This document shows, in pieces, positions 1-43,860 of a DNA stretch of 43,860 bases. Location of the stretch: the NCBI GenBank assembly GCA_031423695.1, contig JANPGB010000592.1, forward strand, positions 1 to 43,860, in the 5' to 3' direction. The notes beneath the pieces were generated by a model. That model was given only the letters and a program-made list of their open reading frames with translations. It did no database searches and had not been told where the DNA came from. Position 1 is the stretch's first letter, and the number at the start of each line of letters is the position of its first letter. The stretch comes from Verrucomicrobiota bacterium. GTDB lineage: Bacteria; Verrucomicrobiota; Verrucomicrobiia; Limisphaerales; CAIQOK01. A program made the position numbers and the translations under genes.

Positions 1-14
1 GGCGCCGCGCGGTA

Positions 15-815
15 TCACGAGGACGTCGCGGCTGCGTTGCTCGCCATTCCCGGCGTTTCCGGTGTCACGTCCATGTCGCACGCGCCGGAGATGCCGGGCA
101 CGGAGCCGGTCCAACTGTATTGCCACACGGACCAGACTCCCGCGCCCCAGATTTCGTAGGCGGACGTGTTGCACGAGGTGGAACTCCACGGCGAGCCGGT
201 CTGCGGATTCAGCCCGCTGGGATTGGCGATCCACGGCGGCCACTGCGCGTTGCTAGTGTTGAGATTTCCCGCCTCACAGGTGGACGTGTAGATCAGGGGC
301 TTGATCGTGACGCCCACCGCCGCCGCCTTGTTGCTGACGGCGTTGCACCATTGGTTCGCCCAGTCGGCATAACTGGCGGCCCCGACCGGCACGCCGCCGG
401 GCGCGGTGAACGTCTCATAATCCAAAGCCGGCTGGAGGCTCAAGCCGTCGTTCGTGATGGTGTTGGCCACGACGTTCCAGAAAAAGTTGGCCTCAGTCGC
501 GGCGCTGTTTGCCTCCGGATGGGCAAAGTGATACGCGCCGATGTAAACGCCGGCGGCCTTCGCGCCGCTGACGTTGCCGGCGAAAAAAGCGTCGCCAGTG
601 CCGGAACCTTCCGAGGACTTCGCCCAGGCGAAGCTCACGCCGGAATTTTTCACGCTCGTCCAGGTGACCGCGCCCTGGTAATGCGAAATGTCCACGCCCA
701 GCGGCCGCTGTGCGGAAACTGTCGTCGCGCCGGCGATGACACCTAAAAAAATCGCGGCGGAAATTTTTTGGCAAAAATTTCTGCGGACGGCAAGGCTCGA
801 CGTGGCGGACTTCAC
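15..815 (-). CDS. Secreted GH25-family muramidase (lysozyme)
   Basis: 266-aa ORF with a signal-peptide-like N-terminus (ISAAIFLGVIAGATTVSAQ). The GH25 signature GVDISHYQG is encoded at 672-698 on the minus strand. The start is GTG at 815, only 9 nt after the ald stop, so it is probably co-transcribed with ald. Confidence 0.85.
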   Translation of the reverse strand: MKSATSSLAVRRNFCQKISAAIFLGVIAGATTVSAQRPLGVDISHYQGAVTWTSVKNSGVSFAWAKSSEGSGTGDAFFAGNVSGAKAAGVYIGAYHFAHPEANSAATEANFFWNVVANTITNDGLSLQPALDYETFTAPGGVPVGAASYADWANQWCNAVSNKAAAVGVTIKPLIYTSTCEAGNLNTSNAQWPPWIANPSGLNPQTGSPWSSTSCNTSAYEIWGAGVWSVWQYSWTGSVPGISGACDMDVTPETPGMASNAAATSS

Positions 816-824
816 AGGCTCAAT

Positions 825-1913
825 TTAACATATCGGCAATCCGTGCGCTTCCTGAACCGCTTTGTAGGTGATTTTTCCCTCGCGCACGTTGATGCTGCCG
901 ATGAGCGACGGGTTTTTGGCGCAGGCTTTGTCCACGCCGTAGTCGGCGAGCGTTTCGAGATAGCGATACGTCACATTCGTCAACGCCTGCGTGGCCGTGC
1001 GCGCATAGGCGCCAGGCATGTTCGCCACGCAATAGTGCGTCACGCCTTCCTCGACATAGACCGGATTATGATGCGTCGTGGCGCGCGAAGTCTCCGCGCA
1101 GCCGCCCTGGTCAATCGCGATGTCCACCAGCACGCTGCCGGGGCGCATCCGCCGGAGCATGGCGCGGGAAATCAGCTTCGGGGCCTTGGCTCCGGGAACC
1201 AACACCGCGCCGATCAGCAGGTCCACGCTCGGCAAGATTTCCTGCAAGTGCGACTCGCTTGAAAACAGGGTGTGCGCCGTGTGCAGCGTGATGTCGAGAA
1301 AACGCATGCGTTCCAGGTCCACCTCGAGAATGGTGACATCCGCGCCGAGGCCTTGTGCCATGCGCGCCGCGTTCACGCCGGCGGCGCCGCCACCGAGCAC
1401 CACGACTTTGCCCGGCAACACACCCGGCACGCCGCCGAGCAACGTGCCGCTGCCGCCAAAATGTTTCGCCAGAAAATATCCCCCCACCAGCACGCTCATG
1501 CGCCCGGCGATTTCGCTCATCGGTTCCAGCAGCGGCAGGCGGCGGTTCACCTCGATGGTTTCATACGCGATGCAGGTCGCGCCGGATTTCATCAGCGCTT
1601 CCGTGAGCGGTTTGCTGGCGGCGAGGTGCAGATAGGTGAAAAGAATTTGCCCCGCTCTCAGCAACGGAAGCTCGCTCGGCAAAGGTTCTTTGACCTTGAT
1701 GATCAAATCTGCCCGCGCAAAAATTTCCGCGTGCGCATCCACAAGTTTTGCGCCGGCGGACTCATATTCCGCGTCAGGATAACCCGCGCCGATGCCCGCG
1801 CCGCGCTCGGCGACGACCGTGTGGCCGCGCTTGATGAGCTGATACGCGCCGCTGGGGAGCAACGCGACGCGATACTCCTGTTCTTTGATTTCTTTGGGAA
1901 CGCCGATGATCAT
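825..1913 (-). CDS. ald: L-alanine dehydrogenase
   Basis: End-to-end resemblance to Ald: MIIGVPKEIKEQEYRVAL, KVKEP, Rossmann motif VVVLGGGAAGVNAA, and HYCVANMPGA. The tracked ORF runs to 2102, but the family-typical start is the ATG at 1913-1911 (MIIGVPKE). Confidence 0.9.
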   Translation of the reverse strand: MIIGVPKEIKEQEYRVALLPSGAYQLIKRGHTVVAERGAGIGAGYPDAEYESAGAKLVDAHAEIFARADLIIKVKEPLPSELPLLRAGQILFTYLHLAASKPLTEALMKSGATCIAYETIEVNRRLPLLEPMSEIAGRMSVLVGGYFLAKHFGGSGTLLGGVPGVLPGKVVVLGGGAAGVNAARMAQGLGADVTILEVDLERMRFLDITLHTAHTLFSSESHLQEILPSVDLLIGAVLVPGAKAPKLISRAMLRRMRPGSVLVDIAIDQGGCAETSRATTHHNPVYVEEGVTHYCVANMPGAYARTATQALTNVTYRYLETLADYGVDKACAKNPSLIGSINVREGKITYKAVQEAHGLPIC

Positions 1914-2096
1914 GTAAATTTGGGGCTGCGGTGAAGTTACGCTAGCAGACAAGTCGGACATGTCAACGTCGAGGCGGGCTCGCCCATAATTGGCCGCAGC
2001 AAACCCCTGCCCCAAACCCTCATCCCGGCAATCAGACATTTTTCTCGACAGTGGAAATAGGCGCGTAGAGATTTGTCCGTCGTGAACCCGAGAAAG

Positions 2097-2999
2097 ATGC
2101 AACTGGGACGAGCAAGGTTATCTTGCGCAACCGTCATCGTGCTCCTTGCGCTGGCCGGGCAAGCGGAGGATGCCTGGCAGACCAATTACTCGGGCTCCGG
2201 AAAACTGCTGGTCACGGAGTTTGTCGCCGCGCCTTTCCCGCATCCGGCGCGCGCGGCGGGACGCACGCGCGATGGCAAGGTTTATACCGCCACCGACCAT
2301 TACTCCGACCGCACGGTGGCGCTGTTCATCCCGAAAGATTTCCGTCCGGGCAACGAAGTGGATTTCGTCGTCCACTTTCACGGCTGGAACAATACCGTGG
2401 CTGGGACGCTGGCGCAGTTCAACCTGGTGCAGCAGTTTTGCGACAGCGGGAAGAACGCGATCCTGATCGTGCCGCAAGGACCGCACGACGCGCCGGATTC
2501 CTTCGGCGGAAAACTGGAGGACACGAATGGCTTCAAGGTTTTCATGGCCGAGGCCCTGGAGAAACTCCACGCCGGCAACGCGCCCGGGCAGACAACCTTT
2601 TCCATCGGCAACCTCATTCTCTCCGGCCACAGCGGCGGCTATCACGTGATGGCGGCAATCGTGGACCACGGCGGTCTGCCCATCAAAGAGGCGTGGTTGT
2701 TTGATGCGCTTTATGGCAACACGGAGAATTTTGTCGCGTGGCAGCAGCGTGAGAAGGGCCGCATGATGAATATTTACACCGACCAGGGCGGCACCAAGCC
2801 GGAGACCGAAAGATTGATGGCGGCTTACCAGACCCGCGGCGTCAGCTTTGTTTCGTTGGAGGAGACCAATGCGGTGCCGCAGGATTTGCAGCGCGGCCGA
2901 ATCGTTTTCCTCCACACCGAACTGGCGCACAACGAAGTGATCTTCCGGCGCGGCGAATTTTCGCAGTTCCTCAAAACGAGCTGTTTGCAAACCCGATGA
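2097..2999 (+). CDS. Secreted alpha/beta-hydrolase-fold protein of unknown function
   Basis: ORF opens at TTG 2073; the first ATG at 2097 gives a clean signal peptide (MQLGRARLSCATVIVLLALAGQAED). It has a nucleophile-elbow-like LSGHSGGY, then LFDALYG and ELAHNE as possible Asp/His partners. Its stop overlaps the namZ start (ATGA at 2996-2999). Confidence 0.6.
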   Translation: MQLGRARLSCATVIVLLALAGQAEDAWQTNYSGSGKLLVTEFVAAPFPHPARAAGRTRDGKVYTATDHYSDRTVALFIPKDFRPGNEVDFVVHFHGWNNTVAGTLAQFNLVQQFCDSGKNAILIVPQGPHDAPDSFGGKLEDTNGFKVFMAEALEKLHAGNAPGQTTFSIGNLILSGHSGGYHVMAAIVDHGGLPIKEAWLFDALYGNTENFVAWQQREKGRMMNIYTDQGGTKPETERLMAAYQTRGVSFVSLEETNAVPQDLQRGRIVFLHTELAHNEVIFRRGEFSQFLKTSCLQTR

Positions 3000-4300
3000 A
3001 ACCCGTTCCCCTTTCCATACTACTCAGCCTTGCGATCCTGTTTGCCGGCTGTCACACCATGACTACTAAAAAAACAAATCCGCCCGTGAAGCTCGGCGTT
3101 GAAGTCCTTTTTGAAAAGCGCCTCGACTTGATTCGCGGCAAACATGTCGGCCTGATCACGAATCCAACCGGCCTCGACAGCAAGCTCGACAGCATCATCG
3201 AAGCATTCCGCGCACATCCAGACATCAAGCTCACCGCGCTGTACGGGCCGGAACACGGCGTGCGAGGCAACGCGCAGGCCGGCGAATACGTGGCGTTTTA
3301 TTTTGACGAACATTACAAGCTGCCCGTGTTCAGCCTCTACGGCCAGACGCACAAGCCACCGGCCGACATGATGACGAACATTGACCAATACATGCGGACC
3401 TTCGACACGCAGCACACCGGCAAACAGGTCGAGGCGGGAATGATGAACTCGGTGGACGTGATGGTGTTCGACCTCCAGGACGTCGGCACACGCGTCTATA
3501 CCTACATCGCCACGATGGCCTACGCGATGCAGGCGGCGGCCGACGCGGACATCCCCTTCATCGTTTTGGACCGTCCCAATCCCATCAATGGTCTCGCGAT
3601 GGAAGGACCGATTCTTGAATACCCCACGCACAGCTCGTTCATCGGCTTGTACCCAATTCCGCTTCGGCACGGCATGACGGCGGGCGAACTTGCCCGGTTG
3701 TTCAATGCAAAATTTCTGAAGCAGAAGGCCAAACTCACCGTCGTGCCGATGGAAAACTGGACGCGCGCCGAGTGGTTCGATGAAACCTCGCTGCCGTGGG
3801 TCCTGCCTTCGCCCAACTTGCCGACCCCTGAAAGTGCGACGGTGTATCCGGGGCAGGTCATCCTTGAGGGAACGAATTTGTCCGAGGGCCGGGGCACGAC
3901 CAAGCCCTTTGAAATGTTTGGCGCGCCCTGGATAGACGGCTTTGTTCTCGCGAAGAAATTGAACGGGCTGAAGCTGCCCGGCGTGAAATTCCGCGAAGTA
4001 TCCTTCACCCCGACCTTCTCAAAGTTCAAGGGGGAGCAATGCGGCGGCTGCCAGTTGCACGTCACGGACCGCACCGCGTATCACTCCATCGCCACAACGC
4101 TGGCGATTTTATCCGTCGTAAAAGAAACCTACGGCGCAAAACTGGAGTTGCACGCGAGCTACTTCGACAAGGTGATGGGCACGTCCACCGTCCGGGAGTC
4201 GTTGGAGCGTGGCGAGCCGGCGGAGCAAATCGTGGCCGGATTTGCGCCGGGGCTGGCACAGTTTGGAACCGCGCGCGCGCCCTTCCTGCTGTATCGCTAG
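2996..4300 (+). CDS. namZ: DUF1343 / NamZ-family exo-beta-N-acetylmuramidase lipoprotein
   Basis: 434 aa with a lipobox (ILFAGC). The DUF1343 N-terminal pattern is LGVEVLFEKRLDLIRGKHVGLITNPTGLDSKL...LYGPEHGVRGNAQAGE, followed by VMVFDLQDVGTRVYTYI and LDRPNP. Confidence 0.8.
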   Translation: MKPVPLSILLSLAILFAGCHTMTTKKTNPPVKLGVEVLFEKRLDLIRGKHVGLITNPTGLDSKLDSIIEAFRAHPDIKLTALYGPEHGVRGNAQAGEYVAFYFDEHYKLPVFSLYGQTHKPPADMMTNIDQYMRTFDTQHTGKQVEAGMMNSVDVMVFDLQDVGTRVYTYIATMAYAMQAAADADIPFIVLDRPNPINGLAMEGPILEYPTHSSFIGLYPIPLRHGMTAGELARLFNAKFLKQKAKLTVVPMENWTRAEWFDETSLPWVLPSPNLPTPESATVYPGQVILEGTNLSEGRGTTKPFEMFGAPWIDGFVLAKKLNGLKLPGVKFREVSFTPTFSKFKGEQCGGCQLHVTDRTAYHSIATTLAILSVVKETYGAKLELHASYFDKVMGTSTVRESLERGEPAEQIVAGFAPGLAQFGTARAPFLLYR

Positions 4301-4311
4301 AAAATCCGTCA

Positions 4312-5610
4312 ATGAAGACGCTTGTCCAAAGGGTTTCTGAAGCTGCGGAGCAGCGGTGGACAGGGCTATTTTCTTCCGCGCCTCCGGCGCTGGGTGAACG
4401 CGCTCCAGCCTCAGGCATCGGCCGGTTGCTGGTTTTATTTTCCGTCGCGCTTTTGCTTTCAGGTTGCGCCAAGCGGCAGCCCGCCGCGCCCGTCTTCCGC
4501 GCGGAAAAACTGGCGGAGATGGATGCGACCATCCATTCAGCCATCGCCAGCAATCGGTGCCCCGGCGGCGTGCTCTGGCTGGAGCGCAACGGCACGGCGT
4601 ACCACAAGGCGTTCGGCCATCGTGCGCTCGTGCCGGCACGCGAGGCGATGACCGAAGACACGATCTTTGACGCCGCCTCGCTGACAAAAGTCGTCGCCAC
4701 CACGCCTGCCATAATGATGTTGGTCGAGCGAGGCCAGGTGAAGCTGGAAGCGGCCGTGACCCATTACCTTCCCGAATTTAACGGCGAAAACCGGGAACGG
4801 GTGACCGTGCGCGAACTCCTCACCCACACCTCCGGCCTTCCTCCGGACATTGAAACCAAAACGGCTTGGCATGGCCAGGGCGAGGCGATCAAAAAAGCCT
4901 GCGCCACCCAGCTCCAATCCAAACCCGGAACGGCTTTCAAATACAGCGACATCAATTTTTTTCTGCTGGGTGAAATTGTCCGGCGCGTCAGTGGAACACC
5001 GTTGGAAATATTTGTGCGGCGGGAAATATATGCCCCTTTGAAGATGCGAGACACCGGCTTTTTGCCGCCGACGAACAAGATGGCCCGCATCGCTCCGACG
5101 GAGGTGGTGGATGGCAATCCCTACCGCGGCACGGTCCACGACCCGACCGCGCGCCACATGGGCGGGGTGGCCGGACACGCAGGACTTTTCACCACCGCGC
5201 CCGATTTGGCGCGCTACGCAAGGATGCTGCTTAACGGCGGCGAGCTGGGCGGCGCGCGGATTTTCCGACCGGAGACCGTCCGGATGATGACGGGTGTGCA
5301 GACGCCACCGGAAATTTCCGCGAGGCGCGGGCTGGGCTGGGACATTGATTCCAGTTTCAGCGGGCCGCGCGGCGAGCATTTTCCAGTTGGATCTTACGGC
5401 CACACGGGCTGGACAGGCGGTTCCTTTTGGATTGATCCGTTCTCCAAGACATTCGTTATTTTTTTATCCAATCGGAATCATCCGACCGAAGCGGGCAGCG
5501 TGATTGCTCTGCGCCACCGGTTGGGAACGCTCGCTGCCGAGGCGGTTGGGAAAATCCATTTCGCCGATGTTCCCGGCGTTTTGCGGTCAAAGCACGAAGA
5601 TGCCAAATAG
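4312..5610 (+). CDS. Beta-lactamase-related serine hydrolase (AmiE/YbbE-like or PBP4*-like), lipoprotein
   Basis: The tracked ORF starts at 4039 inside namZ; the first post-namZ ATG is 4312. It has a lipobox (LLLSGC), SxxK (SLTK) encoded at 4678-4689, YSD(I)NF, and HTGWTGG near the C-terminus. These are class-C beta-lactamase-fold hallmarks. Confidence 0.8.
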   Translation: MKTLVQRVSEAAEQRWTGLFSSAPPALGERAPASGIGRLLVLFSVALLLSGCAKRQPAAPVFRAEKLAEMDATIHSAIASNRCPGGVLWLERNGTAYHKAFGHRALVPAREAMTEDTIFDAASLTKVVATTPAIMMLVERGQVKLEAAVTHYLPEFNGENRERVTVRELLTHTSGLPPDIETKTAWHGQGEAIKKACATQLQSKPGTAFKYSDINFFLLGEIVRRVSGTPLEIFVRREIYAPLKMRDTGFLPPTNKMARIAPTEVVDGNPYRGTVHDPTARHMGGVAGHAGLFTTAPDLARYARMLLNGGELGGARIFRPETVRMMTGVQTPPEISARRGLGWDIDSSFSGPRGEHFPVGSYGHTGWTGGSFWIDPFSKTFVIFLSNRNHPTEAGSVIALRHRLGTLAAEAVGKIHFADVPGVLRSKHEDAK

Positions 5611-5827
5611 ATTCAGCACTTTAGATTCAGCACTTGTCTTCGGCCCCCGCAAAAGGAAGGGAGACATGTACATGTGAAGCCCGGAACTGTTTTCTGGTTG
5701 CAATTTTTGGAATCACGGTTATCTAATCATTATTGTTAGAACATGATTGTGCCGGTTCGCAATCGGCTAAATTACCTTTGAGTGTCCCATTCGTAACAAC
5801 AACTCAACCAAAGAAGAAGGAAAAACC

Positions 5828-8815
5828 ATGAAGAAACCCATCCCCACACTTGGCACCGTCGCGCGCGGTTTGGCACTCAGCCTCGCCGTTTCCGGCGCAT
5901 TGTTCGCCCTGACCGAGTCAGCGCGAGCTCAGCAGATCTACCTCCAGAACTTCAACACCGATGACAGTGCAAACTGGGTGGTGAACTTTAGCTACACCGG
6001 TAGCACGACTGCCTTCAATGCTGTCTCCAACAACCTGTACAATTTCAACTTCGATTACACCACGGCGGGCATTCCCATCGCTCCGCACAGCGCCCAGTTC
6101 GGTTCAGCGGCCATCCACCACGGGTTGAAACTGAGCGCGGTTTATACGAACGCGCCGGTGGCGAAAGGCTCGGCGGTCACGGCGGGAATGTCAGTGGCGC
6201 CGACAAATTTCAGCGTCACGGCTAATTTTGTCATGCATGCGGATATGTGGGTGAATGTGAATTGCGCCGCTTATGCCACGCTAAATACCACCAATGTGGC
6301 TGCTGCAAGTTATGCCACCAGCCCGCATAACGGTACCGCCTCAACAGTCCTTTATGGTTGCGGCTATGGCACGGCCGGCACCACGGCGACCACGCCCGGC
6401 GTGACGGATGCGATTTTTGTGGGAGCGACAACCGATAACGGTTCGTCGGCCCAAATGCGTATCTATGGCCCTGCAACAACGCCGGTCAACGCCCAGTCAT
6501 CTTTGCAAGATTTCACCTTTCAGTCCACTGGAACGGTGACACCGGGTTTCGCGGGCGATCCCTATGTGTATAACAGCTTGACTGCGACAACCAAGGGAAC
6601 CCGCAATTGGGTAGGCGGAACTGCCGCTCCTCCCTTTAACACCGCAACAAACCTCGCTACCGGCCAGTCATGGACCAACTATTTTCCCGCCACCGTGGTT
6701 CCGTTGGCACAACAAATCCTTTATCCGCAGCAAACCAACAACGCATCCTGTCCCGGCCTCCCCACCTTCGGCTGGCATGATGTTTCTGTTGAAAAGGTCG
6801 GCAGCGTGATCATTTACAAAATTGATGGTAACATCATTGCCACCGGCAACTATGCGGTGTGCGGAACACCACCGGGCAGTTTTCTTACATTCATGGCTTC
6901 ACGCACGGGGCTTACCGCCGCGAACGCAGTCACCGGGAATAATTATACCAACTTGAACTTTGCGGTGTTCGCCAACATCGTTGTTTCCAATTACGACAAC
7001 GTCGTGAACGTGACGGCCCCGGTGTCAACCTGCGCCGAAGGCACACCCGGTTCACCGGGCGTGTTCACCATCACACGCAGTTCCGCGGGCGTGCCATTGA
7101 CCGTCAACTATACGCTGACTGGCACGGCCACGAATGGTTCACAATACACGACCCTGCCGACCACGGTGACCTTCGCTTCGTCAGCCACAGAAACCAACAT
7201 CAACGTCGTGCCGATTGACGACGGCAATCCGCTCGCGACGACCACGGTCATTCTGACCCTGCAAACCGGCAGCGGTTATCAAGGTGCTGGCAGCGCCATT
7301 GTCAACATTCTCGATAATAACACGCCAACCATTGACATGACCAGCGCGGCCAATGCGCAGGCGTACGGTCGTTATACCAACTCCGTCGGCCCCGGCAACA
7401 ACGCTGACTTCATCAAATTCACGCTGACTCGCCGCGGGAAACTGACCACCGGTTCCGATTTGAGCGTGAATTTGTCCTACGGCGGCTCGGCGGTGAGCGG
7501 CACGGATTTCACGCCCGTCGGCAGCGTCACCATTCCTGACGGAGCCCAGACCGCGAGTTTGACAGTGTCGCCGTTGGATAATCCCAGCGTGACCACGAAT
7601 CGAACAGTCACGGTCACGGCGGGTTCCGGCTCGGGTTACGCCATTGGCACAAGTACGGCATCCGGCACAATTGTTTCCGCCCACTATGCGGCAGCGCCAT
7701 TACTGCTCAACAACGACATGACCAGCGCGGGTGATGCGTCTAATTGGTTCATCACTTACGGGTGCGGCAATCCGGAGCTCAACGCCACGGATTTCAGCGC
7801 AGATTTCGGCATGTCGCTCGCCGCCGTCGCGGGAGGGATTTCCATTCCGCCTCCGCCGAATGGCAACGCCAACGCGCTCCACTTGACCTGTAATAAGATT
7901 GCCGGTCCTTCTTCTCCCGGCGCGGTCAATGCGTATTACACCAACCTGTTCTTGAGCGGCAACTATGCCGTCCGGTTTAACATGAACATCATTGAAGGCC
8001 AGACGACGGCCAACTCCACCGAAGGCGCGGTGTTTGGCATCAATCATACCGGCAGCAAGAGTAACTGGTGGTATGGCGGCGGCTTCATCACCAACCAGAC
8101 TTGGACCAGTGACGGTATCTGGTATTACGTCACCGCACAGCCGGGTGGTTCTTCAGCCCAAGGTGATTATGCGGAATATACTGGTGAGGGAGGAACCAAC
8201 AACAATGCTGGCTGGACGCGATTGGCAACCAAGGCAGCCTCGTCTTTGGCTCAGGTGTTTAAGGTCAACCCCGGTCCGTTCACCTGTTTTGACGGTGCTG
8301 GCGGCGGCAGCCAGACTGCCGGTCAACCGGCTAATGCTTCCCCGGCGCTGGGTTATGATGCGAGCACATGGAGTGACGTGGAGATCAAGCAGCAGAACAA
8401 CATTGTCACCATGTCCATCAATCACACCCCTATCTTCGCCTATACCAACACCACGGTGTGGACAAACGGTTATCTCATGCTGGGTTATGCCGATCCATTT
8501 GGCGCCACGGTTGGCAATGCTGAAGCGGGTGTTTACTATGCCAACCTGCAGGTGGTTCAACTGCCAGCCGCAGTCTCGGTGATCACGATCAACAGCATCG
8601 TCATCAGCGGCGGCAATGTGGTCGTCACGTTCACCACCTCCAACGCGTCGGATACGACCTCGTCCTTCACGCTGCGGAGTTCCGGGACGGTGAACGGCAC
8701 CTATGGCGATGTGAGTCCGGCTGCCTCCATGACCTCGCTGGGAAGCAACCAGTTCCAGGCCACGACTCCCTACTTGGGAAGTGACCAATTGTTCTATCGG
8801 ATTTTTCATCCATGA
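5828..8815 (+). CDS. Large secreted surface protein: two ConA/LamG (DUF1080-like) jelly-roll regions flanking Calx-beta-like repeats, plus a C-terminal FYRxxxP module
   Basis: 995 aa with a signal peptide (LSLAVSGALFALTESARAQQ). Calx-beta-like units are VFTITRSSAGVPLTVNYTLTGTATNGSQYT...VVPIDDG and FTLTRRG...SYGGSAVSGTDFTPV...VSPLDN. The C-terminal jelly-roll end is WSDVEIKQQNNIVTMSINHTPIF...YYANLQVVQL. A purine-rich stretch (gaagaaggaaaaaacc) precedes the ATG. Confidence 0.75.
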   Translation: MKKPIPTLGTVARGLALSLAVSGALFALTESARAQQIYLQNFNTDDSANWVVNFSYTGSTTAFNAVSNNLYNFNFDYTTAGIPIAPHSAQFGSAAIHHGLKLSAVYTNAPVAKGSAVTAGMSVAPTNFSVTANFVMHADMWVNVNCAAYATLNTTNVAAASYATSPHNGTASTVLYGCGYGTAGTTATTPGVTDAIFVGATTDNGSSAQMRIYGPATTPVNAQSSLQDFTFQSTGTVTPGFAGDPYVYNSLTATTKGTRNWVGGTAAPPFNTATNLATGQSWTNYFPATVVPLAQQILYPQQTNNASCPGLPTFGWHDVSVEKVGSVIIYKIDGNIIATGNYAVCGTPPGSFLTFMASRTGLTAANAVTGNNYTNLNFAVFANIVVSNYDNVVNVTAPVSTCAEGTPGSPGVFTITRSSAGVPLTVNYTLTGTATNGSQYTTLPTTVTFASSATETNINVVPIDDGNPLATTTVILTLQTGSGYQGAGSAIVNILDNNTPTIDMTSAANAQAYGRYTNSVGPGNNADFIKFTLTRRGKLTTGSDLSVNLSYGGSAVSGTDFTPVGSVTIPDGAQTASLTVSPLDNPSVTTNRTVTVTAGSGSGYAIGTSTASGTIVSAHYAAAPLLLNNDMTSAGDASNWFITYGCGNPELNATDFSADFGMSLAAVAGGISIPPPPNGNANALHLTCNKIAGPSSPGAVNAYYTNLFLSGNYAVRFNMNIIEGQTTANSTEGAVFGINHTGSKSNWWYGGGFITNQTWTSDGIWYYVTAQPGGSSAQGDYAEYTGEGGTNNNAGWTRLATKAASSLAQVFKVNPGPFTCFDGAGGGSQTAGQPANASPALGYDASTWSDVEIKQQNNIVTMSINHTPIFAYTNTTVWTNGYLMLGYADPFGATVGNAEAGVYYANLQVVQLPAAVSVITINSIVISGGNVVVTFTTSNASDTTSSFTLRSSGTVNGTYGDVSPAASMTSLGSNQFQATTPYLGSDQLFYRIFHP

Positions 8816-8849
8816 TTGACCCGTCTCGACGCGGTTGAACCGTTTAGCT

Positions 8850-8889
8850 GGGCCGGGGTGTTTGCCTTGTGCAAATGCCCCGCCCTTTT
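8850..8889 (+). terminator. Rho-independent terminator after the 995-aa surface protein gene
   Basis: GGGCCGGGGTGTTTGC (8850-8865), loop CTTGT, then GCAAATGCCCCGCCC (8871-8885). By hand pairing this gives about 14 bp including two G-U pairs and one mismatch, followed by TTTT at 8886-8889. Confidence 0.5.
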
Positions 8890-8919
8890 ATAAAGATGTT
8901 GGAACGAAGAATTTTTGAC

Positions 8920-9768
8920 ATGAAAAAACCATGCTTGTCATCCAGTAACCACAATGGATTCACGTTGATTGAATTGTTGGTGGTCATCGCCATCATTGCC
9001 ATTCTGGCCGCGATGCTGTTGCCGGCGCTTTCCGCAGCCAAGGCCAAGGCCTACCAGATCCAATGCGTCAGCAATCTCAAACAACTTCAATTGGGCTGGC
9101 AAATGTATGCCGTTGATAACAACGATCGGTTGATAGCCAATTCACCGTTGAGTGCCGGTTACAGTTGGTGCGGCGGTTCCGCTGAAGCGTGGGCTGCCAA
9201 TGATGCCAATATCAATTTGGATTATTATCGAACCAATATGATGGCTCCTTACATGGGCGGCCAGTTGGGTGTGTATCGGTGTCCGGCCGACAACATTCCG
9301 TCGGACAACGGCCAGCGGATACGCACCTACTCAATGCAAGGTCAGCTGGGATCCACCCTGAGTTACGGAAATCAAGTTTACGCAAAGAGTTATTTGAAGC
9401 TGGGGCAGATAACCTCCAATCCCGGGACTTCTGACATGATAGTTTTCCTGGAGGAGAGCATGGTCAGCATGAACGACGGTTGGTTGCAGGTTGATAATGC
9501 GTTCACAGCGACACCCGGAACCTATGGCGCGTCAGCGATATTTCCTGACGTGCCGGGTTCCTACCACAAATGGAGTTGTGGCATGTCTTTTGCCGATGGT
9601 CATGCAGAAATTCACAAATGGCAGAATCCAACCCTCAAGATCCCCGTGGTGTATGGCAAAACGCTGTCATCGATGGGAATGCCTGCCGGCATTCCTGCCG
9701 GCAATCCCACGGGGCCTACCGCCACAGATTGGTTGTGGTTCACGTCGCATTGCGCAGGTCACAAGTAG
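8920..9768 (+). CDS. Prepilin-type N-terminal cleavage/methylation protein with H-X9-DG domain (pseudopilin-like)
   Basis: [26 protein letters not shown] follows a short leader; the C-terminal [12 protein letters not shown] is an H-X9-DG-type motif. Start chosen at ATG 8920 (MKKPCLSS); the tracked ORF opens at GTG 8869 inside the terminator. Confidence 0.85.
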
Positions 9769-9793
9769 CCGTGCCCATGGGAAACTAAAGCGA

Positions 9794-10648
9794 ATGCCAG
9801 AGGAAAAAAACTTTCAGCCAGGCCCCCACTGCGGTGCCTTTACATTGATTGAGTTGCTGGTGGTCATCGCCATCATCGCCATTCTGGCGGCGATGCTGCT
9901 GCCCGCGTTGTCCAACGCCAAGGAACGTGCCAAGCGCATCGGCTGCCTCAACAACGAAAAACAGATGGGCCTCGGAAGCCAGATGTTCGCGGACGATGAC
10001 AGCAAGCACGCATTCACTGGCACGTATAATTACGCTGATGATGACATGAACTGGCTTTATCCAACATATTTGCCCGCCCTCAAAGCTTTTGCCTGCCCAT
10101 CAACAAAAAACGAAATTCGAGACACTACGATGCCAATTGTTGCTGGGATGGTCGCCAATCCTAATGCCTATCCTTCCCTTGGGAATCAGTCTGGTGTGGC
10201 GCTGTATTCGGATCGTATTCATGGCACGTCCACATATGTCACAGATTTGACACTTCCTGCGGGGGGCAAAGAGCAGCCCTACGGAAGCAGCTATGAAATT
10301 TCTGGCTACCTGAACAGCTACTTGGTCACTGGAAATAACAACAATAACAAGCGCAAGACCCAAAATGTCTGCGTTCAATATCAAACCACTATCACCTTAT
10401 TGCCCTATGTCTCGCCGCAGCGGATTGGTCCGAGTGACATCTTGATCATTTACGATGACGATGACCGCCATTCAACTGATCCCACGCGTCTCAATGATAA
10501 CTATCCTGATAAGGGAGACAATCACGGCAACGCCGGTGGCAATATGGTATTTTGCGACGGCCACGCTCAGTGGGTCTCGCAGAAAAATTACATACAAACC
10601 TTCAGTCACGGCACGGACGAATATCCATCCACCTGGCCGCTGCAATGA
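9794..10648 (+). CDS. Prepilin-type N-terminal cleavage/methylation protein with H-X9-DG domain (pseudopilin-like)
   Basis: [26 protein letters not shown] near the N-terminus and C-terminal [11 protein letters not shown]. The start ATG at 9794 lies 25 nt after the previous stop; the tracked ORF from 9491 is an out-of-context extension. It contains an Asn run (GNNNNNK). Confidence 0.85.
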
Positions 10649-10723
10649 TTGAGCGCCAAAACCCCGAAATTTCCGGTGGGAGCGAATGGGGCTGTGACTT
10701 TCCATAGAAGACTTAATTAAGTG

Positions 10724-11794
10724 TCAAAGACGATTTTCTCGGCCACGCGGACTGACTTGCAGTCCGCGTTTTTCTTTGGCGGTGGCAAACGAGAGGATTC
10801 CCTTTTCCGCCGTCACACCGGCAAACGGGTCGTTCGTGATCAGAAGATTTCCGTCCACGTCCAGAAAGTCCGCCAGTTCCGCCAGGTGCGCGGCGGCGCT
10901 GACCAAAACACTCGTTTCGATCATGCAGCCGATCATCGTTTGCAAACCCGCTCGACGGGCCGCCTTCAACGTCTCGAGCGCCATGCTCACGCCGCCGGTC
11001 TTGACCAGCTTCACATTAACCCCGTGGAAACATTCGGCGCAGCGCGGGACGTCCTTCACCGTGTGGCAGGATTCATCTGCAAACAATGGCAGCGGTGAGC
11101 GGTCCTTGAGCCACTTCAAATCCGTGTCGCTGGCCGTGCGCGGCATGGGCTGCTCGACGAACTGGATTTTTTGGTCGGTCGCAACCAGCCACTCCAGCAT
11201 TCGCAGCGCCTCCTCCTTGGTCCCCCAGCCTTCGTTTGCATCCACGCGCACGGGCTTGTCGGGCGCGGCGGAACGCAGCGCGGCGAAATTTTCACGGTCG
11301 CGCGGATCGCCCACCTTGAGCTTGATCACGGGATACGGAGCCGCGTCCAAAACTTTCCGGCGGATGATGTCCGGCGCGTCAATGCCGATGCTGAAGGAAG
11401 TGATGTGATGCCGCTCGCGAAAGCCCAGACCGAGAAGATCATAAAGCGGTTTCCCCGCGCGCTTCGCCGCCCCGTCGAGCAGCGCGATGTTCAGCGCGCA
11501 CCGGGCGGCGAAGGGTATTCCCGGCACGGTTTCTAAATAGCTCATGCTGCCCGGAACATCCGCGAATGATAGTTTGTGCGCGTCCAGGTGCGGGAGAAAT
11601 TTCAGGAGGCCGTCAGCAGATTCCCCATACAAGGAAGATGGCGCGGCCTCGCCGAGGGCGTTCAAGCCGTCGCCATCTGTGAGTTCCACGATGACGGTGC
11701 GGTGGGTGCCGGAGCCTTTGGTGCTGGCGATCTTCCAGGGATTGGCGAGCAGCAACTCGCACGGATAGGCGGTCAGTTTCACCCCCAAATACAA
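10724..11794 (-). CDS. L-Ala-D/L-Glu (dipeptide) epimerase, enolase superfamily
   Basis: MR/MLE-type layout: ...GLNALGEAAP..., VIKLKVG, VRVDANEGW, FVEQPMP, LFADESC, VNVKLVKTGG. The ORF opens at TTG 11794; the GTG at 11782 (M-KLTAYPCELLLANPW) looks like the more family-typical start. Confidence 0.8.
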   Translation of the reverse strand: MYLGVKLTAYPCELLLANPWKIASTKGSGTHRTVIVELTDGDGLNALGEAAPSSLYGESADGLLKFLPHLDAHKLSFADVPGSMSYLETVPGIPFAARCALNIALLDGAAKRAGKPLYDLLGLGFRERHHITSFSIGIDAPDIIRRKVLDAAPYPVIKLKVGDPRDRENFAALRSAAPDKPVRVDANEGWGTKEEALRMLEWLVATDQKIQFVEQPMPRTASDTDLKWLKDRSPLPLFADESCHTVKDVPRCAECFHGVNVKLVKTGGVSMALETLKAARRAGLQTMIGCMIETSVLVSAAAHLAELADFLDVDGNLLITNDPFAGVTAEKGILSFATAKEKRGLQVSPRGRENRL

Positions 11795-11934
11795 ACATAT
11801 TCCGCTCCCAATGCAACTTCATTGAACCCTGCCAGGCAGCACGCTCCTCGCAGTCTGTGTCGCAGGCGATACTCACCCCAACTGGGCGGGAGTCCAGCCC
11901 ACATAGGGCATCACTGGCATTCGTGGTTGCCGAT

Positions 11935-12669
11935 TCAGCCTCCCCGAAGCAATGCCAGCATTTCGCGGACGGCATTCTCCAAACCGACGAACACCGCCCG
12001 GCTGATGATGCTATGACCGATGTTCAATTCCACCAGATGCGGCACGCGATAGAGCGCAGGCAGGTTTGCATAGTTCAAGCCGTGCCCAGCGTTCACTCTC
12101 AAACCCAGCGCATGCGCCTGATTTGCGCCGTTGATCAAACGTTGCAATTCCACCCAGGGCTTTGATCCGTTACCAAAATGTTCCGCGAACCGGCCCGTGT
12201 GCAGTTCAATGAACTGACTGCCCGTGCGCGCGCTGGCGGCAATTTGTTTTTCATCCGGCGCGATGAACAGACTCACCTCAATGCCGGCGTCGTTCATCCG
12301 CCGGCGCGTCTCGGTGATCACCCGCTCTTCCGCCGCCACGTCGAGTCCTCCTTCAGTCGTCACTTCGTGGCGGCGCTCCGGGACCAGACAGACGATCTCG
12401 GGCTTTAGCTTCAAGGCAAGCGCCACGATCTCCGGCACATTGGCCATTTCCAGATTCAAGCGTGTCTGGACCACCTCGCGCAATTCCCTGATGTCTCGAT
12501 CCTGGATGTGCCGCCGGTCCTCACGCAGATGCGCGGTGATGCCGTGCGCGCCGGCGGCTTCACAGATGCGCGCGGCTTCGACGGGGCTGGGTTCGCCGCC
12601 GGACTGCCCGCGGTAGCGCGCTTCCCGGAGGGTCGCGACGTGATCAATATTGACGCCTAGTTTGAGCAT
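11935..12669 (-). CDS. pdxJ: Pyridoxine 5'-phosphate synthase
   Basis: [15 protein letters not shown]...EPSPV...[20 protein letters not shown]...LNLEMA...[17 protein letters not shown]...IELHTG.F...NAGHGLNY is full-length PdxJ-like. Start taken at ATG 12669 ([10 protein letters not shown]). Confidence 0.9.
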
Positions 12670-12794
12670 AAGAGAAAAGACCGCAGCATCTCTGCCAAAG
12701 CGGGCGGGATTTGGCAAATGGAATAAGCACCGGATTGAGGCCCGCGTGAAGCCAGTGCGAGTTGCATAATGGTTGGGACGGATTACTTTGCTCC

Positions 12795-13268
12795 ATGAAA
12801 ACCATTCCCCTCGTGACCTTCATTGAACTGGAGCCGGCGGTTGTGTTGCAGAAGCGACTCCAACAGGCCGGAGTTTCGGCCACCCTCCACGATGAATCAA
12901 AGCTTGAGCGCTTCTGGTTCATGTCGGCGCCCTTCGCGGCGATTCACTTGGAAGTTCCCCAGCCGCAATACCTGAGCGCCCGGCGGCTGCTGCTGAAATG
13001 GGACAAGGAGGATCACGCGCTGCACAGCGCGGTGCGCTGTCCGGAATGCCAGTCGAGCCGGGTGGAGTTTCCCGCCATGACCCGGAAATTCGTGACGCCA
13101 GTGTTGATGCGTTTGTTCACGACCCTGCATATCTTTCCGGAGGAATTTTACTGCATGGACTGCCATTACACCTGGCCGACGGTCATGGCAATCCAACCAC
13201 AGCTGGACAATCTTAATTGGCCGGTCAATTCCCACATGGGCGACCCCAGAACGGCGCGAAGTCACTAG
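12795..13268 (+). CDS. Hypothetical protein, DUF2007-like N-terminus plus CxxC...CxxC zinc-ribbon
   Basis: 157-aa ORF from the first ATG ([27 protein letters not shown]...). The two cysteine pairs are CPECQ and CMDCH. There is no stronger family assignment by eye. Confidence 0.45.
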
Positions 13269-13381
13269 CCGGTGCTGGCGGATTTGACTCCGTCATCACC
13301 GAGGCTGGCACCGGCCGGAGACGCAGTTGCGTTCCCGGCCGGTTGACTGTACCGGCCGCCTCAACCAGCAAAGTCAATACA

Positions 13382-13981
13382 ATGTGTATCCCGGCGTCAG
13401 TTGAAATCCCCTCCGGGTATAGTGATAACATTAAAGTTTGCATCACCCTGGCCGAATCTGTTTCTGTGTGGATCGTGTCAAAATTGCGTTCATTCATCAA
13501 ATACTGGCTGCCGGTGGCAATCTGGATGGCGCTGATCTTTTCCGGCTCTGGCGATGCCAAGTCCTCGGCCCATTCCTCGCGGATCATTGTGCCACTGATG
13601 CGGTGGTTGTTCCCACACATTTCCCAGGAGGATCTGGACCTGGTGGTTTTGCTGGTTCGCAAATGCGCCCATCTTACGGAATATGCCGTGCTCGCCTGGC
13701 TGTTCTGGCGGGCGGTGCGCCAGCCCGTGAGACCGGATGCCCGGCCTTGGTCCTGGCAGCTGGCTGGGGGCGCAGTCCTGTTCGTGGCGCTCTACGCAGC
13801 GAGTGATGAGTGGCATCAAACCTTTGTGCCGAACCGGGAAGGCTGCCTCCGCGACGTGATCATTGACACCACCGGCGCGGCGCTGGGGATGGCCGGGCTC
13901 TGGGGATGGCATCTCTGGCGCACACGCCGGCGACGCCTCATTGCTCGCGCAGTCGCAACAGTTGCACGCAGGTCTGGGTGA
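13382..13981 (+). CDS. VanZ-family membrane protein
   Basis: [18 protein letters not shown]..., [18 protein letters not shown], and [31 protein letters not shown] are VanZ-like. The start is uncertain: ATG 13382, or GTG 13466/13475 just before the first TM helix. Confidence 0.7.
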
Positions 13982-16478
13982 AGGCGGTGTCGAGTTCGGC
14001 CAGAAGATTTCCCAAGTTTTCCGACCCGCCGGAATTGGCCAGGACTTCAAGTCGCTTGGAAAGCTCCACCATCCGCTTGGCGCCCAGATTGAGGCTCATG
14101 CTTTTCAAGGCATGCGCATGAAAGGCCAGTTTGGACAAGTTGTTACGGCTGACTTTTATCTGGGTGATCGTGAGCGGGGCGCTCTCAAAAAACAGATCCA
14201 CCAGCTCGCGCACAATGTTGACGCCATCAGCGGGCGGCATATCGCGCAATTCGGTCAGGATGCTTTCGTCCAGCAGTGGTTCCGTCGGCATGGGCAAGGA
14301 GCGTCGCAGAAAGGAAGTGTCGGGCTTCCGGACTCGGGTCGGGCCCCAATGCTCCAAGGACTGCTGCAAGCCGGCGAGGCGAACGGGCTTGGTGATGTAA
14401 TCGTCCATCCCGGCGGCGAGGCACTTTTCCCGGTCGCCCATCAGGGCATTGCCAGTCATGGCGATGATGCACGGGCGCTCGTCCACCGGCCAGCGTTTGC
14501 AAATCTCCCGCGCCGCCTGCAGACCATCCATCTCCGGCATCTGCACATCGAGGAACATCAAGTCGTAGACCTGGCGTTCGAGCGCAGCCAGAACTTCCAA
14601 GCCGTTGTTGGCAATGTCGGCCCGATAGCCGAGTTTTTGCAGGATGCTCAGGCCGACTTTCTGGTTGATCAGGTTGTCGTCTGCCAGGAGGATGCGCAGC
14701 GGCATCCGGCGGGCGAGCTCACCGTCCAGCGCGGGCACAGTCGACGTTTTTTTTTCCAGCTGCGGCTGAAGGTTCAGGGCGCGGCAGAGGACCTCCAGCA
14801 GTTGCGCGGGCCGGATGGGTTTGTGAACCAGGCCCGCGATGCCGGCGTGGGCCGAGCGGAGGTCGCCGTTGCGCAGGCGCACCGAGGACAGCAGCAGCAG
14901 GGGTAGATTTTCCCCCGCGGGATGCTCACGGATTTTTTCCACCAACGCGAGCGCATCCACATCAGGAAGCTGCAGATCGATGATCCCCGCGTCAAAAGTC
15001 TTGCCCTCGGCGAGGAGCTTCAACGTCTCCACACCATTGGCCGCGCCGTGGACCTGCAGCCCCCATTGGGTGGCCCGGTGGTGGAGGAGGCGCTGATTGA
15101 AAGCGTTGTCCTCCACGATCAGCAACTGCCGGCCGGCCAGTTCCGGTTGTGCCGCTTGCCAGGTGGGCGGCGCGTGCGTGGCGGCTGAGCGCAGTACCAC
15201 GGTGAAATGAAAGGTGGCCCCGGCGTCGGTATCGCTTTCCACCCAGATTTTTCCGGCCATCAGCTCCGTGAGCTGTTTGCAAATCGCCAGCCCCAGGCCG
15301 GTGCCGCCGTAATGCCGCGTCGTCGAGGCGTCCACCTGTTGGAAGGATTTGAAGAGCCGCTCCTGCTTGTCGGGGGGAATGCCAATCCCGGTGTCGCGCA
15401 CGCAGAAGTGCAGCAGCCACTGTTCGGGGTGGCGGAGAAACTCCGTGTCCTGCTTGTGGCCCGGCTCCAGCCGGCGCGGCCCCTGCGCCGAAGGGAACAC
15501 CTCGACGACCACCTCGCCAGCCGGCGTGAATTTCACCGCATTGCTGATCAGATTGACCAGGATCTGCCGGAGCCGGGTGGAGTCTCCCACCAGGATTTTC
15601 GGAATCAAATCGTCCACGACATAGGCCAGGTCGAGATTTTTCTCCGCCGCCTTGGGCGCGAGCAGGTCCAGCGCCTCCTCGATGCAGGTGTGCAGCTCGA
15701 ACGGATGATTTTCCAGCTCCAGCTTGCCGGATTCGATTTTGGAAAAATCGAGAATGTCGTTGATGATCGTCAGCAGGGCGTCGGCGCTGCTGCGCGTGGC
15801 CTCGACATACTCGCGCTGTTCCTCCGTCAGATCGGTTTCGAGGAGCAAGCCGGTCATGCCAATGACCCCATTCATCGGTGTGCGGATCTCGTGGCTCATG
15901 TTGGCCAGGAACTCGGACTTGGCGAGCGTGGCCTCCTCCAGCTTTTGATTCAGCGCCACGAGCGCGGCGTTGCTCTCCACCCATTGCCGCTGGCTCTCGC
16001 GCAACGCCCGGTAGGCGGCGTCCCGTTGCCGCTGGTTCACGTAGGCTTTGGAATGGTAACGGATGCGAGCGACCAACTCAGCCTGGTCGGGCAGTTTCAC
16101 CAGGAAATCGTTCGCGCCCAGGGCAAACACCCGGCTGCGCACAGCGGCGCTTTCCGTCGGTGATAGGATGATGACCGGAATGTCCCGCGTGGCCGGATGT
16201 GTGCGCAATTGATCGATGGCGGAATAGACTTGGACGTCCGGTTGGGCGAGATCATGCAGGATCACCGTAGGATGCAGCTGGCTGGCCAGTTGAATGGCGG
16301 CGGCGGGTTCGACACAGTAATGGAATTCCAGATGGCTCTCGCCGGCCAGCCGGTCACGAATCTCGCCGGCGACCGCTGTCCGGTCGCCCACCAGCAACAC
16401 ACAAACCTGATGCCCGGAGAACTGCGCGCCCGGATCCGCAGGTGGATGGAGCGTGGCGATCTGAGTTAGGTCTGGCAT
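13938..16478 (-). CDS. Hybrid sensor histidine kinase: REC-coiled coil-HisKA-HATPase-REC-REC-HPt
   Basis: H-box is [19 protein letters not shown], with the N/G boxes [11 protein letters not shown] and [10 protein letters not shown]. Receivers are at the N-terminus (VILHDL), and at LLIVEDN...IIDLQLPD and ILLADDN...[12 protein letters not shown]. The C-terminal HPt is [15 protein letters not shown]. The ORF opens at TTG 16484; the first ATG is 16478. Confidence 0.9.
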
Positions 16479-16646
16479 GGTCAATCAGTTTCTTTAGGCG
16501 CCGCCAGCCTAACCGCTCGCGCGCGAAAAACAAGGCTGCTGTCCGGCGCGTCCATGCCAGCGGACCTGAGAAATGAGGGCGCGTCAGCGCAGCACAGCGC
16601 GGACGGGCACACACGGTGATTGGCCATGCCGGCCCACCGTTCGTCA

Positions 16647-17795
16647 TTACGGCTCCACCCGCACCGGCATGCCGATCCACACCAGCTTGAGCAGTTGTTC
16701 CGCGTTCCAATTGGCGAGTCGGAAGCAGCCGTGCGATTCCGTGCGGCCCACCATTTCAGGACTCGGCGTGCCGTGCATCCCGTAACCCGGTTTATCCAGA
16801 CCGATCCAGACCACCCCGACCGGGTTGTTCGGGCCGGGATTCAAAATCAACTTCATTTTCAACTGCTGCGCCTCGGACGATTCCGGGAACACCGCCGGAT
16901 CAAACGTGTAGTTTGGATTCGGCGCGACCACCGCGACGCGCAGTTCGCCCACCGGCCGTTTCTCGGCGCGCTGCGCGATGCTGCAGGGGAAATGCGCCAG
17001 CAGATTTGTGCCGGCATCGAACGCCTCGATGGCCTTTTCCGCGAGACTGATTCTCATGAAGGCCGCCTTGCCGGTCGGTTCGGCACGGTGCGCGTCGGGC
17101 AGCTGCAACACAGTCCCGGCCATGACATTCGTCCAGTCCACGCGCGGATTCAGCCGGCGTATCAAAGCCGGGTGAGCGTGGGCCTGCTCGGCGACAAGCT
17201 CCAAAATCGACTCGTAGTCAAGGGTGGTCTGCTGGGATTTGGCCAGCCAGGTCCGGCCCAACGGTTGCAGCCGCGCGAAGTCATTGGAGGTGACGGCGTA
17301 AGTCACGAACGGCGGCGCCGTCAATACCAGCTTTGCTGTGGTGGCCGCATCCAGCTCCCCGGTGGCGGGAACTTTTTCCTGCTGTTGAAACGCCCGGAGG
17401 GCCGCGCGGGTCTGCACGCCGCTTTTACCATCGAGCGAGCCGGAGGAAATGCCGAGCCGATCGAGCACGAGTTGCGCTTCGAAAACCGTCTGGGCCGGGC
17501 GCGGCAAACTGTCGGGCGGAGTTCCTGCCGGCGCGGGCGCGGCGAAAAAAACATTGGTGGCGTTGCTGCGGGCCGGCGCGTTCGTCCGCGTCCCGTCAAT
17601 CACCGGTGCGGGCGAATCGGCGGACTGTCTGCGCGCCGTTTTTTTTGCAGCACTTTTTTGGGGACCGGCCGGTTGGGCGGCGTGCCACCAGACCCAGCCG
17701 AGGGCGGCGGCGGCGAGGAGCGCTAGGCTCCAGAAGAAGCCGCTGTTCGGCGACCGGCGGGAATCGGGCAGGCGATATCTTTTCTGCGGCGGCAC
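16647..17795 (-). CDS. L,D-transpeptidase (YkuD domain) with peptidoglycan-binding domain, membrane-anchored
   Basis: C-terminal catalytic motif GMHGTPSPEMVGRTESHGCFRL, and a PG_binding_1-like GVQTRAALRAFQQQEKVPATGELD. The TM anchor is FFWSLALLAAAALGWVWW. The open frame continues to 18329, but that part is antisense to kef. The GTG at 17795 is the first plausible start after it; the start is uncertain. Confidence 0.75.
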   Translation of the reverse strand: MPPQKRYRLPDSRRSPNSGFFWSLALLAAAALGWVWWHAAQPAGPQKSAAKKTARRQSADSPAPVIDGTRTNAPARSNATNVFFAAPAPAGTPPDSLPRPAQTVFEAQLVLDRLGISSGSLDGKSGVQTRAALRAFQQQEKVPATGELDAATTAKLVLTAPPFVTYAVTSNDFARLQPLGRTWLAKSQQTTLDYESILELVAEQAHAHPALIRRLNPRVDWTNVMAGTVLQLPDAHRAEPTGKAAFMRISLAEKAIEAFDAGTNLLAHFPCSIAQRAEKRPVGELRVAVVAPNPNYTFDPAVFPESSEAQQLKMKLILNPGPNNPVGVVWIGLDKPGYGMHGTPSPEMVGRTESHGCFRLANWNAEQLLKLVWIGMPVRVEP

Positions 17796-17994
17796 GGCTG
17801 AAGTTAGCCATGAAGCGGCGGATTGCCCAAGCAAGAAGTGCGCGGGGAAATTGTTTGGAGCGCGGCGGCGGATCCGAGTAAAGCCACCAAGTTCGCCAGG
17901 CGAATCGGGGGAAAGGCCCGACGGCAGCCGTCCGCCAGCGGCGGCCAAATGCAATCTCGACGCAGCCTTGGGCGGTTGGCTAATCTCCGCCAGC

Positions 17995-19704
17995 GTGAAT
18001 CCACTGATTGGTGATATTGCCCTATGCATCATTGCGGCCTGGGTCGTGGCGGTGGCCGGCCAGACGGTCAAGCAACCGTTGCTCATGGCGTATCTGCTGG
18101 CGGGTTTTCTCATCGGTCCGCACGGCTTCAAATGGGTCACGGACGCCCATTCTATCGAGACCATCGCCAGCATTGGCCTGATTCTGCTGCTGTTCATGAT
18201 CGGACTGGAGATGGACTTGAACAAGATGTTCAGCGCGGGCAAAGCCATCACCATTACGGCGGCGGCGCAGATCTTCGGCTGCATTGCGCTGGGCTGGCTG
18301 TTCTTCCGCATCCCGGGCTTTGGGGGCAACTGGCTGGAAGCCTTCTACCTCGCCGTGGCGGCGGCGATGAGCAGCACGATCATCATCGTCAAAATTCTCT
18401 ACGACAAACATGAGCTCGAAACGTTGGCGGGCCGCATCACGCTCGGCGTGCTGGTGCTGCAGGATCTGGTCACGATCATGTTTCTGGCCGTCCAGCCGAA
18501 TCTGAAAAATCCGGCGGTCAGCATTTTGGCCATCGCCTTCGCGAAAGTGCTGCTGCTGGTGGGCGTGGCGTACGTGGTGAGCCGGTTTGTGCTGCCGCAT
18601 ATTTTCCGGTTTGTCGCGCGGCAACCGGAACAGGTGCTGGTCGGCGCGCTGGCGTGGTGCTTTGCCGTGGCGGGTTTTGCAGGCTGGCTCCATCTCTCGC
18701 CGGAAATGGGCGCGCTGATCGCCGGGGTGATGGTCTCCACATTTCCGTACACGCTGGACGTGGTGGCCAAGGTGACGAGCCTGCGCGATTTTTTTGTCAC
18801 CCTGTTTTTTGTCAGCCTGGGCATGACGATTCCCGTGCCGACGTGGAATCTGCTTTTGTACATGCTGGTGTTCAGCCTGTTTCTGGTTGGGAGCCGGCTG
18901 CTCACGGTCTTTGTGCCGCTGTATAAGATGAAGATGGGTCACCGGGTCAGCCTGCTGCCGGCGATCAACCTCTGCCAGATCAGCGAACTTTCGCTCGTGC
19001 TGCTCACGCTCGGGAGGCGCAGCGGGGATGTCTCGGAGAATTCCATCAACATCGCCGCCATCGCGTTCGCCTTTCTGGCGGTGGATTCCACGTACGCGAT
19101 CTTTGGCAGCGAGGTGCTCCTGCGCAAGACCTCGCTCTGGTTGAAATATTTCGGCCTGCCGGACCTCAAGGACGCCGGCACCGGCACCAAGAAGGCCGCC
19201 CAAGGCAAACGCATTTTTATTCTGGGTTTTTGCTGGACGGCCAGCTCCCTGTTGGAGGAGATCACACGGCAGAAGCCGACGTTACTGCAGGAGATCCAGG
19301 TCGTGGATTTCAATCCGCACGTCATTGAGCAACTACGCCGGCGGGGCGTGCCGGTGGTCTATGGCGACATCAGCCAGCGCGATGTGTTGCTGCACGCGGG
19401 TGTGGTCAACGCCCAACTCATCATTTGCACCTTGCCGGACATCATCCTCAAGGGCGCCAGCAATTTCAAACTGCTGCGCCAGTTGCGCGAATTGAATCCC
19501 ACGGCAAAAATCGTGGTGCATGCGGAACACCTCACCACGATTCCCGCACTCTACGCGGCAGGGGCCGATTATGTGACCGCCCCGCGCCTGCTGGAGGCCG
19601 CCGATCTGGTGAAGGTGATTGAAGCCGCCGACAAGAATCTGCTGGAGGAAAAGCGCAAGGAGCAGATTGAACTGCTGGAGGAACGCCGCGAGGTGATTTC
19701 CTGA
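17995..19704 (+). CDS. CPA2-family monovalent cation:proton antiporter with C-terminal RCK/TrkA-N domain (Kef-type)
   Basis: Multi-TM region (LLAGFLIGPHGFKWV..., IGLILLLFMIGLEMDL, ...) followed by a Rossmann-like KRIFILGFCWTASSLLEEI...VVDFNPHVIEQLRRRGVPVVYGDISQRDVL. The open frame begins at 17449; the GTG at 17995 (M-NPLIGDIALCII) sits just before TM1. The start is uncertain. Confidence 0.8.
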   Translation: MNPLIGDIALCIIAAWVVAVAGQTVKQPLLMAYLLAGFLIGPHGFKWVTDAHSIETIASIGLILLLFMIGLEMDLNKMFSAGKAITITAAAQIFGCIALGWLFFRIPGFGGNWLEAFYLAVAAAMSSTIIIVKILYDKHELETLAGRITLGVLVLQDLVTIMFLAVQPNLKNPAVSILAIAFAKVLLLVGVAYVVSRFVLPHIFRFVARQPEQVLVGALAWCFAVAGFAGWLHLSPEMGALIAGVMVSTFPYTLDVVAKVTSLRDFFVTLFFVSLGMTIPVPTWNLLLYMLVFSLFLVGSRLLTVFVPLYKMKMGHRVSLLPAINLCQISELSLVLLTLGRRSGDVSENSINIAAIAFAFLAVDSTYAIFGSEVLLRKTSLWLKYFGLPDLKDAGTGTKKAAQGKRIFILGFCWTASSLLEEITRQKPTLLQEIQVVDFNPHVIEQLRRRGVPVVYGDISQRDVLLHAGVVNAQLIICTLPDIILKGASNFKLLRQLRELNPTAKIVVHAEHLTTIPALYAAGADYVTAPRLLEAADLVKVIEAADKNLLEEKRKEQIELLEERREVIS

Positions 19705-19742
19705 CACAAAGTCCAGACCCAGCCCGAGGAAATAAATCTTCC

Positions 19743-20861
19743 ATGAGCGAAACACATTTGCATCACGATGTCCGCTCCATTGCCGCCGCGTTTGACTTGC
19801 GCGGCCGTTTTATCTCCGCCGAACCGTGCGGCAGCGGTCACATTAACGACACCTACGCTGCGATCTGTGACTGCGCAGGTGCGCGGGTGCGCTATGTGTT
19901 CCAGCGGATCAACCACAACATCTTCAAGCAACCGGTGGCCTTGATGGAAAACATCTCGCGGGTGACCACGCATCTTCACGGCAAATTGGCCGGCTCGGGC
20001 GCGTCCCAGCCCACGCGCCGCGCCCTCACGCTCCTCCGGACGCACGCCGGCAAAGTCTGGCACCTGGACGAGGCCGGGAATTACTGGCGCGTATATCTTT
20101 TTATTGAGGGTGCCAAAACTTACGATTACATCGAAACGCCGCAGCAGGCTTTTGATTCGGCGCAGGCATTCGGTGAATTTCAGAAGTTGCTGGCTGATTT
20201 GCCGGCACCGCGCTTGCACGACACGATCCCTGGATTCCATGACACCCGAAGCCGCTTCAACGCGCTGCTTCGGGCCATCGAGGCGGACTCCGGCAATCGC
20301 GCCATCGGGGTCAAGTCCGAGATCGAGTTCGTCCTTCAACGTGAGGCAATGGTGGATGTGCTGCTGCAGGCGCAGGCGCGTGGGGAATTGCCCGAGCGCG
20401 TGACGCACAACGACACCAAGCTGAACAACGTCATGCTGGACGATGTGACGGGCGAGGGCGTCTGCGTGATTGACTTGGACACGGTGATGCCCGGCCTGAC
20501 GCTCTATGATTTCGGCGACATGTGTCGAACGGCCTGCCGCCCGACAGCGGAGGATGAGTCAGATCTCTCCCGGGTGACAATGCATTTGCCGATGTTTGAA
20601 TCGCTGGTGGCCGGCTATTTGAAGTCCGCCGGCGGATTTTTGGTGGCGGCCGAGAGGGGGTATCTGGCATTTTCCGCAGGCTTGATCACTTTCGAAATTG
20701 GATTGCGCTTTCTGACGGACCACCTGGAAGGCGACCGTTACTACAAGATTCATCGGAACGGCCACAATCTGGACCGGGCGCGCGTACAGTTCAAGATGGT
20801 CGAGTCCTTCGAGCGGAACGCCTCCGCCATGAACCGGATCGTGTCGCGGAGCGAAGGTTGA
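19743..20861 (+). CDS. N-acetylhexosamine 1-kinase-like (NahK/LnpB-type) APH-family sugar anomeric kinase
   Basis: Colinear by eye with Bifidobacterium NahK as I remember it: EPCGSGHINDTY, QRINHNIFK, WRVY.FIEGA, FHDT..RF, VTHNDTKLNNVMLDD, VIDLDTVMPG, FLTDHLEGD.YY. Confidence 0.75.
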   Translation: MSETHLHHDVRSIAAAFDLRGRFISAEPCGSGHINDTYAAICDCAGARVRYVFQRINHNIFKQPVALMENISRVTTHLHGKLAGSGASQPTRRALTLLRTHAGKVWHLDEAGNYWRVYLFIEGAKTYDYIETPQQAFDSAQAFGEFQKLLADLPAPRLHDTIPGFHDTRSRFNALLRAIEADSGNRAIGVKSEIEFVLQREAMVDVLLQAQARGELPERVTHNDTKLNNVMLDDVTGEGVCVIDLDTVMPGLTLYDFGDMCRTACRPTAEDESDLSRVTMHLPMFESLVAGYLKSAGGFLVAAERGYLAFSAGLITFEIGLRFLTDHLEGDRYYKIHRNGHNLDRARVQFKMVESFERNASAMNRIVSRSEG

Positions 20862-20891
20862 AACACTGCGAAAACCCGTTATCGAAACCAA

Positions 20892-22781
20892 ATGAAACTA
20901 CAAGTCATTGACTGGATCATCGTTGTCGCCTCGCTGCTCGTCTGCTTTGTGCCGGCGCTGTTTTTCGGCAAGCGCGGCGGGAAGAACACCGCCGAGTTTT
21001 TTGCCTCCGGCCGGTCGGTGCCGTGGTGGCTGGCGGGGCTTTCCATGGTCGCGACGACGTTCAGCAGCGACACGCCCAACTGGGTGACGGAGCAGGTGCG
21101 CAAGTTCGGCGTGGCCGGCAACTGGCAATGGTGGGCGTTTGTGTTGACCGGTGTGGCCACGGTTTTTTACTTCGCCCGGCTCTGGCGGCGTTCCGGCGTG
21201 ATGACGGATCTGGAATTTTATGAGGTTCGTTACTCGGGCAAAGCCTCCTCGGTGGTGCGCGGTTTCCGTGCCGTGTATCTCGGCCTGTTTTATAATTGTT
21301 TCATCATGGGTATGGTCACGCTGGCGGGCTGCAAGATTGCCAACATCCTTTTCGGCCTGCCGCCGTGGCAGACGATTCTTATCTGCGGCATCCTGAACGT
21401 GGCCTTCGCCTCGCACTCCGGCCTCTGGGGGGTGCTCGTCATCGACATGATTCAATTTTTTATCAAGATGACGGCCGTGGTCGCGGCGGCGTATTTTTCC
21501 CTCAAGGCGGTGGGGGGCCTGGATGTCTTGATTGAGAAACTGGGCAAACTTCAGGTGGTGACTCCCGACGGTGGCCAGCCGGTGATGTCCGCGATCAATG
21601 GCAGCGGTCAGCCGATTCTGGACATGCTGCCGAACTTCTCAATGTGGCAACTGGCCCTCATGATTTTCATCATGCCGATCGCCATCGGTTGGTGGGCCAA
21701 CTGGTATCCCGGCTCCGAACCGGGCGGCGGCAGTTATATTGCGCAACGCATGCTGGCCTCGAAATCCGAGAAGGATTCTTTGGGCGGCGCATTATTTTTC
21801 AACCTCGCTCATTACGTCCTGCGGCCCTGGCCGTGGATCATCACGGCCTTGTGTTCGATCATCATTTATCCCGACCTCGCTTCAATCCAGGCCGCATTTC
21901 CCAATGCCGATCCCAAGTTGATCGGACATGACAGCGCCTTCCCGGCCATGCTGAAGTTTCTGCCGCCCGGCTTCGTGGGACTCATGGTCGGCGGGTTGAT
22001 TGCCGCAAGTTCGTCCACGATCCTGACCCATCTGAACTGGGGTTCCTCCTATCTGGTGCATGACTTTTACCGGCGGTTCATCAAGACCGATGCGAGTGAA
22101 AAACATTACGTGAATGTGGGCCGGCTCTGCACCGTGGGGCTTTACGTCGTGGCCGCATTGGTGAGCACGCAGATGAGTTCGGCCCAGCAGGCGTTTCAGA
22201 TCCTGCTCTCGATCGGGGCGGGCACCGGCCTGCTGTATATCGTGCGCTGGTTCTGGTGGCGGGTGTCGGCCTGGTGCGAAGTGACCGCCATGGCCGCCTC
22301 GCTGATCAGCGCGGCCGGTTTTCCTTATCTGGAAAAGGCCGGCGTCTTGCCGCACCTCGGGTTTGCGCAGACGACGATTCTGCAGGTGAGCTTCACGACC
22401 ATTTGCTGGTTGATTGCGGCTTTCGCGGCTCCCCAGACGGAGCGTGCGAAGCTGATTGAGTTTTACCGCAAGGTGCATCCAGCCGGGCCGGGTTGGACCA
22501 AGGTGCGGCTTGAGGCCGGGGTGACGGAATCCGAGGCGGCCTTGCATGGCGATCACATGGGCATGGCAACCGCTGGTTGGATCTCGGGATGTGTGGTCAT
22601 CTGGTCGTCGTTGTTTGCCATTGGCAATTTTCTGTACGGCCACACGCGGCCGGCCATGATCCTGACCGGCGTCTTTGTGGTCAGCGGTTTGGTGTTGCTC
22701 TACGTCGTCAATCATTTGTGGGATGCAAAAGATCAGACCGGTATCACGGCGTCCAGCAAAACTCCCGATCACGCCAGTTGA
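20892..22781 (+). CDS. Sodium:solute symporter (SSS/SSF) family transporter
   Basis: 629 aa and polytopic. The N-terminal SSF pattern is AEFFASGRSVPWWLAGLSMVATTFSSDTP, with about 13 or more hydrophobic segments. Confidence 0.85.
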   Translation: MKLQVIDWIIVVASLLVCFVPALFFGKRGGKNTAEFFASGRSVPWWLAGLSMVATTFSSDTPNWVTEQVRKFGVAGNWQWWAFVLTGVATVFYFARLWRRSGVMTDLEFYEVRYSGKASSVVRGFRAVYLGLFYNCFIMGMVTLAGCKIANILFGLPPWQTILICGILNVAFASHSGLWGVLVIDMIQFFIKMTAVVAAAYFSLKAVGGLDVLIEKLGKLQVVTPDGGQPVMSAINGSGQPILDMLPNFSMWQLALMIFIMPIAIGWWANWYPGSEPGGGSYIAQRMLASKSEKDSLGGALFFNLAHYVLRPWPWIITALCSIIIYPDLASIQAAFPNADPKLIGHDSAFPAMLKFLPPGFVGLMVGGLIAASSSTILTHLNWGSSYLVHDFYRRFIKTDASEKHYVNVGRLCTVGLYVVAALVSTQMSSAQQAFQILLSIGAGTGLLYIVRWFWWRVSAWCEVTAMAASLISAAGFPYLEKAGVLPHLGFAQTTILQVSFTTICWLIAAFAAPQTERAKLIEFYRKVHPAGPGWTKVRLEAGVTESEAALHGDHMGMATAGWISGCVVIWSSLFAIGNFLYGHTRPAMILTGVFVVSGLVLLYVVNHLWDAKDQTGITASSKTPDHAS

Positions 22782-22888
22782 TTACATTCCATCATCCATG
22801 AACATGAGTGAACAATTCCATCGTCCGCGCTTCGTGGCGCACGTTCGTAGCGTTGCTGCGACGGCGAATATTCGGAAAGGTTTTTGAC

Positions 22889-23827
22889 ATGAAGGTTCTC
22901 GTTACCGGTGGCGCGGGTTTTATCGGCAGCCATATTGTTGAACATTTCCAGGGCCGGGCCGAGGTGCGCGTGCTGGACAATTTACGCTCCGGTTTTCGGC
23001 ATAATCTAAACGGCCTGCCGCACGAGTTCATCGCCGGCTCGATTTTGGATCGCGACCTCGTTCGTCAGGCGGTGGCCGGTGTGGATTGCATCTTCCATCT
23101 CGCGGCCATGATCAGCGTGCCGGAGTCCATGACGAATCCCGTCGGATGCAATGAAATCAACACCACCGGCACGTTGGTGCTGCTCGAGGAAGCGGCGCGC
23201 GCCAAGGTCAGGAAAATTGTCCTCAGCAGTTCGGCCGCAATTTACGGGGACAATCCAGTGACGCCCAAACTCGAGACGATGATGCCCGAGCCGAAGAGCC
23301 CGTACGCGATCACAAAGCTCGACGGCGAATTCTACTTCAAGATGTTTGCCGACGAGGGGCGCATCCAGACCGCCTGCCTGCGCTATTTCAACGTCTTCGG
23401 GCCGCGCCAGGATCCGCAGAGCCAGTATGCCGCCGCCGTGCCCATCTTTATTGATCGCGCGGTGAGGCATGAGCCGATCACCATTCACGGCGACGGCGAG
23501 CAGACCCGCGACTTCATCTACGTGAAAGACATCGTGGCGGCGAACGTGTTCTTTGCGACCCAGTCTCCGGCGATCGGCGTGTTCAATGTCGGTTACGGCC
23601 GGCGGACTTCGATCAAGGAACTCGCGGCCGCGATCTGTCGCCTGACGGGTTCGCGCTCCGAGATCCGGCACGCGCCCGAGCGCGCGGGTGATGTGAAACA
23701 TTCGCTCGCCGCCGTGGACAAATTGCGTGCCACGGGCTTCGTGCCGACGACCAATTTTGACGAGGGATTGCGCTCCACCGTGGAGTTCTTTCGCCACAAG
23801 GCAGATCAAAGCCAAATCAAGAGCTAA
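22889..23827 (+). CDS. NAD-dependent nucleotide-sugar 4-epimerase (extended SDR; GalE/WbpP-like)
   Basis: MKVLVTGGAGFIGSH, SSSAAIYG, catalytic SPYAITK (YxxxK), RYFNVFGPRQ. Start taken at ATG 22889 rather than the tracked 22808. Confidence 0.85.
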   Translation: MKVLVTGGAGFIGSHIVEHFQGRAEVRVLDNLRSGFRHNLNGLPHEFIAGSILDRDLVRQAVAGVDCIFHLAAMISVPESMTNPVGCNEINTTGTLVLLEEAARAKVRKIVLSSSAAIYGDNPVTPKLETMMPEPKSPYAITKLDGEFYFKMFADEGRIQTACLRYFNVFGPRQDPQSQYAAAVPIFIDRAVRHEPITIHGDGEQTRDFIYVKDIVAANVFFATQSPAIGVFNVGYGRRTSIKELAAAICRLTGSRSEIRHAPERAGDVKHSLAAVDKLRATGFVPTTNFDEGLRSTVEFFRHKADQSQIKS

Positions 23828-24000
23828 GCCCGCCAAAGGCAAACGCATTTTTGTTCTGGGTTGATGCTGGACGGCTAAGCTAGGCGGCGGAGGCCGATTA
23901 TGTGACGGTCCCGTGCCTGCTGGAAGCCGCCGACAAGAATCTGCTGAATGAAAAGCTCAAGGACCCGATTGAACTGATCAAGGAACGCCGCGAAGTGATT
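23828..24000 (+). pseudogene. Decayed, internally deleted second copy of the 3' end of the Kef-type antiporter gene
   Basis: By hand alignment, 23826-23875 matches 19192-19241 at 45/50. Then 23880-23933 matches 19551-19604 at 47/54, and 23934-24000 matches 19632-19698 at about 84 percent. Relative to the intact gene, about 305 nt and a further 27 nt are missing. The tracked ORF 23902..24147 begins by translating this remnant (LLEAADKNLLNEKLKDPIELIKERREVI versus LLEAAD...KNLLEEKRKEQIELLEERREVI). Confidence 0.75.
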
Positions 24001-24175
24001 GCGGGACGGGGTGACGTCGGTGGGCGAAGGTGCCGGTTCCCATTTCATCAGCCAATCGCTTCGCGATTTGCGACCGAAACCACTCCCTGCTTGGTGTCAG
24101 GCCTCCGCCATAACCACGAGTTTTGGTTGATTCAAGCTGCGGAATGAAGGCGCCAGCGCCGTTCAGAAGTTGAGT

Positions 24176-24191
24176 TGGAACGCGACTTGCG
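24176..24191 (+). promoter_or_regulatory. Sigma-54-type -24/-12 promoter upstream of the Ig-domain protein / NtrC-type activator genes
   Basis: TGGAACGCGACTTGCG versus the consensus TGGCACG-N4-TTGCW. GG is at 24177-24178 and GC at 24189-24190, which is the exact canonical spacing. It lies about 75 nt upstream of ATG 24266, in the correct orientation. Confidence 0.55.
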
Positions 24192-24265
24192 ATAGCTTGC
24201 AGTCGTCCACGCGGCGGCGTCCCGCTCGCAATGAGCCTTGCCTCCGCGAATGCGTATCCCAAATC

Positions 24266-25990
24266 ATGATTACTGTTTCCAGAACCTTGCGGTTGGGTTG
24301 GTTTTTCTGCCTTTGCTTCAAGTCAGCGCTGGCGCTGGGACAGGATTTTTCCGATTCCTTCGCCAGCCGCCAACTGCTCACCGGCACCTCTGAGTTCATC
24401 ACGGGCTCGAACACCATTGCCACGGTGGAGCCTTACGAGCCAAAGCACGCTGGAAAAATTGGCGGCCATTCGGTTTGGATTTCCTGGCTGGCGCCGGACA
24501 GCGGCCTGGTCACGCTCAACACCGTTGGCAGCACATTCGACACGTTGCTGGCGGTTTATGCGCTGGAACCTGGCAACGATCCGCCGCTCGAACGCCTGCA
24601 GGAGATCGCCGCAAACGACGACAACGGCACCGCAAAAACCTCGCTGGTACAATTTGGCGCGCAGCCCGGTCAGGAGTATGAAATCGCCATTGACGGTTTC
24701 AACGGTGACCTCGGAGACATCGCATTCCAACTTGATTTCCTTTCCTCCACCAACTTTCTGCCCACGGTGTTGCGCCGCCCCAACGACGAGGCGTTGCGGA
24801 TCGGTGACCCGCTGATCCTCACGATTAATCTGATCAAGACTAAAGCACTCGAATTGAACTGGTACCTCAACAGCAATGCCGTTTATGGAGCGGATGCGCC
24901 AACGCTGGTGATCCCCAGTCTCCAAGAGACGAATCTGGGATTCTACAACCTCCGCCTGAAGGTGGAAGACGTCGGTTTTTTCACCTCTGCCATCGAGATT
25001 CAGGTCAACTCCGAGGGTCTGATCAATGTGCTGGCCCGCAACAAACTCGCGGACTCGGTCACTTCCGGCCTCGCGCCGGGTGCTGGCGGAAGTCTCAGTG
25101 GACCTTTCAAAATGTTCAACCTGACCTCGGGGGTGATTCGCGGTTACAATGGCACGCAGATTTTCAACACCAGCCTGGCCACGATTGACCCCACCGAACC
25201 GGCGCACTGCGGTGTGAACGGCGGCGCGTCGTACTGGTTTTCATACCAGGCACCAACCAACGGCGCGATGCACGTGGACACTTTCGGCAGCACCTACGAC
25301 ACGGTGCTGGCAATTTATACCTACAACGGCACTCTTTACAGCTTCACCAACCTTGTCCCCGTCACGTGCGACAACAACGGTGGTCCCGACGGACTCACCA
25401 GCGTGGTGGACTACGCCACGGACAAGAACCGCAACTATTTCATCGTCGTGGACGGTGTCAACAGCGCCCGCGGCACCGCCTACCTGAATTACCGCCTGAC
25501 CACCGGTACCCCGGCGCAAGCGCCGGTGATCGCCACCCAACCGCAATCCCTCGTGGCCGCGCGCAGCACGGCAGTGGCGTTGACGGCCGCGGCAGGCGGC
25601 ACGGCACCGCTCGCCTATCAATGGTGGCGGAATAGTTCGCGCCTGAGTCAGAAGACCAACGCCAGCCTCACTTTCCTCGATCCGCAAAGCCAGGACGCCG
25701 GCAACTACACCGTCACCGTCACAAACCTGGCCGGCGCCGCCACCAGCTCCGTCGCTAAACTCAGCGTGCTTTCCGCGCCCTATTACTACCTCAACAACGC
25801 TTCCAACCTTTTTATTTCCGCCTTTCCAGTGACACGCGGCTACCAATACGCTGTGGATTGTGCGGCCCAACCAACAACCGGATCGTGGTGGCTCAAGACC
25901 AACGCCTTTGCCGACTTTGGCGGCATCGTCTGGGTTACGAATTCAACCCGGTATTCGAACTCCATGTATTTCCGCGTGCATCTGCCATGA
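24266..25990 (+). CDS. Secreted protein: two PPC-like beta-sandwich repeats, Ig I-set domain, C-terminal FYRxxxP module
   Basis: Signal peptide MITVSRTLRLGWFFCLCFKSALALGQ. There are two paralogous units (EPYEPKHAGKIGGHSVWISWLAPDSGLVTLNTVGSTFDTLLAVYAL and DPTEPAHCGVNGGASYWFSYQAPTNGAMHVDTFGSTYDTVLAIYTY). The Ig unit is PVIATQPQSLVA...YQWWRN...DAGNYTVTVTNLAGAATS. The protein ends MYFRVHLP. Confidence 0.75.
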   Translation: MITVSRTLRLGWFFCLCFKSALALGQDFSDSFASRQLLTGTSEFITGSNTIATVEPYEPKHAGKIGGHSVWISWLAPDSGLVTLNTVGSTFDTLLAVYALEPGNDPPLERLQEIAANDDNGTAKTSLVQFGAQPGQEYEIAIDGFNGDLGDIAFQLDFLSSTNFLPTVLRRPNDEALRIGDPLILTINLIKTKALELNWYLNSNAVYGADAPTLVIPSLQETNLGFYNLRLKVEDVGFFTSAIEIQVNSEGLINVLARNKLADSVTSGLAPGAGGSLSGPFKMFNLTSGVIRGYNGTQIFNTSLATIDPTEPAHCGVNGGASYWFSYQAPTNGAMHVDTFGSTYDTVLAIYTYNGTLYSFTNLVPVTCDNNGGPDGLTSVVDYATDKNRNYFIVVDGVNSARGTAYLNYRLTTGTPAQAPVIATQPQSLVAARSTAVALTAAAGGTAPLAYQWWRNSSRLSQKTNASLTFLDPQSQDAGNYTVTVTNLAGAATSSVAKLSVLSAPYYYLNNASNLFISAFPVTRGYQYAVDCAAQPTTGSWWLKTNAFADFGGIVWVTNSTRYSNSMYFRVHLP

Positions 25991-26036
25991 GCCATTTTCC
26001 GCGTAGCGCCACCGCCGCGCCGAGGAGTCAAATACG

Positions 26037-27425
26037 ATGAGCGATGCCTCGCCAGACCCCTTCTCCTGCCTGATCGTGGACGACGATGCGGGGTTCGTCT
26101 CCATGCTCGCCAAAGTCGTGACCCAGGAGGGCGGGCGATCCACCCATTGCGAAAACCTCCAGGCCGCGCGGGCGGAAATCCAGCGCAACACTTTCGATCT
26201 GGTTCTCCTCGACAACCGTCTGCCAGACGGCACCGGCTACGAATTTCATCCCCAGCTCCAACGCTGCTGCCCCAACACCATCGTCCTCATGATCACCGGC
26301 GTCCCCGAACTGGCGCAGGCCATTGAACTCACCCGTAACGGCCTCTTCGATTATCTGACCAAGCCGCTGAACGTCGCCGATTTCACCGCGTCTTTGCGTC
26401 GTGCCAAACTGCGCCTCAGCCATGCCGATTCGGTGGATGCGGCTGATGAACTCATCGGCAGCTCCCCTGCCCTGCACGAAGCCATCAACACGTTGCGCCA
26501 GGTCGCCCAACATCCAACCACGCCGGTGCTTTTGCTCGGCGAAACCGGCACCGGCAAAGACCTCGCCGCGCGGATGCTGCATCGCCTCAGCTATTCGGCC
26601 AGCGCAACGCCGCCGCCGTACATCCCGCTCAACTGCTCCGCCGTGCCCGCTGAAATGTTCGAAGCCGAATTGTTCGGCAGTGAAAAAGGCGCTTACACCG
26701 GCGCGGACAAACGCCGCGTCGGCCTCATTGAAGGCGCGGAAGGCGGCACGTTGTTCCTGGACGAAATCACCGAAACGCCCCTGCCGCAACAGGCCAAACT
26801 GCTGCGTTTTCTGGAGTCCCGCGAGTATCGCCCGCTCGGCAGCAACACCATGCGGGAGTTCACTGGGCGCGTCGTGGCCGCAACGAACCGCTCCCTTCAG
26901 ACCGAGGTCCGGCAGGGACGCTTCCGTGAAGACCTGATGTTCCGCCTCAGCGTCGTCGTCGTACGCCTGCCCGCACTGCGCGACCATCCCGCCGACCTTG
27001 AACCCCTGACCGAAAAGCTGCTCGCCCAGCTCAGCGAAAAATACCGGCGCAAAAAGCTGTTCCTCAAACCGCCGGATCTGGCGGCGCTGCGCGAATATCG
27101 CTTCCCCGGCAACGTGCGTGAACTGCGCAATCTGCTTGAACGCTCCCTGCTGCGCACACCGGGGGATTCCCAATCGCTCGCCTTTGACCTCACCTGGCTG
27201 GGCAGCAGCATAGCGACCGAAGCCGCCGAGGCGCTGCCACCGCTGCCGACGGAGCGCCAACTCAGCGCCATCGAGCTCCAGGAGTATCGCCTCATCCAGC
27301 AGACCTTGCGCACGGAAGGCGGCGCGATCCGCCGCGCTGCGGCCAAGCTCGGCATCACGCATCAGGCGCTGTTGCGGCGTCTGGAAAAATGGCCGGAGCT
27401 GCGCCAGGTGCTTCCGCATTCGTGA
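26037..27425 (+). CDS. NtrC-family sigma-54-dependent response regulator (REC-AAA+-HTH)
   Basis: REC domain (LIVDDD...DLVLLDNRLPDGTG...MITG), Walker A GETGTGKD, GAYTGA loop (26688-26705), Walker B GGTLFLDEI, FREDLMFRL, and a C-terminal Fis-type HTH (AAAKLGITHQALLRRL). Confidence 0.9.
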   Translation: MSDASPDPFSCLIVDDDAGFVSMLAKVVTQEGGRSTHCENLQAARAEIQRNTFDLVLLDNRLPDGTGYEFHPQLQRCCPNTIVLMITGVPELAQAIELTRNGLFDYLTKPLNVADFTASLRRAKLRLSHADSVDAADELIGSSPALHEAINTLRQVAQHPTTPVLLLGETGTGKDLAARMLHRLSYSASATPPPYIPLNCSAVPAEMFEAELFGSEKGAYTGADKRRVGLIEGAEGGTLFLDEITETPLPQQAKLLRFLESREYRPLGSNTMREFTGRVVAATNRSLQTEVRQGRFREDLMFRLSVVVVRLPALRDHPADLEPLTEKLLAQLSEKYRRKKLFLKPPDLAALREYRFPGNVRELRNLLERSLLRTPGDSQSLAFDLTWLGSSIATEAAEALPPLPTERQLSAIELQEYRLIQQTLRTEGGAIRRAAAKLGITHQALLRRLEKWPELRQVLPHS

Positions 27426-27478
27426 TTGAAAAGATTTTTTGTGCGCGCCGATTTCCCTCCACTTTCCAGAACGGCAGT

Positions 27479-27516
27479 GGACCGCTTTTGGTCCGCTCGT
27501 GGTCTGAGAACGGACC
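27479..27516. promoter_or_regulatory. Phased array of four GGWCY pentamers (candidate activator-binding UAS)
   Basis: GGACC 27479, GGTCC 27490, GGTCT 27501 and GGACC 27512, with starts exactly 11 bp apart. TGGTCCG (27489-27495) and CGGACCA (27511-27517) form a 7-bp inverted repeat. The array lies about 200 bp upstream of the -24 element at 27711. Its function is inferred only. Confidence 0.35.
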
Positions 27517-27576
27517 AGGAATGGCCGTTGCGTCACCATCGAAGCCCAGCAGCTAAAAATATCCGGCCGCCCGTGA

Positions 27577-27656
27577 CTGGTAGGGCGCATCACTCCGTGC
27601 GCGCCGATTCCGACAAGACTGGCCCCGGCGCGCACGGAGTGACGCGCCCTACCAGC
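27577..27656. repeat. 80-bp palindromic (REP/MITE-like) element: 30-bp stem with one mismatch, 19-nt loop
   Basis: CTGGTAGGGCGCATCACTCCGTGCGCGCCG (27577-27606) is the reverse complement of 27626-27655, except for A27589 opposite C27643. The loop is ATTCCGACAAGACTGGCCC. Confidence 0.85.
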
Positions 27657-27709
27657 GCCGCTGCTTTCGAAGGCGATTTATCCCGACCTCCGATCTCCAA
27701 CTGACGCTA

Positions 27710-27725
27710 CGGCACTTCGACTGCT
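27710..27725 (+). promoter_or_regulatory. Sigma-54-type -24/-12 promoter upstream of the FecR/TPR/barrel gene
   Basis: CGGCACTTCGACTGCT has GG at 27711-27712 and GC at 27723-27724, the canonical spacing. It sits only about 20-35 nt before the candidate starts (ATG 27743 or 27758), hence the lower confidence. Confidence 0.45.
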
Positions 27726-27742
27726 CAGTAGATCCTAACCAA

Positions 27743-30700
27743 ATGTCCCGAACCAAAATGTTATTGAAGGCCCGCGCCATTTTTTTCGTGGTGGTGGCCT
27801 TCGCGGTTTGCCTGACTGCCAACCCAAGCCAGGCCCAGGCGCCCTCCGCCCCCGCTGCAAACGACTTTGCCAGCCGGCTTGTCGGATTCGCCGGCAAAGT
27901 CGAAGTCACGCTCCCAGCCACCAACGACTGGCGGGCCGCGATCACCAACCAGCTGCTGCATCCCGGCGACCGTCTTCGCACCGTCGCCGACAGCCGCGCC
28001 ACGCTGCTTCTGTCCGACCGCAGCGTCATTCGCGTCAACCAGTCCACGCTGATTGAAATCCAGCCACCGACTCAACCTGCGCGCCGCCGTTTCAGCCTCA
28101 AGCACGGCGCGCTCTACTTTCTGAATCGTGAGAAACCCGCGGCCGTCGAGTTTGAAACCCCGCTCGCCACCGGCGCGATTCGTGGCACGGAATTTGTGCT
28201 CACCGTCGCCGAGTCCGACAACACGACGATGCTCGCGCTGCTCGACGGCGCGGTTCAACTCCGCACCCCCGCTGAGCAACTCAATCTCGCCAGCGGCCAG
28301 CAGGCGCTGGTGCAAGCCGGCCAGCCCGCCAAGCTCACTGCGGTGCTGCCCGCCGCAAATCTCATTCAGTGGTGCTTTTATTATCCCGGCATTCTCAACC
28401 CCGCCGACCTATTGTTCACTGATGCCGAAAAAACTGAGCTGACAAAATCTCTCGCCGCCTACGCGGGCGGTGATTTGCTCGCAGCCCTTGCCGAAGCGCC
28501 CGCAGACATCCTGGCGGGGTCCGCTGCAAGGCAACTTTACTGCGCGGCCCTCAAGCTCGGTGTGGGTCAGGTGGAATCTGCTGAAGTGCTGCTCGCGCCG
28601 TTGACGAATGCACCGCTCGCCACCGCACTCCGCGAACTCATCGCGGCGGTCAAGTTTCAGGAGATCACCACGCCCGGCACGCCCGCGACCAGCAGCGAGT
28701 GGCTCGCCCGTTCCTACTATCTCCAATCGCGTTCACAACTTCCCGCCGCGCTCGCTGCGGCGAAGCGTGCGACCGAACTCACTCCAAGTTTCGGCTTCGC
28801 CTGGGCGCGCGTGGCGGAACTGGAATTTGGTTTCGATGACCGCCGCGGCGCCCGCGCCGCATTGCAGCGCGCGCTTCAGTTGTCGCCCCATCATGCCCAG
28901 GCCGTCGCGCTCGAAGGCTTCCTCGCGCTCGACGAAAATCATCCGCGCGCCGCGCTGGATAAGTTTGATCGCGCGCTTGCGCTCGACGGCGCATTGCCCA
29001 ACGCCTGGCTCGGTCGGGCGCTGGCGCATGAACAACTCGGCGACACTGGAGCCGGCCAGCGTGAACTCCAGACTGCCGCCGCGCTTGAACCGAATCGCGG
29101 ATTGTTTCGCAGCTACCTCGGCAAGGCGTGGAGCCAGTCGGGACTGGACCAGCTGGCGGAAAAGGATTTCGCCCGCGCGCAGGCGCTCGACCCCGCCGAT
29201 CCGACCGCGTGGCTTTATTCCGCATTGCATCGCCACCAGACGCATCAGATCAACGACGCCGTGCGCGACCTGGAACACTCGCGCGAGTTGAACGACAACC
29301 GCAGCGTGTTCCGCTCGCGCCTGCAACTGGACCGCGACCGCGCCGCCCGCAGCGCGGATCTCGCGGGGATTTACGATGCGGCGGGCATAGTCGAAGTCAG
29401 CGAGCGCGCCGCCAGCCGCGCCGTGCAGGATTCCTATTCTGATTTTGCCGGGCACCTGTTTCTCGCCCAAAGCCTGGAAGGCCGCGAAGATCCGCACCGG
29501 TTTGATCTGCGTTTTGAAACGGCGCGGGAAAGCGAGCTGCTCCTCGCGAACCTGCTCGCGCCGCCGGGCGGCGGCAATCTCTCGCAACTGCTCCCGCAGC
29601 AGGACCACCTCCAATACTTCGACAGGCGCCCGATTGGATTCAGCTCGTTGACTGAATACCGCAGCGGCGGGGACTGGAGCCAATCCGCCACGGTCTTCGG
29701 CCATGCCAAAGGCTTCAGCTACGCGCTCGACACGCAATACGTTTCCGAAAACGGCCAGGGTCCAAACCGCGATCTGGAGGCCCGCCAGTTTTCCTTCCAA
29801 GCCAAACAGCAGATAACGCCCAACGACAGCGCCTACTTTCAGGCGAGTGATTTTCGCGGCGAGAGCGGCGATGTGGCACAGCATTACGATCCGGCGAAGG
29901 TCATCGCCGGCCTGCGGGCCAGGGAGAAGCAGAGTCCGAATTTGTTCCTTGGCTGGCACCACGAATGGTCGCCAGGCAGCCACACTTTGCTGTTGTTCGC
30001 GCGGCTGACCGACCGGCTCGCTTTGACCAATCCACAACCGAGCGTGCTCTTCATGCGGCAGAACGGGACCGCCCTCACCAGCGTGCAACCCGACCCATTC
30101 TTCACGTTGCAACAGGAGAGCAAATTCACGCTTTATTCCGCCGAGGCGCAGCAGATCTGGGAATCCTCCCGGCACGCGCTCATTATCGGCGGCCGCTATC
30201 AACAGGGTTCGGTGGACACGCATTCGACGCTGACCCGCATTTTTGGCGCTACGGAAGATCAAACCGTTTCGCCGTCCCTGGAACGTCTTAATGGCTACGG
30301 CTACTACCAATGGCGGCCCGACGCCGCCTTCCACCTGACGGCCGGCCTGAGCTACGACGAGATTGCGTTCCCGCGAAATGTGGATCTCCCGCCGATTCGC
30401 GGCGAGGAGGAACGCCGCTCGCTGTTTGGCCCGAAGGTGGGCTTCACCTTGCGGCCATGGCGCGATGGCTGGCTGCGCGGCTCGTGGACCCGATCGCTCG
30501 GCGGACTTTATTTCGACAACAGCATCCGGCTGGAGCCCGCGCAGGTGGCCGGCTCCACCAGCGCATTTCGCAGTCTGCTTCCCGAATCCACCGAAGGCCT
30601 CGTGCCCGGTTCGCAGATCGAGACTTGGACGCTGGGTTTCGACCAGTCGTTGCCAAGTGCAACGTATTTTGGCCTCGGCGCAGAGCTTCTCAAATCCGAC

Positions 30701-31240
30701 GGCGCGCGCGACGTGGGCGCGTTCACGAACTCCATTGCCTTCATTCCCGTGCCCGACGGGCCGGCAGCGACACGGCAGACGCTCAACTTTGAGGAGCTGA
30801 GTTATTCAGCCTACGTGAACCAGCTCATCGGCCGATGCTGGTCCGCCGGCGCGCGCTATCGCGTCAGTCAGGCGGAACTCACCGGACGTTTCCCGGAACT
30901 GGCGGGCGTCGCCGGAGTCAACGCTTTGAATCAGGACGAACGCTCGGTGCTGCATCAGGCGCAGATCTTCCTGCTGTTCAACCATCCGAGCGGCGTCTTC
31001 GGCGGCTGGTCCTCGTCGTGGTACCGACAGAGCAATGTGGGCTACACGCCGGATCGTCCCGGTGACAACTTCTGGCAGCATGACATTTTCGCCGGGTACC
31101 GCTTTCCGCACCGGCACGCGGAAATCCGGCTCGGCGTGCTGAACCTGACCGACCAAGACTGCCAGCTGAACGAGTTGAACCTGCATTCCGAACTCGCACG
31201 GCACCGCACCTTCACCGCGTCGTTGCGGCTGAACTTTTAA
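27743..31240 (+). CDS. Secreted fusion protein: FecR-like domain + TPR repeats + C-terminal outer-membrane beta-barrel (TonB-receptor-like C-terminus)
   Basis: 1165 aa with signal peptide AIFFVVVAFAVCLTANPSQAQA. The FecR-like region is GKVEVTLPATNDWRAAI...GDRLRTVADSRATLLLSDRSVIRVNQSTLIEI...TPLATGAIRGTEF. TPR-like helical repeats span roughly residues 300-560. The C-terminal half has alternating beta-strand patterns and ends LGVLNLTDQDCQLN...FTASLRLNF, an OMP-style terminal Phe. Confidence 0.85.
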   Translation: MSRTKMLLKARAIFFVVVAFAVCLTANPSQAQAPSAPAANDFASRLVGFAGKVEVTLPATNDWRAAITNQLLHPGDRLRTVADSRATLLLSDRSVIRVNQSTLIEIQPPTQPARRRFSLKHGALYFLNREKPAAVEFETPLATGAIRGTEFVLTVAESDNTTMLALLDGAVQLRTPAEQLNLASGQQALVQAGQPAKLTAVLPAANLIQWCFYYPGILNPADLLFTDAEKTELTKSLAAYAGGDLLAALAEAPADILAGSAARQLYCAALKLGVGQVESAEVLLAPLTNAPLATALRELIAAVKFQEITTPGTPATSSEWLARSYYLQSRSQLPAALAAAKRATELTPSFGFAWARVAELEFGFDDRRGARAALQRALQLSPHHAQAVALEGFLALDENHPRAALDKFDRALALDGALPNAWLGRALAHEQLGDTGAGQRELQTAAALEPNRGLFRSYLGKAWSQSGLDQLAEKDFARAQALDPADPTAWLYSALHRHQTHQINDAVRDLEHSRELNDNRSVFRSRLQLDRDRAARSADLAGIYDAAGIVEVSERAASRAVQDSYSDFAGHLFLAQSLEGREDPHRFDLRFETARESELLLANLLAPPGGGNLSQLLPQQDHLQYFDRRPIGFSSLTEYRSGGDWSQSATVFGHAKGFSYALDTQYVSENGQGPNRDLEARQFSFQAKQQITPNDSAYFQASDFRGESGDVAQHYDPAKVIAGLRAREKQSPNLFLGWHHEWSPGSHTLLLFARLTDRLALTNPQPSVLFMRQNGTALTSVQPDPFFTLQQESKFTLYSAEAQQIWESSRHALIIGGRYQQGSVDTHSTLTRIFGATEDQTVSPSLERLNGYGYYQWRPDAAFHLTAGLSYDEIAFPRNVDLPPIRGEEERRSLFGPKVGFTLRPWRDGWLRGSWTRSLGGLYFDNSIRLEPAQVAGSTSAFRSLLPESTEGLVPGSQIETWTLGFDQSLPSATYFGLGAELLKSDGARDVGAFTNSIAFIPVPDGPAATRQTLNFEELSYSAYVNQLIGRCWSAGARYRVSQAELTGRFPELAGVAGVNALNQDERSVLHQAQIFLLFNHPSGVFGGWSSSWYRQSNVGYTPDRPGDNFWQHDIFAGYRFPHRHAEIRLGVLNLTDQDCQLNELNLHSELARHRTFTASLRLNF

Positions 31241-31292
31241 ACCCATGCGCCTGCTCGCCACACAACCGGGCCTCGGCCTATAATCTCCCCGC

Positions 31293-33998
31293 GTGCCGAG
31301 CCGACTCGAATCAAAACATCCGCGCAGCCTGACCTTGGCAGGCCTCATCGTTGTGCTGGCGCTCGTGAGCGGGTGGCTGCTCCTGCCGGAGTCGCGACCG
31401 GGCGAGGTCCTCGCACGCGCGAGTTACGACTGGTCACAATCCTTCCTCCCACCCGTCCCGCTGAGCAACTCTCCGGTGGTCCTGGTTTATCTCGACCTTG
31501 ATTCACACCTCCGCGAAAAACAAAATCCCGCCGAACCCTGGAGTCGCGCCCTGCACGCGCGACTAGTTCGCCGGCTCACCGAGGCGGGGGCCAGGGCCAT
31601 CGGGTTCGACATCATCTTCGCCGGGCCGAGCGCGGACCTGGCGGCGGATCGGGAGTTGGCCGAGGCCATTCACGCCAACGGCCGCGTCGTTCTCGCCGCC
31701 GAAATCAACCGCTCCAGCCGCGGCACCGCGCAAGTGGAAGGCATCAAGTCGCTGCAGCTCTCCATGCCCGCAAAAACCTTCCTCGACGCCGCCGCCGCGT
31801 GGGGCGTGGCCAACGCGCGCGTGGACGACGACTTCATTGTGCGGCGGCATTTCCACGGTTTTCCTGAACAGCACCAGCCCAGTCTCACGCTGGCAACGGC
31901 GCAATTGATCGGCTTGCCGCTCGCGTTGGCCGACACCGATCTGCTGCCGGCAAAATGGCTTCGTTACTACGGCCGGGCGCTGGCGTTGCCACACGTCAGT
32001 TACAGCAGCGCCCTCCATCGCGACGAGGTGAAAGATGAATTCTTCCGCGACAAGATAGTCTTGGTCGGCGCGCGACCGATGGCCGGGACATTTGGGGAGC
32101 GCAAAGATGAATTTCGCAATCCGCTGTCGGCGTGGGGCGACCAGGAACTCTTCATGCCCGCCGTGGAAGTTCACGCCACGCAACTGCTCAACCTGATGCA
32201 CGGAGACTCGCTGCGTCGCCTGCCGCCACTGGCGGAGTTGTTGATGCTCGCGCTGACGGCGGGGCTGTTTGGCTGGCTGCTGTATCGTTTCCGGCCCTTC
32301 CCGGCGGCGGGAATGGCGTTGGCGGGCGAAGTCGTGGTTTTCGCCGTCGTTGCATTTGCGCTGCCGGCGCAACGGGTTTGGTTTCCGTGGCTGATCGTCA
32401 GCGCGGTGCAAATCCCCATCGCGCTTGCGGCCTCGGTGCTTTACCAATCGCTCGAATGGTATCGGCAGAAACGGCGGCTCGAGGCGCAACGCCGCGCCGA
32501 CGAGGTGAAGATTCGCGAGCAAGCCGCGCTCATCGAAAAGGCGCAGGACGCCATTCTGGTTCAGGATTTGCAGGGCCAAATCAACTATGCCAATCCAAGC
32601 GCGGAAAAGCTTTTCGGCTGGAGCGCCAGCGAGCTTCAGCAGGAGGGAGCGGCGCGGCGGCTGTTCGCTCCGAGTCACAAACAGTTTGCCGAGGCGATCC
32701 AAGCCACCCACGCCACCGGCGAATGGCAGGGTGAATTGCGGCCGTCCACGCGCGCCGGCCGCACGCTCATCGTGGAAAGCCGCGGCACGCTCATCAAAGA
32801 CGAATGCGGCCGGGCGATTTCCGTGCTGCTCATCAACACCGATGTCACCGAGCGGAGACAGCTCGAAGCCGAATCGCTCCGGGCGCAGCGCCTGGAAAGC
32901 ATCGGCGCGCTGGCCGGCGGGATGGCGCATGATTTGAACAATGCGCTGTCGCCGATTTTGATGGGCCTGCAACTGTTGCAGAAGGAGCGGCAGGACGAAG
33001 AGACGCGGCGCATGCTGGCGGTAATGGAGTCCAACACGCACCGCGGCGCGGATATGGTCAAGCAGGTGTTGCTCTTTGCGCGCGGACGCGACGGCGAGAA
33101 AGAACCGCTCGCCCTCGGCAGCCTGGTCCACGAAATGGAGCGCATCGTGCGGCAGACGTTTCCGAAAGCGATCAACGTCGCCGCACTTGTGCCCGCCGAC
33201 CTCTGGCCCGTGCTCGGCAACGCGACGCAACTGCATCAGGTATTGCTCAACCTTTGCGTCAACGCCCGCGATGCGATGCCGCGCGGCGGTGAACTCACCC
33301 TGGCCGCCGATAACGTCGAACTGACACCCGCCGAGGCCACGGGGATTCCGCAGGGCGCGCCCGGACGCTATGTCATGCTGCTCGTGTCGGACACGGGGAA
33401 CGGGATTGCGCCGGAAGTTATGCCGCGCATCTTCGAGCCGTTCTTCACGACGAAACCGGTCGGTGAGGGAACGGGCCTCGGCCTTTCGACCAGCGCGCGG
33501 ATTGTCAGCCAGCACGGCGGTTTCATGAATGTGAAAAGCGAGCCGGGCCGCGGCGCGACCTTCGAGCTTTACCTGCCATGCGCCACGATTGCGCCGACGC
33601 CGGAAACTCAACGTGCGAGTTTTGCCGAAGCACCGCGTGGCGGCGGCGAGATGATACTGCTGGTGGACGACGAACAGGCGCTCCGAGAAATGATTTCCCG
33701 CACGCTCACGGACCAGGGTTATCAAGTCACCACGGCAACTCACGGCGCGGAAGCGCTGCTGCACTTGAACCACTCAGGGGACTCCGTCCAACTGGTGCTG
33801 CTGGATCAGGAAATGCCCGTGATGGACGGCCGCGCAACCTTGACCGCCCTCCGCACCCGCTGGCCAAAGCTCCCCGTCATTCTGATGAGTGGTAAAATCG
33901 GGCCGGAAGCATTGCCGCACACCACCACGCTGGGAAAACCGTTTCAACTCCATCAACTGCTGCAAGCGGTCGCCGCCCAGTGCCACGTCGGCAAATAG
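31293..33998 (+). CDS. CHASE2-domain hybrid sensor histidine kinase (TM-CHASE2-3TM-PAS-HisKA-HATPase-REC)
   Basis: GTG start with an N-terminal TM helix (LTLAGLIVVLALVSGWLLL). The periplasmic CHASE2-like region is VVLVYLDLDS...IGFDIIFAGPS...IVLVGA, followed by three TM helices. PAS is AQDAILVQDLQGQINYANPSAEKLFGW, and the NtrB-type H-box is GMAHDLNNALSPI. It also has LLNLCVNARDAM and GEGTGLGLS, and a C-terminal REC (ILLVDDE...LVLLDQEMPVMDG). Confidence 0.9.
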   Translation: MPSRLESKHPRSLTLAGLIVVLALVSGWLLLPESRPGEVLARASYDWSQSFLPPVPLSNSPVVLVYLDLDSHLREKQNPAEPWSRALHARLVRRLTEAGARAIGFDIIFAGPSADLAADRELAEAIHANGRVVLAAEINRSSRGTAQVEGIKSLQLSMPAKTFLDAAAAWGVANARVDDDFIVRRHFHGFPEQHQPSLTLATAQLIGLPLALADTDLLPAKWLRYYGRALALPHVSYSSALHRDEVKDEFFRDKIVLVGARPMAGTFGERKDEFRNPLSAWGDQELFMPAVEVHATQLLNLMHGDSLRRLPPLAELLMLALTAGLFGWLLYRFRPFPAAGMALAGEVVVFAVVAFALPAQRVWFPWLIVSAVQIPIALAASVLYQSLEWYRQKRRLEAQRRADEVKIREQAALIEKAQDAILVQDLQGQINYANPSAEKLFGWSASELQQEGAARRLFAPSHKQFAEAIQATHATGEWQGELRPSTRAGRTLIVESRGTLIKDECGRAISVLLINTDVTERRQLEAESLRAQRLESIGALAGGMAHDLNNALSPILMGLQLLQKERQDEETRRMLAVMESNTHRGADMVKQVLLFARGRDGEKEPLALGSLVHEMERIVRQTFPKAINVAALVPADLWPVLGNATQLHQVLLNLCVNARDAMPRGGELTLAADNVELTPAEATGIPQGAPGRYVMLLVSDTGNGIAPEVMPRIFEPFFTTKPVGEGTGLGLSTSARIVSQHGGFMNVKSEPGRGATFELYLPCATIAPTPETQRASFAEAPRGGGEMILLVDDEQALREMISRTLTDQGYQVTTATHGAEALLHLNHSGDSVQLVLLDQEMPVMDGRATLTALRTRWPKLPVILMSGKIGPEALPHTTTLGKPFQLHQLLQAVAAQCHVGK

Positions 33999-34007
33999 TT
34001 TCCGCCG

Positions 34008-35243
34008 CTATTGGGCATCCTTGTAGGCATGATCGGCGGCGATGTCTTCCCCGGCCCAGATTCGTTTCTGCGTCCACGGTTCCCCAGGCGCGGTCCAGAA
34101 CGGATCATTCGCCGGCAGACCCAGGTGAACCAATCCCGTCAGACAAAGGTAGAGGCTGCCGGTGGCGATGTAGGGTTCGCGGATGGACTGCTGGCGGCCC
34201 ACAGCGCCCACTTGCAACCAACCTTGGCCGTCAAACATTCCCGGCGCTTCGGCCATGCGCCGAATCACTGCCGTCAGCGCGCACCGGACGGCAGCGGGTT
34301 TGAGGTCGGCGGACAGGTCGTGGTGCAGCGCCATGTCCGCCAGGTGTTGCAGCGCGCCGAAGCGATAGGCGCTGGAACGGCCGATCACCGGAAAAGTTCC
34401 TTCCGGCGAAATCAACCGCTCCTGCACTTGCCCATAGCGTCGCGCGCGCGCGACAATTTTCGGACGCAGTTCGCCGAGCGGATCCTTTTTTTCGGCGCAG
34501 ACGCGCACGACTTCGAGCAGCATCGGCTGGATCACGTAGCTGTTGTAGTAATCCCAATGCAGTTCCGGGCCATCGCCGTAAGTGCCGTCGCCGAGATACC
34601 ACTGCATGTGTCGGTTGATGGCATATTGCACTGGCTTCAGCTCGCATTCGCCGGTGAACTGCCAGAGCGCGGCCTCGACGGTAGCGGAAAACAGGAGCCA
34701 GTTGTTTTCACCCGGCTTGAGCACACGCGAGGCCTTCAGCGCCGCGACGACGTTGCTGCGCTGCGGGGCATCCAGTCTTCCCCAGAGCTGGGTCGGGGCG
34801 CGCAACAGTCCCAGCGCCAGAAACGCGGTGTCCACGAGCGGCTGGCCGCCTTGGGTGAAATTCATGAAATCCGGCGACTTCGGATCGGTGGCGTGGATCA
34901 GCGATTTGACGGCGAGGTCAATGAACCGGGCGCGCAGCCGGCCCTCGGCGCTTTCATCCGGGCCAAGTTCCAGCCACGGCGCGATGCCGGCGAGCGTTCG
35001 ACCGAAGGCTTCAAGCTGACTGTAGTTCGTGCGGGCGCGTTCCCAATCATGGTGGGGAAACCGCTCGCGGAGTTTGCCCTCGGCCAGCGCGGTGAGCACC
35101 GGCTCTGCCACGCGGGTGAGCGTCCTCACGGAATAGGCGCGATCTTCGGCGCCGGTGGAGATTTCCGCGCCGGCGGCGCTCCGGACAACCAGCGCAGACA
35201 GGGCGAGTGCGAATGTGGATGCGCGAAAAATTTTGCAAATCAT
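34008..35243 (-). CDS. Secreted DUF2264-like protein (probable alpha/alpha-barrel glycan-processing enzyme)
   Basis: Signal peptide from ATG 35243 (MICKIFRASTFALALSALVVRSAAGAE). Motifs I associate with DUF2264 are NNWLLFSATVEAAL and YLGDGTYGDGPELHWDYYNSYVIQPML. The family call is from memory and unverified. Confidence 0.6.
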   Translation of the reverse strand: MICKIFRASTFALALSALVVRSAAGAEISTGAEDRAYSVRTLTRVAEPVLTALAEGKLRERFPHHDWERARTNYSQLEAFGRTLAGIAPWLELGPDESAEGRLRARFIDLAVKSLIHATDPKSPDFMNFTQGGQPLVDTAFLALGLLRAPTQLWGRLDAPQRSNVVAALKASRVLKPGENNWLLFSATVEAALWQFTGECELKPVQYAINRHMQWYLGDGTYGDGPELHWDYYNSYVIQPMLLEVVRVCAEKKDPLGELRPKIVARARRYGQVQERLISPEGTFPVIGRSSAYRFGALQHLADMALHHDLSADLKPAAVRCALTAVIRRMAEAPGMFDGQGWLQVGAVGRQQSIREPYIATGSLYLCLTGLVHLGLPANDPFWTAPGEPWTQKRIWAGEDIAADHAYKDAQ

Positions 35244-35334
35244 GACAAGTGAAGATTTCAAGAGGCCCGCCGGGCTGCCAGCTTAAAATCGCGCAGGCCG
35301 GGCGAAAGCTTGGGGACTCAAGCCGGACGTAACC

Positions 35335-36006
35335 TTACCAAGGACGCGCGCGGTCGGGCCGCGGCTTGGGAGCAGCTTCCCCGTCCAGCGGGGATTGTCC
35401 GGGCGCGATGCCGGCGGCGAGCAAGGCCGCGGTGACCACTCCGAGCAGCTCATTCCGGCCTCTCCGGGTTGTCGCCGAACAGGTGAAGATCTCCGGCAAC
35501 GGCTGACACCATTCGGAGATGCCTGCCTTGAACGCCTCGATGTTTGCCTGAACCTTGCTCGGCTTCGCCTTGTCGGTCTTGGTGAAGACGAGGACGAACG
35601 GGATGGCGTTGACCGCGAGCCATTGGACGAACTCCAAATCGATTTTCTGCGGCGGCAAGGAAGAATCGATGAGGGCGAAGACGCGGCTGAGATTCGGACG
35701 GTGCTGAAGGTAATCGGCCACCGCCTCGTTGAACTGGGCCATGTCCTTGCGCGCCACATGGGCGTATCCGTAGCCCGGCAAATCCACCAATCGCCAGGTC
35801 TTGTTCATCTTGAAGATGTTGATCAGCTTGGTGAAGCCCGGCGTCGTGGAAACCCGCGCCAGGCCCGCCTTGCCGGAAAGCATGTTCAGCAGCGAGGACT
35901 TCCCGACGTTGGATCGGCCGATGAAGGCGAATTCCGGCAGCGACTCGTCCGGACACGAATCCAGATCCGGCGCGCTGCAATCAAAAATGGCGGAGGTAAT
36001 GTGCAT
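35335..36006 (-). CDS. engB: Ribosome-biogenesis GTPase EngB/YihA/YsxC
   Basis: PEFAFIGRSNVGKSSLLN (G1), TPGFT (G2), DLPGYGYA (G3) and TKTDK (G4), with full-length colinearity to EngB plus a short Pro/Ala-rich C-terminal tail. Confidence 0.9.
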   Translation of the reverse strand: MHITSAIFDCSAPDLDSCPDESLPEFAFIGRSNVGKSSLLNMLSGKAGLARVSTTPGFTKLINIFKMNKTWRLVDLPGYGYAHVARKDMAQFNEAVADYLQHRPNLSRVFALIDSSLPPQKIDLEFVQWLAVNAIPFVLVFTKTDKAKPSKVQANIEAFKAGISEWCQPLPEIFTCSATTRRGRNELLGVVTAALLAAGIAPGQSPLDGEAAPKPRPDRARPW

Positions 36007-36178
36007 AAACGGAAATCAACGCACGACTGTCGCAGCAAATCGGCCCTACTGATACACCTATTTTTAGAATTATCCCAGCGCCAGCGCCAACTACCAGGAA
36101 CGCTGATTTGGAGCCGGGAAGGAATTCGCGGGTCGGTGAAAACGCTAAGCGTGGGTTGAGTTTGAGCGCGGATGGAGA

Positions 36179-36922
36179 TTATTCGACCGTCACCTTTGCC
36201 TCCTCGATCAACACGCCGTATTTGTAGTTGGAACCGAAATCCTTGTTTATCCCGACCATGCCTTCGATTAGAACCGTGTCGCCGGGCTTGGCCGTGCCGG
36301 TGGTGGTGACGAGCAGATCATTGCTGCCAGTGCTCCCGGTGCCGTCCTGAATGTGCAGCCAGTTCTTGCCCAGGATATCGGCGTTATATTTCACCACCTT
36401 GCCACGGATCGTGACGGACTTGCCACCCAGTTTAGCCTTGGCAGCATAGATTTCCGCAACCGTTTTCCCACCCTTGGCTGGCTTGAGTCCGGCAAAATCA
36501 TTTTTTGACGCCGCTACTTTTTCTGCCAGCGGGGGATGATTTGGAGGAAGTTCCTTACCCGGCACTCCGCCGAGGGCGGGATGTCCGGGGGGCAGTTTCG
36601 CCGCATTGGGATTCGTGCCGTTTACTGTGAGGCTCCCGACGAAAGAGATCACCGGAAAATCCCGGTTCAACGACTTGCTTTGAAAATTAGTCATTGGCAT
36701 CGAGTCGGCGACCGCCACTCTATCTCCCGGCTTTACTGGAAACAGCGTTGCTGCCGCCCAGATCTTGTTGGTGCCGGTGTCCACAAGTATATAGGTATAA
36801 CCGCCGGCATCCATCGTCTCCGCCACCTTGCCGGAAAAACCACCCTGCCCGGAAGCTGACGGGCAACATGCCAGAGACCCGGCAAACAGGAGCGATACAA
36901 CCACCGAGGCGATAGGTTTCAT
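36179..36922 (-). CDS. Secreted hypothetical protein with two OB/beta-barrel-like halves joined by a His/Pro-rich linker
   Basis: 247 aa with a signal peptide (ASVVVSLLFAGSLA). The first half is GKVAETMDAGGYTYILVDTG.NKIWAAA...PGDRV; the second is GKSVTIRGKVVKYNADILGKNWLHIQDG...PGDTVLIEG. The linker carries LPPGHPAL and LPPNHPPL (36527-36595). Confidence 0.6.
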   Translation of the reverse strand: MKPIASVVVSLLFAGSLACCPSASGQGGFSGKVAETMDAGGYTYILVDTGTNKIWAAATLFPVKPGDRVAVADSMPMTNFQSKSLNRDFPVISFVGSLTVNGTNPNAAKLPPGHPALGGVPGKELPPNHPPLAEKVAASKNDFAGLKPAKGGKTVAEIYAAKAKLGGKSVTIRGKVVKYNADILGKNWLHIQDGTGSTGSNDLLVTTTGTAKPGDTVLIEGMVGINKDFGSNYKYGVLIEEAKVTVE

Positions 36923-37236
36923 AATAAAATTAAACGATTGCCCAAAGTTTGATCCTTCCCCGGCACGAAATCAACAACCGAGCGGGGAACGAAACATCAA
37001 TTAAAGCAGCGAAGCCGGGCAATCCGGATTCAACCTTTGACAAAATCGGGGGAGACAGAGAACCACCATTCGCCCGAAGCAGACAGTTCACTGCCACAGC
37101 GCAGGTTGGTTCAGGTCTGCCCCAGAAACCGGCCAGCAATCTTGGTGAGGTTGAAAAAAATCCCGGGAGCATTCCTTGATACCCTCCGTCCAACGACGCG
37201 TGACTCGGTGCAACCACAAATAACGAAAGACAAAAT

Positions 37237-38373
37237 ATGAAAGCCAGCTTCAGCAATTTATTCACGCTCGCCGTCGCGGTGTCGCTCGTCGCGAGCGCCG
37301 GGGCGAAGGCGGAACCACGGTTCAGAACCCAAAAACCGCTCGTGCAAGTCGCCATCCTGATCGACACCAGCAACAGCATGGACGGACTCATCGGCCAGGC
37401 GAAAAGCCAGCTGTGGAAGATCGTCAACGAGTTCAACCACGCGCGGCAGGATGGCCAGATGCCCGAGGTGCAGGTCGCGCTGTTTGAATACGGTAACAAC
37501 AGCTTGTCCGCGCAGGCAGGCTGGATTCGCAAGGTGTCGGACTTCACGACCGACCTCGACTTGATCTCGGAAAAACTCTTCGCGTTGAGAACCAACGGCG
37601 GCGAGGAATACTGCGGCTGGGTCATCAAGGACGCGCTCGACCGGCTGGAGTGGAGTCCTTCGCCGCGGGCCTACAAGGCCATCTTCATCGCGGGCAACGA
37701 GCCGTTCACACAGGGCCCGGTGGATTACACCGACCCGTGCAAGGCCGCCCGGGCGCGCGGCATCATTGTAAACACGATCCATTGTGGCGACGAGCGCACG
37801 GGAGTGGACACGATGTGGCGCGACGGCGCGCGGCTGGCGGACGGGAAATTTCTGGTCATCAACCAGGATCGGGCCGTGGCCTATGTCGAAGCGCCGCAGG
37901 ACAAGGAGATCGCAAAATTGAGCAGCGACTTGAACAGCACTTATCTCGCCTATGGTCGCGATGGTGCGGAGAGTGTTGTGCGGCAGGAAATGCAGGACCG
38001 GAACGCCGCCACCGTGGCATCGGCGGGCGCGGTGGTGGCGCGTGCGGTGGCCAAGTCGTCGGCGCATTACAGCAACAGCAAATGGGACTTGGTGGACGCC
38101 GCCAAGGACAAGGATTTCAAACTGGATGCCTTGAAGGAGGCCGAACTGCCCGCGGCGATGCAGGCGTTGCCGCCCGCCGCGCGCAAGGAGTTCGTTGAGG
38201 AGAAAGCGCAGGAGCGCGGCGAGTTGCAGACCAGGATCAACACGCTCAATGCCGCGCGCGAAAAATACGTCGCCGCGAAGATGAAGGAAATCGTCACCAC
38301 GAACACGCTCGACAGTGTCGTCATCACCACCGTGCGCGAACAGGCGCGCACGCGGCAATTCACGTTCGATTGA
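37237..38373 (+). CDS. Secreted von Willebrand factor type A (vWA) domain protein
   Basis: Signal peptide (LFTLAVAVSLVASAGAKA), MIDAS DxSxS (AILIDTSNSMDG), ...RTNGGEEY..., IFIAGNEP and VNTIHCG. The C-terminal third is a charged helical region. Confidence 0.8.
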   Translation: MKASFSNLFTLAVAVSLVASAGAKAEPRFRTQKPLVQVAILIDTSNSMDGLIGQAKSQLWKIVNEFNHARQDGQMPEVQVALFEYGNNSLSAQAGWIRKVSDFTTDLDLISEKLFALRTNGGEEYCGWVIKDALDRLEWSPSPRAYKAIFIAGNEPFTQGPVDYTDPCKAARARGIIVNTIHCGDERTGVDTMWRDGARLADGKFLVINQDRAVAYVEAPQDKEIAKLSSDLNSTYLAYGRDGAESVVRQEMQDRNAATVASAGAVVARAVAKSSAHYSNSKWDLVDAAKDKDFKLDALKEAELPAAMQALPPAARKEFVEEKAQERGELQTRINTLNAAREKYVAAKMKEIVTTNTLDSVVITTVREQARTRQFTFD

Positions 38374-38396
38374 GCCATCCCCCCGCCCTGCCCTCT

Positions 38397-38433
38397 CCGC
38401 ACCGCCGGCCACCGACGGTGCGGAATTTTTTTT
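38397..38433 (+). terminator. Rho-independent terminator after the vWA gene
   Basis: CCGCACCG (38397-38404) pairs perfectly with CGGTGCGG (38416-38423) across an 11-nt loop, followed by AA and eight T (38426-38433). Confidence 0.7.
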
Positions 38434-38630
38434 GGCGCAGCCTCCCACGCACTCAGCCACATCCGGAGAAACGGTGAGCCAAAAAAAATCTGGGCAAAAC
38501 CCGCCTTCACTTCCATCAGCGGTTCGCTATCGGACCGGGTTGGTCCGGAACAAACACGTCCAGCGTCGCCTTCATAAAGATGCAGCGGGCGAAACCGAGA
38601 AATTTTGGATTTTTCCAGTGCCTGCTAAGT

Positions 38631-38646
38631 TGGCATGTGAACTGCA
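38631..38646 (+). promoter_or_regulatory. Sigma-54-type -24/-12 promoter upstream of the Ig adhesin / DUF3570 / ApbE genes
   Basis: TGGCATGTGAACTGCA versus the consensus TGGCACG-N4-TTGCW. GG is at 38632-38633 and GC at 38644-38645. It lies about 55 nt upstream of ATG 38699 and about 200 nt downstream of the vWA terminator. Confidence 0.6.
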
Positions 38647-38698
38647 ATCTCCTGACCTACGAACCGAATTCACAATTGCGCTCTCAGCTTATAGTTGC

Positions 38699-41600
38699 AT
38701 GCAGTATTATTTTTATCGTCCTGTCCACGTCAGATTGCCCTCCTCTCCCGCGCGCTACGGCAGGGAACAGATTCTATTCGCCATACTGTGGATGGTTTGC
38801 GTTGTTTCTGTTCCCGCCGCGCCGATGATGGAGGAGGGATTCAATTATCCCAACGGCAGCAACCTGGCCCAGAACGCTCCGTGGGCCGGCGGCAGCGGCG
38901 CCTCCCTAAGCGTGGTGAGCGGCAATCTGTGGCTCCCGGGTTTGGGCGAGACTGCGCCCGCCGGCAACATGCTGAAAGTTGGCGGCGGCGTAAGCCGGAC
39001 GGTGTATCGGAATTTTGCCAGCACTCCGGTGACCAATGGCGCGCTGTATTTCTCGGCATTGATCAAATGCACGCTGCCGCCAACAAATTCCCAGCCAATG
39101 GCTTTTTTCCAAACCAGCGGCTCCACCGATTTTACCGCCAGCGACAATCCGATGTCGCTGTATATTCTCCAAGCGAACAACGGGTATTGCTTTCGCGTTG
39201 CCGAACACGGGGAAAACTCCCAATTATCAAAAACACTGGCCGTCAACACCACGCATTTGATCGTGGTAAAATATGGTTTTCGAGTCGGCAATCAGGATCG
39301 AGTCATTCTGTTTATTGATCCCATACCCGGCGGGAATGAGCCAACGACACCGGATGCCGCCATCTCTGACGTAATGTTTCCCAATTTACGGGTGATGGGG
39401 TTTTTCTCACCAAGCCTTGCCAGCCAGGGCAGCTGGAATTTTGACACCTTGCGCATCGGCACCAACTGGGCGGACGTGACGCCGGTGCCGACAGCTTTGA
39501 TTCTCAGTGGACCGCAGGACCAGGCGGCCTGTTTCGGCAAAGGCCTGACCTTCAGCGTCGCGGCGCTGGGCACGGCCCCGTTCAGTTATCATTGGCGGAC
39601 CAACGGCGTGTTCGTGCCTGGCGCGACCAATGCGGTATTCGCCGTTCCTAATCCCACCGCCCGCGACGCGCTGAATGGCTTTGACGTGGTGGTGCAGGAC
39701 GCGTTTGGCTCCGCCACCAGCCGGCTGGCAGGAATCACGTTCAGCACCAACCCTGTCGCCATCCTGACCCCGCCAACAAATCAGGTGGTCTTGCCTGGTG
39801 TTGCGAGCGTCACATTCGAAGTGGCGGTGTCCGGCGATGCGCCGGTGAGCTTTCAGTGGCGCGCGAACGGCACGGCTATCGCCAACGCGACCAACAACAG
39901 CTACTCACTCGTCAATCCAACCATGGCGGATCAAACCACCGCCTTCGATGTGGTGGGGGTCAATCCGTGCGGTGCGGTGACCAGCAGCCCGCCGGTGTTC
40001 GCCTTGTTTCCAAATGCGTTTTACGCCGCCACCGACAATGGCCCGGGCTTTTTTGCGGGAGAAATCCTGACCCTGATCAACCGGAGCGGCATGACCATCA
40101 ATGTCTGGTCGTCGCCCAATCTCAGTCGGCCGCTTCCGCTATGGGATGCGGAAGGTCCACTGTTTGAGGTGCCGCTGAATGACGGCAGCGGCAACAGCCA
40201 GTATTCCCTGAACGTCGTGCCCGCCGCCTCGCCAACTTACTACGTCGCCGGAACCGGCGTGGACTGGCCGTACTTGTCGCCGATTCCCGTGGTGTGGCTG
40301 ACGACCAGTGACTATGTCACCTTTAGTTTGCAGGGCACGAACAAGATTGCGGATGCGTCGGGCGTGTTGAGCGATCCGGTTCCTCCGGGGATCACGCAAG
40401 GTCCGGCGAGCCAGAATGTCTGGCTGGGAACCAACGCGCAATTCACGGTCGCCGCCAGTGGTTCGGGGCCTTTCTCCTACCAATGGTGGTTTAACGCGGC
40501 GCCCCTTCCTGGCGCGAACCTGGCCGCCTTCAAACTGACCAGTGTTTCAAGGACCAACTCGGGTGATTACTACGTCGTGGTGACGAGCGCTTTCGGCAGC
40601 ATCACCAGCAGCATCGCCACGTTAGGGGTCATCACCCCCTTCTATGCCGCGTACGACAACGGCCCGGGATTTTTCATTGGAGAAATCCTGACGCTCAACA
40701 ATCCGAGCGGGATGATTATCAATGTCTGGTCGTCATCCACTCTAAGCCAGCCGCTCCCGCTCTGGAATTCGGAAGGTGAGATGTTTCAGGTGCCGTTGAA
40801 TGACGGCAGCGGCACCAGCCAATACTCCCTGAACGTCGTGCCGGCCGCCTCGCCGACTTATTACATCGCCGGCATCTCGGTCTCCGGGCCGTATCCGCCC
40901 GGCATCCCGGTCACCTCGCTTACGACGGACGACTATGTGAACTTTGCGGTGGCGCAAAACCAACTGCCGGTCGGCCCCGGCGGCCTGTTGGCGCTGCCCG
41001 CCCCGCCGGCGCTCACCCAGCAACCCGCCCGCCTGGCAGTCATCGCCGGCAACCCGGCGGAATTTCTCGCCACCGCCACCGGGAGCGGGCTGCTCTATTT
41101 CCAGTGGCGCTTCAACACAAACATCGCGGTCGAGGGCGGCACCAATTCGAGCCTCTTGATTACCACGAGCACCCCGGCCCACGCCGGAAATTATTTCGTG
41201 GTGGTGACGAACAACTATGGTAGTGCGACCAGCCAGGTAGCCGCATTGACAGTGCTGCCGCCGCCTGCACTCCTCGGCACCCAAACCGCCGCCGGCTTTC
41301 AACTCACGGGCGCGGGTGTACCCGGCGACATGTATTTCGCCCTGGCGGCGACCAATCTGAATCCGCCGGTGACCTGGCAGACCGTGGCGACGAATGTGGC
41401 TGACACAAACGGATTGATTCAATTCGTCGATGGTGCCACCCAGATCTCGACGATGAAATTTTATCGGCTGGCGTTCCCCTCCGTGTTGCGAATGCCCCCC
41501 GTGATTCTTCAGCAGCCGACCAACCGCTCGGTGCTGACCGGAACTTCGCCGGGATTCAGCGTAATCGCCGCCGGTCAGGCCGTGCTGAGCTATCAATGGT

Positions 41601-41977
41601 TTGCCCGCTCCAACACGACGCTGGCCGGGGCGACAAACTCCACGCTCACTCTGGGGCAGACCAGCATGCTCAACAACGGCAGGCAATATCAGGTTGTGGT
41701 AACCAACAGCTGGGGCAGCGTCACGAGCAGCGTGGCCACGGTCACGATCCTGCCCCTGCCGCAGTTGCAGGCGCAGTCGCTTTCCAACCGGCTGCAACTC
41801 ACCGCCCAGGCCGTGCCGGGCGACGCCTATCGCCTGCAGGCCAGCACCAGCCTGACGCCTCCCGTGGCGTGGACCACCCTCGCCACCAATTTGGCGGACG
41901 CCCTGGGCTGGGTTCAGTTTTCGGTCACAAATATCCGCACCGCGCCCGTCCGCTTTTACCGCCTCGCAACTCCGTGA
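38699..41977 (+). CDS. Giant secreted Ig-repeat adhesin-like protein (ConA/LamG-like N-domain, five or more Ig I-set units, duplicated novel domain, two FYRLxxP modules)
   Basis: The open frame starts at 38315, but that stretch spans the vWA stop, a terminator and the promoter. ATG 38699 gives MQYYFYRPVHVRLPSSPARYGREQILFAILWMVCVVSVPAAP. Ig units are marked by PFSYHWRTNG, VSFQWRANG, FSYQWWFN, LYFQWRFN and LSYQWFAR, each followed by a G.Y.VVVTN-type strand. Confidence 0.8.
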   Translation: MQYYFYRPVHVRLPSSPARYGREQILFAILWMVCVVSVPAAPMMEEGFNYPNGSNLAQNAPWAGGSGASLSVVSGNLWLPGLGETAPAGNMLKVGGGVSRTVYRNFASTPVTNGALYFSALIKCTLPPTNSQPMAFFQTSGSTDFTASDNPMSLYILQANNGYCFRVAEHGENSQLSKTLAVNTTHLIVVKYGFRVGNQDRVILFIDPIPGGNEPTTPDAAISDVMFPNLRVMGFFSPSLASQGSWNFDTLRIGTNWADVTPVPTALILSGPQDQAACFGKGLTFSVAALGTAPFSYHWRTNGVFVPGATNAVFAVPNPTARDALNGFDVVVQDAFGSATSRLAGITFSTNPVAILTPPTNQVVLPGVASVTFEVAVSGDAPVSFQWRANGTAIANATNNSYSLVNPTMADQTTAFDVVGVNPCGAVTSSPPVFALFPNAFYAATDNGPGFFAGEILTLINRSGMTINVWSSPNLSRPLPLWDAEGPLFEVPLNDGSGNSQYSLNVVPAASPTYYVAGTGVDWPYLSPIPVVWLTTSDYVTFSLQGTNKIADASGVLSDPVPPGITQGPASQNVWLGTNAQFTVAASGSGPFSYQWWFNAAPLPGANLAAFKLTSVSRTNSGDYYVVVTSAFGSITSSIATLGVITPFYAAYDNGPGFFIGEILTLNNPSGMIINVWSSSTLSQPLPLWNSEGEMFQVPLNDGSGTSQYSLNVVPAASPTYYIAGISVSGPYPPGIPVTSLTTDDYVNFAVAQNQLPVGPGGLLALPAPPALTQQPARLAVIAGNPAEFLATATGSGLLYFQWRFNTNIAVEGGTNSSLLITTSTPAHAGNYFVVVTNNYGSATSQVAALTVLPPPALLGTQTAAGFQLTGAGVPGDMYFALAATNLNPPVTWQTVATNVADTNGLIQFVDGATQISTMKFYRLAFPSVLRMPPVILQQPTNRSVLTGTSPGFSVIAAGQAVLSYQWFARSNTTLAGATNSTLTLGQTSMLNNGRQYQVVVTNSWGSVTSSVATVTILPLPQLQAQSLSNRLQLTAQAVPGDAYRLQASTSLTPPVAWTTLATNLADALGWVQFSVTNIRTAPVRFYRLATP
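40019..41260 (+). repeat. Intragenic tandem duplication (2 x 621 nt) inside the adhesin gene
   Basis: The unit starting FYAATDNGPGFFAGEILTLINRSGMTINVWSS (40019) recurs as FYAAYDNGPGFFIGEILTLNNPSGMIINVWSS (40640), exactly 621 nt (207 codons) later. By eye, the first ~240 nt of each unit are roughly 80 percent identical at the nucleotide level. Confidence 0.8.
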
Positions 41978-41989
41978 TTTGGATGACGC

Positions 41990-43453
41990 ATGTCCTTGTA
42001 TCCCGCCAACCCAGCTACCGCCGAAACCGGGGACCCCGTGCCGCAGTCGTCACGCGCGTTTCAACGCGCGCGACGATTGCCACAGTTCCCAGGCAAGCGA
42101 GACCTACTCATGCTGTTGCTGGTGGTGGCGCTCATTGCCGGACGAATCGGACGTGCGTCCGCCGCGGAAAACGAAATGGGTTACCGACGGGAGTTTTACC
42201 GCGAGGACGACAACCGGATCAGCGTGGACACAGACTCCGCGTTCTGGGACGTGGGGCTCAGCGCGCATGTTCGTTTGCGCGGGACCTACACGCTCGATTC
42301 CATCTCCGGCGCGACCCCGACCGGCGCGCCGCCGCAGTCGCAGTGGCCGTTCGTCACCTACGACCGCCTCTACAAAAACGCCTATGCGCAGGCTTACACC
42401 GGCGCGTTCAACCAGTTTGTTGCCGCCAACCAGATCTTCGTGGATCAAGGCTACCAGACTTACCAGCAGATGACCAACGTTGCGGCGATGGTAGCCCAGA
42501 GCACAGCCCCAGGCGTCGCTAACAATAGTGCCGGCGCCTCGTATCGCGGCATCACCAACAATCCAAACTTTCGGAACCAGTCCGTTCCGCTGACGCAGAT
42601 GCATGATCGGCGACAGGGTTTTTCCATCGAGGTTCCGGTCGCGTGGGGCATTCATGAGCTGACGCCCTCGTTTTCCTACAGCGACGAGAGCGACTACGAA
42701 TCATTTGGCGGCGCCTTGGTTTATTCCCTCGCGCTAAACAAAAAGAACACCACGCTGACCGCTGGTTACTCCCACCATTCCGACGATGTCCGGGACGAAA
42801 ATTTCAAGTGGCAGGACAAGACGTCGGACGAATTTCTGCTCGGCGTGGTGCAACTCCTCAATCCCAAATCCTACCTGACATTCAACCTGACATTCGGCAA
42901 CGACGCCGGCTATCTGAGCGATCCTTACCGGGCCGTGATGGTCATCGGCAACCCCGACTTTCTTCAGTCCAATCCGGACGACGCGGCACTATTCGTCGAA
43001 AAGCGTCCGCGCAGCCGGATCAAAGGGGTCGCCCATCTTTCCTACACGCGCTTTATCGACCGCTTCAACGGCAGTCTGGAAACCAGCTACCGTTACTTTC
43101 ACGATTCCTGGGGCATTGCCTCCCACACCCTGACGCTGGACTGGCACCAAAAGCTGGGCCGGAACATCGTGCTGAGCCCGTCGTTCCGCTACAGCAATCA
43201 AAGCGCGGCGGACTTTTATTACGTGCTGGTGCCGGACTACGCCGGGCTGCCGGCTTATTACTCTTCCGACTATCGCCTGACGCATTTTGAAAGTTTCGGG
43301 CTGGGCCTGAATTTCACCTGGCGGATCACGCCTTTCCTTTCCCTGGACTTGAGCTATCTGCGTGACGTAATGCACGGACTGGACGGCATCACTTCGCAGA
43401 GCGCCTTTCCTTCCGCCAACGTCGGCAGCGCAGGACTAAGAATATGGTTTTAA
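41990..43453 (+). CDS. DUF3570-family outer-membrane beta-barrel protein with ApbE flavinylation motif
   Basis: Signal-like LLMLLLVVALIAGRIGRASAAE, then EFYREDDNRISV and LDSISGATPTG (DSISGAT at 42296-42316). Strand-like repeats run throughout, and the OMP-type C-terminus is AGLRIWF. An alternative start is ATG 42110. It begins 12 nt after the adhesin stop. Confidence 0.75.
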   Translation: MSLYPANPATAETGDPVPQSSRAFQRARRLPQFPGKRDLLMLLLVVALIAGRIGRASAAENEMGYRREFYREDDNRISVDTDSAFWDVGLSAHVRLRGTYTLDSISGATPTGAPPQSQWPFVTYDRLYKNAYAQAYTGAFNQFVAANQIFVDQGYQTYQQMTNVAAMVAQSTAPGVANNSAGASYRGITNNPNFRNQSVPLTQMHDRRQGFSIEVPVAWGIHELTPSFSYSDESDYESFGGALVYSLALNKKNTTLTAGYSHHSDDVRDENFKWQDKTSDEFLLGVVQLLNPKSYLTFNLTFGNDAGYLSDPYRAVMVIGNPDFLQSNPDDAALFVEKRPRSRIKGVAHLSYTRFIDRFNGSLETSYRYFHDSWGIASHTLTLDWHQKLGRNIVLSPSFRYSNQSAADFYYVLVPDYAGLPAYYSSDYRLTHFESFGLGLNFTWRITPFLSLDLSYLRDVMHGLDGITSQSAFPSANVGSAGLRIWF

Positions 43454-43860
43454 CCCCGACAGATTCCGCACCCATGGTGCGTGAGCGCATTTGGAATTCC
43501 TCCCAGCGCGTGGTGGAGGCCGGCGATCACAAGCTGACCTTCACCGCAATGAGCACCACCTGCCGGGTTCATTTTCAGACGGCGGACACTAAGCTCGCGC
43601 ATGAATTTCAAACGGAAGTGCTAAACTGGGTGTCGTGGTTCGAGGCCCGGTATTCCCGCTTTCTGCCCGACAGCCTTATCAGCCGCATCAATGACGCCGC
43701 GGGTCAAAATTGGCTGGAAATTGATCCGGAGACCGAGGCCCTGTTCAACCTCTGCCAGGACCTGCTCTTCTTCACCCGCGGCGTTTTTGATCCCACCGCG
43801 CTCCCGTTGATGCGGCTCTGGAACTGGAAAGCCCCAAATCCCGTGATGCCCACGCCGGCG
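43444..43860 (+). CDS. apbE: FAD:protein FMN transferase (ApbE family), 5' part, runs off the window
   Basis: The frame is open from ATG 43444 (overlapping the DUF3570 stop by 10 nt; alternative ATG 43474) to the window end. ApbE-like motifs are FTAMSTTCRVHF (AMGT-type), SLISRINDAAG and GVFDPTALPLMRLW. It is absent from the ORF track, presumably because it has no stop in the window. Confidence 0.8.
   Translation, partial: MVLTPTDSAPMVRERIWNSSQRVVEAGDHKLTFTAMSTTCRVHFQTADTKLAHEFQTEVLNWVSWFEARYSRFLPDSLISRINDAAGQNWLEIDPETEALFNLCQDLLFFTRGVFDPTALPLMRLWNWKAPNPVMPTPA

Follow-up and report, generated by a model that had tools for sequence, protein, structure and literature searches.

Four co-directional genes, located at 24176–33998 (+ strand) of a 43,860-nt stretch of DNA from a Verrucomicrobiota bacterium (Limisphaerales; CAIQOK01; assembly GCA_031423695.1, contig JANPGB010000592.1, forward strand, 1–43,860; hereafter the window), most likely form a system that couples a signal at the outer membrane to gene expression. 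We consider it probable that the module carries out trans-envelope signalling of the type known from NsrA of Sinorhizobium meliloti, with a two-component, sigma-54-dependent output in place of cAMP. The core pair is already known from NsrA–CyaK, and the version with a kinase and sigma-54 is what is new. This reading draws on the domain anatomy, the predicted fold, the homology to NsrA and CyaK, the linkage of the genes, and the conservation of promoter and palindrome sequences, all of which are documented here. The four genes are as follows:

24266–25990, + strand: Ig/PPC gene, encoding a secreted 574-aa protein with five beta-sandwich domains
26037–27425, + strand: activator gene, encoding an NtrC-type response regulator (bacterial enhancer-binding protein)
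27743–31240, + strand: nsrA-like gene, encoding a 1165-aa NsrA homologue
31293–33998, + strand: kinase gene, encoding an inner-membrane CHASE2 hybrid histidine kinase

The initial annotation had described these as a unit of four genes with particular domains. Profile searches (Pfam, NCBIfam) and inspection of the sequences recovered all of the domains, and the unit was borne out by neighbourhood conservation: among 33 Verrucomicrobiota loci with adequate flanks, the complete set of four is present in 18, arranged in at least four different orders. The genes that flank the module in the window, encoding an epimerase (22808–23827) and a DUF2264 protein, are not kept beside it in the annotated relatives.

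The outer-membrane protein and its homology to NsrA

The 1165-aa protein starts with a signal peptide (aa 1–33), followed by a FecR-like beta-sandwich (aa 44–200; Pfam FecR at aa 76–172, E 5e-14) and a TPR superhelix (aa 204–605; TPRs also matched by Pfam). It ends (aa 632–1165) in an outer-membrane beta-barrel of the kind seen in TonB-dependent transporters but with no plug, the final residue being Phe. Position 27758 is a possible alternative start, as the identical database entry is 1160 aa long. The C-terminal barrel, a guess in the initial annotation, is now confidently predicted: the AlphaFold2 model (pLDDT 87.7, pTM 0.85) has strands spanning aa 632–1164, about 22–24 in number according to DSSP, and Foldseek matched the barrel to TonB-dependent transporters (OprC, E 1.7e-14; FecA among the matches), with a target-normalised TM-score of about 0.55 over about 600 aligned columns. 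PF00593 is recorded in many relatives of the protein. The model thus supports a predicted architecture of an outer-membrane barrel with a periplasmic FecR/TPR part. Of the findings that the initial annotation had named as refuting it, two were looked for, a neighbourhood not conserved in relatives and a C-terminal half not predicted as a barrel, and neither was observed. The 22-strand barrel fold of a TonB-dependent transporter is present without the N-terminal plug of that family: Pfam gave no match to the plug domain (PF07715), and the TPR region and the barrel are separated in the model by no more than about 50 residues, some of them helical.

The protein aligned to NsrA of S. meliloti by BLASTP over aa 21–510 (E 7e-22, 26% identity). 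Profile–profile comparison with hhalign matched the N-terminal halves with 99.4% probability (E 5.6e-22), and the barrel half to those of three alphaproteobacterial NsrA proteins with 95% probability (E 3.8e-8), in an alignment of 304 columns that reaches the C-terminal Phe. The CHASE2 domain of the neighbouring kinase is 32% identical to that of CyaK (E 2e-19), and the nsrA-like gene lies upstream of and adjoins the CHASE2 gene, as in the S. meliloti, Methylocystis and Rhizobium loci. The sequence features of the NsrA family, namely the periplasmic homology, the barrel, the domain order and the CHASE2 neighbour, are all found here, and by these comparisons the 1165-aa protein is a full-length homologue of NsrA. 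The initial annotation had stated that no characterised system has this composition; for the core pair this does not hold, since NsrA–CyaK likewise consists of a FecR–TPR–barrel protein followed by a CHASE2 receptor. Genetically, the CHASE2 adenylate cyclases CyaK, CyaD1 and CyaD2 depend on NsrA for their signal (PMC7529298, PMC13001267), a requirement for CHASE2 signal transduction that is known only for S. meliloti (PMC7529298). No biochemical demonstration of contact between NsrA and CHASE2 was found in the literature consulted, that on S. meliloti included.

A 22-strand-type barrel without a plug could point to a role in transport. The large protein might then be mainly a channel for transport or secretion. 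It would export the Ig/PPC protein or a polymer, or display it, or else import a substrate, with the kinase and activator only regulating its expression. The TPR-porin exporters PgaA and BcsC, in which TPRs are joined to a C-terminal barrel, provide a precedent for such a layout. The barrel also has a transporter fold with no plug; moreover, the Ig/PPC protein is co-conserved in 29 of the 33 loci, and both genes lie behind sigma-54-type promoters (see below), as would be expected for a regulated pair of cargo and channel. We nevertheless regard this explanation as unlikely. The N-terminal domain is FecR-like, a type of domain that serves in protein–protein signalling, and the neighbour that stays the same is a CHASE2 receptor, whose output module can be exchanged between kinase and cyclase. 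In alphaproteobacterial loci, nsrA is accompanied by a cyclase gene only, with no cargo gene. Neither the window nor the annotated relatives show a conserved polysaccharide synthase or glycosyltransferase gene next to the module, nor do they contain the adjacent polysaccharide synthase and modification genes that mark PgaA/BcsC-type exporters. Furthermore, the full-length homologue NsrA has a known role in signal perception (PMC7529298).

The FecR domain recognized by Pfam, together with the structural similarity of the barrel to FecA and other TonB-dependent transporters, would also suit a rearranged Fec-type cell-surface signalling system, consisting of a TonB-dependent transducer, a FecR anti-sigma factor and an ECF sigma factor. 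This is highly improbable and is already contradicted by the anatomy. The FecR-like domain follows the signal peptide and is fused to the barrel, rather than residing in an anti-sigma factor of the inner membrane whose N-terminal domain is cytoplasmic, and neither a plug nor an N-terminal signalling domain was detected in the 1165-aa protein (Pfam, AlphaFold2 model). An ECF sigma gene is absent from positions 22808–35261 of the window and from the module in three of four annotated relatives (L002, L003 and L005); the fourth (the locus of P0120) has one some 2 kb upstream of its kinase gene. The output genes here encode instead a kinase and a sigma-54 activator.

The CHASE2 kinase and the NtrC-type activator

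The kinase contains CHASE2 (E 7.5e-38), PAS, HisKA, HATPase_c and REC domains (Pfam). The first transmembrane segment (aa 11–34) precedes a periplasmic domain of about aa 35–311, and the remaining three segments lie within aa 312–385. CHASE2 is a widespread sensor domain for which we know of no ligand, and it had no sequence match in the PDB. The activator contains REC, Sigma54_activat (E 3.4e-57), AAA lid and HTH_8 domains, and therefore has the REC domain, AAA+ sigma-54 domain and Fis-type HTH of an NtrC-type regulator. Its sigma-54 contact motif is GAYTGA at aa 218 (a GAFTGA variant), its Walker A motif is GETGTGK, and an acidic pocket (D16/D17), D59 and K108 can be read from the sequence of the REC domain. 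The rpoN gene was not found in the window or in any collected locus; the intact activator and the conserved promoters hint, indirectly, that the genome may have it.

The initial annotation had classed the H-box of the kinase (AHDLNN) as the NtrB type. This argument is weak and was not supported: the H-box reads MAHDLNNAL, and the best NCBIfam matches of the kinase were to CckA and VirA-like kinases, with AtoS and ZraS ranking below them and NtrB far lower. AtoS and ZraS are partners of NtrC-type regulators.

The pairing of the two proteins is supported by the co-occurrence of their genes. The activator, whose orthologues are 49–86% identical, is encoded next to the module in 18 of the 22 loci of the kinase type, compared with 0 of 6 loci of the cyclase type, and in one common gene order it directly follows the kinase gene (3′). 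Phosphotransfer between them is putative, and a direct transfer from kinase to activator is an assumption, because the kinase is a hybrid and the module lacks an Hpt gene, both in the window and in three annotated relatives. The same observations are compatible with a kinase and activator that are not cognate, in which case the kinase would feed an Hpt protein encoded elsewhere, or only its own receiver, and another kinase would control the activator. The closest curated families point the same way: one is that of the VirA-like kinases, and the other, CckA, works through the phosphotransferase ChpT. The window also encodes, at 13938–16484, another hybrid kinase, this one with an Hpt domain. 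Given the distribution of the activator gene described above, we find such a non-cognate arrangement quite doubtful. Attached receiver domains can also be regulatory rather than relay steps, VirA being one example. Rec-controlled kinases such as LvrB are reported as another (PMC13269768).

In 28 of the 33 loci, a CHASE2 gene is located no more than 10 kb from the NsrA-like gene, and in orthologous loci it is the kinase gene that adjoins the NsrA-like gene. In more distant paralogues, a CHASE2 cyclase is encoded directly downstream of the NsrA-like gene and the activator is absent. The NsrA-like/CHASE2 pair is therefore the constant part, and the output goes with the cytoplasmic module. A genome scan gave at least 583 confirmed matches to the NsrA-like family in Verrucomicrobiota, with several paralogues in some genomes, and a search with the barrel gave 1188 clusters at 50% identity.

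Predicted promoters and palindromes upstream of the module genes

Inspection of the intergenic regions revealed the following elements:

24176–24191, + strand: sigma-54-type −24/−12 element TGGAACGCGACTTGCG, 74 nt 5′ of the Ig/PPC ATG, with one mismatch to TGGCAC-N5-TTGC
27489–27517, no strand assigned: cluster of GGTCCG/CGGACC half-sites, including the palindrome GGTCTGAGAACGGACC at 27501–27516
27710–27725, + strand: sigma-54-type −24/−12 element CGGCACTTCGACTGCT, just 5′ of the nsrA-like gene, of the form GGCAC-N6-TGC
31255–31284, + strand: sigma-70-like promoter match TCGCCA-18-TATAAT, directly 5′ of the kinase gene, agreeing at 10 of 12 positions

Taken by themselves, the −24/−12 matches in the window are no more numerous than expected by chance, GGCAC-N6-TGC occurring twice (once at 27710–27725), and both elements are off consensus, one having A for C at −24 and the other scoring 5/8. 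The evidence for them comes from comparison with relatives. The element at 24176 is part of a block, GAGTTGGAACGCG(A/T)CTTGCGATAGCTTG, that L008, the closest relative, retains amid diverged flanks. Five close orthologous loci have GGCAC-N6-TGCTC at the position of the 27710 element, the rest of the intergenic region being unconserved, and near-variants occur in two further loci (GGCAT in L009, N7 spacing in L010). Across the family, elements scoring at least 6/8 were present in 14 of 38 upstream regions of Ig genes and in 18 of 75 of NsrA-like genes, versus 2% of random segments in each case, an enrichment of about 12- to 18-fold; upstream of CHASE2 genes there were none (0/48). The suggestion in the initial annotation that sigma-54-type promoters precede the first and third genes is thus upheld by conservation in orthologues and by family-wide enrichment, and we assign predicted −24/−12 promoters to these target genes at 24176 and 27710. 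The sigma-70-like match, a weak candidate, may be a constitutive promoter for the kinase gene.

Palindromes of the class G[GT]TC[CT]G-N3-5-CG[GA]A[AC]C were matched 56 times across 1.32 Mb of loci. Of these matches, 39 fall no more than 350 nt upstream of a module gene, and for 33 of them that gene is an Ig or NsrA-like one. Counted by gene, 17 of 38 Ig genes and 15 of 75 NsrA-like genes have such a palindrome within 350 nt upstream, against a background of 0.015 per 350 nt. The cluster at 27489–27517 is the candidate upstream activating sequence for the enhancer-binding protein; no clear palindrome was seen upstream of the Ig/PPC gene in the window.

The secreted protein, a working model and comparison with known systems

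The 574-aa Ig/PPC protein is secreted and all-beta, with the domain order PPC-like, Ig-like, PPC-like, Ig_3 (Pfam, aa 420–487) and a C-terminal beta domain. Its start at 24266 is backed by a 100% identical 574-aa database entry. The AlphaFold2 model (pLDDT 86.2) retrieved only generic Ig arrays with Foldseek, and Pfam PPC was matched weakly in 15 of 56 family members. Of the 33 loci, 29 encode a relative of the N-terminal PPC–Ig–PPC unit no more than 10 kb from the NsrA-like gene. The protein is likely a sigma-54-dependent output of the system, and it is possibly also a co-sensor. A bolder and rather unlikely reading is that it forms an integral third sensor subunit, sitting in or passing through the plug-less barrel and providing the part that is exposed at the surface and binds the ligand. 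LptE, housed within LptD, and the surface lipoproteins that cover TonB-dependent transporters would be parallels. If so, Verrucomicrobiota would own a family of self-amplifying three-protein outer-membrane receptors, diversified into several paralogues per genome, each acting through CHASE2 on sigma-54 or cyclic nucleotides.

For the physical contacts, the direction of signalling, the ligand, the route of phosphotransfer and the DNA sites of the activator, we propose the following working model of NsrA-type signalling. The 1165-aa protein would display its barrel loops at the cell surface, with the FecR-like domain at its N-terminus and the TPR arm both held in the periplasm. Some cue at the surface or in the envelope would alter the engagement of this FecR/TPR part with the periplasmic CHASE2 domain of the kinase, which would autophosphorylate and then phosphorylate the activator, directly or under the control of its own C-terminal receiver. 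The activator would bind palindromes of the GGTCCG-N4-CGGACC type and drive the sigma-54 promoters of the Ig/PPC and nsrA-like genes, resulting in positive feedback on the sensor and production of the secreted Ig/PPC protein.

The NsrA/CHASE2 sensing pair is modular, the same outer-membrane partner being combined with a kinase/sigma-54 or a cyclase output. The readout of the kinase variant would be simple, consisting of sigma-54 promoters and a recognisable palindrome before its own genes, and the signalling step should therefore be easier to address by reporter assays and co-folding. The module would also offer a first starting point for assigning a function to one of the many large envelope proteins of Verrucomicrobiota that lack annotation.

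Among known systems, FecA–FecR–FecI follows a similar logic, from an outer-membrane barrel through a FecR-type periplasmic domain and an inner-membrane component to the regulon of an alternative sigma factor, and the barrel resembles FecA in fold (Foldseek). It differs in having an ECF sigma factor, an anti-sigma factor, a plug and an N-terminal signalling domain, whereas here the FecR-like domain is fused to the barrel protein and a two-component system leads to sigma-54.

Genomes of other bacteria, too, repeatedly pair FecR-type domains with CHASE2 receptors, such gene pairs having been noted in Burkholderia (PMC5192318) and Campylobacterota (PMC9239204). The Burkholderia ‘BiofilmReg’ operon, a PA4035/PA4036-like pair, encodes a LysM–FecR protein, a CHASE2 histidine kinase and an OmpR-type regulator, and so, as here, places a secreted FecR-domain protein beside a CHASE2–PAS histidine kinase and a response regulator (PMC5192318). 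Its FecR protein is small, with a peptidoglycan-binding LysM domain and neither a TPR region nor an outer-membrane barrel, and its regulator is of the CreB/OmpR type, not a sigma-54 activator. The Campylobacterota system also links a FecR-domain outer-membrane protein and TPR repeats to a CHASE2 receptor; it differs in its cAMP output, in distributing the TPR and FecR/outer-membrane functions over separate proteins, and in lacking a sigma-54 activator and an Ig/PPC gene (PMC9239204).

NsrA–CyaK shares with the module an outer-membrane protein homologous over both halves, with the same FecR–TPR–barrel order and similar length (1165 aa here, 1200 aa in NsrA), and a next gene encoding a CHASE2 receptor with a homologous periplasmic domain; its cyclase form is found in the more distant Verrucomicrobiota paralogues. 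The host here belongs to a free-living Verrucomicrobiota lineage and the identity to NsrA is only about 26%; given this lifestyle, the signal in S. meliloti (plant or ribosomal uL2 protein) need not apply. The output of NsrA–CyaK (with CyaD1 and CyaD2) is a class III cyclase acting through cAMP–Clr, whereas the module has PAS–HisKA–HATPase–REC, a dedicated NtrC-type activator and predicted sigma-54 promoters, includes a fourth conserved gene for the secreted Ig/PPC protein, and appears to regulate itself.

Architecture of the four-gene module

Domain matches confirmed that the four co-directional genes at 24176-33998 encode the products described in the initial annotation:

Genes of the module and their flanks
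24266-25990, + strand: Ig/PPC gene, 574 aa, with an N-terminal signal-peptide-like helix and an Ig_3 domain
26037-27425, + strand: activator gene, with REC, Sigma54_activat (E 3.4e-57), AAA lid and HTH_8 domains
27743-31240, + strand: NsrA-like gene, 1165 aa, with a FecR domain (aa 76-172) and TPRs
31293-33998, + strand: kinase gene, a CHASE2-PAS-HisKA-HATPase-REC hybrid kinase
Flanks: epimerase upstream and a DUF2264 gene downstream on the other strand, unrelated to the module

The start of the Ig/PPC gene at 24266 is supported by an identical 574-aa database entry. The AlphaFold2 model of its product contains five beta-sandwich domains (pLDDT 86.2), and weak Pfam PPC matches in 15 of 56 relatives make the 'Ig/PPC-repeat' label a fair one. 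Foldseek returned generic Ig arrays only, and thus no functional lead. The C-terminal beta domain (~70 aa, window 25780-25990) ends in YFRVHLP, and the same domain occurs twice, after Ig_3, in a 1220-aa protein (38315-41977), with the endings FYRLAFP and FYRLATP; Ig_3 followed by 'xYRxxxP' appears to be a recurring unit. The activator has the full domain set of an NtrC-type enhancer-binding protein, reads GAYTGA at the sigma-54 contact motif and keeps Walker A intact. In the kinase, a single TM segment precedes the periplasmic CHASE2 domain (~aa 35-311) and three follow. A PDB sequence search with the CHASE2 and FecR-like parts as queries gave no significant match.

The NsrA-like protein was modelled with AlphaFold2 from an alignment of 79 sequences (pLDDT 87.7, pTM 0.85) as a signal helix, a beta-sandwich (aa 44-200), ~20 TPR-like helices (aa 204-605) and a large barrel (aa 632-1164), in agreement with the FecR-TPR-barrel fusion proposed earlier. 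The top Foldseek matches in the PDB are exclusively TonB-dependent transporters (OprC, E 1.7e-14, then FhuE, FoxA and FecA), aligned over ~600 columns with a target-normalised TM-score of ~0.55, and PF00593 is recorded in many relatives. No plug domain was found by domain search or in the model. A barrel-only search (clusters at 50% identity, E up to 0.001) yielded 1188 clusters; nearly all of the best 150 are ~1150-1260 aa long with the barrel at the C-terminus, which points to a dedicated family whose architecture is fixed. That such a plug-less barrel serves primarily in transport or secretion, possibly involving the Ig/PPC protein, is in our view unlikely, and the anatomy of the module conflicts with a Fec-type ECF system. 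We favour a role in signalling, as set out below.

Within the barrel half, conservation peaks at aa 918-957 (window 30494-30613; LGGLYFDNSIRLEPAQVAG...RSLLPES..GLVPG, with many invariant residues). This segment of ~40 residues is mostly non-strand and breaks the run of modelled barrel strands, with low pLDDT around aa 947-950; the model would allow a loop that narrows the lumen or touches a partner.

Conservation of the gene neighbourhood

Relatives at 51-71% identity have all four genes on annotated contigs, some in the order of the window and others arranged as kinase, activator, Ig, NsrA-like. Among species-representative genomes, a scan confirmed at least 583 relatives, almost all from Verrucomicrobiota, and 80 loci were kept. 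Its relatives also place the window itself in Verrucomicrobiota. Linkage was counted in 33 distinct loci with adequate flanks, and bore out the predicted conservation of the neighbourhood:

Genes linked to the NsrA-like gene
All four genes: 18/33 loci
Relative of the Ig/PPC N-terminal unit: 29/33 loci
CHASE2 gene: 28/33 loci
Activator, among kinase-type loci: 18/22
Activator, among loci with a CHASE2 protein without a kinase core: 0/6

In the two of these last six loci that were checked, the CHASE2 protein is a 672-673-aa adenylate/guanylate cyclase, encoded directly downstream of the NsrA-like gene as in Sinorhizobium meliloti. Retention of the same set through several rearrangements is strong evidence for a functional link between the four genes.

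Some genomes carry at least two paralogous modules. Two modules lie on different contigs in JAYWBR01, JANYDP01, JBDHQG01 and CAZBIC01, and one locus (L047, 565-16982) holds three NsrA-like genes, including a tandem pair, close to a CHASE2 gene. The family is being enlarged by paralogous duplication. The titles of several MAG records with a typical Verrucomicrobiota locus name Bifidobacterium, Bifidobacteriaceae, Akkermansia muciniphila, Haliangiales or Acidobacteriaceae (loci L017, L033, L036, L042, L043, L044, L046, L063, L064, L070, L074, L078 and L084), and these records are probably mislabelled or contaminated bins.

The window also encodes the 1220-aa multi-Ig_3 protein followed by a DUF3570 protein (38315-43453), and in two compared loci (L002, 1-6212; L005, 644-6316) a DUF3570 gene lies by large Ig/PKD-domain proteins and adjoins the signalling module, in clusters that also hold genes for DUF4266 and thioredoxin, and in L002 for ApbE. 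These genes may belong to an envelope or redox cluster linked to the module, or may form a regulon that it targets. Two overlapping ORFs with N-terminal methylation (prepilin-type) motifs are found at 8869-10648, and similar N_methyl genes adjoin the module in L003 and L004.

Regulatory sequences and a proposed relay

Window-wide counts of sigma-54 consensus matches were uninformative (TGGCAC-N5-TTGC with at most one mismatch, 7 matches against 5.45 expected; GGCAC-N6-TGC, 2 against 3.66), and positional conservation across loci was used instead. Before the NsrA-like gene, GGCAC-N6-TGCTC is conserved in position between the window and four close orthologues of the locus; near-variants occur in L009 (GGCAT) and L010 (N7 spacing), while the remaining intergenic sequence is unconserved. 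Before the Ig gene, GAGTTGGAACGCG(A/T)CTTGCGATAGCTTG is common to the window and L008. Elements were then called family-wide:

-24/-12 elements (invariant GG and GC, with matches at 6 or more of the 8 remaining positions)
Upstream of Ig genes: 14/38
Upstream of NsrA-like genes: 18/75
Upstream of activator genes: 2/28
Upstream of CHASE2 genes: 0/48
Random segments: 33/1640

The sigma-54-type promoters predicted earlier before the Ig/PPC and NsrA-like genes are thus conserved as sequence elements. The RpoN box had no match in the window DNA and collected loci, and no direct statement on rpoN in Verrucomicrobiota was found in the literature searched.

In 1.32 Mb of loci, 56 copies were counted of a 16-bp palindrome class (GTTCCG-N4-CGGAAC or GGTCCG-N4-CGGACC). 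It lies within 350 nt upstream of 17/38 Ig genes, typically 160-200 nt before the start, and of 15/75 NsrA-like genes; the window copy is at 27501-27516. These palindromes are candidate binding sites of the activator. The strict form replaced a loose dyad pattern with mismatches, which was too permissive (640 matches). The window's two upstream regions share no 10-mer. A 30-nt inverted repeat between the activator and NsrA-like genes (27577-27655, 97% complementary, 19-nt loop) was rejected as an activator site, being absent at that position in L007 and L008, where other hairpin repeats occur (GAAAGTAGCCCACGGCG...); it resembles an intergenic insert of the REP type. The duplicated GTGCGCGCCGATT (27441 and 27597), considered alongside it, was also set aside.

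Directly before the kinase gene is a sigma-70-like promoter match (TCGCCA-18-TATAAT, 31255-31284). Its end and the annotated GTG start of the kinase are 9 nt apart, so that either the mRNA is near-leaderless or the true start codon lies further downstream. Together, the sigma-54 elements, palindromes and sigma-70-like match suggest that the kinase may be expressed constitutively, with the Ig/PPC and NsrA-like genes inducible.

The best-supported mechanism is an NsrA-type trans-envelope relay with phosphorylation, sigma-54 output and positive feedback. The FecR/TPR part of the NsrA-like protein would act on the CHASE2 domain of the kinase, as suggested by their constant genomic pairing, the interchangeable cytoplasmic output, and the links of FecR-type proteins to CHASE2 receptors in Burkholderia (PMC5192318) and Campylobacterota (PMC9239204). 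The kinase would in turn phosphorylate the activator, a step to which the co-occurrence of the two genes points. With a receiver domain in the kinase itself and no Hpt gene in the module, phosphotransfer to the activator may be direct or may be controlled by that receiver domain; that kinase and activator are non-cognate seems quite improbable. In the proposed relay, the activator would then bind the palindromes and drive sigma-54 output with positive feedback. Among the window proteins scanned, the only Hpt domain belongs to another hybrid histidine kinase (13938-16484, - strand; three receiver-domain matches), ~8 kb upstream of the module.

Relation to NsrA and CHASE2 receptors

NsrA of S. 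meliloti is predicted to form a beta-barrel in the outer membrane (barrel aa 600-1200), and perception of plant and ribosomal uL2 signals through the CHASE2 adenylate cyclases CyaK, CyaD1 and CyaD2 depends on it (PMC7529298, PMC13001267). The signal perceived in S. meliloti is a basic unfolded protein, which by analogy offers a lead, and no more, on the ligand here.

A tblastn search of plasmid records matched the window protein to the annotated nsrA on pSymB, where nsrA (1200 aa; FecR aa 66-160 and TPRs) is directly followed by cyaK (CHASE2 and cyclase). The window protein aligns with NsrA over aa 21-510 by BLASTP (E 7e-22), its N-terminal half matches NsrA by profile with 99.4% probability, and the barrel halves match those of three alphaproteobacterial NsrA proteins with 95% probability (E 3.8e-8, 304 columns, to the terminal Phe). 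The CHASE2 domains of the window kinase and CyaK share 32% identity (E 2e-19). The window protein is therefore a member of the NsrA family, with all the defining features that could be tested. Plasmids of Methylocystis and Rhizobium likewise carry a FecR-protein/cyclase pair, and these comparisons together place the NsrA-CHASE2 pair at the core of the finding.

In S. meliloti (L001, 7196-7741, - strand) and Rhizobium sp. BG4 (L088, 5205-5744, - strand), a divergent gene just upstream of nsrA-cyaK is annotated as DUF5706 / 'Pycsar system effector family', which puts a cyclic-nucleotide-related membrane protein beside the cyclase system.

The initial annotation knew of no characterised precedent for the system; for the core pair, this must be revised in favour of S. 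meliloti NsrA-CyaK, in which the outer-membrane gene also directly precedes the CHASE2 receptor gene. No description of CHASE2 with sigma-54, or of the four-gene module in Verrucomicrobiota, was found in the literature searched. Compared to NsrA-CyaK, what is new here, in Verrucomicrobiota, is the kinase/sigma-54 output, the conserved fourth Ig/PPC component and the apparent autoregulation.

Follow-up and report, generated by a model that had tools for sequence, protein, structure and literature searches.

A FecR-TPR-barrel protein encoded beside a CHASE2 kinase in Verrucomicrobiota: a probable NsrA-type signal receptor

What would a single secreted polypeptide that carries a FecR domain, a helical arm and an outer-membrane barrel do beside a gene for a CHASE2 kinase? 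The question is raised by a gene of a Verrucomicrobiota bacterium (GenBank assembly GCA_031423695.1), found in a stretch of 43,860 nucleotides of contig JANPGB010000592.1, which we call the window. CHASE2 is a widespread extracytoplasmic sensor domain, found on kinases and cyclases. Its ligands are given as unknown by Pfam (as quoted in PMC5192318). The features of the window used below are as follows.

24176..24191, + strand: sigma54-type -24/-12 promoter-like motif TGGAAC-N5-TTGCG, upstream of the Ig-like gene (motif scan)
24266..25990, + strand: secreted protein with several beta-sandwich (Ig-like) domains, 574 aa (conserved module member)
26037..27425, + strand: sigma54-dependent response regulator with REC, AAA+ sigma54 activator and HTH_8 (Pfam)
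27710..27725, + strand: sigma54-type -24/-12 promoter-like motif CGGCAC-N5-CTGCT, 18 nt upstream of the receptor ATG (motif scan)
27743..31240, + strand: NsrA-type receptor gene, whole, 1165 aa (an open reading frame lies exactly here)
27743..27835, + strand: signal peptide, residues 1-31, with basic n-region, hydrophobic core and SQA/QA (hydropathy rule and model)
27872..28342, + strand: FecR-type beta-sandwich, residues 44-200 (PF04773 at 76-172; model)
28352..29557, + strand: helical/TPR arm, residues 204-605 (Pfam TPR matches at ~320-520; model)
29558..29635, + strand: conserved arm-barrel linker, residues 606-631 (mean conservation 0.81)
29636..31237, + strand: plug-less TonB-receptor-type beta-barrel, residues 632-1165 (model, fold matches, profiles, family PF00593)
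30500..30613, + strand: 38-residue inter-strand segment, residues 920-957 (conservation analysis)
31208..31237, + strand: C-terminal beta-signal strand ending in Phe, TFTASLRLNF (terminal residue census, 5nec alignment)
31293..33998, + strand: CHASE2 hybrid histidine kinase with CHASE2, PAS, HisKA, HATPase and REC (Pfam, hydropathy)

The analysis confirmed a secreted four-part protein, consisting of a signal peptide, a FecR domain, TPR-like helices and a C-terminal beta-barrel, as had been read from the sequence alone. In public gene calls the receptor starts at M6 (27758), five codons downstream, and the resulting protein (P0001, 1160 aa) is 100% identical. By a hydropathy rule, used here in place of a trained predictor, there is one hydrophobic segment at the N-terminus (residues 4-31, with K/R before it and SQA/QA after it) and no second transmembrane helix, in agreement with the signal peptide proposed earlier; the AlphaFold2 model (pLDDT 86.8, pTM 0.83) has a helix at 3-25 and disorder from 26 to 40. 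Anchoring as a lipoprotein was considered and rejected, as lipobox-like motifs are found in just 6 of 79 sequences. The FecR-like beta-sandwich predicted at roughly 40-200 was recovered, with a PF04773 match over the full profile (residues 76-172, E=5e-14, 53 bits against a cutoff of 24) and a domain at 44-200 in the model. The TPR-like character of the following helices also holds, according to Pfam; their length does not, since the helical region in the model covers ~400 residues (204-605) instead of the ~250 proposed.

The last ~550 residues had been taken for a barrel of the TonB-receptor type, and the results bear this out for ~534 residues (632-1164), which contain 23 DSSP strand elements in the model. 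All 50 matches listed by Foldseek against the PDB are TonB-dependent transporters (22-stranded; E down to 2e-14, ~600 aligned columns), including the FecA structures 1kmo and 1kmp. The window receptor's own C-terminus gave no match above significance in Pfam or NCBIfam, so the barrel family was assigned via orthologs, model and profiles: 36 out of 45 orthologous C-termini match PF00593 (best E=2.8e-15), full-length homologs exceed the PF00593 gathering cutoff, and the C-terminal family profile aligns to the C-terminal strands of 5nec, a solved TonB-dependent receptor. We note that when the full-length protein or profile was searched against PDB sequences, TPR proteins crowded the results; a TonB-dependent receptor came up with the C-terminal profile alone. 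The aromatic end noticed earlier is a family trait (the last residue is F or Y in 45 of 46 loci). Among 79 sequences (51-84% identity), the connections between barrel strands are short, nearly invariant in length and highly conserved, an unusual pattern for a surface receptor that binds a ligand. Within the barrel, conservation peaks in the segment 920-957 (0.83), which has zero length variation in the 79 sequences; counting back from the C-terminal strand makes it extracellular, with the parity left uncertain by the odd number of DSSP elements.

The plug of TonB-dependent transporters carries the TonB box and gates transport. The Plug domain (PF07715) was found neither in the query nor in five full-length homologs, 45 C-termini and the precomputed Pfam lists of 120 homologs, and in the model helices directly precede the barrel. 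POTRA likewise had no Pfam match in the query or any homolog examined, so the sequence-only reading was right to see neither region. These results show a barrel derived from TonB-dependent transporters but without a Plug domain. Pfam gave no STN match in the query or homologs either, and with the plug the normal host of a TonB box is missing; since there is no plug, signalling is probably TonB-independent. No anti-sigma domain with a single-pass inner-membrane helix was found, as only the signal-peptide-like segment 4-31 precedes FecR (from residue 44), and no LysM match was found in the receptor. A Pfam scan of 24 ORFs of the window gave no ECF sigma factor.

The sequence-only reading implied that the architecture is new, and this overstates the case, because it is already known as that of NsrA, an outer-membrane receptor of Sinorhizobium meliloti (pSymB). 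Profile comparison shows the window receptor to be a full-length homolog of NsrA: the receptor family profile aligns with the rhizobial NsrA family over 1022 columns (hhalign, 99.7%, E=1.4e-26; 33-1172 vs 24-1215), and the FecR domains of the window receptor and NsrA share 30% identity (E=3e-16). The barrel-only profile gave a weaker match to the single NsrA sequence (46%, E=2e-4), collinear over 397 columns, and the TPR regions of the two proteins are collinear as well. The identity of NsrA is taken from a GenBank annotation (CP140934.1, in which the rhizobial gene is named nsrA) and from secondary papers. Both proteins belong to the same length class (1202 aa for NsrA, 1165 aa for the window receptor) and have the same order of parts, namely signal peptide, FecR (PF04773; residues 66-160 in NsrA), TPR domains and a C-terminal barrel of ~600 aa in NsrA (residues 600-1200 according to PMC7529298). 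Each gene lies immediately upstream of one for a CHASE2 inner-membrane signalling protein, which is the adenylate cyclase CyaK in the case of NsrA (CHASE2 and Guanylate_cyc ORFs are found downstream). According to PMC7529298 and PMC13001267, NsrA is genetically required for signals to reach the cyclases CyaK and CyaD1/D2, which carry CHASE2. The two differ in that overall identity is only ~22-30% and the hosts are Verrucomicrobiota and Alphaproteobacteria; the window receptor is paired with a CHASE2-bearing hybrid histidine kinase and a sigma54 regulator, NsrA with a cyclase and Clr. Further, the window module has an extra conserved secreted Ig-like protein, while no Ig-like neighbour is found at the S. 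meliloti nsrA locus.

The adjacent gene was correctly predicted to encode a periplasmic CHASE2 domain: in the kinase, CHASE2 (residues 24-325) is flanked by TM1 (11-34) on one side and by a cluster of transmembrane segments (312-385) on the other, and is therefore periplasmic. We were able to identify the same module (receptor, CHASE2 kinase, sigma54 regulator and Ig-like gene, the last with generic multi-Ig matches only by Foldseek) across Verrucomicrobiota, in two gene orders (IRFC in 8 and CRIF in 7 of the well-flanked loci). Among 34 well-flanked loci, CHASE2 is found in 29 (85%), the Ig-like gene likewise in 29, the sigma54 regulator in 19 and the complete set of four in 17. The family is large, with ~500 related loci and 1207 barrel cluster representatives, and many genomes contain several paralogous receptor-CHASE2 pairs (e.g. 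L002 and L039 in one MAG, L001 and L045 in another). Further out in the family, all 10 loci checked have a CHASE2 cyclase downstream of the receptor. As the output of the CHASE2 partner varies between kinase and cyclase, the conserved link is the one between the receptor and the CHASE2 domain. The contact between FecR and CHASE2 that had been suggested is thus supported by comparative evidence, i.e. synteny (85% of well-flanked loci), a pairing kept from kinase to cyclase, and full-length homology to NsrA.

A motif scan over the whole window showed no overall enrichment of sigma54-type motifs (25 matches vs 29 expected), and the informative test is the position-specific, cross-locus comparison only. 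In that comparison, 24 of 72 loci carry the motif in front of the receptor gene, where 2.3 would be expected, and 22 of 38 carry it in front of the Ig gene, against an expectation of 1.2, which suggests, at the level of sequence motifs, that both genes are autoregulated via sigma54. An inverted repeat with 30-nt arms is found at 27577-27655; it was considered as a candidate enhancer site or terminator, and its sequence is not kept in related loci.

Taken together, the results make it probable that the protein is a receptor of the NsrA type, which relays a surface signal across the envelope to the neighbouring CHASE2 kinase. The barrel would be seated in the outer membrane and the helical arm would span the periplasm, bringing FecR up to the CHASE2 domain of the kinase. 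The sequence-only reading had placed FecR at or under the outer membrane; as a ~400-residue arm separates it from the barrel, a position close to the inner membrane is more likely for it. An event at the surface or barrel (a ligand, possibly caught with the help of the Ig-like protein) would alter the FecR-CHASE2 contact and so switch the kinase. Phosphate would then pass to the sigma54 regulator, perhaps via a separate Hpt protein; this route is incomplete because the kinase is a hybrid with REC but without a detected Hpt domain. The finding of the regulator gene in just 19 of the 34 well-flanked loci also speaks against this reading. The regulator in turn would turn on sigma54 promoters ahead of the Ig-like gene and of the operon that holds receptor and kinase, giving positive autoregulation.

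The same parts may also serve another input. In an envelope-state sensor, with a logic analogous to that of RcsF/IgaA, the outer-membrane-anchored arm and FecR would hold the CHASE2 kinase in one state, and the kinase would switch when outer-membrane integrity, barrel assembly or intermembrane spacing is disturbed. The near-invariant, strongly conserved barrel connections argue against diversifying recognition of surface ligands and so favour such a sensor, as does the fact that the linker and the segment 920-957 are the most conserved parts; the presence of the module in hundreds of verrucomicrobial species is also housekeeping-like. We nevertheless regard it as unlikely, as several paralogous receptor-CHASE2 pairs per genome fit several signals better, and the homolog NsrA reacts to added extracellular proteins (uL2) in a bioassay (PMC7529298).

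We give less credence still to readings in which the barrel moves a substrate. TPR-barrel exporters such as PgaA, BcsC and PelB, or Slam, also have periplasmic N-terminal TPRs fused to a C-terminal outer-membrane barrel, and a plug-less 22-strand-type barrel with a TPR arm might export the Ig-like protein or a polymer, with FecR coupling export to CHASE2. In favour of this, the lumen could be wide, as no plug is detected; 29 of 34 well-flanked loci have the gene for the secreted Ig-like protein in the module, and this gene and the receptor gene both have sigma54-type promoter motifs. What makes export improbable is that structural and profile matches of the receptor barrel are to TonB-dependent transporters only, with no exporter-porin-type barrel found, and that the invariant feature is adjacency to CHASE2; NsrA acts in signal perception although its locus has no Ig-like neighbour. 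The barrels of PgaA, BcsC, PelB and Slam are smaller, of other families and without a FecR domain, and their genes lie in polymer-synthesis or lipoprotein operons, whereas the neighbours in the window are signalling genes and no polysaccharide synthase genes adjoin the module. A divergent TonB-dependent nutrient importer, with FecR and TPR as mere regulatory decoration, would agree with membership in the PF00593 superfamily, with the matches to transporter structures and with the name 'TonB-dependent receptor' that NsrA homologs carry in some databases. With Plug and STN absent from the query and all homologs examined, no TonB, ExbB, ExbD or substrate-catabolism genes among the 24 scanned ORFs, and signalling proteins as conserved neighbours, we consider it very unlikely.

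Returning to the signal receptor as the preferred reading, we raise the more general possibility, tentatively, that NsrA-type receptors are the general and long-missing input for CHASE2 domains whatever their output (histidine kinase or cyclase). Each would go back to a TonB-dependent transporter that lost its plug and turned into a TonB-independent device in a single polypeptide, with a rigid TPR arm presenting FecR directly, and with the segment 920-957 or the last arm helices replacing the plug; in Verrucomicrobiota such devices would have expanded into a large paralog family that works with its own secreted Ig-like co-receptor. To date, studies of the NsrA architecture have been confined to one rhizobium, as a plant-signal receptor for cAMP signalling, and here it appears as a large family that crosses phyla and is constantly paired with a CHASE2 domain, on a kinase or a cyclase. 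The question of what CHASE2 senses thereby becomes a testable protein-protein hypothesis, with FecR on an outer-membrane-anchored arm as the candidate. The family is also a clear case of a TonB-receptor barrel put to new use with no plug. For experiments in Verrucomicrobiota, the module is compact, at four genes, and has predicted sigma54 promoters that could serve as reporters.

Known systems share parts of this arrangement. As in FecA/FecR/FecI, a TonB-receptor-type barrel and a periplasmic FecR-family domain would carry a surface signal to the inner membrane; in the window, unlike in that system, barrel and FecR are in one polypeptide, FecR is tethered to the outer and not the inner membrane, plug, STN, anti-sigma domain and ECF sigma factor are missing, and the receiver is a CHASE2 kinase. 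Independent precedents exist for the FecR-CHASE2 pairing. Clusters of CHASE2 cyclases in Campylobacterota (PMC9239204) bring together FecR, TPR, an outer-membrane protein and CHASE2, presumed to form a single pathway; compared by description alone, they differ in that the TPR part is a separate protein and the output is cAMP. The Burkholderia 'BiofilmReg' operon (response regulator, LysM-FecR protein, CHASE2 kinase) and the P. aeruginosa PA4035-type pair (PMC5192318) have the order regulator, secreted FecR protein and CHASE2 histidine kinase, with a periplasmic FecR domain as here. The BiofilmReg FecR protein is small and LysM-bearing (i.e. anchored to peptidoglycan and not to the outer membrane), without TPR or barrel, and its regulator is of the OmpR/CreB type, whereas that of the window is of the NtrC/sigma54 type.

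The ORF at 27743-31240 on the + strand (these bounds are exact) encodes a receptor of 1165 aa; an identical protein in public gene calls (P0001) takes the second ATG, 27758, as its start and has 1160 aa. By rule of thumb, the N-terminus reads as a putative cleavable signal peptide (a basic stretch, a single hydrophobic segment at residues 4-31 and the site SQA|QA), and no further hydrophobic helix was found in the whole chain. The FecR profile (PF04773) matches residues 76-172 over its entire length (E=5e-14, 53 bits vs the Pfam cutoff of 24), and several Pfam TPR families match residues ~320-520. We built an AlphaFold2 model on 79 homologs (mean pLDDT 86.8, pTM 0.83, i.e. confident), in which a beta-sandwich occupies residues 44-200, helices span residues 204-605 and a 26-residue linker then precedes the barrel. 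The sequence-only reading had described a secreted polypeptide with a cleavable signal peptide, a FecR-like sandwich near the N-terminus and about 250 residues of TPR-like helices; this order of parts agrees with our results, and the helical arm is longer than had been estimated (~400 residues in the model). We note that an identity as a FecR anti-sigma factor was ruled out, as the system has no anti-sigma domain, inner-membrane helix or ECF sigma partner.

The model contains 23 DSSP strand elements at residues 632-1164. All 50 PDB matches listed by Foldseek are TonB-dependent transporters (including FhuE, OprC, FoxA, FpvA and FecA), with E-values as low as 2e-14, ~600 aligned columns and target-normalised TM-scores of ~0.5. 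On its own, the window receptor has no Pfam or NCBIfam match in its C-terminal ~570 residues; homologs at 52-58% identity match PF00593 above the gathering cutoff (e.g. homolog P0075 with 37 bits over profile positions 30-436, and homolog P0089 with 53.5 bits), and the family is matched by 36 of 45 orthologous C-termini (best E=2.8e-15). The profile of the C-terminal family matches the TonB-dependent receptor 5nec (E=2.6e-4) with the characteristic last strands within the alignment, F or Y is the final residue of the chain in 45/46 loci, and Plug, STN and POTRA gave no match in the window receptor or in the homologs scanned. Taken together, the ortholog matches to PF00593, the 5nec match, the terminal F/Y and the lack of Plug, STN and POTRA identify the barrel as a divergent plug-less member of the TonB-dependent transporter barrel superfamily, which bears out what had been read by eye (a TonB-receptor-like barrel with a terminal aromatic residue of the OMP type and no plug-like or POTRA-like region). 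Conservation within the barrel is highest in a 38-residue inter-strand segment (residues 920-957; window 30500-30613), which has several invariant residues and a constant length across 79 sequences.

NsrA of Sinorhizobium meliloti is an outer-membrane protein with a 'beta-barrel portion' at residues 600-1200 (PMC7529298). Using tblastn of the window receptor against plasmids, we found a pSymB match to a 1202-aa 'FecR domain-containing protein', and the same gene is annotated nsrA in one record. NsrA has FecR at residues 66-160 followed by TPRs, with CHASE2 and Guanylate_cyc ORFs directly downstream. In pairwise BLAST the FecR domains share 30% identity (E=3e-16) and the TPR regions are collinear, and the receptor-family profile aligns end-to-end with one built from 22 rhizobial NsrA homologs (99.7%, E=1.4e-26; 1022 columns, 33-1172 of the window family vs 24-1215 of the rhizobial one). 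As judged from the pSymB match, the nsrA annotation, the collinear BLAST and the end-to-end profile alignment, the window receptor is a remote full-length homolog of NsrA. It shows every testable feature of the NsrA family, and comparison with known systems thus places the fused FecR-TPR-barrel architecture among those already known. In S. meliloti ml59 the pSymB locus (L081) has no gene listed downstream of nsrA at 10480-12428, and CHASE2 and the cyclase are encoded there in two different frames; the split in cyaK could reflect a frameshift, pseudogene formation or an assembly error.

The genes and motifs around the receptor gene are as follows.

24176-24191, + strand: sigma54-type -24/-12 motif upstream of the Ig-like gene
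24266-25990, + strand: secreted 574-aa protein with an Ig domain, upstream of the regulator
26037-27425: sigma54-dependent response regulator, upstream neighbour of the receptor
27710-27725, + strand: sigma54-type -24/-12 motif, 18 nt upstream of the receptor ATG
31293-33998, + strand: hybrid kinase (CHASE2, PAS, HisKA, HATPase, REC), downstream neighbour of the receptor

The CHASE2 domain of the kinase sits between transmembrane segments and is therefore periplasmic, as had been proposed for the protein encoded next door. The Ig-like protein consists of beta-sandwich domains in series (Ig-like/PPC-like; AlphaFold2 pLDDT 86.7); fold search gave generic multi-Ig matches only, and among 120 listed of its 383 homologs (E<=1e-5) there is no functional name. 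Candidate roles for it are co-receptor, cargo and regulated output.

We confirmed ~500 loci of the receptor family in species-representative genomes, the best 80 of which are nearly all labelled Verrucomicrobiota, and a barrel-only search returned 1207 cluster representatives (E<=1e-3), the majority of 1100-1260 aa with a C-terminal barrel. Among the 34 receptor loci with sufficient flanking DNA, 29 have a CHASE2 gene, 29 an Ig-like gene and 19 a sigma54 regulator, and 17 contain all four members. The main gene orders are Ig-RR-receptor-CHASE2 (8 loci) and CHASE2-RR-Ig-receptor (7 loci), and this co-occurrence despite rearrangement argues for the module being a functional unit. In distant family members (44-49% identity) the downstream CHASE2 gene is an adenylate/guanylate cyclase in 10/10 cases, the same arrangement as NsrA-CyaK. 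The receptor keeps CHASE2 as its constant partner, whereas the output domain varies. Six loci with the verrucomicrobial-type module (L014, L018, L040, L043, L055 and L057) come from MAGs titled Bifidobacterium or Bifidobacteriaceae; these records are probably mislabelled or mis-binned.

Sigma54-type motifs are enriched 10- to 18-fold at both positions across related loci (24/72 loci vs 2.3 expected upstream of the receptor gene, and 22/38 vs 1.2 upstream of the Ig-like gene; the expected counts are approximate, because they were taken from the motif rate over whole loci and these consist mostly of coding DNA). This enrichment suggests autoregulation, in which the adjacent sigma54 regulator would drive both genes. 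The stretch between the regulator and receptor genes holds a long inverted repeat (27577-27655) with arms of 30 nt that are 97% complementary and a loop of 19 nt; it is found nowhere else in the window and precedes the sigma54-like promoter by 55-130 nt. In related loci it is absent, or unrelated inverted repeats occupy the corresponding position. It could serve as a terminator or as an enhancer-binding site.

We propose that the receptor and its CHASE2 partner would operate as the NsrA-CyaK pair does. The barrel would be inserted in the outer membrane, and the helical arm would cross much of the periplasm and bring the FecR domain up to CHASE2. The FecR-CHASE2 contact would then change upon a surface event and switch the kinase, after which the sigma54 regulator would turn on the module, and signalling would not require TonB. 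Because the CHASE2 hybrid kinase ends in a REC and has no Hpt domain, phosphotransfer to the regulator would have to pass through an Hpt on another protein. At 15 kb upstream of the CHASE2 kinase, the - strand (13938-16484) encodes another hybrid kinase, which does have an Hpt domain, together with three REC matches.

The connections between barrel strands are short, conserved and nearly constant in length, the last of which is unusual for surface loops. Sensing of the envelope state instead of a ligand would also fit such connections, and we regard it as unlikely but the strongest of the other readings. That the barrel is an export conduit for the Ig-like protein seems more doubtful still. 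Canonical TonB-dependent transporters have a plug, whereas the window receptor does not and hence is not one of them; a nutrient transporter we hold to be very improbable.

In its wiring, the proposed receptor-CHASE2 signalling resembles a Burkholderia operon of a regulator, a LysM-FecR protein and a CHASE2 kinase, in which the FecR anchoring is different (PMC5192318). New here are the receptor's coupling to a sigma54 regulator and a CHASE2 hybrid kinase, the conservation of its Ig-like partner and the size that the family reaches in Verrucomicrobiota; we found none of these described in the literature searched.

Elsewhere in the window, the stretch 5828-10648 (+) holds three ORFs: the first encodes a protein of 995 aa that matches Calx-beta weakly, and the two after it carry N-terminal methylation (pilin-like) motifs. 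A large Ig-domain protein of 1220 aa (38315-41977, +) is directly followed by a DUF3570 protein (41990-43453, +), and the two may form a second surface-protein pair.

What the first reader, a model, noticed from the sequence alone, without database searches (positions are those of the whole stretch)
38631..38646. Near-consensus sigma-54 promoter drives the Ig adhesin - DUF3570 - ApbE gene string
TGGCATGTGAACTGCA has the invariant GG and GC at the canonical spacing, plus the flanking T, CA and TGCA. It lies between a strong terminator (38397-38433) and the first plausible start of the adhesin (38699). The downstream gaps are tiny: 12 nt to DUF3570, and a 10-nt overlap into apbE. One sigma-54 transcript could therefore cover all three genes. 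An A/T tract (AAATTTTGGATTTTT, 38600-38614) and a GGACC/GGTCC palindrome (38532-38546) lie upstream, laid out like a UAS followed by a bend and then the promoter. The only bEBP in the window is at 26037, which makes it a candidate regulator.
Basis: partly seen in the sequence, partly recalled or inferred. Interest (0 to 1): 0.65.

Follow-up and report, generated by a model that had tools for sequence, protein, structure and literature searches.

The report
Conserved sigma-54 promoter with its enhancer
The motif is very probably a real sigma-54 promoter: the same promoter, and the same upstream CGGACC enhancer, recur in front of the equivalent lectin/Ig–DUF3570–ApbE operon in about a dozen distantly related Verrucomicrobiota genomes, always beside the same sensor kinase/activator genes. 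It is an ordinary kind of element that defines a new regulon.

Summary

**Chance.** Window-wide, the motif is no commoner than chance (8 two-mismatch matches against 11.5 expected). A match this good on the right strand of this 325-nt intergenic region has P≈0.003.

**Comparative evidence (decisive).**
- Homologues of the first gene (43-56% aa identity, otherwise unalignable upstream DNA) carry TGGCAY-N5-YTGCT upstream in 14 of 17 non-redundant loci.
- Top-scoring matches occur once in 405 kb of background.
- In 13 of 16 loci, 2-4 copies of CGGACC lie 58-190 nt further upstream.
- In the window, CGGACC clusters occur at only two places. One is here. The other is upstream of a second conserved sigma-54-type promoter (27710-27725), in front of the FecR-TPR and CHASE2-kinase genes.

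**Regulator.** In relatives, the bEBP–FecR/TPR–CHASE2 kinase genes sit directly beside the lectin/Ig–DUF3570–ApbE(–redoxin–DsbD) operon. This supports the bEBP at 26037 as the regulator.

**Not shown.** There is no transcript data, and rpoN is not in the window. The A/T tract is not conserved in position.

**Verdict.** This is a well-supported new member of a known kind. It gives the first regulatory handle on a DUF3570 flavinylation system.

The parts
38396..38433 (+). Intrinsic terminator of the upstream VWA gene (stem 38396-38424, then U8). It insulates the operon from upstream transcription.
   Evidence: -26.7 kcal/mol, z -3.7.
38531..38547 (.). Predicted enhancer (UAS): CGGACC-N5-GGTCCG inverted repeat, centred about -118 from the predicted start site.
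   Evidence: CGGACC occurs 2-4 times at -58..-190 in 13 of 16 homologous loci, against a background of 0.16 per 300 bp. It is one of only two such clusters in the 43.9-kb window.
38600..38614 (.). A/T tract AAATTTTGGATTTTT between enhancer and promoter. A role as a bend or IHF-type site is not established.
   Evidence: Present. The position of A/T-rich patches differs in orthologues.
38631..38646 (+). Sigma-54 promoter TGGCATGTGAACTGCA (-24 GG at 38632-33, -12 GC at 38644-45). Predicted start site about 38657, giving a 42-nt leader.
   Evidence: Homologues carry TGGCAY-N5-YTGCT at the equivalent place.
38699..41977 (+). First gene: secreted ConA-like lectin domain plus Ig-repeat protein (1092 aa).
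   Evidence: Pfam Ig_3/I-set. Homologues. AF2 model pLDDT 73.5 with Foldseek hits to ERGIC-53, calreticulin and legume lectins.
41990..43453 (+). DUF3570 protein with an SGAT flavinylation-type motif at aa 106-109 and a C-terminal Phe (outer-membrane-barrel-like ending). Presumed substrate of ApbE.
   Evidence: Pfam PF12094, E 5e-65. Motif. DUF3570 shown to be flavinylated by ApbE in PMC8238504.
43444..43860 (+). apbE (FAD:protein FMN transferase) 5' part. It overlaps the DUF3570 gene by 10 nt and is cut by the window end.
   Evidence: Pfam PF02424. Sequence. Same overlap in the public gene call.
26037..27425 (+). NtrC-type bEBP (REC with D59, AAA+ sigma-54 interaction domain with GAYTGA, Fis-type HTH). 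Predicted activator.
27478..27516 (.). Second enhancer: TGGACC / GGTCCG / GGTCTG / CGGACC cluster just downstream of the bEBP gene.
   Evidence: Orthologues have CGGACC-N6-GGTCCG followed by CGGACC at the same place.
27710..27725 (+). Second sigma-54-type promoter CGGCACTTCGACTGCT in front of the FecR-TPR and CHASE2-kinase genes. Predicted start site about 27736.
   Evidence: CGGCAY-N5-MTGCTC is conserved in L001, L005, L022, L023 and L027.
27743..31240 (+). Exported FecR-domain/TPR protein, predicted partner of the sensor kinase.
31293..33998 (+). CHASE2-PAS-HisKA-HATPase-REC hybrid sensor kinase.

Best explanation
38631-38646 is a genuine sigma-54 (RpoN) promoter.

Proposed mechanism:
1. RNA polymerase-sigma-54 binds the -24 GG / -12 GC element as a closed complex.
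2. The NtrC-type enhancer-binding protein encoded at 26037-27425 assembles on the CGGACC-N5-GGTCCG enhancer at 38531-38547, about 118 bp upstream of the predicted start site (~38657). It does so once phosphorylated on its receiver domain, through the CHASE2-PAS hybrid kinase (31293-33998) working with the exported FecR-TPR protein (27743-31240).
3. The activator contacts the polymerase by DNA looping and uses ATP hydrolysis (GAYTGA loop) to open the promoter.
4. The transcript covers the lectin/Ig surface protein, the DUF3570 flavinylation substrate and ApbE. By synteny it probably also covers a TlpA-like redoxin and DsbD beyond the window end. The regulon therefore switches on an extracytoplasmic flavin/thiol redox module.
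5. The same enhancer-plus-promoter pair at 27478-27516 / 27710-27725 puts the FecR-TPR and kinase genes under the same control, giving positive feedback.

Shown here: the sequence features, their conservation and their co-occurrence.
Inferred: sigma-54 binding, the start site, which protein binds CGGACC, the phosphorelay, and the extent of the transcript.
For: **1. The site itself.**
- Intact GG-N10-GC with flanking T, CA and TGCA.
- Joint best score in the window with a GG/GC-weighted consensus.
- P about 0.003 for such a match on the + strand of 38374-38698.
- No sigma-70-like site on the + strand between the terminator and the ATG.

**2. Conservation of the promoter.**
- 20 loci encode homologues of the first gene at 42-56% aa identity over most of the query; L036, also scanned, is only about 30%.
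- 15 of the 20 scanned loci have a motif scoring >=24 and 12 score >=26 (14 and 11 of 17 non-redundant loci). Background is one hit >=26 in 405,483 positions.
- Clade consensus is TGGCAY-N5-YTGCT with variable spacers.
- The flanking DNA is otherwise unalignable.

**3. Enhancer.**
- CGGACC occurs 2-4 times at -58..-190 in 13 of 16 loci, against 0.16 expected per 300 bp.
- The only two CGGACC clusters in the window are at 38531/38542 and 27490/27511. Orthologous loci show clusters at exactly the two equivalent places.

**4. Link to the regulator.**
- bEBP-FecR/TPR-CHASE2 kinase lies directly beside the operon, either divergent (L001, L005, L022, L023, L024) or colinear (L002/L026, L027, L028, L030, L031, L033).
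- The three loci without CGGACC (L003, L029, L034) also lack the cluster.
- The HTH of the orthologous bEBPs is invariant.

**5. Activator competence.**
- It has REC, Sigma54_activat (E 3e-57), AAA lid and HTH_8 domains.
- GAYTGA occurs naturally in the active activator HrpS (PMC3105312).

**6. Operon.**
- 12-nt gap and 10-nt overlap, and no enrichment of internal terminators.
- The same gene order with gaps of 22-50 nt recurs in relatives, continuing into redoxin and DsbD.

**7. Second promoter.** It is conserved in five orthologous loci.

**8. Phylum.** Sigma-54 regulons are predicted in Verrucomicrobiota (PMC12316311).
Against: - No RNA data exist for this organism, an uncultured freshwater-sediment lineage. 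The start site and rpoN dependence are therefore untested.
- rpoN itself is not in the window, and the genome was not available.
- The window-wide count of consensus matches is not above chance.
- The window's site is an outlier among its homologues: G after TGGCAT, and TGCA instead of the clade-invariant TGCT. A matrix trained on the orthologues scores it poorly. Both deviations fit the general sigma-54 consensus.
- In this genome a 4.7-kb block (DUF2264, GTPase, two ORFs, VWA) separates the regulator cluster from the operon.
- The kinase is a hybrid with its own receiver, so an Hpt step may be needed, and none is assigned.
- The A/T tract is not positionally conserved.
- Nothing shows directly that the bEBP, rather than another protein, binds CGGACC.
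Confidence: 0.8

Rival explanations
1. The match is fortuitous. The operon is transcribed from an unrecognised sigma-70-type (or other) promoter in the 265 nt between the terminator and the ATG.
For: Two-mismatch matches to the consensus are as frequent as chance in the window. The site scores poorly against an orthologue-trained matrix. Promoter types of Verrucomicrobiota are poorly known, so the sigma-70 scan could miss one.
Against: The same bipartite element lies at the same relative place in 14 of 17 non-redundant homologous loci, with a background of about 1 per 405 kb. It always sits downstream of the same CGGACC cluster. Local P is 0.003.
Confidence: 0.05
2. The promoter is sigma-54-dependent, but it is activated by a different enhancer-binding protein encoded elsewhere. 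CGGACC is then the site of another factor, and the bEBP at 26037 controls only its own cluster.
For: The genome outside the window is unknown. Here the bEBP gene is 11 kb from the promoter. Paralogous loci (L003, L029, L034) have sigma-54 motifs without CGGACC, so other activators act on this gene family.
Against: The same CGGACC cluster precedes both the operon promoter and the promoter inside the bEBP cluster. Adjacency of the bEBP cluster to the operon is conserved in 11 or more loci. Presence of the enhancer tracks presence of the cluster. The HTH is invariant across orthologues.
Confidence: 0.1
3. The sigma-54 transcript covers only the lectin/Ig gene. DUF3570-apbE have their own start within the 3' end of that gene or in the 132 nt before the alternative DUF3570 start at 42110.
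For: A public gene call starts DUF3570 at 42110, leaving a 132-nt gap. Operon content varies: L027 lacks apbE here, and L004 has apbE upstream of the lectin/Ig gene.
Against: There is no terminator-like site in the junction and no enrichment of such sites overall. Orthologues need the upstream start because they have no internal Met before the hydrophobic core. Gaps of 22-50 nt and the order lectin/Ig then DUF3570 are conserved. Neither a CGGACC cluster nor a sigma-54 motif lies before DUF3570.
Confidence: 0.12

Closest known systems
Classical enhancer-dependent sigma-54 promoters with NtrC-family response regulators (glnAp2/NtrBC, ZraSR, AtoSC)
   Same: A -24 GG / -12 GC element with canonical spacing. 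An activator with REC, AAA+ and Fis-type HTH domains. Repeated activator sites about 100-150 bp upstream. The activator also controls its own sensory genes. (general mechanism from PMC7057263 and established knowledge.)
   Different: The bEBP reaches no NCBIfam equivalog cut-off: best is ntrC at 298 bits against a 559-bit cut-off. It is therefore not an orthologue of any named regulator. I could not match the CGGACC enhancer hexamer to a described bEBP site. The sensor is a CHASE2 hybrid kinase. The activator loop is GAYTGA in this genome.
Response regulator - FecR-domain protein - CHASE2 histidine kinase triad (Burkholderia 'BiofilmReg' operon, PMC5192318)
   Same: The same three-gene architecture and order: regulator, exported FecR-domain protein, CHASE2-PAS kinase.
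   Different: In Burkholderia the regulator is a CreB/OmpR-type winged-helix protein, and the FecR protein carries LysM. Here the regulator is a sigma-54 activator, the FecR protein is 1165 aa with TPR repeats, and the kinase is a hybrid with a C-terminal receiver. An Ig-repeat gene precedes the regulator.
DsbD-type DUF3570 flavinylation gene clusters (Meheust et al. 2021, eLife, PMC8238504)
   Same: DUF3570 with an [S/T]GA[S/T] motif lies next to ApbE. In relatives a thioredoxin-like protein and DsbD follow.
   Different: There is no DUF4266 gene in the operon; a large lectin/Ig secreted protein leads it instead. Only one of the two [S/T]GA[S/T] motifs is found. No regulation was described for these clusters in that paper's passages read here.
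HrpS-type activators with a natural GAYTGA loop (PMC3105312)
   Same: Tyr replaces Phe in the sigma-54-contacting loop of an otherwise complete AAA+ domain.
   Different: HrpS lacks a receiver domain and works with HrpR. Here the Tyr is a single-lineage change: the three orthologues aligned (L001, L022, L023) keep GAFTGA.

Membership tests
Sigma-54 (RpoN) dependent promoter | Invariant GG (-24) and GC (-12) dinucleotides separated by exactly 10 nt | tested here: met
   GG 38632-33, GC 38644-45. Same spacing in 14 homologous loci.
Sigma-54 (RpoN) dependent promoter | Extended consensus TGGCACG-N4-TTGCW | tested here: met
   10 of 12 specified positions match; mismatches are C6T and T12C. It deviates from the clade-specific TGCT.
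Sigma-54 (RpoN) dependent promoter | Correct strand and distance upstream of a gene, with no read-through from upstream | tested here: met
   53 nt from the motif end to ATG 38699. A terminator lies at 38396-38433.
Sigma-54 (RpoN) dependent promoter | Cognate bEBP with an AAA+ sigma-54 interaction domain and GAFTGA loop | tested here: met
   PF00158, E 3e-57. The loop is GAYTGA here and GAFTGA in orthologues. GAYTGA is functional in HrpS.
Sigma-54 (RpoN) dependent promoter | Upstream activator sequences about 80-200 bp from the promoter | tested here: met
   A CGGACC cluster is conserved in 13 of 16 loci. Binding itself was not tested.
Sigma-54 (RpoN) dependent promoter | rpoN present in the genome | not testable with these tools
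   Not in the window, and the rest of the genome was unavailable. The phylum is reported to have sigma-54 regulons.
Sigma-54 (RpoN) dependent promoter | Start site 11-13 nt downstream of the GC, and rpoN/bEBP-dependent expression | not testable with these tools
   No RNA runs hold this sequence.
DsbD-type DUF3570/ApbE flavinylation system | DUF3570 protein adjacent to ApbE | tested here: met
   10-nt overlap.
DsbD-type DUF3570/ApbE flavinylation system | Two [S/T]GA[S/T] flavinylation motifs in DUF3570 | tested here: inconclusive
   One motif (SGAT, aa 106-109) was found; a second exact match was not.
DsbD-type DUF3570/ApbE flavinylation system | Thioredoxin-like protein and DsbD in the cluster | tested here: inconclusive
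   Present downstream in L001, L022 and L027. The window ends inside apbE.
DsbD-type DUF3570/ApbE flavinylation system | DUF4266 small CXC protein in the cluster | tested here: not met
   There is no room for such a gene between the operon genes in the window or in L022/L031. It was not searched for elsewhere.
RR - FecR - CHASE2 kinase signalling triad | Adjacent genes for a response regulator, an exported FecR-domain protein and a CHASE2 histidine kinase | tested here: met
   The regulator class differs (NtrC-type, not CreB-type).

The most novel reading that the evidence does not exclude
Across Limisphaerales-like Verrucomicrobiota, a dedicated CHASE2 kinase / FecR-TPR / sigma-54 activator module recognises a previously undescribed CGGACC enhancer. 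It is the on-switch, with positive feedback, for a DUF3570-ApbE-redoxin-DsbD extracytoplasmic flavin/thiol redox system led by a lectin/Ig surface protein. This would give the first regulatory and physiological handle both on DUF3570 systems and on what CHASE2/FecR pairs sense.
Probability: 0.55. Interest if true: 0.55.

Novelty: new member of a known kind. Interest (0 to 1): 0.45.

Why it matters
Sigma-54 promoters with upstream enhancers are textbook elements, so the promoter itself is not surprising. The value lies in what the comparison revealed.
- **A coherent regulon.** It is phylogenetically footprinted in an uncultured verrucomicrobial order: two promoters, one enhancer motif, one activator and one sensor pair.
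- **Function of DUF3570.** DUF3570 proteins are known to be flavinylated by ApbE, but their function is unknown (PMC8238504). Their strict coupling here to a CHASE2/FecR sensory system and a lectin/Ig exported protein suggests a surface-signal-induced extracytoplasmic redox function.
- **Testable predictions.** The bEBP should bind CGGACC, expression should depend on rpoN, and DUF3570 should be co-induced with the sensor.
- **CHASE2.** Its ligand is unknown, so a defined output promoter gives a reporter for finding one.

Tried and rejected
1. Window-wide consensus counting showed no enrichment, so it cannot support the claim by itself.
2. A position weight matrix trained on the 14 orthologous promoters over-fits spacer and flank positions. 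It ranks the window's own site poorly. I rejected it as a scanner but kept it as evidence that the window's site is an outlier within its clade.
3. A genome-contig scan with the single DUF3570 protein found nothing. An alignment-based query on the N-terminal domain of the first gene worked.
4. The sigma-54-like match at 24176-24191, upstream of the Ig gene that precedes the bEBP, is left unresolved. Orthologous upstream regions have no sigma-54 motif and instead share TTGAYT-N17-TAcGGT. No CGGACC cluster lies nearby. The window has an overlapping TTGAGT-N17-TAGCTT.
5. The A/T tract as a conserved bend or IHF site was rejected as a conserved feature. A/T-rich patches exist upstream of most promoters but at different offsets.
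6. RNA evidence: no RNA runs were found. The DNA contigs laid on the region were identical to the window, so they were uninformative about constraint.
7. Extending the operon in this organism failed. Exact-protein look-ups found only a 2.7-kb contig or nothing.
8. The SGAS motif at aa 66 of the lectin/Ig protein is not conserved in homologues, so it is not proposed as a flavinylation site.

Full report
**1. Observation**

- TGGCATGTGAACTGCA lies at 38631-38646 on the + strand, with GG at 38632-33 and GC at 38644-45.
- It differs from TGGCACG-N4-TTGCW at two non-invariant positions.
- A strong hairpin plus U8 (38396-38433; -26.7 kcal/mol, z = -3.7) follows the stop codon of a VWA-domain gene (37237-38373).
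- The first start codon after the predicted start site is ATG 38699.
- Downstream genes are an Ig-repeat protein (38699-41977), a DUF3570 protein (41990-43453, E 5e-65) and the 5' part of apbE (43444 to the window end).
- The 12-nt gap depends on using ATG 41990. A public gene call uses 42110. Orthologues have no internal Met before the hydrophobic core, so they need the upstream start.
- The 10-nt overlap into apbE is confirmed.
- Only one bEBP is encoded in the window.

**2. Is it more than chance?**

- As a bare consensus match it is not. The window holds 8 matches with up to two mismatches, against 11.5 expected.
- With a score that weights the invariant GG and GC, the site ties for best in the window.
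- A first-order Markov simulation of the 325-nt intergenic region gives P = 0.003 for an equally good site on the + strand.
- The sigma-70 scan finds nothing on the + strand between the terminator and the ATG.

**3. Comparative evidence**

The organism is an uncultured Limisphaerales-like member of the Verrucomicrobiota from freshwater sediment.

*Promoter.*
- I aligned homologues of the N-terminal 400 residues of the first gene (43-52% identity). I used the alignment to fetch 59 loci from genome and metagenome collections.
- Twenty loci were scanned: 19 encode homologues at 42-56% identity, plus L036 at about 30%. In 15 of them, the 560 nt around the gene start contain a sigma-54 motif scoring >=24 of 28; 12 score >=26.
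- After removing duplicates and truncated loci, this is 14 and 11 of 17.
- The remaining 405,483 positions of the same loci contain one hit at >=26.
- Aligned on the motif, the sites read TGGCAY-N5-YTGCT with freely varying spacers. The surrounding DNA does not align. This pattern is expected of a sigma-54 promoter and of little else.

*Enhancer.*
- The hexamer CGGACC occurs 2-4 times, 58-190 nt upstream of the -24 element, in 13 of 16 loci. The expectation is 0.16 per 300 bp.
- A search for clusters of this hexamer finds only two in the 43.9-kb window: this one and 27490/27511.
- In each orthologous locus that contains both regions (L001, L005, L022, L023, L027), clusters lie at exactly the two equivalent places and nowhere else.

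*Second promoter.*
- The 27490/27511 cluster lies just after the bEBP gene and upstream of CGGCACTTCGACTGCT (27710-27725). That site is 17 nt before the ATG of the FecR-TPR gene.
- The arrangement is conserved in L001, L005, L022, L023 and L027: CGGACC-N6-GGTCCG, a further CGGACC, then CGGCAY-N5-MTGCTC.

*Synteny.*
- The bEBP, FecR-TPR and CHASE2 kinase genes lie directly next to the lectin/Ig-DUF3570-ApbE string. They are either divergently transcribed (L001, L005, L022, L023, L024) or colinear (L002/L026, L027, L028, L030, L031, L033).
- In the window a 4.7-kb block (DUF2264, a GTPase, two ORFs, VWA) has been inserted between them.
- The three homologous loci that have a sigma-54 motif but no CGGACC (L003, L029, L034) also lack the regulator cluster.
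- The orthologous bEBPs are 73-74% identical, with an invariant helix-turn-helix.

**4. The genes**

- **Activator.** It has a receiver (Asp59), a sigma-54 interaction AAA+ domain, a lid and a Fis-type HTH. It reaches no equivalog cut-off. Its sigma-54-contacting loop is GAYTGA, where orthologues have GAFTGA. HrpS naturally has GAYTGA and is active (PMC3105312).
- **Kinase.** It is CHASE2-PAS-HisKA-HATPase-REC.
- **FecR protein.** It has a signal peptide and TPR repeats.
- **First operon gene.** It has a signal peptide. An AF2 model (mean pLDDT 73.5) shows a concanavalin-A-like lectin domain, with Foldseek hits to ERGIC-53, Emp46p/47p, calreticulin and legume lectins at E about 1e-5 to 1e-6. 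Ig domains follow.
- **DUF3570.** It carries an SGAT motif and ends in Phe. DUF3570 proteins are experimentally flavinylated by ApbE and typically sit in DsbD/thioredoxin clusters (PMC8238504).
- **Operon extent.** In L001, L022 and L027 the operon continues into a TlpA-like redoxin and DsbD. The window's operon probably does too, but the window ends inside apbE.
- No enrichment of terminator-like sites occurs inside 38600-43860.

**5. Mechanism (inferred)**

1. An unknown extracytoplasmic signal is sensed by the CHASE2 kinase with the FecR-TPR protein.
2. Phosphotransfer activates the bEBP. An Hpt step may be involved, because the kinase is a hybrid.
3. The bEBP assembles on CGGACC sites centred about -118 and remodels the closed sigma-54 holoenzyme complex at 38631-38646.
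4. Transcription starts near 38657 and runs through the lectin/Ig, DUF3570 and apbE genes.
5. The same activator drives the FecR-TPR and kinase genes from 27710-27725, giving positive feedback.

**6. Weak points**

- There is no transcript evidence, and DNA contigs from related samples are identical.
- rpoN was not seen, and binding of the bEBP to CGGACC is untested.
- The window's promoter deviates from the clade-invariant TGCT and has G after TGGCAT.
- The A/T tract is not positionally conserved.

**7. Comparison with known systems, and verdict**

- The element works like, and meets the testable criteria of, an enhancer-dependent sigma-54 promoter of the NtrC class.
- The signalling triad resembles the Burkholderia RR-FecR-CHASE2 operon (PMC5192318), but with a sigma-54 activator.
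- The cargo is a DsbD-type DUF3570 flavinylation cluster, led by a lectin/Ig protein instead of DUF4266.
- It is a new member of a known kind. Its moderate interest comes from the regulon and enhancer motif it defines, not from the promoter as such.

Noticed in passing
window 27478-27516 and 27710-27725: A second CGGACC/GGTCCG enhancer cluster and a sigma-54-type promoter (CGGCACTTCGACTGCT, with C instead of T before GG) lie in front of the FecR-TPR/CHASE2 kinase genes. They are conserved in five orthologous loci. The predicted leader is only about 7 nt to ATG 27743, or about 22 nt to ATG 27758.
   Followed up: yes
window 27577-27655: A near-perfect hairpin with 30-nt arms (97% complementary, 19-nt loop) is inserted between that enhancer and promoter. 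It stretches their distance to about 200 nt, against about 50-60 nt in orthologues. It is unique in the window and absent from all fetched loci. Its origin is unknown (REP/MITE-like?).
   Followed up: partly
window 24170-24198: A sigma-54-like match TGGAACGCGACTTGCG (24176-24191) lies 75 nt upstream of the Ig-repeat gene (ATG 24266) that precedes the bEBP. It overlaps a sigma-70-like TTGAGT-N17-TAGCTT. Orthologues show no sigma-54 motif there but share TTGAYT-N17-TAcGGT, and no CGGACC cluster is nearby. Which promoter is used is unresolved.
   Followed up: partly
window 34008-38373: Relative to all orthologous loci, a 4.7-kb block separates the CHASE2 kinase from the sigma-54 operon. It holds DUF2264 (-), an EngB-like GTPase (-), two unannotated ORFs (-) and a VWA-domain gene (+) with its own terminator. 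The enhancer and promoter moved with the operon side.
   Followed up: partly
window 26670-26690 (bEBP residues 218-223): The sigma-54-contacting loop is GAYTGA in this genome but GAFTGA in the three orthologues compared. The same genome also has TGCA instead of the clade's TGCT at the -12 element of the operon promoter. Whether the two changes are connected is unknown.
   Followed up: partly
window 9579-9594: TGGCATGTCTTTTGCC is the other top-scoring sigma-54-like site in the window. It lies inside the 3' part of a prepilin-type (N_methyl) gene (8869-9768). It is about 230 nt upstream of the likely start of a second N_methyl protein in ORF 9491-10648.
   Followed up: no
window 38699-41977: The lectin/Ig protein is 1092 aa against about 550-690 aa in most homologues. 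It contains an internal duplication: DNGPGFF modules at aa 446 and 653, and FYRL-ending modules at aa 921 and 1086. L027 has a similarly long version (1101 aa).
   Followed up: no
L027 11243-15134; L004 7016-12861: Operon content varies among relatives. L027 goes from DUF3570 straight to redoxin and DsbD with no apbE. L004 has apbE upstream of the lectin/Ig gene and neither a sigma-54 motif nor a CGGACC cluster. L031 has an extra Ig-repeat gene between apbE and the redoxin.
   Followed up: partly
window 38425-38505: A T8 run (38426-38433) and an A8 run (38482-38489) form a 15-nt-arm inverted repeat. A minus-strand terminator-like hairpin follows (38505-38493), although no minus-strand gene reads into it.
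   Followed up: no
window 41990-42110: The public gene call for DUF3570 starts at 42110 (447 aa). That start would remove the positively charged n-region of the signal peptide. Orthologues support the longer form starting at 41990.
   Followed up: yes
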